From Macrostomum lignano (Eukaryota), in contig NIVC01000583.1 of assembly GCA_002269645.1 (NCBI GenBank), forward strand, positions 415,196-479,195: a stretch of DNA of 64,000 nt, in the 5' to 3' direction. The translations under genes and the position numbers were made by a program. The first letter of the stretch is position 1. Each line of letters opens with the position of its first letter. Positions 1 through 64,000 of this stretch are shown piece after piece. The notes beneath the pieces were generated by a model. That model did not search any database. It saw nothing but the letters and a program-made list of their open reading frames with translations, and had not been told where the DNA came from.

Positions 1-475
1 AAAGCTCATTTGTTTGTAAAGAAAAAATGAAATTGTGCATAAATATTAATATAGGCCTAAGCATATATAAAAATATTAAATCTACTAATATTATAGATCT
101 AGTTACATTGTAGCCAGGCTTATGGGATGGATAGGCCTATGGCTATGGGAAGTTATAGGCCCTAGATAGCCAGCCAGATAGGCCTATCTATAAGACTAGC
201 TAGAGGTTCTTTAACAAAACATGGATGGTTGAATGTATATGATTACAGAATTGCCTATTTGGAATATCTACTTTCATTTGAAACTTAATAACTAAGACTC
301 AAGACTTAAAGAAGACTTGAAACAAGAATAAAAATGTTTTTTTGCAAATGAAAAACTTTGTAATGCAATTTGAATTTTGGCTTTGGCTAATAATAGGCCT
401 AAGATTTATTAAAATAAATAAAGCATTGTTTTTAGGCCTAGGCCTACTAAAATATAGATATTATATTAAAGTGTT

Positions 476-1346
476 GGGCACCATTAATAACTAATTAACT
501 TTCAAGTTTCAAATAAACAAGTTAGGCCTACTTCTTTAATCTTTAGTTTTACTATGTATATCTTTTTATGTTTACTTTTAATGGTATTAGGCCCTACATG
601 CAAGTTATTTTAATTATTTTCTATTATTTTCTTAGCCTGTAAATCATTTAGATGACCTCTGTGTTTCACTAAAAAGGTGGGAAATCAAAGACAGTGCATT
701 ATAAAGTCTGTTTTGGAAAAAAATTGCAAGATTTCTATTTTTTCTATGTTAACTTTAATGGATTAACACTTATTAATGATTATCAGAATATCAGTTAACT
801 TTTAGTTAACTTAGGCTAATGAAACTAAGAGTTAATAAGTTAAGATTTTTTGTTTTAGTGCTAACACTTTTGCCATTAATGGAAGTTAAGATTTTCAATA
901 ATAAAATACAAATTGGAAAGTTGTTTCAGTAGCATTAGTAGGCGTAGCAAAGTTACGAAAGATTGGGAAAGAAATAAATGAAAGCATTGATACTCATTGC
1001 ACACAAGCAATTAAGTTTACAATTTTAATTCATTTTAAAGTTGTTATATTTGCATGATCATCATTATAAACAAAGAGATTAATTAGACATCTAGGTAAAG
1101 TCAAATATATTCACAATGTTGTAACTTCTTGTCAGACTTATATTTTTGTTCTTTCTTTGCATCTTTGGTTATTGACATTGTCATTCACATTAATGATGAA
1201 TTTGTCATTAACTCACAAAATTAATGTAAATTTATTAACCTATTAGTACAAAAAAATCTTAACAGTAATCCATTAATGTTAATGAAAAATCTTAACCCTT
1301 ATTAATGCTTATTAATGGATTAACACTTATTAATGGACTGGTGCCC
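476..1346. mobile_element. Putative MITE with GGGCACCA...TGGTGCCC ends (PIF/Harbinger-like termini)
   Basis: GGGCACCATTAATAA at 476 and TTATTAATGGACTGGTGCCC ending at 1346 form imperfect inverted termini. The interior is AT-rich with repeated TTAATGGATTAACACTTATTAATG. No clear TSD. Confidence 0.4.
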
Positions 1347-1939
1347 AATACTGATTAAATATTATAATAATATTGCTATGATAGATATAGGCCTAGTTAG
1401 GCCTATTGGTATAAAAAAATTGGTTATGGTTAAACTCTTTAGTGCATTAAAATCTTCTTTGTTATTTAATTAAGCTATTTATCTTTAAAATGTAAAGCTT
1501 AAATAAAATTTTAATAGCACAATTTGTCTATTTGATAGGTTTTTTATTGTTCTTACTTGGGCTTATAGAGTTTCATATTATAAATGTAGGTTTATTTATT
1601 TTGTATATATATAGTGAGATTATTTTAAAATACTAGAACTTATATGTCAATTTTATATTTATGTTAATTTAAGCAGAAAGATATCTGCTTGCTATTACAA
1701 ATGATCACATTTTTATAATATAATTTTAATGTAAAATTGTTTTTTCATGCTATCTAGCCAGTACTCTAAGGCCTATATGCATATAATCAAAAATGGATTT
1801 GGAAAATGTGGAAATGCAACCTGATTTAGATATTGTTAATACCAATGATCCAGTCTCTTCTAATAAAGAAAACATTGTAAGTGCATTAATATGCTTTTAT
1901 TATTTTATGCATGCAAATTACATTAGATCATACTAAAGC

Positions 1940-3305
1940 AAGTGCAGTGTGAATGAGTCTGATGCAGCTGGGTATTTGCAGTGTGAATGACTGATGTGGC
2001 TAGGTGCAGTGTGAATGACTGATGTGGCTGGGTGCAGTGTGAATAAGTCTAATGCAGCTGGGTGCAGTGTGAATGAGTCTGATGCAGCTGGGTGCAGTGT
2101 GAATGAGTCTGATGAAGCTAGGTGCAGTGTGAATGAGTCTGATGCAGCTGGGTGCTGCGTGAATGAGTCTGAGTGAAGCTGGGTGCAGTGTGAATGAGTC
2201 TGATGCAGCTAGGTGCAGTGTGAATGAGTCTGATGCAGCTGGGTGCAGTGTGAATGAGTCTGAAGAAGCTGGGTGCAGTGTGAATGAGTCTGATGCAGCT
2301 CGGTGCAGTGTGAATGAGTCTGATGCAGCTCGGTGCTGCGTGAATGAGTCTGAGTGAAGCTGGGTGCTGCATGAATGATTCCAGATGAGTGAAGCTGGGT
2401 GCAGTGTGAATGAGTCTAATGCAGCTGGGTGCAGTGTGAATGAGTCTGATGCAGCTGGGTGCAGTGTGAATGAGTCTGATGAAGCTAGGTGCAGTGTGAA
2501 TGAGTCTGATGCAGCTCGGTGCAGTGTGAATGAGTCTGATGCAGCTGGGTGCTGCGTGAATGAGTCTGAGTGAAGCTGGGTGCAGTGTGAATGAGTCTGA
2601 TGCAGCTTGGTGCTGCGTGAATGAGTCTGAGTGAAGCTGGGTGCAGTGTGAATGAGTCTGAGTGAAGCTGGGTGCAGTGTGAATGAGTCTGAGTGAAGCT
2701 GGGTGCAGTGTGAATGAGTCTGATGAAGCTAGGTGCAGTGTGAATGAGTCTGATGCAGCTGGGTGCAGTGTGAATGAGTCTGATGCAGCTGGGTGCTGCG
2801 TGAATGAGTCTGAGTGAAGCTGGGTGCAGTGTGAATGAGTCTGATGCAGCTGGGTATTTGCAGTGTGAATGACTGATGTGGCTAGGTGCAGTGTGAATGA
2901 CTGATGTGGCTGGGTGCAGTGTGAATAAGTCTAATGCAGCTGGGTGCAGTGTGAATGAGTCTGATGCAGCTGGGTGCAGTGTGAATGAGTCTGATGAAGC
3001 TAGGTGCAGTGTGAATGAGTCTGATGCAGCTGGGTGCTGCGTGAATGAGTCTGAGTGAAGCTGGGTGCAGTGTGAATGAGTCTGATGCAGCTAGGTGCAG
3101 TGTGAATGAGTCTGATGCAGCTGGGTGCAGTGTGAATGAGTCTGAAGAAGCTGGGTGCAGTGTGAATGAGTCTGAGTGAAGCTGGGTGCAGTGTGAATGA
3201 GTCTGATGCAGCTGGGTGCAGTGTGAATGAGTCTGAGTGAAGCTGGGTGCAGTGTGAATGAGTCTGAGTGAAGCTGGGTGCAGCGTGAATGAGTCTGAGT
3301 GAAGC
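1940..3305. repeat. 30/31-bp minisatellite (GGGTGCAGTGTGAATGAGTCTGATGCAGCT)
   Basis: Tandem units read directly. The block at ~1950-2190 recurs at ~2850-3090. Confidence 0.95.
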
Positions 3306-3408
3306 TTATAGTTCTACCCTGGCCGCAGAAAACCTCATTAGCAACTGGGCGCTGTTTAACGCAGTCAGAAACAACGAAACGATCCCACCGCATATTTTAA
3401 TTATTTAG

Positions 3409-6400
3409 CCTAGCAACGAGTCGCATGCTCCAGCTGAGCCCGAGGTCTCCGAGGCGCCACCAGAGCCCTCTCTGCCGGCCATGATAACTATTGAACCTCC
3501 GTCGCCTAGCATAGTCGAGATGAGCGACAATCCGCTGCATGCAGAAGCCAACAGCACCAAGTCGGAGTCGGTGACCGAGGCGGCCGAAAATGCCCTCGCG
3601 GCGGCGTCGTCAACGCCGACTTTGACTGTACGCGAGCGGGTGCGCGAGTTCACTAGCCGAGCTGGCGGCGGCGACCAGCCCGATGGGAACAGCCTGTCTA
3701 GCAGTCACAGCAGCATTCGGGGCGCCGTAAGCGACCTTGTCTGAATTACTACCTTTCGCTTCCCGCTTTTAAAGCCTAGTTATTTGAAATGGGCCATTAG
3801 AACCCCGTGTTCCTTTCAAGTCCTCCCCTAGTGGTTCTACCACATATTCTATTCAATTCTACCGTCAGTGTCTCTTTGATCTATTCAATTCCACCGCCAG
3901 TTTCTCTTTTTGATGTATTCAATTCCACCGCCAGTGTCTCTTTGATCTATTCAATTCTACCGCCAGTGTCTCTTTGATCTATTCAATTCTACCGCCAGTG
4001 TCTCTTTGATCTATTCAATTCTATTGCCAGTGTCTCTTTGATCTATAATTCTACCGCCAGTGTCTCTTTGATCTATTCAATTCTACCGCCAGTGTCTCTT
4101 TGATCTATTCAATTCCACCACCAGTGTCTCTTTTTGATCTATTCAATTCTACCGCCAGTGTCTCTTTGATCTATTCAATTCCACCGCCAGTGTCTCTTTT
4201 TGATCTATTCAATTCCACCGCCAGTGTCTCTTTGATCTATTCAATTCCACCGCCAGTGTCTCTTTGATCTATTCAATTCTATTGCCAGTGTCTCTTTGAT
4301 CTATAATTCTACCGCCAGTGTCTCTTTGATCTATTCAACTCTACCGCCAGTGTCTCTTTGATCTATTCAATTCCACCGTCAGTGTCTCTTTTTGATCTAT
4401 TCAATTCCACCGCCAGTGTCTCTTTAATCTATTTAATTTTACCGACAGTGTCTCTGATCTACACTGTATTTCCTCTAGCTATTTTATTTCAAATTTCCCT
4501 ATCAGAATCGTATTAATTTTAATCCGCTTCGCAAACTCAGCGCATATGGTCGAGTAATGACATAATTTATGAGGCACCGGCACGAGCTTCAGCTACAAAG
4601 CTAATTGTAAGTTCGCGGCGCTCTGCCAGGCCAAACAGTGTATCAACCCCTTATACAGTTAATATTGAATAGTCAGTAAATTAGAAAATAATTTTGTCGA
4701 TAAAAGGTGTTGACGGTCATGTCATGGTGATATGAGAAAAATATGTCGGACAGTGTAACGCTGCGATGGTCTGTAACGACCCTAAGACGTTTTTTGACCC
4801 CAACCATAAATCTAGCGCGTTTTTTATCGGGCAATTCGTACTGCAGACTCATTACTTTGATCAATACATTAAGTAAAGTTTCAAAAATCGGTTTCGCTCC
4901 TAATTCATTAACTGTAAAATCGTATATGCGCTACTATGTGCCAATATTGATTTGTTGCCTCTGTGCAAATAGTTTTCTTTGCGTACAGCTAATTTGAAAT
5001 TTGCATTAACTGCAATCTACTGAAGACCAGCTCAATTTCCTAATTAGTGCAATAAAATCATCCCAGGCAAACACTTCGAGATTCTCCCCAAGGAAATCCC
5101 TTAAGATTCTCCCCAAGGAAATCCCTTAAGATTCTCCCCAAGGAAGTCCCTTGAGAATTTCCCTAAGGAAACCCCTTGAGAATCTCTCCAAGGAAACGCC
5201 TTAGGAATCTCCCCAAGGAAACCCCTTGAGAATCTCCCCAAGGAAACCCCTTGAGAATCTTCCCAGGGAAACCCCTTGAGTATCTCCCCAAGGAAACCCC
5301 TTGAGAATCTTCCCAGGGAAACCCCTTAAGAATCTCTCCAAGGAAACCCCTTAGGAATCTCCCCAAAGAAACCCCTTAGGAATCTCCCCAAGGAAACCTC
5401 TTAGGAATCTCCCCAAGGAAGCCCCTTGAGAATCTCCTCAAGGAAACCCCTTGAGAATCTCCCCAAGGAAACCTCTTAAGAATCTTCCCAGGGAAACCCC
5501 TTAAGAATCTTCCCAGGGAAACCCCTTAAGAATCTCCCCCAAGGAAACCCATTGAAAATCTTCCTAGGGAAACCCCTTAAGAATCTCCCCCAAAGAAACC
5601 CTCAAACTGGTTATTAAAACAGCTCTTACAAAAACTTCCGCGCCCTCAGTTCGAGAAGGACGACAAAGAGTGGATTCTGGCAGCCAGCGCGGCGGACATC
5701 AACGCAATGCGCAAGATGCTGGCCACCGTTGGCGGATCAACCGGCAGCGGCGGCAACTCCTGCAAGCGGATGGTGAATTATCGATTCCCGTTCAATGGCT
5801 TCACGGCGTTGCACTTTGCCGCTAAACTCGACAATACGAGGTGCTGCCAGTTCCTGCTGAAAAACGGGGCCGATCCAGATGCCAAGACTTATGTGAGCTC
5901 ATTGGTTATCTGGTCTGCTCTGCATATCCCCTCTCGTGTCTGTTATACCCCCTCTACTGTCTGTTCTATCCCCTCTCGTATCTATTCTATCCCCCTCGTG
6001 TTTATTCTATTCCCTCTAGTGTCTATTCTATTCCCCTCGTGTCTATTATATTCCCCCTCGTGTCTATTCTATTCCCTCTAGTGTCGATTCTATTCCCTCT
6101 AGTGTCTATTCTATTCCCTCTAGTGTCTATTCTATTCCCTCTAGTGTCTTTTCTATCCCCTCTCGTATCTATTCTACCCCCCTCGTGTCTATTCTATTCC
6201 CTCTAGTGTCTATTCTATCCCCTCTCGTATCTATTCTATCCCCTCTCGTATCGATTCTATCCCCCTCGTGTCTATTCTATTCCCTCTAGTGTCTATTCTA
6301 TTCCCTCTTGTATCTATTCTATCCCTCTCGTATCTATTCTATACCCCTCGTGTCTATTATATCCCCTCTAGTGTCTATTCTATTCCCTCTAGTGTCTATT

Positions 6401-9400
6401 CTATCCCCTCTCGTGTCTATTCTATACCCCTCGTGTCTATTCTATCCCCTCGTGTCTATTCTATTCCCTCTAGTGTCTATTCTATTCCCTCTACTAGTGT
6501 CTATTCTATCCCGTCTCGTGTCTATTCTATCCCCCTCGTGTCTATTCTATTCCCATTCTATTCCCTCTCGTGTCTATTCTATCTCCTCTCGTATCTATTC
6601 TACGAGTATCCCCCTCGTGTCTATTCTATTCCCTCTAGTGTCTATTCTATCCCCTCGTGTCTATTCTATCCCCTCTCGTATCGATTCTATCCCCCTCGTG
6701 TCTATTCTATTCCCTCTAGTGTCTATTCTATTCCCTCTTGTATCTATTCTATCCCTCTCGTATCTATTCTATACCCCTCGTGTCTATTATATCCCCTCTA
6801 GTGTCTATTCTATTCCCTCTAGTGTCTATTCTATCCCCTCTCGTGTCTATTCTATACCCCTCGTGTCTATTCTATCCCCTCGTGTCTATTATATCCCCTC
6901 TCGTATCTATTCTATCCCCCTCGTGTCTATTATATCCCCTCTAGTGTCTATTCTATCCCCTCTAGTGTCTATTCTATCCCCTCTAGTGTCTATTCTATCC
7001 CCTCTCGTATCTATTATATCCCCCTCGTGTCTATTCTATTCCCTCTAGTGTCTATTCTATCCCCTCTCGTGTCTATTCTATACCCCTCGTGTCTATTCTA
7101 TTCCCTCTAGTGTCTATTCTATTCCCCTCGTGTCTATTATATTCCCCCCTCGTGTCTATTCTATTCCCTCTAGTGTCGATTCTATTCCCTCTAGTGTCTA
7201 TTCTATTCCCTCTAGTGTCTATTCTATTCCCTCTAGTGTCTTTTCTATCCCCTCTCGTATCTATTCTACCCCCTCGTGTCTATTCTATTCCCTCTAGTGT
7301 CTATTCTATCCCCTCTCGTATCTATTCTATCCCCTCTCGTATCGATTCTATCCCCCTCGTGTCTATTCTATTCCCTCTAGTGTCTATTCTATTCCCTCTT
7401 GTATCTATTCTATCCCTCTCGTATCTATTCTATACCCCTCGTGTCTATTATATCCCCTCTAGTGTCTATTCTATTCCCTCTAGTGTCTATTCTATCCCCT
7501 CTCGTGTCTATTCTATACCCCTCGTGTCTATTCTATCCCCTCGTGTCTATTCTATTCCCTCTAGTGTCTATTCTATTCCCTCTACTAGTGTCTATTCTAT
7601 CCCGTCTCGTGTCTATTCTATCCCCCTCGTGTCTATTCTATTCCCATTCTATTCCCTCTCGTGTCTATTCTATCTCCTCTCGTATCTATTCTACGAGTAT
7701 CCCCCCTCGTGTCTATTCTATCCCCTCGTGTCTATTCTATCCCCTCTCGTGTCTATTCTATCCCCTCTCGTATCGATTCTATCCCCCTCGTGTCTATTCT
7801 ATTCCCTCTAGTGTCTATTCTATTCCCTCTTGTATCTATTCTATCCCTCTCGTATCTATTCTATACCCCTCGTGTCTATTATATCCCCTCTAGTGTCTAT
7901 TCTATTCCCTCTAGTGTCTATTCTATCCCCTCTCGTGTCTATTCTATACCCCTCGTGTCTATTCTATCCCCTCGTGTCTATTATATCCCCTCTCGTATCT
8001 ATTCTATCCCCCTCGTGTCTATTATATCCCCTCTAGTGTCTATTCTATCCCCTCTCGTATCTATTATATCCCCCTCGTGTCTATTCTATTCCCTCTAGTG
8101 TCTATTCTATCCCCTCTCGTGTCTATTCTATACCCTTCGTGTCTATTCTATCCCCTCGTGTCTATTATATCCCCTCTAGTGTCTATTCTATTCCCTCTAG
8201 TGTCTATTCTATTCCCTCTTGTATCTATTCTATCCCTCTCGTATCTATTCTATACCCCTCGTGTCTATTATATCCCCTCTAGTGTCTATTCTATTCCCTC
8301 TAGTGTCTATTCTATCCCCTCTCGTGTCTATTCTATACCCCTCGTGTCTATTCTATCCCCTCGTGTCTATTATATCCCCTCTCGTATCTATTCTATCCCC
8401 CTCGTGTCTATTATATCCCCTCTAGTGTCTATTCTATCCCCTCTAGTGTCTATTCTACCCCCCTCGTGTCTATTCTATTCCCTCTAGTGTCTATTCTATC
8501 CCCTCTCGTGTCTATTCTATCCCCTCGTGTCTATTATATCCCCTCTCGTATCTATTCTATCCCCCTCGTGTCTATTATATCCCCTCTAGTGTCTATTCTA
8601 TCCCCTCTAGTGTCTATTCTACCCCCTCGTGTCTATTCTATTCCCTCTAGTGTCTATTCTATCCCCTCTCGTGTCTATTCTATACCCCTCGTGTCTATTC
8701 TATCCCCTCGTGTCTATTATATCCCCTCTAGTGTCTATTCTTTCCTCTCTGTTCTTTATTTCTATCCTTTACTCGTCAATTCTGCATCTATCCACATTTA
8801 TGCCCCTCTTCAGGCGGGCCAGACGCCTCTGCACTTGGCCTATTTACAAGAATGTCGGAAAGCTGTGGAACTTCTGCTAAAGCAGCCATGTAAGTTAATT
8901 TAAAGTTTTGCATGGGGAGAATGGAGACACTGAGATAGATGGGAGGTAGACAGTGGGGAGATGGGAGGTAGACAGTGAGAAGATGGGAGGTAGAAAGTGA
9001 GGAGATTGAAGGTAGACAGTGAGGAGATGGGAGGTAGACAGTGAGATGGGAGGTAGACAGTGAGGAGATGAGAGGTAGACAGTGAGGAGATTGAAGGTAG
9101 ACAGTGAGGAGATGGGAGGTAGACAGTGGGGAGATAGGAGGTAGACAGTGAGGAGATGGGAGCTAGACAGTGTGGAGATGGGAGGTAGACAGGAGATGAT
9201 GAGAGGTAGACAGTGAGGAGATGGGAGGTAGACAGTGAGGAGATGGGAGGTAGACAGTGATTGGGGTTGAGAGATAGGCAGGTTAAGGATAAATTAGAAG
9301 TACCGTAGATAGGGATAAGCAGTGTGAGAGGATATAGGAGTCGGGATTTCCGTGATGGCAGCTCAACGCCCCTCCCCCTCTTCCCTGCCAGGCCGAGCGT

Positions 9401-9951
9401 CGCACACGCCTGACTACTCCGGCAAGCTCCCGCACGAGCTGACCCGCAATCGCGAGGCATTCTCGGACATTCTGTGTAAGCTACCGCCCGCCCCAGGCAG
9501 CGGAGGCTCCCAGTCCCAATGCCTGCTGCTCGACCCCTCCCTGGCCGCCTCCCTCGCCGCCGCCTCCGCCGCCGCCTCCTCGTTGACTGCGGCCAATCGT
9601 CGGGGTAGCTTAGTGTCCAGTTTTGGCGGCGGCGGCGGCGGCGGCGGCAACGGGCCACAGCGGTGGCTGTCGCAGGCCAATCAGCTGATCTATCAGTCCA
9701 TGCGCCGGCGGCAGTCTAACTTTAACCAAGCCGCCAGCCTTTCCAGTCATAAGAATCATGGCAATTCGAATAATGTTGGCAGCGCATTGAGCATTGTTCA
9801 CCTCACTGGTATTAGCGAGTCGGCTTCTGTGCAGCCGGACTCCGCTACTGGAGTTGCTGGCTTTGATGCCGAACAGCAGCTGCCCTCCAGGCTGATGCTG
9901 CGCCGCCACAGCTGCTCAGAGTTGTGCACGGAGCATTCTCATGAGCAGTAG
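3409..9951 (+). CDS. Ankyrin-repeat protein, SOWAH (sosondowah)-like; exons 3409-3726, 4541-4606, 5650-5892, 8814-8889, 9392-9951; 5' end not defined
   Basis: All GT-AG junctions join in phase (0,0,0,1). The spliced protein reads KLIFEKDDKEWILAAS...NGFTALHFAAKLDNTRCCQFLLKNGADPDAKTYAGQTPLHLAYLQECRKAVELLL...TPDYSGKLPHEL. The EW-hydrophobic helix, GFTALHxAAK, GxTxLHLA and DYSGK pattern matches the SOWAH ankyrin domain as I recall it. Confidence 0.8.
3838..4460. repeat. 32-34-bp intronic minisatellite (TCTATTCAATTCTACCGCCAGTGTCTCTTTGA)
   Basis: Tandem units read directly. Confidence 0.95.
5075..5600. repeat. ~25-bp intronic minisatellite (GAATCTCCCCAAGGAAACCCCTTGA)
   Basis: Tandem units read directly. 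Confidence 0.93.
5925..8760. repeat. ~19-21-bp pyrimidine-rich intronic minisatellite (GTGTCTATTCTATTCCCTCTA)
   Basis: Fills the intron 5893-8813 and generates the spurious PLVSILF/RVYSIP ORFs. Confidence 0.95.
8915..9260. repeat. ~22-bp purine-rich intronic minisatellite (GTAGACAGTGAGGAGATGGGAG)
   Basis: Tandem units inside the intron 8890-9391. Confidence 0.9.
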
Positions 9952-10019
9952 CTTTAGCTCCGGGTTAGAGATTCGATGAGCAGATATATGGATTGTGAGA
10001 ATAGATACATAAATTGAGA

Positions 10020-12080
10020 GAATAGAAAGATAAACTGGAAGAATAGATGGACTGAGAAAATTGAGAGATAAACTGAGGGAAAGGATATTGAGAGAATAGA
10101 TAAATAAACTGAAAAAAAATAGATATAAACTGGGAGAATAGAGAGATAAACTGGGAGAATAGAGAGATAAACTGGGAGAATAGAGAGATAAACTGGGAGA
10201 ATAGAGAGATAAACTGGGAGAATAGAGAGATAAACTGGGAGAATAGAGATAAACTGGGAGAATAGAGAGATAAACTGGGAGAATAGAGAGATAAACTGGG
10301 AGAATAGAGAGATAAACTGGGAGAATAGAGAGATAAACTGGGAGAATAGAGAGATAAACTGGGAGAATAGAGAGATAAACTGGGAGAATAGAGATAAACT
10401 GGGAGAATAGAGAGATAAACTGGGAGAATAGAGAGATAAACTGGGAGAATAGAGAGATAAACTGGGAGAATAGAGAGATAAACTGGGAGAATAGAGAGAT
10501 AAACTGGGAGAATAGAGATAAACTGGGAGAATACGGAGATAAACTGGGAGAATAGAGAGATAAACTGGGAGAATACGGAGATAAACTGGGAGAATAGAGA
10601 GATAAACTGGGAGAATACGGAGATAAACTGGGAGAATAGAGAGATAAACTGGGAGAATAGAGAGATAAACTGGGAGAATAGAGAGATAAACTGGGAGAAT
10701 AGAGAGATAAACTGGGAGAATACGGAGATAAACTGGGAGAATAGAGATAAACTGGGAGAATACGGAGATAAACTGGGAGAATAGAGAGATAAACTGGGAG
10801 AATAGGGATATAAACTGGGAGAATACGGAGATAAACTGGGAGAATAGAGAGATATACTGGGAGAATAGAGATAAACTGGGAGAATGCGGAGATAAACTGG
10901 GAGAATAGAGAGATAAACTGGGAGAATAGAGATAAACTGGGAGAATACGGAGATAAACTGGGAGAATAGAGATAAACTGGGAGAATACGGAGATAAACTG
11001 GGAGAATAGAGAGATAAACTGGGAGAATAGGGAGATAAACTGGGAGAATACGGAGATAAACGGAGAATAGAGAGATAAACTGGGAGAATAGAGATAAACT
11101 GGGAGAATACGGAGATAAACTGGGAGAATAGAGAGATAAACTGGGAGAATAGGGAGATAAACTGGGAGAATAGAGAGATAAACTGGGAGAATAGAGAGAT
11201 AAACTGGGAGAATAGAGATAAACTGGGAGAATACGGAGATAAACTGGGAGAATAGAGATAAACTGGGAGAATAGAGAGATAAACTGGGAGAATAGAGATA
11301 AACTGGGAGAATACGGAGATAAACTGGGAGAATAGAGATAAACTGGGAGAATACGGAGATAAACTGGGAGAATAGAGAGATAAACTGGGAGAATAGAGAT
11401 AAACTGGGAGAATACGGAGATAAACTGGGAGAATAGAGAGATAAACTGGGAGAATACGGAGATAAACTGGGAGAATAGAGAGATAAACTGGGAGAATAGG
11501 GAGATAAACTGGGAGAATACGGAGATAAACTGGGAGAATAGAGAGATAAACTGGGAGAATAGAGATAAACTGGGAGAATACGGAGATAAACTGGGAGAAT
11601 AGAGATAAACTGGGAGAATACGGAGATAAACTGGGAGAATAGAGAGATAAACTGGGAGAATAGGGAGATAAACTGGGAGAATACGGAGATAAACTGGGAG
11701 AATACGGAGATAAACTGGGAGAATAGAGAGATAAACTGGGAGAATATGGAGATAAACTGGGAGAATACGGAGATAAACTGGGAGAATAGAGAGATAAACT
11801 GGGAGAATAGGGAGATAAACTGGGAGAATACGGAGATAAACTGGGAGAATACGGAGATAAACTGGGAGAATAGAGAGATAAACTGGGAGAATATGGAGAT
11901 AAACTGGGAGAATACGGAGATAAACTGGGAGAATAGAGAGATAAACTGGGAGAATATGGAGATAAACTGGGAGAATACGGAGATAAACTGGGAGAATAGA
12001 GAAATTAAGAGAATAGAGAAGAACTGAAAGAACATATAAATAACTGAAGGAAAGGAGAGAGATAACCTGAGAATAGAGAA
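10020..12080. repeat. 19/21-bp minisatellite (GAGATAAACTGGGAGAATAGA)
   Basis: Tandem units read directly; source of the spurious 717-aa ORF. Confidence 0.95.
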
Positions 12081-12714
12081 TAGCGAAGGCACAGTGAACT
12101 GGATCATTTTAAAGCTTATCTAGTCAACTCATAATGCACAATATTTTATGTATAATTTTTCATCTGCCTACTGGTAACTTATAACTGTGAAAAGCTACTT
12201 TTATTTTTCATTATAGTGAATTTTTGTAAAATCAAATCGACCAAAAAATCTCAACTGTTTTAAATCGCTAGTTAAAATTTGTTTTAACCGTTTCAATCTC
12301 TTATCTGATTCCCAAATCTTCCCAACTGCGCCAATTATTACCCAACAACAACTATTCGGAAATCTGGGATCTGGAAAAACACACGTTGACAAAGTAACCA
12401 CTAAGCAGGTAAAATCTTACTTAAATAGCTCGTATTACTACACACCTATCAATTTCCTTTGTTTCTTTATTAGCCTTTGTCACGTCTGTTTGGATTGCGG
12501 CTTTGAGTGTACTTGCAGCAGATCTTCTGCTGTTGTCCTGCATTTTGTTGTGCACTCCCGCCTGCTTATGGCACCAGGGTTTTCACGTATCCGCTCTAGT
12601 TTTTTGAAAACTTAAGTAGTTTTCTTTTTATCTTACTGAGGGACATTTCATGTGAGTTATTGCACTACTACCTTAAGGCTACTGCTTAGATTACGGTGAG
12701 CTTTTGAGGCTACA

Positions 12715-15700
12715 GGTTAGATTAGAGAGAGATTTTAAGGCTACAGGTTAGATCAGGGTGAGATTTTAAGGCTACAGGTTAGATCAGGGTGAGATTTTAA
12801 GGCTACAGGTTAGATCAGGGTGAGATTTTAAGGCTACAGGTTAGATTAGAGAGAGATTTTAAGGCTACAGGTTAGATCAGGGTGAGATTTTAAGGCTACA
12901 GGTTAGATTAGAGAGAGATTTTAAGGCTACAGGTTAGATCAGGGTGAGATTTTAAGGCTACAGGTTAGATTAGAGAGAGATTTTAAGGCTACAGGTTAGA
13001 TCAGGGTGAGATTTTAAGGCTACAGGTTAGATCAGGGTGAGATTTTAAGGCTACAGGTTAGATCAGGGTGAGATTTTAAGGCTACAGGTTAGATTAGAGA
13101 GAGATTTTAAGGCTACAGGTTAGATCAGGGTGAGATTTTAAGGCTACAGGTTAGATTAGAGAGAGATTTTAAGGCTACAGGTTAGATCAGGGTGAGATTT
13201 TAAGGCTACAGGTTAGATCAGGGTGAGATTTTAAGGCTACAGGTTAGATCAGGGTGAGATTTTAAGGCTACAGGTTAGATTAGAGAGAGATTTTAAGGCT
13301 ACAGGTTAGATCAGGGTGAGATTTTAAGGCTACAGGTTAGATTAGAGAGAGATTTTAAGGCTACAGGTTAGATCAGGGTGAGATTTTAAGGCTACAGGTT
13401 AGATTAGAGAGAGATTTTAAGGCTACAGGTTAGATCAGGGTGAGATTTTAAGGCTACAGGTTAGATCAGGGTGAGATTTTAAGGCTACAGGTTAGATCAG
13501 GGTGAGATTTTAAGGCTACAGGTTAGATTAGAGAGAGATTTTAAGGCTACAGGTTAGATCAGGGTGAGATTTTAAGGCTACAGGTTAGATCAGGGTGAGA
13601 TTTTAAGGCTACAGGTTAGATCAGGGTGAGATTTTAAGGCTACAGGTTAGATCAGGGTGAGATTTTAAGGCTACAGGTTAGATTAGAGAGAGATTTTAAG
13701 GCTACAGGTTAGATCAGGGTGAGATTTTAAGGCTACAGGTTAGATTAGAGAGAGATTTTAAGGCTACAGGTTAGATTAGAGAGAGATTTTAAGGCTACAG
13801 GTTAGATCAGGGTGAGATTTTAAGGCTACAGGTTAGATTAGAGAGAGATTTTAAGGCTACAGGTTAGATCAGGGTGAGATTTTAAGGCTACAGGTTAGAT
13901 TAGAGAGAGATTTTAAGGCTACAGGTTAGATCAGGGTGAGATTTTAAGGCTACAGGTTAGATTAGAGAGAGATTTTAAGGCTACAGGTTAGATCAGGGTG
14001 AGATTTTAAGGCTACAGGTTAGATTAGAGAGAGATTTTAAGGCTACAGGTTAGATCAGGGTGAGATTTTAAGGCTACAGGTTAGATCAGGGTGAGATTTT
14101 AAGGCTACAGGTTAGATCAGGGTGAGATTTTAAGGCTACAGGTTAGATTAGAGAGAGATTTTAAGGCTACGGGTTAGATCAGGGTGAGATTTAAAGGCTA
14201 CAGGTTAGATCAGGGTGAGATTTTAAGGCTACAGGTTAGATCAGGGTGAGATTTTAAGGCTACAGGTTAGATTAGAGAGAGATTTTAAGGCTACAGGTTA
14301 GATCAGGGTGAGATTTAAAGGCTACAGGTTAGATCAGGGTGAGATTTTAAGGCTACAGGTTAGATCAGGGTGAGATTTTAAGGCTACAGGTTAGATCAGG
14401 GTGAGATTTTAAGGCTACAGGTTAGATCAGGGTGAGATTTTAAGGCTACAGGTTAGATCAGGGTGAGATTTAAAGGCTACAGGTTAGATCAGGGTGAGAT
14501 TTTAAGGCTACAGGTTAGAAAGATTGAGATTTTGAGGCTACAGGTTAGATCAGGGTGAGATTTTGATGCTACAGGTTAGGTTAGAGAGAGATTTTAAGGC
14601 TACAGGTTAGATCAGGGTGAGATTTTAAGGCTACAGGTTAGATTAGAGAGAGATTTTAAGGCTACAGGTTAGATCAGGGTGAGATTTTAAGGCTACAGGT
14701 TAGATTAGAGAGAGATTTTAAGGCTACAGGTTAGATCAGGGTGAGATTTTAAGGCTACAGGTTAGATTAGAGAGAGATTTTAAGGCTACAGGTTAGATCA
14801 GGGTGAGATTTTAAGGCTACAGGTTAGATTAGAGAGAGATTTTAAGGCTACAGGTTAGATCAGGGTGAGATTTTAAGGCTACAGGTTAGATTAGAGAGAG
14901 ATTTTAAGGCTACAGGTTAGATCAGGGTGAGATTTTAAGGCTACAGGTTAGATCAGGGTGAGATTTTAAGGCTACAGGTTAGATTAGAGAGAGATTTTAA
15001 GGCTACAGGTTAGATCAGGGTGAGATTTTAAGGCTACAGGTTAGATTAGAGAGAGATTTTAAGGCTACAGGTTAGATTAGAGAGAGATTTTAAGGCTACA
15101 GGTTAGATCAGGGTGAGATTTTAAGGCTACAGGTTAGATTAGAGAGAGATTTTAAGGCTACAGGTTAGATCAGGGTGAGATTTTAAGGCTACAGGTTAGA
15201 TTAGAGAGAGATTTTAAGGCTACAGGTTAGATCAGGGTGAGATTTTAAGGCTACAGGTTAGATTAGAGAGAGATTTTAAGGCTACAGGTTAGATCAGGGT
15301 GAGATTTTAAGGCTACAGGTTAGATTAGAGAGAGATTTTAAGGCTACAGGTTAGATCAGGGTGAGATTTTAAGGCTACAGGTTAGATCAGGGTGAGATTT
15401 TAAGGCTACAGGTTAGATCAGGGTGAGATTTTAAGGCTACAGGTTAGATTAGAGAGAGATTTTAAGGCTACGGGTTAGATCAGGGTGAGATTTAAAGGCT
15501 ACAGGTTAGATCAGGGTGAGATTTTAAGGCTACAGGTTAGATCAGGGTGAGATTTTAAGGCTACAGGTTAGATTAGAGAGAGATTTTAAGGCTACAGGTT
15601 AGATCAGGGTGAGATTTAAAGGCTACAGGTTAGATCAGGGTGAGATTTTAAGGCTACAGGTTAGATCAGGGTGAGATTTTAAGGCTACAGGTTAGATCAG

Positions 15701-16080
15701 GGTGAGATTTTAAGGCTACAGGTTAGATCAGGGTGAGATTTTAAGGCTACAGGTTAGATCAGGGTGAGATTTAAAGGCTACAGGTTAGATCAGGGTGAGA
15801 TTTTAAGGCTACAGGTTAGAAAGATTGAGATTTTGAGGCTACAGGTTAGATCAGGGTGAGATTTTGATGCTACAGGTTAGGTTAGAGAGAGATTTTAAGG
15901 CTACAGGTTAGATCAGGGTGAGATTTTAAGGCTACAGGTTAGATTAGAGAGAGATTTTAAGGCTACAGGTTAGATCAGGGTGAGATTTTGAGGCTACAGG
16001 TTAGGTTAGGGTGAGATTTTAAGGCTACAGGTTAGATCAGGGTGAGATTTTGAGGCTACAGGTTAGGTTAGGGTGAGATT
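12715..16080. repeat. 31-bp minisatellite with two interspersed variants
   Basis: Unit GGCTACAGGTTAG-ATCAGGGTGAG or -ATTAGAGAGAG-ATTTTAA, roughly 105 units. Confidence 0.97.
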
Positions 16081-16196
16081 TTCGGGCAAAAGGTTTGTTG
16101 GGTGAGATATTTCAAGGCTGTTTCTTCAGTTAAGCTCACTGATACAAAGTTTTCTCTCCTTGGGGTGATTTATTAAATTTTATTCAAACCGTTAAG

Positions 16197-16233
16197 TACA
16201 TCAGACGGGGCACTCGCCGTTGTCGTAGTCTCA
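16197..16233 (+). CDS. Possible 37-nt coding exon (YIRRGTRRCRSL) of the ankyrin gene 3' extension
   Basis: AAG acceptor and GTGACT donor. The phase-1 end fits the acceptor at 18154. GC-rich island between two arrays. Confidence 0.3.
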
Positions 16234-16349
16234 GTGACTTGGTGGTCAAATTCTACGTACTGCATGCCTTTCTCCCTCTGTGTAGCCTGTCGCTTCTGCA
16301 TTTGGTGTTCGCTTGCTTATCATTTTTCCTCATATTGTATTAGCATTTT

Positions 16350-17935
16350 ATGGGGAGGCTAGCGACAGCCAGTTGAGGACATTAGGGGAGGGTAGCGACA
16401 GACAGCTGAGGACATTAGGGGAGGGTAGCGACAGCCAGTTGAGGACATTAGGGGAGGGTAGCGACAGACAGCTGAGGACATTAGGGGAGGGTAGCGACAG
16501 CCAGTTGAGGACATTAGGGGAGGGTAGTGACAGACAGCTGAGGACATTAGGGGAGGGTAGCGACAGACGGCTGAGGACATTAGGGGAGGGTAGCGACAGA
16601 CGGCTGAGGACATTGGGGGAGGGTAGCGACAGACAGCTGAAGACATTAGGGGAGGGTAGTGACAGACAGCTGAGGACATTAGATGTTAGTGACAGCCAGT
16701 TGAGGACTTTAGGGGAGGGTAGTGACAAACAGCTGAGGACATTGGGGGAGGGTAGCGACAGACGGCTGAGGACATTAGGGGAGGGTAGCGACAGACAGCT
16801 GAGGACATTAGGGGAGGGTAGCGACAGACAGCTGAGGACATTAGGGGAGGGTAGCGACAGACAGCTGAGGACATTAGGGGAGGGTAGCGACAGACAGCTG
16901 AGGACATTAGGGGAGGGTAGCGACAGCCAGTTGAGGACATTAGGGGAGGGTAGCGACAGCCAGTTGAGGACATTAGGGGAGGGTAGCGACAGACAGCTGA
17001 GGACATTAGGGGAGGGTAGCGACAGCCAGTTGAGGACATTAGGGGAGGGTAGCGACAGACAGCTGAGGACATTAGGGGAGGGTAGCGACAGCCAGTTGAG
17101 GACATTAGGGGAGGGTAGTGACAGACAGCTGAGGACATTAGGGGAGGGTAGCGACAGACGGCTGAGGACATTAGGGGAGGGTAGCGACAGACGGCTGAGG
17201 ACATTAGGGGAGGGTAGCGACAGACGGCTGAGGACATTGGGGGAGGGTAGCGACAGACAGCTGAAGACATTAGGGGAGGGTAGTGACAGACAGCTGAGGA
17301 CATTAGATGTTAGTGACAGCCAGTTGAGGACTTTAGGGGAGGGTAGTGAAAAACAGCTGAGGACATTGGCGGAGGGTAGCGACAGACGGCTGAGGACATT
17401 AGGGGAGGGTAGCGACAGACAGCTGAGGACATTAGGGGAGGGTAGCGACAGACAGCTGAGGACATTAGGGGAGGGTAGCGACAGACAGCTGAGGACAGTA
17501 GGGGAGGGTAGCGACAGACAGCTGAGGACATTAGGGGAAGGTAGCGACAGACAGCTGAGGACATTAGGGGAGGGTAGCGACAGACAGCTGAGGACATTAG
17601 GGGAGGGTAGCGACAGACAGCTGAGGACATCAGGGGAAGGTAGCGACAGACAGCTGAGGACATCAGGGGAAGGTAGCGACAGACAGCTGAGGACATCAGG
17701 GGAAGGTAGCGACAGACAGTTGAGGACATTAGGGGAGGGTAGCGACAGACAGTTGAGGACATTAGGGGAGGGTAGCGACAGACAGCTGAGGACATTAGGG
17801 GAGGGTAGCGACAGACAGCTGAGGACATTAGGGGAGGGTAGCGACAGACAGCTGAGGACATTAGGGGAGGGTAGTGACAGCCAGTTGAGGACAATGGGGG
17901 AGGGTAGTGACAGACGGTTGAGGACATTGGGGGAC
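16350..17935. repeat. 33-bp G-rich minisatellite (GAGGACATTAGGGGAGGGTAGCGACAGACAGCT)
   Basis: Tandem units read directly; source of the spurious 585-aa ORF. Confidence 0.96.
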
Positions 17936-18153
17936 TGTGAGTCATGTTTCCCACTATCATATGGTCAACCCCCTGCTAAAATTTTCCTTAGTAAGAGCTT
18001 ACTAACCTGTACAGTATCGCGCTGTAATAGGTACTTTTACTCTGTGCACGTTGTACTATTTTGTGTTTAAACTTTTATCAAAGCTCATTTTCATTGCGGA
18101 TAGTGTGTGTAACACATTGACTATTTCCTGCTCTGCTTCCCCATCTCTGCCAG

Positions 18154-20912
18154 CAGACAAAAGCACCGCACCGGCCATGGAGAAGCGCGGCTCATTCCTT
18201 GGCGAGCTGCCAAGCAATCGGTCTTATCGAGGCGACGACGGCGGCAGCTTCCACGGCGCTATCGCCGGCGGCGGCGGAGGCGGCGGCGCGGCGGCTCTGA
18301 GCTCCTCCTGGCTGTCTGGCGTCCGTGCCTCCTTCCGCGGCAAGTCAGGCAGCCAGCCGAAGCTCTCGCATCAGACTGGGCGGGTGGCGGTGAGTGACCA
18401 GTGGCTGAAAGTGCGAGTCTGGATGCAGAACTGTAAAACCTCATCTGTCATACGAGATGCGGGGTTGTAAAACTCTCCTGTCGTTCGTATGTGAAATTGT
18501 AAATACCTCTATCTGTCCCAGCTCTACACCTGTAAAAGCCTCTATTAATCCTGTAGAAGTCTCTATCAATCCTGTAGAAGTCTCTATCAGTAATGTAGAA
18601 GTCTCTATCAGTCATGTAGTAGCCTCTATCAATCTTGTAGAAGCTCCATCAGTCCTGTAGTAGTCTTTATCAGTCCTGTAGAAGTCTATCAATCCTGTAG
18701 AAGTCTCTATCAATCCTGTAGAAGTCTCTATCAATCCTGTAGAAGTCTCTATCAATCCTGTAGAAGCCTCCATCAATCCTGTAGAAGCCTCCATCAATCC
18801 TGTAAAAGCCTCCATCAATCCTGTAAAAGCCTCCATCAATCCCGTAGAAGCCCCTATCAATCCTGTAGAAGCCTCTATCCAACGAAGCGCTAACTCGCAC
18901 ATGTGCACAAACAATATTAAGGCTCTACTGTCGGCATTGAACAAGTTCAGCGACTAAAAGCAACTGATTAATTTGATTGGTTGGTTTGGGTTTGAGTCAA
19001 ATGATTAGGCATTAAGTGAGTCATTGTTTGTTGAAATTGGTAAGCATATTTTATGCAGTGCCTAAAGTGCAAACATTGCTACATACGGAGAATAGACGCC
19101 GCAATATGAGCTCTACCTGTCAGTGCTTTGCTTGCATGCCCCTCGTATACCTGGAATCCCTGCTAAACAATATCAGATGAACTGGCTATATGACCCGTCT
19201 AAATACAGTACGCGATGTGCTTTAATTATTTCAGTCAATTCGGATTAAGGGCGACTGAAAACCTTGCGCATCACTCCATGCTGCTGCAATTCACACAGCA
19301 CAGGCAGTAACCATGACAAGCATAAGCGCAATATAGAGTTTCTCAATTAGTTGAGCAGTTTTTTTAGCATTAAAACAAACACTTTGAAATTAATTATAAC
19401 AAATTATTGCTGTGTTCTTTTATTACTCCACTGTTTAAATCGGAGTTTTAAAAAAAGTTTGGCGAGTAATATAATCACTGATTGATGAAAACATGACAAT
19501 GATTGATGAAATCATGACACAAACAATAAATACTGCTTGCTTATATCGCTTGCTCTAATAAGTTTAAGATATTGCAATAATTAATTTAACGCGTGCCAAA
19601 TTTAGTATTTAAGATTAACGCCTTTTGTTCTAATTAATTGTGTATTCAATAATTCCCTTCTACTTTGTGTTTTTATATTGTCAATTATAAATTCATGCTT
19701 AAGTGTCTAATAACTACACCAGGTACTTGGTGTAAAGTGGAGAGAATATAAGGTCACTGCTTAATTAGGTCACTCCGTGAAAATTATGTTAAGCTATGAA
19801 TTGGTTATTTAACGACCTAGGGTCTAACTTATGTACATTAACTCCTACCCTAATCACGAAACACGTGCTTGTCACGGGATTCTCTCCCCATAGCCATGAT
19901 GGCAAACAGATCAGGTGCTTGTCACGTGATTCTCTCTCCGTATAGCCATGATAGGAAACAGATCAGGTGCTTGTCACGTGATTCTCTCCCCATAGCCATG
20001 ATAGGAAACAGATCACGTGCTTGTCACGTGATTCTCTTCCCATAGCCATGATAGGAAGCAGATCACTTGCTTGTCACGTGATACTCTCCCATAGCCATGA
20101 TAGGAAGCAGATCACTTGCTTGTCACGTGATACTCTCCCATAGCCATGATAGGAAGCAGATCACTTGCTTGTCACGTGATACTCTCCCATAGCCATGATA
20201 GGAAGCAGATCACTTGCTTGTCACGTGATACTCTCCCATAGCCATGATAGGAAGCAGATCACTTGCTTGTCACGTGATACTCTCCCATAGCCATGATAGG
20301 AAGCAGATCACTTGCTTGTCACGTGATACTCTCCCATAGCCATGATAGGAAGCAGATCACTTGCTTGTCACGTGATACTCTCCCATAGCCATGATAGGAA
20401 GCAGATCACTTGCTTGTCACGTGATACTCTCCCATAGCCATGATAGGAAGCAGATCACTTGCTTGTCACGTGATACTCTCCCATAGCCATGATAGGAAGC
20501 AGATCACTTGCTTGTCACGTGATACTCTCCCATATAACCATGATAGGAAACAGATCACGTGCTTGTCGCAAACATTTTCTGAAAACTTTTTCTGACCAAA
20601 TTCAGAGATACCGATATGTAGAGTAACGTGCTGTACAGTGCTCAACCTCCCTATCTGGCCCCGCAGTCTTCGCCCGCTGCTGCCACCATCGCTGCGGCGA
20701 CAATCCTTCTGACCAGATCCAAGCGCACTCATTCCACTACTCATCAGCAACAGCCGCCGCCACCGCCACCCGGCCAGCTCGGCGGCAGCATTCTAGACAG
20801 GCTAGCCGGCCCAGATTCCCAACATCATCAGCATCATCATCACAAATTGCCCTGGCGCGCCCATTCCGACGCTAAGAAAAAGCAGAGTAGATTGTCGAAA
20901 AAAACGCTTTAA
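18154..20912 (+). CDS. Two low-complexity coding exons (18154-18389, 20667-20912), probably the 3' part of the ankyrin gene or a separate unknown gene
   Basis: GC-rich open frames: DKSTAPAMEKRGSFLGELP...GRVA with donor GTGAGT at 18390 (phase 0) joins CCGCAG|TCT at 20667 (phase 0) and runs to TAA at 20912. No recognisable domain. Confidence 0.6.
18530..18880. repeat. 21-bp intronic minisatellite (ATCAATCCTGTAGAAGTCTCT)
   Basis: Tandem units read directly. Confidence 0.92.
19860..20570. repeat. 49-bp intronic minisatellite, each unit carrying TCACGTGA
   Basis: Unit CACGTGATACTCTCCCATAGCCATGATAGGAAGCAGATCACTTGCTTGT, about 14 copies. Confidence 0.95.
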
Positions 20913-21394
20913 AGCTCTTGAATTTCGCGCTACGCTCGTATTGTAATAATTATAATAAAAGTTGCTATCATATACTACTTTTCGTTAATTTTAAGCATTA
21001 TAAGTGCGCATGATTGCCTAAATTTGTTGTCAATCATACTCGTGTATTGAATAATTCAATTTGCCAAAACTCTTGAATTCAACTTGCTTCAATAGTTAAA
21101 ATTGACCCAATTGACTGCTTCCTCTTATCGGACGTGAGCGGCGCTACTACTCACAGTACCTCATGTTTTAACAGTTCAATTATAACAAATACATGCTTTG
21201 CGCAGTTTTAAACTCCCATTGACTGATTACTTTTGGATTTTTATTCATTAATTCTCACTATTGCTCTCTGTTGTATTGTGCTTTTTATAAAAAAATAAAT
21301 GTTACTATTGTGGCAGTCAAGATTTTATAACTGCGCAATTATTTTTTAGTTGCTCGTTTTCATTTCAACTTGTAAGGTAATGTTTAATTTCGCA

Positions 21395-21563
21395 GAAAGG
21401 CTGCGGGGCGCCGGCGCAACACATTTGACGACATCGGTCCCACAACCAGCGATGGGGCGATTCTGCCCATTCCGCTGACTCCTGAGCGCAGGCACGCACT
21501 CATACACTCGCTCACACAGGGTGTACAGTGGCCCTGACTTTCTAATCGTCACGCATGTGCACT
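21395..21563 (+). repeat. Dispersed ~170-bp element, copy 1 (inverted relative to 28337-28536)
   Basis: Shared blocks GAAAGGCTGCG, GACGACATC, CTGACTCCTG, CGCTCACACAGGGTGTACAG and CTTTCTAATCGTCA..GTGCACT. Confidence 0.75.
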
Positions 21564-21662
21564 CTACAGTTTCCAGTTTAAGAATAGGTTGGTTATCTGT
21601 AGAGATAAATGCACAGTGGATAAAAGCATGTATTGAATTAATTATTTAATCTGATTCCACAG

Positions 21663-23443
21663 GCAGCGCTGCTGTTCACACTTCAGTAACCATTTCAGCC
21701 ATCGGCTGCAAATCGACTCAAATTTCGCCCGGCGTTGGCGTTTTCGTCGACCTTGACGATGCTGTTGCTACGGCAACAGATGCCCACGGAAGTGATGACG
21801 TAAATGGCGTCGGTAGATGTGCTGTTGGGGACGATTGTAGCATGGGCGCAGTCGGCGATGACGTCATCGGTTCCATCAGTTGTAACGTTATCGATGCGAC
21901 CGGTAGTGACGTCATCGGCCAGAATGATAGTGACGTCATCAATTCCCGCAGTGACGTCATCGGCCAGAGTGATGATGACGTCATCAATTCCCGCAGTGAC
22001 GTCATCGGTCAGAATAATAGTGACGTCATAAATGCCAACAGAAAGCGACCAGGCGGGGGGCATCGCGAACGCCGGCGCCAGATCAAAAAGCGACAGAGAC
22101 AGTTTCGACGCCAAGCCGCCGCTGTGGCCGCGAAAGCGTCGACAGATGGGAAAGGCGGAGTCGATGAGGAGGATGAAGAGAACGCCGAGTCCGCTCTGGC
22201 TCGAGAAGCTGCCGCGGCTGCGGCTGACGCGGCCTGGCGCCAGCGAGAGGCGGAGGCGGCTGCGGCCATCGCCGAACGACGCGCCCAGCTGGAGGCTCAA
22301 CAGCGCCGACAGCGCGACTTGGCGGAGACGAATCGAGCCCGGTACCGCGAGTGGAGAGCGAATCTGGCCAGGAAGCAGGTTGGGGCATTGTCAGCCTATC
22401 GAATGCATATAATGCTTATAGTGTCCCTAATCATTACTAGTGTTGACTAGCAATGAGCGCCCCCTGTTGTGGAGCCAACAAAGAATTGAATTAATTTTTT
22501 TGAATAAACTACATTTAGCTTCTGACCTTTCAGCCTCACTTCAAAGCAATTCCCTCTGTAAGCCTTGACATCTCAGCAATTCCCCCCGTCAGCCTTGACA
22601 TCTCAGCAATTCCCCCCGTCAGCCTTGACATCTCAGCAATTCCCCCGTAAACCTTGACATCTCAGCAAGACATCTCAGCAATTCCCCCGTAAATCTCTTG
22701 ACATCTCAGCAATTCCCCCGATTCCCTTCCGTCAGCCTCATCTCAGCACATCTCAGCAATTCCCCCGTCAGCCTCATCTCAGCAATTCCCCCTCAGCAAT
22801 TCCCCCGTCAGCCTTGACATCTCAGCAATTCCCCCTGTAAGTATTGACATCTCAGCAATTCCCCCGTCAGCCTTGACATCTCAGCAATTCCCCCCGTCAG
22901 CCTTGAATTCGCTCGTACATTCATGTTGGGCCAGTGCGGTCTGTTTAAATTTGCTCAATTGCTTTGCAGACTGACGAGCGCCGTCGTCACGAGGCCGCGT
23001 TAAAAGCCGCCGAGGACGCCCCGGCCTCGCCTATCGTTGCCGCCAACGCCGACGCCAACTTCGGGGACGTCGACAGCAATGTCGAACGGGATCTGCTCGG
23101 CGGCAGCGCCGATCCGAAGGCGCCGTTGTGCGAATTTTTTCAACGCACTGGCGCCTGTCGATTCGGCGCCAGATGCTCGCGCCGACATCCGGTGGCTGAT
23201 CGTCGGGGCGCCGATACGCTGCTGTTTCCGAATTTCTACCGGCCGCTAGAAGACGGCGACTACGAAGAGTTTTTTGTCGACATAGCGGACGAGCTGAGTC
23301 GGCACGGCCGGATTCGCCGGCTGGCCACCTGCGGCAATGCGCTGCCTCACCTTCGGGGCAGCGTCTACTGTCGGTAGGACCCGCTGCTGCTGGCTTGTGG
23401 CCGCCTCATCCGCTCTGGGTTTATGGCGGATTGAGCTTTGTTC

Positions 23444-23524
<81 letters not shown>

Positions 23525-23701
23525 GGCAGGCAGGCAGGCAGGCAGACAGACAGACAGATGGACAGGCAGACAGACAGACAGACAGACGGACAGTGACAGA
23601 CAGACAGATGGACAGGCAGACAGACGGACAGACAGGCAGGCAGACAGGCAGGCAAACAGAGACAGATAGAAAGAGACGCACGAGCAGACAAATAAACAGA
23701 C

Positions 23702-23744
<43 letters not shown>

Positions 23745-25339
23745 GGCAGGCAGGCAGATAGACAGAAAAACAGACAGACAGAAAGAGACGCATAAAGCAG
23801 ACAGATATTCAGAGACAGACAGACAGACAGGCAGGCAGGCAGATAGACAGACAGACAGACAGAAAGAGACAGAGACAGACAGACAGACAGACAGGCAGGC
23901 AGGCAGATAGACAGAAAAACAGACAGACAGAAAGAGACGCATAAAGCAGACAGATATTCAGAGACAGACAGACAGACAGGCAGGCAGGCAGATAGACAGA
24001 AAAACAGACAGACAGAAAGAGACGCATAAAGCAGACAGATATTCAGAGACAGACAGACAGACAGGCAGGCAGGCAGATAGACAGAAAAACAGACAGACAG
24101 AAAGAGACGCATAAAGCAGACAGATATTCAGAGACAGACAGACAGACAGGCAGGCAGGCAGATAGACAGAAAAACAGACAGACAGAAAGAGACGCATAAA
24201 GCAGACAGATATTCAGAGACAGACAGACAGACAGCAAGCAGACTGATTGTATTTCGTGACCTTTGTTCCAGAAGTTCACAAAATTAAATGCCAAAAAGTT
24301 TTATTTTTGCACTAATTAATAAATCCTTAATTAGTGCACTTGGATCAGATTTCCAACAGTCAGTTCCTATGTTTTGCTGCTCTCGTTGCCTACTATACTA
24401 CTCACCAGTAGTTTCATTCATTACCGTTTGAAATTCTCTTTCCCTACCAGGTTCTACAGACCGTCCGAGGCTGCCAAGGCCCTCGCTGCCTGCCACGGTC
24501 GCTGGTACGCCGGCCGTCGCCTGATCTGCCGCTTGGCGGATCTCGGCGACTGGCGCGACGCCGTCTGCGGCCGGCACCAGCGTGGCCGGTGTCCGAAAGG
24601 CGACGCCGATTGCTGCTACCTGCATCCGGTTGAGAATCCCGCGGACGCGGAGCGCCGGTTTTTACGATTGGCAAAGCGACGACAAAGTAGACGAAAGCGG
24701 TCTTCATTGTTGACGAAGCGACGGGTCACCGACGGTGGCTGGTCGACGAGTTCGTCTTCGTCGTCTTCTGTTTCGCCATCGCCGTCTTGTCGCCACCATC
24801 GGGCACCGAAATCTTCGCCATCGCCGTCTCGCCGCCACCATCGGGCACCGACATCTTCGCCATCACCGTGTCGCCGCCACCATCGGGCACCGACATCTTC
24901 GCCATCACCGTCTCGCCGTCACCATCGGGCACCGACATCTTCGCCATCACCGTCTTGCCGTCACCATCGGGCATCGACATCTTCGCCATCACCGTCTCGC
25001 CGTCACCATCGGGCACCGACATCTTCGCCATCACCGTCTCGCCGTCACCATCGGGCATCTTCGACATCTTCGCCATCACCGTCTCGCCGTCACCATCGCC
25101 GTCTTCGCCACCATCGGGCACCGACATCTTCGCCATCACCGTCTCGCCGTCACCATCGGGCACCGACATCTTCGCCATCACCGTTTCGCCGTCACCATCA
25201 TGTGCCAGCATCTACGCCGTCGCCCAATTCAACCGCTGCTCGTCGACGCCACCGACCTTCAGCTAGTCGGAGCAGTCGTTCTCGTCGTGGTCGCCGTGAT
25301 GACGACGGACTCGCGGAGAGGTCGCGTCCAAAGGACTAA
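21663..25339 (+). CDS. ZRSR2: U2AF35-related protein ZRSR2/URP (CCCH-UHM-CCCH); exons 21663-22378, 22970-23373, 24451-25339; true start uncertain
   Basis: CEFFQRTGACRFGARCSRRH (ZnF1), PHLRGSVY and GRWYAGR (UHM; PHLRGNVY is typical of ZRSR rather than U2AF1), CGRHQRGRCPKGDADCCYLH (ZnF2), and a long basic/coiled N-terminus. Splice phases 0 and 2 are consistent. Confidence 0.9.
21859..22028. promoter_or_regulatory. Cluster of seven perfect CRE palindromes (TGACGTCA)
   Basis: TGACGTCA at 21859, 21907, 21931, 21952, 21976, 21997 and 22021. Function is inferred only. Confidence 0.4.
22555..22910. repeat. ~30-bp degenerate intronic minisatellite (CCTTGACATCTCAGCAATTCCCCCCGTCAG)
   Basis: Tandem units in ZRSR2 intron 22379-22969. 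Confidence 0.9.
23445..24240. repeat. (GACA)n-based compound microsatellite with higher-order units
   Basis: Fills ZRSR2 intron 23374-24450. Confidence 0.95.
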
Positions 25340-25659
25340 TTAGGCATTTTGCGTAGACTGTTCAGTGTGTCTTAGCCAAACAGATGTGGCCAAAGTACGC
25401 GCTTATGAGCGCTTTTCAGATTGAGGGCTTTCAAAGTTGTACAGTGTAAATCAGCCCTGTTATTTGAAGTGTCGCTCGTTGTTTATTTTGCATATTATTC
25501 ATTGCTGCTACTGTATTTGATTAATGGGTATTGAAATGCATATGAAAAAATAACAGGCTTTTTATTATTGCGCTAACGTAACTTTGATGTTTTTTCTTTG
25601 CTGTTTTGTGCGACTCAGTGATTACTGTTTCTTGCTTGAAGGTTCTTCGAGCCTTGCAC

Positions 25660-26140
25660 CCTAAAAACCGCTCCTCAGCCACCCTAAAAATCACCCCTCA
25701 GCCATCTGATAACCGCCCCTCAACCAACCTAAAAATCACCCCTGAACCGCCCTAAAAATTGCCCCTCAACCACCTAATAATCACCCTTAACGCTAGTTAT
25801 CGCCATCAACAGCCCTAAAAATTGCCCTCCTCCAACCACCTTAAAAATCGCCCCTCAACCATCTAATAATCACCCTTAACGCTAGTTATCGCCATCAACA
25901 GCCCTAAGATCGCCCCTCAACCAACCTAAAAATTGCCCACCCCCAACCACCTTAAAAATCGCCCCAACCACCTTAAAAATCGCCCCCAACCACCTTAAAA
26001 ATCGCCCCTCAACCTCCCTAAAAATCGCCCCTTAATCCCTTAAAATCGCTCCTCAACCACCCTAAAAATCGCCCCTCAACCACCCTAAAAATCGCCTAAC
26101 AACTTTAAAAATCGCCCCTCAACCACCCTAAAATTGCCCC
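25660..26140. repeat. ~23-bp degenerate minisatellite (AAAAATCGCCCCTCAACCACCCT)
   Basis: Tandem units between the ZRSR2 stop and the AMPK start. Confidence 0.9.
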
Positions 26141-26179
26141 TCAACCCTAATGGTCATCTCCCCTCAATGCATGCGATAA

Positions 26180-33488
<7,309 letters not shown>

Positions 33489-33769
33489 CTGATTGCCTGG
33501 GTGCCTTGTTGAACTTTTTAACACAAACCGTTACCTTTTTGCATGCCCGACTTCAAAAGGTGCTGTTCTCAATAACTCTCTCTCTCTATATACTCATGTT
33601 TTTATTTTCTTACTAAACAAACTCGCTTCCCGACTAACCATTTGTTAAATTCGCAGCTTGTGTGATCATGTATTGAGACTTCAGTTACTCAGAATCAAGT
33701 GTCATACATTCTTATAGTTTGGTGCCTTTTGTTTTAGTAATTAGGTGCCAGTTTCTTTGAAATATACGG

Positions 33770-35190
33770 GATTTTCTTAGAAGCAGGTGCCATTTTCTTA
33801 GAATTGTGCGTCTTTTTATTGAAATTAAGTGCCATTTTCTTAGATTCAGGTTACACTTTCTTAGAAAAATGCGCTTAGAAAAATATATCTTATTAATCCT
33901 AGAAAAATATATGCCATTTTCCTAGAATTATTCGCCACTTATAGAACCAGGTGCCATTTTCTTGGCATTGTTCGCCAGTTTCTTAGAATCAGGTGCCATT
34001 TTCTTGGAATTGTTTGCCAGTTTCTTAGAATCAGGTGCCATTTTCTTGGCATTGTTCGCCAGTTTCTTAGAATCAGGTGCCATTTTCCTAGAATTATTCG
34101 CCACTTTCTTAAAATCAGGTGCCATTTTCTTGGCATTGTTCGCCAGTTTCTTAGAATCAGGTGCCATTTTCTTGGAAATGTTCGCCAGTTTCTTAGAATC
34201 AGGTGCCATTTTCTTGGAACTGTTCGCCAGTTTCTTAGAATTAGGTGCCATTTTCTTGGAACTGTTCGCCAGTTTCTTAGAATTAGGTGCCATTTTCTTG
34301 GAATTGTTCGCCAGTTTCTTAGAATCAGGTGCCATTTTCTTGGAATTGTTCGCCAGTTTCTTAGAATCAGGTGCCATTTTCTTGTAATTGTTCGCCAGTT
34401 TCTTAGAATCAGGTGCCATTTTCTTGGAATTGTTCGCCAGTTTCTTAGAATCAGGTGCCATTTTCTTGGAACTGTTCGCCAGTTTCTTAGAATTAGGTGC
34501 CATTTTCTTGGAAATGTTCGCCAGTTTCTTAGAATCAGGTGCCATTGTCTTGGAATTGTTCGCCAGCTTCTTAGAATCAGGTGCCATTTTCTTGGAATTG
34601 TTCGCCAGTTTCTTAGAATCAGGTGCCATTTTCTTGGAATTGTTCGCCAGTTTCTTAGAATCAGGTGCCATTTTCTTGGAATTGTTCGCCAGTTTCTTAG
34701 AATCAGGTGCCATTTTCTTGGAATTGTTCGCCAGTTTCTTAGAATCAGGTGCCATTTTCTTGGAATTGTTCGCCAGTTTCTTAGAATCAGGTGCCATTTT
34801 CTTGGAATTGTTCGCCAGTTTCTTAGAATCAGGTGCCATTTTCTTGGAATTGTTCGCCAGCTTCTTAGAATCAGGTGCCATTTTCTTGGAATTGTTCGCC
34901 AGTTTCTTAGAATCAGGTGCCATTTTCTTGGAATTGTTCGCCAGTTTCTTAGAATCAGGTGCCATTTTCTTGGAATTGTTCGCCAGTTTCTTAGAATCAG
35001 GTGCCATTTTCTTGGAATTGTTCGCCAGTTTCTTAGAATCAGGTGCCATTTTCTTGGAATTGTTCGCCAGTTTCTTAGAATCAGGTGCCATTTTCTTGGA
35101 ATTGTTCGCCAGTTTCTTAGAATTAGGTGCCATTTTCTTGGAATTGTTCGCCAGTTTCTTAGAATTAGGTGCCATTTTCTTTGAAATATG
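33770..35190. repeat. 42-bp minisatellite (TCAGGTGCCATTTTCTTGGAATTGTTCGCCAGTTTCTTAGAA)
   Basis: About 30 units; source of the spurious MAPDSKKLANNSKK ORF. Confidence 0.96.
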
Positions 35191-36269
35191 CGCTATATTC
35201 TCAAAAAATAAATTCTGTTTTCTTGCATCTAGTTGCCACTTTCTAAGAGTTGGTTGTCATCTCATTTCTATTACATTTTAAAATCGAATGCCGTTTTAAA
35301 AAGGTGTAAAAACTTTTTGACTTGCCTGTTTTGCTGTTGCTGTCGCAGTTTTACGCGCCTAAATCTCCGACATTGTACTACTCATTTTCCTGATGCTTGG
35401 AAGTAGTATATACAGTAATTAGTAAGTAGTGTAACATTGCTACATTTTACAGTTATTTTCTGGTCTTCGTTTTTACCACCTTTCTATTTTAGAACTACTA
35501 AATCTATTATATGTCGCCCAATTTTACTTGTTCTTTTACACATAGTTATAAACTGAGTAGTATGAAACGTATTTTACCAATATTTTATTTTGCCGATTGG
35601 TAAAAGAGAATATTATATAGTAATTTGCATAGAATTAATCAACAGTGTTGCTGTGTTGTGATTATTTTGCTGATTTAAGGAGTTTTAACCTGTAGTAGTT
35701 GATTAATTAACCCAAATAAATTTATTTATTTATAGTTTTCTCATTGTTGATTTTTACTTCAGGTGTTGCCTACACTATATATATATATTTCACTTTGCAA
35801 CGCTTGTGTGCTCCTATCTTTATTTTACTTTATTTTAAAAAATTAAGCGATGCAACTACAATTTCTATACCTTAGTATTTCCCTAATGCTTTACTTACAG
35901 TAGAAATAGCGAAATATTGTAGGTATGAAATTAATAACAATACACGTGTAGTTTTGTTTGATACTATATTTATGCTAATGCATTTATCTATGCTACTCGT
36001 ACTTGTAGTAAAAAAGAAGTTTTTTTTAATAGTGCCACAAAAATAATTACAGTATAACAATAGCAAAGCTGTGACTATATAGACAGCATCATCGCAGAAA
36101 TTGCAGGATAACTTAGTAAAATTTTTATCAATTGAAATGTGACAGTAAAAATAATTAAATTTATTAGTTTCCAGGCAATAAGATAGCTAGCAAGATTAGT
36201 TGGTTAGTGAATATTTAATTTATCGACTACATGTAAAAAACTCTTGATTACACCTGGGCTATAAGTATC

Positions 36270-36391
36270 TAGGGCCATGACCTAAATCTGTATCTGGGGG
36301 GCCGTGACCTAACTTTGTATCTCTGGGGCCGTGACCTAAATCAGTATCTGGGCCGGGGCCGTGACCTAAATGTGTATCTGGGGGGCCGTGA
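36270..36391. repeat. Short ~26-bp tandem repeat (GGGGCCGTGACCTAAATGTGTATCT) abutting the left TIR
   Basis: About five units, ending exactly at the CACTAC terminus. Confidence 0.85.
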
Positions 36392-36780
36392 CACTACGTA
36401 TCGCGCCTTTAACGGTTGATTTTCAGATGTTTTGACGCAAAAAAAAGCAAATTATACTACTATCTGAAAATGAAGTAAGTAGTATATGAAAACGGTATCC
36501 TAAGCGTGATATACATGGCAATATGTAGTCGTATTAATCCATGTACTCATATATGTACATTAATCCCATGTACATTAATCCCTATCTATCTCAATTGTCC
36601 ATGTCTATCCCCAATTCTATATGTACGCAGTATGTGCATTAATCTACATGTACAGTGTCATCCCCAGACGGCCCGCGCGCACACCAAAATTACAACTCGA
36701 TACCCTACTACATGTACAGTTGTACAATCTCATCTACTACTACCAAATGAGTCAACTAATTGTGTACCTCACAACGTAAA
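36392..36780 (+). repeat. Left terminal inverted repeat
   Basis: Colinear with the reverse complement of 54880-55291 (for example AAATTATACTACTATCTGAAAATGAAGTAAGTAGTAT, CCCCAGACGGCCCGCGC, GAGTCAACTAATTGT), with substitutions and small indels. Confidence 0.92.
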
Positions 36781-37041
36781 TGTATATTTCCAATGTACAT
36801 TTCTCAGACAGATTTGAATAATACTGGTCGGAGTCTATATGTACATCGATAGCCTCTATACTCATATCCGCCACATACCCCAAAAATTAGGTATGTACAT
36901 TTTCACCCTCGGAGACTGTAGGTTTGAATATGCTGATAATTTATTCAAAATCACTTATAAAATACACATACTATCATATAGAGGCGGGCCTGTACAAACT
37001 CTCGCCAAGCGATGGGGTGGGGGTTGCGTCATCCAAGCCTC

Positions 37042-40000
37042 CCCTAGTCGACCGAAATTACAAGAAATGGTCGAAAATTGCAATCTACTTGCCGAAATTG
37101 TACAATAATTGCCAATTGCGTGCACCTCAATTGCAATTTTGGATAAGCTGATTACAATCGAAATTGCAATTTTAGCGATTTTGCACACGCGGATTGTAAG
37201 TTTTGCAATTTAGACCAATTGAATTGTAATTTATGCAATTTCTGGCGCAATCCGATTGCAATTACTTTCGGTGGATGGACACACAGTTTACTCTGAGTAG
37301 CATGTATGGCTTTTGCCGATGTTCTGAATTTTTAGATTAGAAAATTAATGTAAAGACGATAAACACATGAGAGGATGTTTTTCTAACCAGACTCGATTAC
37401 TATTGGGCAGTTTATAATGTACAATTAGTACAATATGCACGATTGCATACCATTATTATATTTATATAACATTCAAATTAAAGCTGCACAGAAAGTGAAA
37501 CGTTAAAAGTCATTAAAATTGAAATTTGAGTACACACAAAATGTTTTCTCGTATTTTTACCTTTTTCCAACTATACAACAGTCAACAAAAAATCAAACAA
37601 GATACACAACTAGCAAGCAATAAGCGAATTATTGTATGGCGATTGGTTCAAGTGATCTATATTTTGAAAACGATCCGCAATAGATACAATTCTTAGTAGT
37701 GCTTACTCAGTTTTAACAGTTCTTACTCAGCTTCAAGTCATCCCAAATTTAGCCATATTCATGGCAGCAAGAATCCAGTATAATGAGACACAAGTCCTTA
37801 TCGGGAAAAATATTATTGACTGAAACAAACTGATGCAGAAAATTACATCCCACTGGAATAGTGCAGGTGTTAGAAGATGGGCGGCAGATAAACAAGAAAG
37901 TATTTGCTAAACATAATATATCAGCAGCAATAGGTACATTGGATGGATTCAAAAAGTCTTGTAAATTGCAGACATCTAAAAAAATTACATCAGCTAAAAT
38001 ATTGGTGCCATTCAGAAAATGAACTTTCATCTTTCACCATCTTTCAACTGCACAATACATGACTGAGTAGGGGGCAGTTTCGGATAAGAAGTAGCATAAA
38101 AGAGACGATTGTTTTGTGCTATTGCGTAAGCGATAGAAATTGCCAGCAGGCGGAAGGACTGCTTGATAAAATTCTAAACTTAGAAGTGAGCAGCTCAAAA
38201 ATGTGGCTATTAGATTAAGCAGCAGCTCCCTCCATAAGACAGAAAGTGCAACATTTTTGGAGAATGAGCTTTTCACATATTTGCAAAATTTTCACATATT
38301 TAAGGGTTTGTACATCCAAATCAACAGATATTTCATTATCAAGTCTCTCAAAAATTGTCTCAGTACTATAACCTTCTTCAGCAAGGCGGTCAAAAGTTCA
38401 TTCAGCAATTTTCAGGAATTGTTCAGGAACCAGAGAATGACATGGTCAAAACTTGGAGTTGCAAACTTTTAAACCTTTTTGGATGATCTTGAGCGAGAAT
38501 TAATGTGTCAAGAAGTACATGAAAGATGAATAAATATTTAAGCTTTTTTACTATACCAATGAAATCAAATAAACAAACTATAGATCAATACTACTATGAT
38601 ACTAGAGCTATATAGCTATCTATCCTTGTCAATTAATTAATTAATTTTCCTTAAATAGCTATACTGGACCTAATGATTATATAGTCTATACTATAAAGAC
38701 TATTGATATGAACACAATATATTCAATAGAATTTTAATCATGGACCTATTTTCATTGCCTTTGCATGTTTACAATTTTAATGATTTGAGCATTGTATAAA
38801 AAAGAAAATAGCTAAAATGTATCAAAATATAGATCTACAGGGTAGCTAGTTTAGACTGTTATAGCATTGTTGACAAGTTGTGTAGCCTAACTATAGTAGC
38901 TCTACTATAAACTAGGCCTATAGCTAATATAATAGCTACCCAAACATAGCCATACCCATAGCATAGGCATAGGTGATAGTTCAATTAAAAAAGAAGGATA
39001 CCAGTACCAATTAGTATTAGGCTCACCCTTATTGCTTATTATAGTCTAGTAGGCCTGTTGCTTAGCTACTTCAAGTCTTGGTACCTGTCCATTTTGGTGA
39101 CAAAGACAAACCATTTCGGCAATATGTCAATTTGGCAACGACCATTTTGTCAACAAATATAATAGAAAAATTACAAGTATCTACGGTACAGTGAACTATC
39201 CCCAGCTTACATGACCCCCCCCCCAGCAGGCATTTTGTTGAAACTGTTGGGCGGAGTACAAAGCCGGCACCAGAACTCTTGAGGCATTGCTGCTTGCATG
39301 CAGTGGTATGAATGCCCCCATGGAAGAGTAAACATCATATACGAATTGTAATTTTGAATTGGAATTCAAATTTTCTCGTCATTTCTTAAGAATATTAATT
39401 TTTTTTTGTAATTCATTCGTTTTAAGTTTTATATTAAAAATTGTTTTAACATAGTTTTACCAAAGCTTGTAAAGTTTAATGTAAATTGTTTTACACTATA
39501 ATTTGTTTTAACAAGACATTTAATCAAAGGTTGTAAATTTGTGTAAGTTCTGAAATTTTTTGTAGCTATAAGATAATAATACATTCAAAATCCTATTTGA
39601 GAATTGTTGCCAAAATGGTTGTCGCCAAATTGACTTGTCACCGAAATGGGTGTTGCCAAAATGGTTTGTTGCCGAAATGGACTGGATTCCAAGTCTTCAA
39701 TGCTCAAATAATATTTCAAAACTAGCTATACCTAGTACCTATTTAAGTTTCCATAGCAAAACAATTCAATTTAATTAAAGTTAGGCCTAGGCCTAAGGTA
39801 CTTGGTAGCATAGGTATAGACTCATTGGACTACTAGTCTAGAGAGAGCAATTTATTTTATAGTAGGCCTAAGCAAACATATGCAAATAAAATAAAGAGAC
39901 AATTTATTTTAATTATATGAATAGTACTAGCTTTTGAATAGGATGGAAGTTGAAAATCTAGAATATAAAGCAGGATTACCAAAAGAAAAAACTGGCATTT

Positions 40001-40804
40001 AAAAGTTCAAAAAGAGCAAACTATTACCCAAAATTGATATCACTATTAAAGGATTAAGAGTGTTTCAATTTTGATTTGACTTAGAGGCAATATAGCTAAA
40101 AACTAAATATAGCTAAATATAGCTACAATTTTTGAACAGCCCCTGAATGGACTGAATGAATGAATAACCTGAATCACACAACAAATATTAGGTCCATAAT
40201 GTAATCATTAGAATGGCATAGCCTTGCCCTTGGCATCTACATTTGCTTTATGCATTGTGAATGTTAAAAATAAAATCCAGTGCGAAAAGAAAAAACTTTA
40301 GACTGAGACTGAATATAAACACACTACGAGAAAGTTAAAAGAACAAATGGTTCTGTTCGTACAGATGTTGAAACTTTGAAGAAGAAGCGCCGTCAGAGCC
40401 TTCACTCGCTGTAGTCCACATTTGCCGCAAAGAAAATTATACCCGGCAAGACGTTTACTTATTTTGGTTAGATCATTATTTTAATGCGAAGTAAAACAAC
40501 AACAGTATACATTATCAGAACCTATAAAAATAAAGATATTTTCATTCAATAAATATTGTATATGGTCGTAGAAGTATTTGAATATATAAAAACATAGTAA
40601 CACTTTTTTTCTGCTATGTTCTTCTAATCGGATTGCAATTATCGCAAGTCCCCAATTTGAACTTGACTACTTATCAGTAGAATAAGACGGTTCTTAGGCA
40701 CTTATCTAAATTGCAAGCTGATTGCACGAGCGAATTGCAATTTTTACAATTTTTCCAATTGAATTACAATCAAAATAATTAATGGGCAATCCGGTCGTCT
40801 AGGG
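37042..40804. mobile_element. Nested CMC/EnSpm-like DNA transposon with decayed minus-strand coding remnants (~37750-38500, ~40350-40420)
   Basis: 13-bp TIRs CCCTAGTCGACCG and CGGTCGTCTAGGG (12/13), 2-bp TSD TC (37040-37041 and 40805-40806), and subterminal TTGCAAT-type repeats at both ends. CCC termini with a 2-bp TSD are typical of animal EnSpm elements. Confidence 0.7.
39080..39689 (+). mobile_element. MULE/Mutator-like deletion derivative nested in the EnSpm-like element
   Basis: Exact 8-bp TSD CAAGTCTT (39072-39079 and 39690-39697) and TIRs built from CCATTTTGGCAAC-type subrepeats. An internal frame ..WAEYKAGTRTLEALLLACSGMNAP.. resembles the C-terminus of invertebrate MULE transposases (from memory). 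Confidence 0.7.
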
Positions 40805-41854
40805 TCTCCCCAAGCCAGACCCCAAATGCAGGACTGTGTTGAAGCAGTGCTTTATAATTCTATATTGACAGTGCGGATGATACAAGACCTTTAATTGGTC
40901 ATTATCAACTGCTACTGCTGTACGGTATATCCTCACCCCTCGAAGCTCCTATACTAAATTTTGAATCACCCTTTAACTCGGACCATAGTCAAAATTCAAC
41001 CCAAGACTGTTCGAAAACAGCCACCCCTCCGATGTTCACCAGACTCGTCTTCACAGCGCAGACCCTAGCAAATCGAGCTAAATTTTAACACTCGCCCCTG
41101 TTCTCTCTCTCCCCTTCTAAATGCCAAGGAATTTCGACCCTCTCTCCATTTTCAGTGTACAGACAGATCTTTCCACAGCACAGACCCTATATTAAACTTC
41201 ATTCAGCAAAACCCCTCTCTTCTCCGATTACGTCATCCATACCCCTATAGAAGCAGTTAGCAAGAAACCAACTTTTAATGCACACATCAACCCCAAGAAT
41301 CTGAACAAATCCGAGTCCGCCAACCTCTACCTCTACCTGCATTGACAAACCCCAGCTGCATTTGTAAATGTACACAGCCTATGAATCACCGCATGCAATT
41401 CTGATTTACTTGATTCTAAACTTTGTAAATTGTATAAGTCACCCTTGCGTTATACTAGAAGTAGTGAAGTCCACATATTTAAATATTCAATTCTACCTCT
41501 CCGCCTCCCCATGCCTTCTCACTTGAAGCTTTCAGACTTGGTCTTTGAGACGGTCGGTTTAATCTGTTAGAAGCAGGAATGAATCATGCACTGACCTCTC
41601 CATACAAAGTAAAGTTGGAATTTCAAACAAGAAATTTGGTTATTTTGAAAGCTAAATGACTAGAAATGTGCATTTTTTCATAAGAAAATACAATTTTTCA
41701 CCATTTTTTATGCATTTTTACGTTAAAATGCAGACTTTGTTGATCAAAATCAGTAGTTTCATCACTGGAAACCATAATTTCAACAGCTAATGTGTCCAAA
41801 TGTCGTTTTTAACTTGACCTTAGACGGCTTCGAAGCAGGAATGAATCCCGCACA

Positions 41855-42726
41855 ACCTTTGACACGATGGTCCACAACTATATTAGGTATAGAATGTTCC
41901 AGATAGACTTGCCAACAGCCATCACCAGGATCTGCTCCAACTACCTTGAGAACAGGAGTTTTCGGGTCAAAGTTAACAACATCCTCAGTGACTCGTTTCA
42001 AATTATGGCAGGCGTTCCCCAGGGAGGTATACTCAGCCCCTTCTTGTACCTGCTCTTCATTAGCACAATGCCCCATACGGGTCATCCAAACATTAGGAAA
42101 AGTCAATTTGCAGATGACATGGCCATCTGGGCATCTGCCAAGTCCTTCGGAGAACTCCGAAATGTAGTTCAACCCTACCTAAACAGCCTTTGGGCCTGGT
42201 GCGGAGAACAAGGTATCAAAATAAACGCTAGCAAAAGTCAAGCCATAGTTTTTTCCTATGCCCCAGCGAACCCGACTAGAAGGGACATTAGGCCAGAACT
42301 GAAACTAGGTGACGCGTCCTTAATCTACCAAAAAGAAGTGAAATTTCTGGGCATCAACCTTGACTATAAACTCACCCTGAAACCCCACTGTGAGGCTGTA
42401 ATCACCAAATGCAGGGCACTTGTTATGTCAATCCATCGAATCTCCAAACTTACTAAACTCAGCAGTGAGACACTAAAAATGCTCTACAGAGCATATGTTG
42501 AGAGCACCATGACCTATGGGGCACCAATTCTCCAAGTACTCAGAAATGACAGCATCACCAAACTCCAACAAACCCAAAATCTAGCCCTGAGATTATGCTA
42601 TGGTGCTCCCAGTTACACGCAAACTAAATTCTTACATGAGCTAGCGGAAATGCCTATGGTTGCAGATAGGATACTAGACCTGGGCATCGGCTGGCTCAAA
42701 AAGGCGCAAAATGCAAAGGGTCACAG
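41855..42726 (+). mobile_element. 5'- and 3'-truncated non-LTR retrotransposon (RT C-terminal half)
   Basis: FDTMVH, GVPQGGILSPFLYLLFI, QFADD and KFLGINLD RT motifs; cut off by the foldback element. Confidence 0.9.
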
Positions 42727-44323
42727 GGGTCTACGACGTTTGCCTGCGGGACGTTTGCCAGCCGACGTTTGCCTGCGGGACGTTTGCCAGCCGACATTTG
42801 CCAGCCGACGTTTGCCAGCCGACGTTTGCCAGCGGGACGTTTGCCAGCCGAAGTTTGCCTGCCGGACGTTTGCCTGCGGGACGTTTGCCAGCCGACGTTT
42901 GCCAGCCGACGTTTGCCAGCCGACATTTGCCAGCCGACATTTGCCAGCCGACGTTTGCCAGCGGGACGTTTGCCAGTCGGACGTTTGCCAGCCGACATTT
43001 GCCAGCCGACGTTTGCCTGCCGGACGTTTGCCAGCCGACGTTTGCCAGCCGACGTTTGCCTGCCAGAAGTTTGCCAGCCAAAATTTGCTAGCCAATATAA
43101 AGCCAGTTAGTGAAAAATTTGATACTGAAACATTCGCAGTTTAGCGGTTTGACAAAAACCGTTTTTACTCCAACTTTTTGACGGTTATTCGCATATATAC
43201 AAGTTTGAAAGCAAAATATATAAATTATGCAATTTATATAGATTTACATCTAATATCCAGTTTAACAACGATTTTCTTTGAATGTGAAAATATTGTTTAC
43301 TTTTGACAATTGTGTATCGTTTTTCCCAGTTTGAGATGTTTGATTTTTGATGTGCGAAAGAAGACGCGCAGATTACAACGGGAATCTCCAGCGATTAAGT
43401 TATGAGGCAAACAAAAAGAGCTGCTGAGCGGTAATTCTGGCTCATATATTTCTCAGTTCATTGGGAGATCTAAAAGTAAGCAAATTGATTCCAATGCTGT
43501 TGTATTACTACTCAAGTAAGCAAGGAAACCGCGATCTCAACGTACATGTGTAGACGAGTCGAATGCGGTACGTTTTTATAGTAAGCTATATAGCTGAATA
43601 GCCAGACAAGCCGCCAGTAGCAAGCTAGTAGGATAGCAAGCGCTAGACACTACGTATGCAAAGCTTAGTCATGCCAAGGACTACTAAAGTAGAAGTACGC
43701 AGCACTCGAAATCTATGAAAAATGTTTTGAAGGCCATAGGGAGATAGGAAGTTTTCATCTTTTCATCACAACAATTGTTATTGCTTTCATACGAGGCAAA
43801 CCCAATGTTCATCTTTTGATATGTTGTGCCAAAATCGTTGTTAAACTAGATATTAGACGTTAGACTGATGAACTGCATTAATTTATATATTTAGCTTTCA
43901 AACTTGTATACATGCGAATAACCGCCAAAAAGTTGGAGTAAAAACGGTTTTTGTCAAACCGCTAAACTGCGAATGTTTCAGTATCAAATTTTTCACTGAC
44001 TGGCTTTATATTGGCTAGCAAATTTTGGCTGGCAAACTTCCGGCAGGCAAACGTCGGCTGGCAAACGTCCGGCAGGCAAACTTCGGCTGGCAAACGTCCC
44101 GCTGGCAAACGTCGGCTGGCAAACGTCGGCTGGCAAATGTCGGCTGGCAAACGTCTCGCAGGCAAACGTCGGCTGGCAAACGTCCGGCAGGCAAACTTCG
44201 GCTGGCAAACGTCCGGCAGGCAAACTTCGGCTGGCAAACGTCCCACTGGCAAACGTCGGCTGGCAAACGTCTCGCAGGCAAACGTCGGCTGGCAAACGTC
44301 CCGCAGGCAAACGTCGCTATCCC
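42727..44323. mobile_element. Foldback-type element with ~550-bp TIRs containing tandem GACGTTTGCCAGCC subrepeats (probably MULE-related)
   Basis: 42727-~43280 is the reverse complement of ~43830-44323, including unique AT-rich sequence. No ORF in the loop and no TSD found. Confidence 0.85.
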
Positions 44324-45625
44324 GTTTCAACTACTTGAGACGGCTTCGAAGCAGGAATGAATCCCACACGGAAGTCTACAGCCCAGCCCAAGAAATAGTT
44401 AATGGAGGCTAAATTGCTAGTAATGCAATTTTTTCATGAAAAACACGAGTTTTCCTCATTTTTCGATTTTTAACGTTAAAATGCTTACTTTATGGATCAA
44501 AATCTGCCATTTTATCAATAGAAATCATAATTTTAGCTAATATACCATCAAAAAATGTTGTTTTGTCATTCAAATAGGCATGTACATTGTCCAAGAAGCT
44601 GGGGAAATATTCTATAGACACTGTAAAAATTGGGGCTAAAAACACAGTCTGCAATTACCCTATTAAACCTAAAGTTTTCAGCATTCAATTGATTTCGATT
44701 ACTACATCATGCCATTGATGCTATTTTAAACGTTATTCTCAGTTCTGAAGCTCACAACAGCCTCTTTTAGATGCACTGAATCGGTTTTGTTGCATACTTT
44801 GCATGTTGATTCACCCTTCAATTCAACGATTCTCCGGCCGCTATACATTCTAGCCATATTCAAAATTCAACCCAGGACTATTAATGTTCGCCAATATGGA
44901 GAGAACAACACCTACCCAAGCCTCACCAAGGCAATTCTTTACTACCGCGTAAATGCCATAACTGACTCTCTGTCCCTATAACCCCAGGTCCATCCCTAAA
45001 CATTACGTAAACAGAAGTAGAAAACTCTGTCTCTGATTTGGCTTGCGACAGGGGCTGTCACCTTTATTACTCTTTGATGGATATTTTGGATGATGGCAAG
45101 AGCTTTTCATCGACTATTTCTCTTCCCCGAGCCTCTGTCAATCAGATGCTTTGCACACAAGCCCCATTTCTCCCAGGTTCTTAAATTGATACAGCGATTT
45201 TTAACAACCATTTTCTCGCAGAGACCGGCGGGCCTTAAAAACCACAGAAGTCATCTTTCATATTTTTCATCTGTATTTAGCTATTATTGGTCCGCCAAGG
45301 TATTGTCTTTTGAATAAACACCGTTTTCTATCCAATTCAAGTCGAAAAGACATGCTGCAAGAGGAAGCGGTCTTCCTAATTAAGAGACTGTACTCTGGCG
45401 GAGCAGCAGTTTTCACTCCTGCGAGAATGCTGGTTGGGTGGCTCCGCTCAGATCCAATAAAATACCGCATGAGAAAAGAATTGGTGGGGTATTTTCGACC
45501 CCCAACTTTTCTATACCAAATGCGGAACCGAGTGTACAATCGTACACTAATCTAGAAAATATAGACCCGGGAAAGAAAATCACGCACACCTCTCGTGCCC
45601 CTACCCCATCCTCCCTCTCGCAGGG

Positions 45626-45634
45626 TATATAAAG
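45626..45634 (+). promoter_or_regulatory. TATA box (TATATAAAG) upstream of pPolB exon 1
   Basis: Canonical TATA in GC-rich context, 280 bp upstream of ATG 45906, followed by a CAG-rich leader. Confidence 0.5.
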
Positions 45635-45905
45635 CGGGTGAGAGCTGCTGCTGCAGCATCAGCAAAAGCAGCCAGCAGCAGCAGAAGCCACAACAGCAGC
45701 ATCAACTGCTTCAACAGCATCAGCCTGCAACAGCGGCAACACAGCAGCAGCATCAGCACAGCTAGCAGCAGAAGAAGCAACAACAGCAGAAGTCACAACA
45801 TCAGCAAACGGCAGCAGCATCAGAAACCGCAAGCATCAGCAGTCACAGTCGCAATCACAGCAGCATCAGCCGCAATCGCAGTAGCACAGCAGCAGCAGCA
45901 GAAGC

Positions 45906-48900
45906 ATGGCATCAAAACGTTCGGCCGCTGAAGCAGCAATTTCAGCCTTGTGGGGGCGAGCAGGCCCCTCACAACAGCAGCAGCAGCAGCAGCACAGAGC
46001 ACTCTCCGGCCTGGGACCCTATACAGCCCCAGGACGAACGAGGCTCCACGCTCCTGGACTGGTCCATCGACTCGCAACTGGAAATCCTTAACGACGGCTC
46101 GCCCACCAGAGTCAATAAAGCCACAGGTGGCGAAAGCTCACCGGATGTGTCCTTCGCCTCCTCAAAGCTGGCTAGCAAATGCACCTGGCAAGTCTCCGAT
46201 GACCTCGGCAGTGATCACACGCCGATTGTGATCCGCCTTGACCTCAAGGTTAGGACCTTGCCTAAGGCCCAAAGCCGTCTCATATGGCGCAAACAAGGGG
46301 TCGACTGGAATGCTTTCCAAACGGTCGTCGAGGACAAATTTAAAGCCCTTCACAAAGAGCATCTTACCTTTGACGCCAGAGCCAAACGTTTTAATGATAT
46401 AGTCATGCAAGCGGCAAACCTTTGCATCGGCAAAGTCCGTACCTCGCACAGACCGCGTCCCTGGCTCACCCCTGAACTCAAAGCGGCGATTAAGCTCCGT
46501 AACCGCCTCAGGCGCTCCGTTGGCGAGAATAGAGAAGATTGGCTCAGCGCCTGCGCCAACGTTCACAAAATTGCCAGGGCAACGAAAGAGGCTGCTTGGC
46601 GTGACACGATAACCGATCTTGAGAAAGAGCCCAACTCGAACAAGGCGTGGAAGTTCATCCGCAGCCTTAACGGCACTCCGGACTCCAACTGCCCTAATGA
46701 GGCCCTCCAGGTCGGCAACAAAGTGTTAACAGACCCTAGAGACAAAGCCAACGCCTTTGCCAAGCAGTACGCCTCTGTCAGCAGGTACCACATTTCCCAT
46801 TCGGATCGCGCTACTATCCGAGAAGCCAAAGCCATCCTTCGGCTTCCCCTTCCGCTCCCAGGTTCGACCCACGACGGATACGCCGCCATCACCGAGCAGG
46901 AACTGGACTCCGCCATACAACACCAGCGTGCTAACGGCGCTGCTGGCGCCGACGAGGTCACGCCTCGGTTCATTAAGGCCCTTGGCCCGCTCGCCCGCGC
47001 AGAGCTGCTTAGTCTCTTCAACTGGTCCTTCCAGCACGCGGCCGTCGCTCAATCCTGGCGCACCGCGATTATTATTCCCCTGCTCAAGGCTGGAAAGTCA
47101 GCTCGGGACATCGCGGCCTTTCGCCCCATCAGCCTCACATCCTGTATTGTCAAGCTGCTCGAGCGCATCCTGGTCACTAGATTGCACCACCTGGCTGAGC
47201 GCCACGGCTGGATCTCCCCGAACCAGGCGGGGTTTCGGGCCAACTACTCCTGCGAGGATCAGCTCCTGAGAGTCACCCAAGACATCAGCGACGGGATGAA
47301 CCTCAAACCATCTGAACGCACGATCATTGCTCTGCTTGATTTCTGTAAAGCCTTGACAAGGTATGGCGTGAGCGCCTCATCACCGTTATGGCACGCAAAC
47401 GCGTCCCTCTTGTCTTTATAAAATGGACTGCGGCCTTTCTGCACCATCGCATTGCCCGCGTGCAACTCCACGGTCCTCGCAGCTCACCGGTTATCATGCG
47501 CCAGGGCCTCCCGCAAGGATCGGTCATCGCTCCGTTTCTCTTCCTTATTTTCATTGACACGGTCAATGACGTGGTCAACCCGCCGGCAGAGATCTCCATG
47601 TATGCCGACGACATCGCCCTCCGCGCCCGCCACCGCAACAAGCTAGAGGCTCAACGCGCTGTGCAAAGAGCACTCGACAACGTGGCCCGCTGGAGCAATG
47701 AGCACAAAATGGTCCTAAACCCAGACAAAAGCGAGGCCGCCTTTTTCTCCACGGACACCAGCGAAGCCGCCTGGTCCCCGGCTATCTCTATCGAAGGCCG
47801 GAACCTGCGGCACAATCCAACGCCTCGGCTGCTGGGCCTCACACTGGACCGCACTCTGAGTTTCCGCAGCCATCTGGAGCACGTGTGCAATCGGACCACT
47901 TCCCGTTGCCGTCTCCTCGCCTGCCTGGCCTCCAAGGAATGGGGTTGGTCCAAAAAACTCCTGATCCGCATTTACCGTGCCATGCAACTTAGCATCATTA
48001 ACTTAGCAGCGCCGGCCTGGCACCCTTGGCTCTCTGAATCCGCGTTTCAACAGCTGGAGAGAGCGCAGAACGCAGCTCTTCGTATTGTCACAGGACAACA
48101 CCGCACGACACCGGTTGAGGCCCTTAGGCTGGAAGCTGGCATCTGCTCCGTCCGCACTGGTAGCAATGTTATATGCCTGACGGCCTTCGAAAGAGCTCAG
48201 CGCCTCCCGGATTCTCACCCGTGCCGCATTGCCGCCACTGGTAACACAGCGCACAGGCTACGCAGGAACAGTTGGCGGAACCACGTCACCGACCTGCTGC
48301 CACTCATAGCTAGCTCGGTCACGCCGCGCGCCATGATCTGCACTGCTCGTCCGCCGCCTTGGGACCCTTTCTCTACCGACGTGCGTGTCGACATGGCGTT
48401 GCCGGAACCCGGTCCCGCGCGCACAGCCACGGCCATCGACACTATCCGCCACCTCCCAGGCCTGATCACCATCTACTGCGACGGCTCGGCATCAGGCGGC
48501 ACGACCAATGGCGGCGCCTCAGCCATCGTCACGACCGGTGACCCAGCCCACCCTATCATCCTGGCGACTCTTCAACAGCGCGGCGCGCCCTCCACATCCT
48601 CGTTCGAAGAGGAGCTTCGCGTCGCCTCTCTCGCCATCGGCTGGATCAACCAAGCTGCTCTCACCGCGGCTACCAACATCTGCTCCGACAGCCAATCTAT
48701 GCTCCGCGCTCTGGCCAGCGGCAACCCCAGAATCAGATCTGCACTACCTACTGCATCTGCCGAAATCACCTGGCAGTGGGTTCCGGGCCACCAGAATATT
48801 CCTGGCAACGAGCTGGCCGACCAAGCAGCCAAAGAGGCCACCACGCTCGTGTCTCCCGCTAGTCAGATCAGCATCCACAGCGCCAAAAACGTCATCAGAA

Positions 48901-51900
48901 GATCCGTCCTCGATCCCCCGATACGCCACGAGCGCACCCGGCACGCGTACCGGCTTCTCAACCGTCAATTGGAAGAGGACTCCATCACCAACCGTGCCGA
49001 TGCGGTGCTTCTTGCGCGCTTACGCTCAGGTCACTGCACTCTTTTCAACGCGTATCGCAGCATTGTCGACCCGGCCGTCGACCCGGCATGTCACCGCTGC
49101 GGCCATCCCTGCGATGACCTGAAACACTGGCTTGACTGCCCAGCTCTCGCTGGCACCAGGCTCCGCCTTCTTGGAGGACCCACGACAGACATCAGCAGCA
49201 TTTCCGCCGACCCCCTCGGGTTGATAGCGCTGGCCAGACACTGCCCTTAGCTCTGCCTGGGCGCGTACCACCAAAACAACAACAACAACAACAGCAGCAG
49301 CAGCAGCAACAGCAACAACAGCATCAGCCTCCGGCCGCAAAGAGGGGACGCCCGCTAGGTGAGTCTCTGCGTGTGTAAAACTATGCTTTTAGCATTTGCA
49401 AAATCTGAATTCAGAAAAATAGGGCTGTATAATTGCTTTAGCATTTGTGTGATTTGCAAATTTTTTCGCTAGTTGAAATATGGGCTTTCTTTGAAACCAC
49501 AGCTGCTTTTCATCTTTAACATTCATTTTGACTTAAAATTTCTGAATTTCCTCTTGACATAGATGTTGAAGTAAAGGGAGGAACTGGATTTCTCAAATTC
49601 AGGCCTGTTGAAATAACAGAGTTTTAGAGAATATCCGCAGCAGCAGCAGTATAGCCGGATAATGCCTGTAGAGGATAGTCATAAAATTTCAGGGGTTATG
49701 TGACTAATCCTTGAACTAGAGAGAAGCAAAAACAGCAATCCTGCAGCGCGAACGTGACTCAGCGGGGTGGGCAGGCCGGTATTCTGGCGGCAGTGATAAA
49801 ATCAACCCCCGATTTTGGGCATGATGATGTAATCACCGCTGTACCGGTAATTGTAGGGGTTTTGGCAGCAATAAAACTTGGCTGCTACAGTGAGGGTTAT
49901 TAATCAGACATTTATGACAGCTTTAAAAATCCAAAAGCGACCGCGCGGTATTGTTGCTAGGTGTCAAGGGGGCACAATGGAGGCACGTGCTGATAGGGGG
50001 TTTTCTTAAATTTTACAATGTCTGCTGCGGCAGGATCAGTGTTATCAGGGTCATCAATCAAACATTTTTGACAGCCTAAAATTCGAAGCGGGGTTCAATC
50101 AACCCCACATTTCTTTTGTTGCTACGTGTCGGAACGTGCCGAGTTGGGGTTTTTACAACTCGCCGATTTTTGTTGCTTGGGGTGGGGCGATAAAATTGCT
50201 GCTGCTGCAGGCAATCAATCAAAAAATTTTTGACAGTTGTAAAATTCCAAGCGGTCAGAATTTTAGTCACCATGCGCATTTTATTGCAGATTTGGCTCAA
50301 TTTCAACCCCCGCCCCAGCCCGACACTGTCGAAGGCGATGGTAAAGAGTTGATTTTATTTCATGAGTCATACACCCGCCGCCTCTCGCAATTCTAATTTC
50401 AAAACCCTTCATTTTTTCGGGCTTCATTGCGCATCTTGGCGGGGCGAAAGCCCTGCCTAAATTTAGAGCCGCAGGGTATGAGTATGTGGTATCATTCACC
50501 GATACCACTGATATTCGCGCCACATTCACAGAAGTAATTTCTACACTTTGTGAGGACCTGCGGGCAGATGATTTCGTCGCATCTAAGCTGACGGCGGACA
50601 ATATGATGCTCGCCATCAATGTCCCGCCCGTCCGCCGCAGCCGCTTCACTGCAGAGCTGATATTTAAACATATCAACAAGGTTCTGCAGTCGGACTCCAG
50701 CGTCTTGGGTAACAACTTTAAATTGTTTTTGCTCAAGGCCTGGGTTCCGCGGGGCGGCTGCGGCAGCCTAGATGCGGCGGAAAAGCATATTCAGGCCAGG
50801 CATGCTATGGGCAACAGCTATGTCGTCATCGCCAACAGCGACAAGCGTTGCCTCATCAGGGCGCTGGTGGTGGCCAAGGCTTTCGCCGATCTGCAGGCCA
50901 AGGCCATTACTAGGACTACATGGCAAACCGTCAAGGCCGACTCCACAATGCAGAAGAAGCTGACTGGGGAGCTTCAGATTGCTGCTAAATTGTATTCGGT
51001 GAGTAAAAAATAATCTTGCACATTTTAATTTGCATTTTTATTAATATACAAATGTTTTAGTCTTTATCAACCATTGCACAGGACGGGCCTTTCGGGGTTG
51101 ACATGCTCCCCCAACTGTTGGCTGTCCTGAACGCCCAGTCACCAGGCCGGGATTTCGGCGTTCGTGTGTACAGTGCCGAGGAGGGCAATACATGTGTGTA
51201 CGCCCTACCAGGCAGCACAGTGCTGAATTTGCACCTAATTGGCGAGCACTAACGCGGTGTGCAAGGTGCCGCCATTTTTCGGTGCCCGTCGCTATTGTGA
51301 CCGCTGCCAGCAGCCGTACGACTGCGTGTCTGGAGAACACAAGTGCTCCAACACCTGCCCTCAGTGTAAAGTGCCCGGCTCCAATTGCAAGAGCCTGCAG
51401 CGTGACTACAAGCGCTGCCCAGACTGCGGATTGAATTGTTACAATCAGCAGTGTTTTGACAACCACCGCCGGAAAAACCGGGCTGGGCGGTCGCGCTGCG
51501 ACTCTGTCCGAGTCTGCCCCAAATGCGGATATTTGGAGGAGATGAAAGTCGGGCAAAAGGAGCCGGAACACAAGTGCGGCCATGTCAAGTGCCCACTGTG
51601 TAAACAGTATGACGAGGCCGGCTCGCATTTGTGCTTCGTCAAGGCTTCCAAAGTGAAAGCTTCAACTATGCCGTACGTGTTCTACGATACGGAAACATAC
51701 ACGGATGAGGAGAAGCAGCATCACGTGCATCTGGTGACTGCCGTCACGTGTTGCGAGACCTGTTCCGGCCGGGCATTTCCGCGCGAGACTTGCCGCCTCT
51801 GCAATGGCCTGCATAGCACTGCCAATTGTCTGACTGGCCGCGATCTGGGGAAGGAATTCTCCAATTGCGTCAGCCCTTCAGACTGCGCCTGCCAAATGGC

Positions 51901-54472
51901 CGATTTTGTGGCTGTGGGCCCGGCCTCGCTGAATGCTTTTTTCGCCTGGCTAAGCACCACATTCCGAGGCGGCGCCATTGTTGTCGCGCATAATGCATCA
52001 GGCTACGATTCGTTTTTACTGCTTGGCGCTCTACTCAACGGCCTGGCCAAGAAGCGGCCCCAAGTACTGTTCCAGGGCAGCCGGCTAATGAGCATGACGG
52101 TTGATAAATTGGTATTTAAAGATTCGTTTAATTTTATACCAATCCCGCTTGCGCAATTCCCCAAAGCTCTGGGGCTCGAGGACACAAAGCTGGCCAAGGG
52201 GACCTTTCCCCACGAGTTCAACAAGCCGGCTAATTGGAACTACGTGGGCCCCTACCCGACTATTGATTATTATGGCGGCAAGACAAACAAGGATTACGGC
52301 TCCATCTGTGCTTGGCTAGCCTCGCGACAGGGCGAGTTGTTCAACTTTAATCGGGAGTATCTCGATTATTGTTTGAGCGACACAGTCCTGCTTCGCGAGG
52401 GCTGCATCAAGTACAGGGCAATAATTGGTGACATTTGCGACGGCCTGGAACCATTTGTACAGGCCAATACGATTGCCAGTTTAGCAATGGCCGTTTTCAC
52501 CACCCGGTTTATGGAGCCCAACTCGGTCGGCGTGATTGCCCGGCAGGCCGACCAGCAGTCATTCAAGGCGCGCAAGTGGCTGGCCTATTTGAATGCCACC
52601 GAATTTGGTGGGCGGCTGCGAACCTGCGACTCGACTGGCGGTGAGGCGGTCATTCTCGGCCGCAAGGTGGACGGCTTTGATGAGGCCACCAACACTGTCT
52701 TGCAGTTTCATGGCTGTTTCTACCATGGCTGCGAGCAGTGCATGCCCGATCAGGATGTTGTCCACCCGCTCAAACGGCAGCCTCTGAGCCATATCCGCCA
52801 CGAGACTGAGTGGTTCACTCGCGAGTTGGAGCGGCACAATTACAGTGTTCGAGTCATTTGGGAGCACGAATACGACACTGTATTGGCATCGCAGGCCGAT
52901 TTCATTGCCGCAACTGCACATCTGCGCGCTCCGCTCAAGATGGAAGATGCGCTCTACGGCGGCCGCGTAGAGTGTTTTATCCCGCATGCTGTGGCCAGCG
53001 AGACTGAGACTCTCAAATATCGGGATGTGGTGAGTAGTGATACTACTAATGTAGTAGAATATTTTGCAAAAATACAGTTTATGAAAAATAATGTTTTATT
53101 TCAACTGGCAGGTCTCTCTGTACCCGACGGTGCAGTCGAAAGACCCGTACCCGATTGGCCACCCGGTGAACCACCCGACGCCGCAAGTGCTCGATTCTGA
53201 CGCGCTGGCCAGCTACTTTGGCATTGCCAAAGTGACAGTGCTGCCGCCGTCAGATTTGCATATTCCGCTGCTGCCCTACAGGGTGCAAAAGAATCTCTTT
53301 TTGGGCTTTGCCGCACCTGTATGGAGCAGCAGTGCAGCGGCTGCTGCGACCACTCAGACGAGGAGCGAGCGCTGACTGGCACCTGGGCCACGCCGGAGCT
53401 GCGAAAGGCCTTCCAGTTGGGCTACCGGCTGCAGGTGGTGCACGCGCTGGCCTACTGGACTATGTGACTATGTCAGCACCTTCCTCAAATTGAAGGCTGA
53501 GTCGAGCGGCTCCCCGGCATGTCAGATGAAGACAAGGCCGCCTATATTGCCGATTTCTACGCAAAGGAGGGCGTCACGCTGGACAAGGTCGAGCCCAACC
53601 CAGGACTTCGCTTTGTAGCGAAAATCTTTTTGAATTCGTAAGTATTCATAAATTGATTTTTAAACGATTTCTTCTTCTACTAACAGTAGCTTTTCTTTAC
53701 ACGCAGGCTCTGGGGTAAATTTTGTCAGCGTGACGACCTGACATCGACAGAAATTGTATCCAGCTACGAGGACTGGCTCGCCCGGCTGACCGACCCCAAC
53801 CTCAAAGTCAAGGCCTGCGAACCGATTGGCAGCGAGTTTATGCTGCTGGAGTACCGGCACCGCTACTTTAATCAGCGGCCGTTCCGCTACTCCAACGTGC
53901 CAATCGGTGTTTTTACAACCACGCAGGCCCGGCTGCGCCTGTACGAGGCATTGGAGGGGCTCGGCGAACGGGCCATTTACTGCGACACTGACTCGTAAGT
54001 ATTGCTCTTTTAGAATTGATTACATGTAAATAGTTAGCATGTGGAACTAATTATCTCGTTTTTCTCTCTCCCCCCACACAGGGTCGTTTACCGGCATTCC
54101 GAGGGCCAATGGGAGCCGCCCCATGGCACGAGCCTCGGAATGTGGACCGACGAAGTGCCCACAGGCAGCCGGATGACCGACTTTGTAAGTGGAGGGCCCA
54201 AGCTCTACACTTACATTGTCGAGGATGCGGCCGGTGTCCGGAGCCAGGTCTTGAAATGCAAGGGCATTCGCCTGACTCCGGAGATACGGGAGCGTAGCGA
54301 CGACCTGCGCAACACACTGCTACACGGTGGCTCTCTGCAGCTGCCGCAGTTTCAGTTCAGGCGCGACAAGGCGTCTTGTACCATTCACACTGTTAGTATG
54401 GACAAGACGTTTCAGCGCGTCCTGACAAAACGTGTGTACGGGGCCGGCAGCAGGCCTTATGGCTATAAATAA
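45906..54472 (+). pseudogene. polB: Intron-containing protein-primed family B DNA polymerase (Polinton/Maverick type), disrupted; exons 45906-[LINE]-49358, 50290-50340, 50451 (or 50475)-50998, 51082-53029, 53112-53637, 53707-53994, 54082-54472
   Basis: ExoI VFYDTET, ExoII HNASGYD, ExoIII DYCLSD, GGRVEC, motif A YRDV|VSLYP, motif B KIFLNS|LWGKF, motif C YCDTDS|VVY, LGMWTDE, FVSGGPKLY, KCKGI and terminal RPYGY. All six introns are GT-AG and in phase. Frameshifts lie near 51250, 53300, 53465 and 53512. Confidence 0.92.
45994..49290 (+). mobile_element. 5'-truncated non-LTR retrotransposon of the I group (Ingi-like): APE C-terminus, RT, RNase H, CCHC finger, (CAA)n tail
   Basis: HSPAWD..LNDGSPTR..SPDV..SDHTPI (APE), FRPISLTS, QAGFR, GLPQGS, YADD, IYCDGS..SDSQS..QWVPGH..GNELAD (RNase H), CHRC..H...C. 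One 1-nt deletion near 47354 (KAF/DKV). Confidence 0.93.
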
Positions 54473-54879
54473 TGTAATCCAATTATAACTGACGATTCAA
54501 TGTACATTGTTGTATTGTTAAATTTATCAGAAAAAATCTATTTGTTGTACATAATTTGCATGTCAATGTACGAGCCGTATATAAAGCATTTTTGCATTGT
54601 AGTATTGCCAAATTTATTAGAGTAAATCTATTTGTTGTACATAATTCAATGTACATAAAGCATTTTTGTATTGTATGCGGCGAAATTGCCAATGTAAAAA
54701 TCTATTGTACATATTTTGCGTGTCAGACCTGTTTAAAATCATTTATGAAGAGAAAAATATTGAAAAACAATGTAAAATTTTCTGTATATTCTATTCGCTG
54801 GTAATGTTGTACATAAATTATTTACTGTAATATGCTACTGATTTAATGTAAATATATCTTCTTTGTAAATAGTTTATAT

Positions 54880-55291
54880 ACGATGTGAGCTGTACAATTA
54901 GTTGACTCATTTGGATGAGATTGTACATGTAGTAGGGTTTCGAGTTGTAATTTTGGTGTGCGCGGGCCGTCTGGGGATGACACTATACATGTGGATTAAT
55001 GCACATACTGCGTACATATAGAATTGGGTATAGACATGGACATTTGAGATAGATAGGGATTAATGTACATAGGATTAATGTACATATCCAATTTGAGATA
55101 GATAGGGATTAATGTACATGGGATTAATGTACATATATGAGCACATGGATTATTACGACTACATATTGCCATATATCACGCTTAGGATAGCGTTTTCGAA
55201 TACTACTTACTTCATTTTCAGATAGTAGTATAATTTGCGTTTTTTGCGTCAGAATTCTGAAAACCCAGCTCTAATGGCGCGATACGTAGTG
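54880..55291 (-). repeat. Right terminal inverted repeat
   Basis: Reverse complement of 36392-36780 with an internal ~40-bp duplication; ends CGATACGTAGTG. Confidence 0.92.
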
Positions 55292-55310
55292 CAGTCTCTT
55301 CCGCTACCAG

Positions 55311-55622
55311 TCCGTGTGTCGCGACCTTGTCTCTGGCGGTGCGAGCAGCGACTGCCGAGTGCTCATCCGATTTCCGATCAAATATCCGGCTCAGCTCAAC
55401 CCGAAGCTCACAAACGTGTGGCTCGGAGACGACATGTCTGCATTTGAGAATGTCGTGTGCCAGGCTGACGAAGAGACCAACCGAATTTATCCGATCGGAG
55501 TCCAGTGGACAGAGGAGGGCGCCGCGTTCGATGGGAGCAGCTCGTTTCTGGCCATGAACAAGAGCGACATCGGGTTCGGCACAGGCGTCACGGTGCTGCT
55601 CAGGATGAAGCGGCAGCCGCAG
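55311..55622 (+). CDS. Orphan exon resembling the start of a LamG/concanavalin A-like domain (may run on to the stop at 55697)
   Basis: Acceptor TCTCTTCCGCTACCAG at 55310, GC3-rich codons, GVQWTEEGAAFDGSSSFLAM...VTVLLRMK, possible donor CAG|GTGCAG. Partner exons were not identified. Confidence 0.55.
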
Positions 55623-56468
55623 GTGCAGCCGCTGTTTCTGGACTGCGCAAACTTATCTGGAAGCCTAGTGCACCCGTGGACAACTAATGAATTATAATGA
55701 AGGACGCTGCACTCAATTTTCTTAAAAAATCTCTTGAGAACGCACAGCACTGAATGAGGTTTCACCATAGACAAATTTGGATGAAAAAGATCGCGCTAGA
55801 AAAATCAGCTACCGTTATGTTATTAAATGTCTTCTTTTTTGCCTTTCGATTTACTCATTAGTAGGGTTAGGTGAATTTCAGAGAGTAAAGCTCGATAAAA
55901 TTTAACGAACTTATAACGTTAAAACCTGGGCTGCATAGCAACCACAGAACTGCATGCGATTTTAATAGACAAAAAAACTGCTCAGAAGGTTTATTGAAAA
56001 TATCGAATCAAATTTTGCAATTTTGTTACATATACCGCTATCAGTAGTAGCTAGCTTTGAGAACATGGGATCAGCATATAGGTGAAATAGCATGAAGATA
56101 AAATCTGTATGCAAATATGCAAACTATTTAGCATTTAAAAATCTAATGTGTAGCAAAACGAGAGTTAAAAAACTTTGTTAAACTGCTAAACAAGGTGAAA
56201 AAAGGAAGAAAGCTTATTGCAAAATTTGGCTGATATTGTCAGGCCTGCTGCAGTAAGTACACGAATAATAAATATATTAACTGGTTGAGCCGAATGAGTT
56301 CGTAGTTAAAACAATAAATTATACGAATTGCAGGTGCGTTTTTGATGTGATCAATAAATTATGACAGAATTTTGTAAATACCTTGAAAGAAGTGCATTAA
56401 TTAACAATCCAACAATCGGTTTAGCTGGATTTACTTTTGGGTAAGTTTTAATAAGTTAGCTGACTTCA

Positions 56469-59205
56469 TTACACCGCTGCCTCCAGGTCACTGCTCACTC
56501 CATCACACTGCTCACTCCATCACACTGCTCACTCCATCACACTGCTCACTCCATCACACTGCTCACTCCATCACACTGCTCACTCCATCACACTGCTCAC
56601 TCCATCACACTGCTCACTCCATCACACTGCTCACTCCATCACACTGCTCACTCCATCACACTGCTCACTCCATCACACTGCTCACTCCATCACACTGCTC
56701 ACTCCATCACACTGCTCACTCCATCACACTGCTCACTCCATCACACTGCTCACTCCATCACACTGCTCACTCCATCACACTGCTCACTCCATCACACTGC
56801 TCACTCCATCACACTGCTCACTCCATCACACTGCTCACTCCATCACACTGCTCACTCCATCACACTGCTCACTCCATCACACTGCTCACTCCATCACACT
56901 GCTCACTCCATCACACTGCTCACTCCATCACACTGCTCACTCCATCACACTGCTCACTCCATCACACTGCTCACTCCATCACACTGCTCACTCCATCACA
57001 CTGCTCACTCCATCACACTGCTCACTCCATCACACTGCTCACTCCATCACACTGCTCACTCCATCACACTGCTCACTCCATCACACTGCTCACTCCATCA
57101 CACTGCTCACTCCATCACACTGCTCACTCCATCACACTGCTCACTCCATCACACTGCTCACTCCATCACACTGCTCACTCCATCACACTGCTCACTCCAT
57201 CACACTGCTCACTCCATCACACTGCTCACTCCATCACACTGCTCACTCCATCACACTGCTCACTCCATCACACTGCTCACTCCATCACACTGCTCACTCC
57301 ATCACACTGCTCACTCCAGCTCACTGCTCTCCCAGACACAGCCGCAGGACCTGCACAGCCCTCGCGTCTCATTAACAGCCTCAGCAACTATGCCAGCAAT
57401 AAAGTAGTCACGCAGGTAGCGAGCCTCGCGGTCTCCGTGCAGCACCCTCTCGATCCTGTTGAACTGGTCCCTGTACCGGCCCAGATCGCTCCAGGAGAAC
57501 CGGTGGCCCAACCGGTACAGGAACTCGTGCTGGTGATGCATGGCGGTCACTAGGCTGTCCCTGGTGTAGGAGAGGTCGTCCGCGAATCGAGCTGATGACC
57601 GTCTGCGAGAGCAGAGTTTGTGGATGGCTCTGTGGATTTAGGAGGCCCAGGCAGATCTGATACAGATTGTTGAGTTGCAGTTTGTTGTGTGATCTACTCT
57701 GATACAGATTGTTGTTGAGTTGCAGTTTGTTGTGTGATCTACTCTGATACAGATTGTTGTTGAGTTGCAGTTTGTTGTGTGATCTACTCTGATACAGATT
57801 GTTGTTGAGTTGCAGTTTGTTGTGTGATCTACTCTGATACAGATTGTTGTTGAGTTGCAGTTTGTTGTGTGATCTACTCTGATACAGATTGTTGAGTTGC
57901 AGTTTTTTGTGTGATCTACTCTGATACAGATTGTTGAGTTGCAGTTTGTTGTGTGATCTACTCTGATACAGATTGTTGGGTTGCAGTTTGTTGTGTGATC
58001 TACTCTGATACAGATTGTTGTTGAGTTGCAGTTTGTTGTGTGATCTACTCTGATACAGATTGTTGAGTTGCAGTTTGTTGTGTGATCTACTCTGATACAG
58101 ATTGTTGGGTTGCAGTTTGTTGTGTGATCTACTCTGATACAGATTGTTGTTGAGTTGCAGTTTGTTGTGTGATCTACTCTGATACAGATTGTTGAGTTGC
58201 AGTTTGTTGTGTGATCTACTCTGATACAGATTGTTGAGTTGCAGTTTGTTGTGTGATCTACTCTGATACAGATTGTTGGGTTGCAGTTTGTTGTGTGATC
58301 TACTCTGATACAGATTGTTGTTGAGTTGCAGTTTGTTGTGTGATCTACTCTGATACAGATTGTTGAGTTGCAGTTTGTTGTGTGATCTACTCTGATACAA
58401 ATTGTTGGGTTGCAGTTTGTTGTGTGATCTACTCTGATACAAATTGTTGGGTTGCAGTTTGTTGTGTGATCTACTTTGATACAGATTGTTGTTGAGTTGC
58501 AGTTTGTTGTGTGATCTACTCTGATACAGATTGTTGAGTTGCTGACTGACCCAGCGGGCCTGATTCAAGCGCTCATTCAACCTTAACGGAGAATTTCATT
58601 CACTTCTTCTGACCAACTACATGTAGGTGGCTCCGAGAAAACGCAAAATCTGATGCAAAGATCACCGCAGTTAAAGAAAGATGCCTCACCTGTCGCGGAC
58701 TTCCAACGCCAACTCCTCAGCCAGCAGCCGCTCCATCAGGAATGCCGCAGTCGCCGCGTTGTGGAAGACGTCAGCGCCGAGGCCGGCGAGGCTTCTCAAC
58801 GGCTGCACGTCTTGAAGCGAATTGCCGCGTCAGTCTCGATGAATGTCGCTGCCGCAGGTGCTGCACCGACTTTCCCAGCAGCCGCCTCTCCAACAGCTCG
58901 GTCTCGAAGTCCTGCAGGTCAGTCAGCGAGTCCAGCAGGTACTTCTCAACCAGGCCGGTCTGGTAGATGGAAGTTCGACGATTCAGCGCCTCGCTGCGCC
59001 GCCAGGCTGCACAGAAGCTCCGTGCCTGCTGGAGCTTCTGGCTGTCCGAAGAAGATGCAGCAGGCAAGCCGTGAGCTGCTGAAGACAGCAGAAGCAGCAG
59101 CAGCAGCAGCAGGCAGCCAGGAAGCAGTTTCCAGTTTCCATTTGAATTATTTGAATAACGATTTTCAGTTAAAGAACGGTTGCATTTCACTGAATTGAGC
59201 CGCAT
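56469..59205 (-). CDS. Putative secreted protein of unknown function; exons 59205-58867, 58802-58690, 57602-57351, 56490-56469
   Basis: AAAATG start, hydrophobic LLPGCLLLLLLLLLSSAAHG segment, GC3-rich exons, and in-phase GT-AG joins at 58689/57603 and 57350/56491. The frame change at ~58830 needs either a 64-nt intron (58803-58866, with a CTGAC branch-like motif) or a 1-nt indel. Confidence 0.55.
56491..57320. repeat. Homogeneous 17-bp minisatellite (CACTGCTCACTCCATCA)
   Basis: About 48 essentially identical units. Confidence 0.97.
57655..58545. repeat. 42/45-bp intronic minisatellite (GATACAGATTGTTGTTGAGTTGCAGTTTGTTGTGTGATCTACTCT)
   Basis: Tandem units; source of the spurious NNLYQSRSHNKLQL ORF. 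Confidence 0.96.
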
Positions 59206-61931
59206 TTTTATGCAACCGTTGGTTCCCGGGGTCTGCCAGGCGTGAGCGTTGGAAATTCCAATCGAGACCTGTCCGCTTTACGTTTCTGCCGCAAAGACTG
59301 CAAAAATAGCTTAAAATAGTTTCCATTCAATAGGCTGACATCACAGGCGTCTTCTCTTCCTTTTGGTCTCTGATTGGCGGATGAAAAAACCGGAGCTGAA
59401 ACTGAGAAATTGCCAGCTTCGCTTTTCTTTGGAAATTCCAAGGGGCACACTGGCATGGGAGGGGGGGGGTTGACCGCTCAAGGCTGTGCTATTTTTAGCA
59501 CATGTCTCGGCGCTCAAATCACTGGCTAGGCCGCTGGAGAATAAAGGTAGTCTAGGCTAGATGGCTGAGAAAAAGAAATGAGTGAGATTATTCTGCATAG
59601 TCAAAGCGTAATTTCCGCTTGGATATATTTTACATGTTCGCTCGTAAATTTTGCGGACGAGAAGCGGCTAATTAAGCAGAATGCAGTTCGTTTTTCGGCT
59701 AAAGGTGACGATCGGAACTGAATTTGAATTGAGTTTAAAAGTTTCAATTTACTATAATTTCGCACTAAAAAGGTCATTGCCACAGATAAGAGCTAGTAGA
59801 AACTTGATGTCACTTGCAAAAATGCGCTTTAACTACATGTACTATTTTCAGTAGCAAATGGAGTTCCGCCGTAACCAACAGCTCACAACAAATCGATGAT
59901 ATCTGTAGCGCCAGCTAATATATTACCAGTAACTTACCTTATCTTTTAATGATGTTAAGTCCAATGGCAACACATTTCTTACATCTTACATTAGTTAATA
60001 GTGATTGTGTTAAACTGTTGGCACGAATTCAAATTTAATTCAATTAAACGAATGAATGTTTTAAGTTTTAGAGTATAAAATAACAAATATAACTCGTGCT
60101 ACTTATTAGTAGTAATATTCGATTTATCAAATATTATTGATTAATATTGAAATCATGTTACTTTGCAGTACTTAGGACAAGTCTGATGAACAAAGTTAGC
60201 TAAGTGAGCTATGGTATATAACTTGTTTGTGTAAGTACAATACATAGAAGTAGTATGTAGCATTTTACCCAAGCGTGCCATATTGATGCGAAAAAATAAA
60301 GTTTTCGTTGTAAATTCCATCCTCATATGATTGATTTTTCAAAAAACAACTTTTTAAACAAACAAATCCAAAGCCACTGAGTCATAAATAATATATTTAA
60401 TAGTTTAATAAAGTGTTAAAAGTATGGCAGTACCACGTGCAACTTTAGGTACTTGCTACATCCTTATATATGTCAGAAAAGTTAACCAATAAGAGTTTTA
60501 AATATTGAATGATTAACAGAATCTATCATTAAAGGTCAGCTTGGATTGTAAAACAAATTCTGAAAACAGTTCAGAGTTGTGCAAGGAAAAACTCGTTCGT
60601 GACAGACATAAGAAAATAAGACAAGAATTCTGTAAAATCTTGGAATGTTGGTTTGGTCTGAACAACAGGCGTATAGATAGAAGGTTCACAATACCGCATT
60701 AAGCTACGAAATTCATAAATATCTGATAAGTACTGAAGTCTGTATAGCCATGGAGTTTTGCTCAAAAAAAAACAAATGCCCTAAGTTGATAAGTTACTAA
60801 TGAGCATTATCTTTGATGAAGTAGTTAATGTATCACTGAAAAAATACAATAACCCATTTAACCATTTGAAACGCACAGCAACACATACTAGTGCTAAGCA
60901 ATTTACTAAGATAAAGCTCGGATTAAAACATCAGTTTTCAATAAGAGTCATTTTAAAAAAAACAAAGCGAATAACAACTCAAAACTAGTGAAGTAGAACA
61001 CACAAAAATTTTACCTGGATAAAGCGGTGCTTGGATAGGGAAATACTGTACAGATTACATGGCATAATGTACATGTTATATCAAACGGGGGGACTGTTAT
61101 CAGAGTAAGAAAAGTATCTAAAAGTCTTGGAATTAAAAAAAATCCGAAATGAAATTTTTTAAGAATGTGTATAGCTTGCACTATCTAGCAAAGTACATGT
61201 GACAGATAGGCGTCATGGCAAGGATGAATGGATGGCATCAATGAGTCAATTCACTGAAACAAGGCACGCATAAAATTTTGCATAGGTAAAATCTCATCTG
61301 ATGACATATCACACTTGTAAAAATAGCTCTCTTAATCTAAGGATTAAAATAGTGTCAAAAAACCAAAACAGAACCATTTCTCAATCTCTAAGAGATACAG
61401 TTAAATAGAGGTTTTCAGCTAAAATCGTCGAGCTTCATAAAAAACTCTATGAAAATAGTAGGTTGGGCCATAGACAACATGCAAATTTCTGACTGATAAA
61501 CTTTATTTTATCACGGAACATTCTGTGCTGCTTTTCTTAGAAATGAGCCGAAAGCCGGTGAGGATGTCTATGGCTGCTGTCTGCTGTCTATGGCCAAACC
61601 TACCTTTATCCAATAGGCTTTTCGTTATTTTATCACTTTTAGCATGATAAAAAAGGCAATATAACGGGTATCTCAATAACAATGGACCCCAATTTAGATG
61701 CTGTCGTCCATGAGATGGGAGCCCCATGGCAGGGCTATTGTTGTCTGAGGCAATACATGCAAGGCGGCAGTCAAAATGCAAACCCATTTCCAATTGTCAG
61801 CTCTTCTAGTTGAGTTTCGAACGCAGCCGATAAGATGGAGTGTCCCTGTATACAATAACTGTGGTCACATTTTATTGAGACACCCCGTATATATCTCCCT
61901 TCAGAATCGGTAGCTTCACCCGCTCAATCAC

Positions 61932-62919
61932 TCAGGCTACGTGATTTCCGTCAACATCAGTCTTAGAACTATAGGCACCAATTTGAACTGCAGTCTTTGT
62001 CGAAGCCGACATGGCGCCACCATCCTTCTCCTTAGCAACTGTGGCATCGGCCGCAACGTCCAGCAGATCAACAGCTCGGCTAGCCCGACTAACCAGAAAG
62101 CACGCGCTGGCAAACAGGAAGCCGACAACTTTCAATCCCAGAATGACGCCAATCCACATGTAGGGCAGTCTGGTCAAGTCGTACTCCATGCACGCCGAGG
62201 CGTCGGCGTTGCTGCAAGCCGAATCGGACGAACGCATCAGGCAGTTGAAATCGAACAGGCTGCCAAAGTAGATCGGGGCCGGTATGAAGGCTAATAAACG
62301 TTGCAGAATATTTTGAATGCCCAATGCAAAGCTGCTGTCTGACTCGGAGACGCAGGACAAAGTGAGGATGTGGCTGGGCTCGTAGCCGCAGGCGGTCAGC
62401 AGCACAATGATGAACAGCAGTGCACAGAACGGGCCAAACGTGTAGCAAGCAGCCGTACATTTACCGCCAGTGACGTAACCACCGGGCAGACTGGCATTGG
62501 TTGCTATGGGAACGCATGAGCAGTCGGTGTAATTCCAGGAATCGCTCGACCCTGTCGAGGACTGCTTTGATTGACAGCCGGCGTGGCACGGCGTGAAGTA
62601 GGTTGTTCCCGTGAGCTGGTAGGGTGGGGCGAGTTGAACTTTACATTGCGAAAACTGTTCAAATTTGTGGTCTATAAGCATACAATCAATCGCTTTACAC
62701 TCTTCAATCACTACTTGTCAGTAAGCGATAATAACAAAAATAATAAGATTAACCTGGTTGCGGGTCGGCCGTGGCCTTGATTTGTGACAGTGTGGAAGTA
62801 CCTCTTGCGAACTGGCTGACTGACTAACAAACCGAATAATTAACTAACTAACTAACTAACTGACTAACCGACTAATTAACTAACTATTTAACTGACTAAT
62901 ATAACTAAGTGACTAACTT

Positions 62920-62951
<32 letters not shown>

Positions 62952-62967
62952 TTGACTAACTAACTAG

Positions 62968-63001
<34 letters not shown>

Positions 63002-63014
63002 GACTAACTAACTG

Positions 63015-63045
<31 letters not shown>

Positions 63046-63046
63046 G

Positions 63047-63097
<51 letters not shown>

Positions 63098-63098
63098 G

Positions 63099-63151
<53 letters not shown>

Positions 63152-63616
63152 TTAACTGACGAACTGACCAATCACAGTTTTCAAGATCATACACTCATAA
63201 ATTAAACCTAGTAGTGAAAAGTAAGTGGAAATGATCCACAGAAACCAGAAGCAACTGAAGATAGCTTGTATGTCACAAAAGCAGAAGAATGAACAAAAAC
63301 TCACAGCATCGCAAGCCGGATCGTAGCTGAGACTGCGCAATGGCAGGCGGCATTGCAGCTCACATTTAGCTGCAACTGAGCAGCAGCTGTTGATGATGAA
63401 GCTGCCGCACCGCTAGTAGCCGGGATGCCATACTGAGCATTCAGTCCGCCATGCTGACATTCGGACAGGTGCAAAATGCCAGGCCAATAGTGAGCAATGT
63501 GTAGCGGCGCACAGGCCCATCATGAGTAGGCTCACCGATTTGTTGCTAGGCTATAGCGGCGCATTATTAAAGCCCGGCGCCGATGCCAATCACGGCGCTA
63601 GGAATGACGAGAGCGC
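61932..63616 (-). CDS. SLCO: Organic anion transporting polypeptide (SLCO/OATP), last two exons: 63616-63305 (several apparent 1-nt frameshifts) and 62615-61932
   Basis: Kazal-like CNAACHC..YDPACDA|LTGTTYFTPCHAGC, SFALGIQ..RLLAFIPAPIYFGSLFD..C and C..YD signatures; phase-0 GT-AG join. The gene continues beyond the window. Confidence 0.9.
62820..63160. repeat. (TAAC)n microsatellite in the SLCO intron
   Basis: Read directly. Confidence 0.95.
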
Positions 63617-63699
63617 CTGGTAGTAGTTTTGGGGGGAGCAAGTTTGTTAAACCGAAGCTGGTGGTGTCAGAATGGGAGTTAAACCGAGGATCTGTCGGG

Positions 63700-63990
63700 A
63701 TGGACACTGAAGGATGTGTTGAGATGGACACTGAAGGATGTGTCATGATGGGACACTGAAGGATGTGTCATGATGGACACTGAAGGATGTGTCATGATGG
63801 GACACTGAAGGATGTGTCATGATGGGACACTGAAGGATGTGTCATGATGGGACACTGAAGGATGTGTCATGATGGGACACTGAAGGATGTGTCATGATGG
63901 GACACTGAAGGATGTGTCATGATGGACACTGAAGGATGTGTCATGATGGGACACTGAAGGATGTGTCATGATGGACACTGAAGGATCTGT
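63700..63990. repeat. 24/25-bp minisatellite (GGGACACTGAAGGATGTGTCATGAT)
   Basis: Tandem units in the SLCO intron. Confidence 0.93.
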
Positions 63991-64000
63991 CAAAATATAC

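Follow-up and report, generated by a model that had tools for sequence, protein, structure and literature searches.

Polintons are defined by a polymerase together with an integrase, and we know of no case in which their transposition has been followed directly. Polintons or Mavericks (Eupolintoviridae, adintoviruses) with a VSR-type protein-primed DNA polymerase (pPolB) have terminal inverted repeats (TIRs) of hundreds of bases, a 6-bp target-site duplication (TSD) and a reiterated terminal motif. The VSR-type polymerase is the 'pPolB2' of Jeong et al., a source that also uses the VSR name (10.1101/2023.08.22.554363). Mavericks span 12.7–24.6 kb, intact vertebrate ones are intronless and the three terminal motifs listed for vertebrates do not include ACTAC (PMC8097293). 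Nine Polintons without MCP, PRO and ATPase are described as having lost the virion module and as living as transposons, with no mention of integrase loss or introns (PMC4028283). Ca_PLV1, an integrated PLV with capsid genes, has no detectable integrase, and supply in trans has been suggested for it (PMC11296320). Cytoplasmic linear plasmids of the pGKL type and transpovirons are Polinton-derived linear replicons with TIRs and a TP–vOTU–polymerase that have lost the morphogenetic module; transpovirons depend on a virus and carry a helicase instead of the exonuclease (10.1101/2024.03.18.585575). Finally, spliceosomal introns occur inside the introner-containing eupolintoviral elements of dinoflagellates, where they are young transposon insertions in full-length proviruses (PMC12166617).

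The window analysed here, a 64,000-nucleotide stretch of the Macrostomum lignano genome, contains a TIR-bounded element (36393–55290) that is a member of a repeat family of this species; families A and B are ~65% alike at the amino acid level. Both share the TIRs, the TSD, a reiterated terminal motif and the pPolB family with Polintons, but they are 9–10 kb long, have no integrase, capsids, ATPase or protease, contain six spliceosomal introns and end in ACTAC. Like the capsid-less Polintons they have lost the virion module, and the integrase in addition; like Ca_PLV1 they have no detectable integrase, but they are capsid-less, spliced and multi-copy, with non-coding parasites of their own. Linear plasmids and transpovirons are, to our knowledge, neither spliced nor present as TSD-flanked chromosomal repeat families, and A and B, unlike transpovirons, retain the exonuclease and are nuclear. 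By contrast with the dinoflagellate introns, the six positions do not vary between these two diverged families, which have no virion genes. The window element is probably a decayed recombinant copy of a multi-copy 9–10 kb TIR element that has a six-intron pPolB but neither integrase nor virion genes. Such an element likely replicates itself as linear DNA and probably owes its insertion to a Polinton integrase acting in trans; it would be a self-replicating Polinton satellite. Our literature search found no description of such an element, Repbase, Dfam, subscription journals and supplements, which may list the families, lying outside its scope. Standard Polinton screens require several core genes and intronless ORFs (PMC8097293; 10.1101/2023.08.22.554363), and elements like A and B in other animals would therefore be missed.

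Table 1. Features of the element and its flanks (positions in the window)
Feature	Position	Strand	Description
Left flank	36272..36392	.	27–31-bp satellite; terminal hexamer CGTGAC (36387–36392) is the TSD from one parent insertion
Left TIR	36393..36793	+	starts ACTACG
Left arm	36794..45622	.	apparently non-coding element DNA at 36794–37053, 40805–41855 and 44319–45622; short duplicated units
Nested insert 1	37054..40804	.	~3.75 kb, AT-rich; sisters without insert; no protein family found
Nested insert 2	41856..44318	+	~2.46 kb; 5'-truncated LINE RT (RVT_1, E 4e-16) and fold-back 14/29-bp repeat arms
TATA-like box	45623..45634	+	upstream of the pPolB start; also in sisters
pPolB exon 1	45906..49358	+	ATG at 45906, donor after 49358; split by LINE; 112–133 nt in uninterrupted sisters
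Nested insert 3	46001..49290 (approximate borders)	+	LINE (endonuclease, RT, RNase H) with (CAA)n tail, within exon 1
pPolB exon 2	50290..50340	+	
pPolB exon 3	50421..50998	+	predicted terminal-protein domain, start of vOTU-like domain; acceptor non-canonical in the window copy
pPolB exon 4	51082..53029	+	vOTU-like His, Cys-rich region, Exo I–III, VSR-like insert, first Asp of Pol A; frameshift near 51250
pPolB exon 5	53112..53637	+	remaining Pol A to mid Pol B; three frameshifting indels
pPolB exon 6	53707..53994	+	remaining Pol B to Pol C (YCDTD)
pPolB exon 7	54082..54472	+	includes stop
Right TIR	54863..55290	-	terminates CGTAGT; variant unlike left TIR
Right flank hexamer GCAGTC	55291..55296	.	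TSD from the second parent insertion

The inverted repeats (36392–36793 versus 54863–55291) are identical at 353 of 379 aligned bases (blastn, E 2e-110), which bears out the ~400-bp TIRs claimed in an earlier, sequence-only reading of the locus. The three nested inserts of that reading were also recovered (~3.75, ~2.46 and ~3.3 kb), and the remaining ~9.4 kb is the size of uninterrupted sister copies (9.5–9.7 kb). Its CACTAC ends, on the other hand, were misread: the true ends are 5'-ACTAC...GTAGT-3' (36393 and 55290), the initial C being flank, as shown by the 6-bp TSDs of sisters. This correction weighs on the proposal that a cut-and-paste transposon (CACTA, Transib or P-like) captured polB. 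CACTA transposons have CACTA ends, a 2–3-bp TSD and their own DDE transposase; here, the ends are ACTAC, the TSD is 6 bp and there is no element-owned transposase. Besides the CACTAC reading, capture could appeal to a P-element transposase inside two same-ended copies, but this transposase is missing from the other copies, as befits a nested insert, both ends co-vary among copies and polB is under selection (see below). The proposal is therefore largely refuted and hardly credible.

The window copy is the crossover product of two insertions. Empty alleles overlap the two flanks by exactly the 6 bases of GCAGTC, and CGTGAC with the satellite also adjoins the right end of two other copies, C3173 and C4472. 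Its chimeric nature accounts for the lack of a TSD and for the unlike TIRs. Element DNA of the left arm matches sisters at 83–98%. A 190-aa ORF, the longest of the left arm and seen in one sister, was rejected as a hidden gene: it is open over its full length in 1 of 33 matched contigs and had no Atlas match. An Rfam search of a sister copy gave no match either.

The pPolB gene of the window (PF03175 match, E 7e-15) has seven exons and the six introns previously proposed. The description of this gene as full-length, with all exons joinable in phase, holds for sisters but not for the window copy, which is dead: a LINE interrupts exon 1, intron 2 no longer has a canonical acceptor, and exons 4 and 5 contain one and three frameshifting indels, respectively. 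At least 2 of the 15 audited copies are free of frameshifting indels in every exon. The six intron positions and their phases (1,1,0,0,2,2) are common to families A and B. In contigs of four public runs, none of them catalogued as RNA and their RNA status therefore guessed, introns 2, 4, 5, 6 and, weakly, 3 were seen joined in 1–4 of the 4 runs, and intron 1 was not; one of the runs may hold DNA, because all 30 bins were covered. As a genomic control, all 15 audited copies retain flanking intron sequence wherever the border was resolved. With six introns, four of them seen joined, the gene departs from the compact intronless genes of Polintons.

The encoded protein has the exonuclease and Pol A–C motifs of a protein-primed family B polymerase, in frames that are intact in sisters and broken in the window copy. 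The best fold match of the predicted pPolB structure was phi29 polymerase (Z 16.7, rmsd 4.0 over 395 residues), and the top viral match was an adintovirus polymerase. The N-terminal part comprises two predicted folded domains (residues ~89–330, pLDDT near 80), which the whole-model fold-search rows did not span and which are the putative terminal-protein and vOTU domains; exon 3 alone, folded as a single sequence, reached a pLDDT of 43. The catalytic residues are kept, namely the predicted vOTU Cys (53/53) and His (52/53), Exo I–III and the Pol A Asp (53/53) and the Pol C Asps (52/53). The dN/dS ratio is 0.105 for family A (28 pairs, dS up to 0.26) and 0.061 for family B (10 pairs), showing purifying selection on pPolB. 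Related proteins, at 30–39% identity, are animal and metagenomic; they include a named Nematostella protein and a cluster from Apostichopus. In a quick tree of 52 rows, with 49 database proteins out of the 140 covering the region, A and B group together (SH-aLRT 100) on a long branch, within a group holding the Nematostella protein (98), a finer placement being precluded by the fact that most rows are unnamed. The closest virus-contig relatives are intronless and adjoin integrase and ATPase genes.

An exon-4 search yielded 26 full-length matches at 94–100% (family A) and 35 at 65–67% (family B) among 140 matches, allelic duplicates included. Family A starts ACTAC(G/A/T)TA and family B ACTACTA, neither of which matches the motifs (AGT)2, (AG)3 and (AC)3A of the published list, which covers vertebrates only. 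The TIRs of polB-bearing copies (~0.2–0.9 kb in A, 0.7–1.35 kb in B) and the 6-bp TSDs, found at 25 of 32 A end pairs and at 17 of 17 B pairs, are those of a Polinton/Maverick. In one case, an empty-site contig joins both flanks with 6 ambiguous bases. The TSDs have a central YR step in 15/22 (A) and 10/17 (B) instances, counted by hand; new copies are thus integrated exactly at their ends, produce 6-bp TSDs and prefer targets with a pyrimidine–purine step at the centre.

This mode of insertion also bears on whether a Polinton integrase is needed at all. Exon 4 encodes an insert with invariant Asp, Gly and His, which we take to be VSR-like and to which a Pfam search gave no family name; a nuclease of this kind within the polymerase, host repair or a retrotransposon integrase might mediate insertion, and the ends are unlike those of the candidate helpers described below. 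However, the insert is conserved across aligned relatives and this polymerase class is found beside integrases. The exact ends, constant 6-bp TSDs and symmetric target preference agree with concerted strand transfer of the integrase type. LTR elements have TG...CA ends, which A and B lack. We consider such a route very improbable.

Within the window element, two sets of tblastn queries, one of 17 element proteins and one of 46 sequences that took in virus-contig ORFs, matched only pPolB; integrase, A32 ATPase, adenain protease and capsid were absent, as stated in the sequence-only reading. The interiors of 56 A and B stretches, a subset of all copies, were searched by tblastn as well, with virus-contig ORFs and the integrases of two resident Polintons as the integrase queries. 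No stretch had an integrase, capsid, ATPase or protease between its own pair of ends, and the matches fell outside identified pairs. Sisters with the same TIRs plus such genes, as expected of a deleted ordinary Polinton, were thus not encountered among the 56. A PF04665 profile search of the genome was blank but insensitive, since a resident ATPase passes PF04665. That pPolB is the only gene is true of the window copy and its short subfamily, whose uninterrupted copies have ~3.2–3.5 kb free of conserved ORF; in other same-ended copies it is accompanied by a PC4-like gene, a small ORF and a dUTPase. A PC4-like match was present in 9/9 fetched polB-bearing family B copies, and the protein had no homolog in a large protein database. 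These results support the earlier proposal of a Polinton-derived replicon that has a spliced pPolB but neither capsid nor integrase, and that would replicate by protein priming and borrow the integrase of a helper.

Candidate helpers are at hand, as complete integrase-bearing Polintons are abundant in M. lignano, with at least three resident families. They encode a polymerase of a class different from the A/B pPolB. The two complete families with seen ends both end in AGTAGT, not ACTAC, each with a 6-bp TSD (1 copy each), so that a helper integrase would have to accept different ends. The mismatch could instead mean that A and B are one half of a two-part Polinton, whose unseen ACTAC-ended partner, in the genome or as an infecting virus, carries the integrase and capsid genes. 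Several integrase families, at 60–81% to the integrase of family P, do have unseen ends, and the family B end matches cover the first 100 of 201. Against this, every opened polB-less end pair is a palindrome or a deletion derivative without integrase, and the best candidate partner, family P, which also has a PC4-like gene, is itself complete, encoding an intronless polymerase of its own and ending in AGTAGT. Moreover, the sole integrase match within an A/B pair, judged by eye among the matches listed, is in the 40-kb C271 pair, best read as a nested complete Polinton. A two-part Polinton is therefore unlikely. C1870, considered as an autonomous ACTAC-ended element, turned out to be a complete Polinton with AGTAGT ends that lies as a nested copy 1.7 kb inward of an A end.

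The two ends of a copy tend to match. In family A, TIR nucleotides 6–28 are identical at both ends in 19/22 insertions (9/10 polB-bearing), with a mean of 0.3 mismatches within versus 8.3 between elements (18 distinct variants; permutation p<=1e-5); the ends of the four chimeric copies are unmatched. Matching is weaker in family B, where, out of 8 scored polB copies, 3 have identical ends, 3 share a single inherited mismatch and the other 2 show 3 and 8 differences. Together with C37 and C3516, whose ends are unlike though their TSDs are perfect, this indicates that end copying is not obligatory. Chance bracketing, raised earlier for the case that TIR pairs usually occur without polB, does not apply: 12 of 22 independent A insertions are indeed without polB, but they are fold-back derivatives with perfect TSDs. 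A polB match is also absent from 17/36 B pairs among those listed, and the ends alone therefore suffice for mobility. Such counts would suit a passenger polB: A and B would be non-autonomous deletion derivatives for which a helper does all the copying and inserting, and host gene conversion would later have made their ends and palindrome arms alike; arm-to-arm conversion of palindromes is known from animal genomes. Yet dN/dS is 0.06–0.11, catalytic residues and six introns are conserved across ~35% diverged families, the polymerase of the resident helpers is of another class, and chimeric copies retain unlike TIRs, so that post-insertion conversion is not quick. We regard a passenger polB as distinctly improbable.

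Having its own pPolB but no integrase or capsid genes, the element probably makes its own copies and probably relies on the integrase of complete Polintons. The host transcribes and splices the pPolB of this satellite, to the extent that joints in contigs of the presumed RNA runs show it. Judging from the motifs and from known Polinton biology, the terminal-protein domain would prime at the 5'-ACTAC ends and be cut off by the vOTU-like domain, and the polymerase would copy the molecule through strand displacement, the displaced strand being coated by the PC4-like protein in copies that encode one. End pairing, or fold-back of the displaced strand, may then copy one end onto the other, giving end-matched progeny and whole-molecule palindromes, and the inserting enzyme would be the integrase of a complete resident Polinton. 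Replication and integration would thus be divided between elements in a culturable flatworm, and the virus-to-transposon transition would have advanced a long way: the virion and integrase genes are gone, six conserved spliceosomal introns have been acquired and the polymerase has stayed under selection. Since matched ends, fold-back palindromes, empty-site alleles and target-site preference are readable traces, the protein-primed fold-back model and the reach of an in-trans integrase become testable from sequence.

Non-coding fold-back palindromes with A or B ends are also mobile, and would parasitise the replication and integration functions. A more elaborate scheme, which we put forward as speculation, has three tiers: Polinton viruses would provide integrase and capsids, the host-spliced satellite would replicate itself and ride in them, and the 9-kb palindromes would exploit both, 8–10.5 kb would be the most that can be packaged, and because an intron interrupts each of the three polymerase motifs, host splicing would switch replication on. 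The polB-less 9-kb B pairs were also considered as integrase carriers and rejected, the 3 opened out of 17 all being non-coding palindromes. The arms of palindromes are 99.8–100% identical within and 95–98% between elements, and 14 of the 17 polB-less B pairs, among the pairs listed, measure 8–10.5 kb.

The window element is bounded by inverted ends (36392-36793 and 54863-55291; 353 of 379 aligned bases identical) that enclose a pPolB gene (PF03175) and two LINE-type reverse transcriptase inserts, and about 9.4 kb is left once its three nested inserts are subtracted, in agreement with the roughly 9 kb of the sequence-only reading. Exon borders were projected from an uninterrupted natural copy, which resulted in seven exons. 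The TIRs and the six introns of that reading were confirmed, but not its claim that all exons can be joined in phase: a LINE interrupts exon 1, intron 2 has a non-canonical acceptor and frameshifting indels disrupt exons 4 and 5. This copy of the gene is broken. Much of the window outside the element consists of long simple satellites, built of 31-bp or 17-bp units (at 12542-16200, 56489-57329 and elsewhere). The right flank (55291-55700) is a near-identical multi-copy repeat (40 matches at 98-100%, clustered on few contigs) with a 135-aa open frame, for which a Pfam search gives nothing.

Positions of the polymerase gene parts in the window, and of related loci (C, contigs of the assembly G000; L, fetched stretches)
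Feature	Position	Remark
pPolB exon 1 start	45906	ATG
pPolB exon 2	50290-50340	
pPolB exon 3	50421-50998	
pPolB exon 4	51082-53029	
pPolB exon 5	53112-53637	
pPolB exon 6	53707-53994	
pPolB exon 7	54082-54472	
Intron sites in polymerase motifs A/B/C	53029/53030, 53637/53638, 53994/53995	introns 4, 5, 6
Empty allele of right-hand site, example	C84:291151-291156	
Family P	L106 6806 to L111 (G000 C130); L104/L110 (C84)	complete Polinton

The element is real and recurs in the genome. A search with exon 4 gave 140 matches, fragments included (134 of 152 candidates scored), among which 26 full-length matches at 94-100% form family A, to which the window element belongs, and 35 at 65-67% form family B, both counts being raised by allelic duplicates. 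The sole same-class pPolB that this search found outside A and B was a decayed, AT-rich, intronless remnant at ~31-36% identity (C234; L039 5130-7000). Uninterrupted copies measure 9.5-10.4 kb in A and 8.5-10.1 kb in B, and start with ACTAC(G/A/T)TA and ACTACTA, respectively. Of 32 A end pairs, 25 have perfect 6-bp TSDs, as do all 17 B pairs; 15 more A loci, with a single end within the fetched stretch, lie outside this count. The seven A pairs without a perfect TSD comprise four chimeras, two pairs whose flank is itself inverted and one with a 1-base mismatch. Counted by hand, 15/22 A and 10/17 B sites have a pyrimidine-purine step in the middle of the TSD. For one copy the empty site was recovered, as a run contig joining both flanks with six ambiguous bases. 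In two palindromic copies, on C1580 (L044) and C1190 (L046), one flanking sequence occurs at both ends, inverted; they are either inverted duplications of larger extent or artefacts of the assembly.

The window copy itself has no TSD. Its flanks, CGTGAC and GCAGTC, are also those of C485, and stand in reversed order in C3173 and C4472. The right-hand site also occurs as empty alleles, where the left flank of C3173 and the right flank of the window overlap by exactly six bases. Given these reciprocal flanks and this overlap, the window copy is one of the products of crossing-over between two insertions, hence the missing TSD.

As the sequence-only reading had claimed, integrase and virion genes are absent from the copies examined. 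We searched 57 targets (the window, the other A loci, nine B copies and three B palindromes) with 17 proteins, taken from A and B and from two complete Polintons resident in the genome; the integrase, capsid, ATPase and protease queries matched only in C382 and, weakly, in C3073, both times outside any identified A/B end pair. With virus-contig ORFs added as queries, the polymerase alone was found in six elements. The further claim that polB is the sole gene holds for the window's subfamily, where no other recognisable gene was found, but neither for longer A copies, which also contain a small ORF, a dUTPase and, transcribed divergently, a PC4-like gene (PF02229, E 1e-5; Atlas 0.91), nor for B, where the PC4-like gene was matched in 9/9 fetched copies. 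A THAP/P-element transposase ORF (L054 2845-5744) lies nested within an A derivative that has a dUTPase and lacks polB, and one occurs in C2539 too.

Judged from sequence and modelled structure, the pPolB looks functional in the family. In A, 8 of the 11 copies tried had an open frame, and their 28 pairs gave a dN/dS of 0.105; in B, 5 of 8 copies gave 10 pairs and a dN/dS of 0.061. The aspartates of Exo I-III, Pol A and Pol C are kept in 52-53 of 53 aligned sequences, as is a Cys/His pair. For the structure model of a database copy, the best match among solved structures was phi29 polymerase and that among viral models an adintovirus polymerase; the fold search did not confirm the predicted terminal-protein and vOTU domains, named after the available text of Krupovic et al. 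(10.1101/2024.03.18.585575). In the closest virus contigs, an intronless version of the pPolB adjoins integrase and ATPase genes.

Intron positions and phases (1,1,0,0,2,2) are common to A and B, and introns 4, 5 and 6 interrupt Pol A, Pol B and Pol C in both families, a placement with a probability of ~3e-5 under uniformity (computed post hoc). In contigs of four public runs, whose RNA nature is our guess, intron 6 is skipped in four runs, intron 4 in three, intron 5 in two, intron 2 in one and, weakly, intron 3 in one; no joined intron 1 was seen in them. Some copies can be read through intron 4 in frame.

The two ends of an insertion tend to match. TIR bases 6-28 occur as 18 variants among 22 A insertions, and are identical at both ends in 19 of these 22 (9/10 of the polB-bearing ones), with 0.3 mismatches within an insertion versus 8.3 between insertions (p<=1e-5); in chimeric A copies the ends stay unmatched. 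Matching is looser in B: among eight scored polB copies, three match, three share one inherited mismatch and the remaining two have 3 and 8 differences; unlike ends also occur in two further copies. Twelve of the 22 A insertions are polB-less, most being fold-back duplications of the left arm, in some cases perfect palindromes 7.8-9.5 kb long. The first 100 of 201 B end matches give 36 pairs, of which 17 have no polB match, 14 of these 17 being 8-10.5 kb long, a size clustering that shared descent may explain in part; the three opened were all non-coding palindromes, in which the arms of one element agree at 99.8-100%, against 95-98% between elements. In both families, bases 6-28 (window 36393-36420 and sister ends) are hypervariable and look mosaic, and are bordered by two invariant parts, the terminal ACTAC and an inner block. 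The A TIR also contains a short inverted pair (window 36455-36490), TATACTACT...AGTAGTATA, whose AGTAGTATA arm is identical, perhaps by chance, to the 9 bases that begin the end of V1, a resident Polinton.

The A/B element works like a Polinton replication module. Beyond what was observed directly (structure, copy number, TSDs, selection, splice joints, end matching and palindromic derivatives), we consider it likely that a free linear form would be replicated by protein-primed strand displacement, with its ends copied by fold-back, and integrated in trans by a Polinton integrase. The elements differ from Polintons, as described in the available text of PMC8097293, in having no integrase, virion genes, intronless genes or the end motifs listed there. 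As far as the accessible portions of these sources go, one feature each is shared with capsid-less Polintons (PMC4028283), an integrase-less integrated PLV (PMC11296320), linear plasmids and transpovirons (10.1101/2024.03.18.585575) and introner-bearing proviruses (PMC12166617), and the portions of PMC5718144 and 10.64898/2026.10.13.758929 contain no comparable element. The combination of features is apparently undescribed in the literature searched, a scope that excludes repeat databases, subscription journals and supplements.

Candidate helpers are present, the genome containing at least three complete Polinton families. V1 (17.9 kb; ~100 polymerase matches) has AGTAGT ends, an integrase, an A32 ATPase and a 6-bp TSD in one of two copies read; a second family has an integrase ~61% to that of V1. 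The ends of family P are AGTAGT too, and its sole copy with both ends has a 6-bp TSD; the family carries a chromodomain integrase, adenain, a TBP-like gene (PF00352, E 6e-18) and a PC4-like gene, and its search gave ~150 integrase matches at several identity levels. From motifs and position we take V1 and P to have capsid genes, which are without Pfam support. The main mismatch for integration in trans is that V1 and P end in AGTAGT whereas A and B end in ACTAC. The V1 and P polymerases are intronless, of another class than that of A/B, and have an endonuclease VII domain. The PC4-like gene of P is ~31% to those of A/B, and this common gene hints at a P-like ancestor of A/B, consistent with the polymerase exchange among Polintons reported in the available text of 10.1101/2023.08.22.554363. 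Nesting among A, B and complete Polintons recurs (C1870 (L053), C157, C471, C1485, C271), with A in A, V1 in an A end and probably V1 in B, a pattern that may reflect targeting or shared insertion hot spots.
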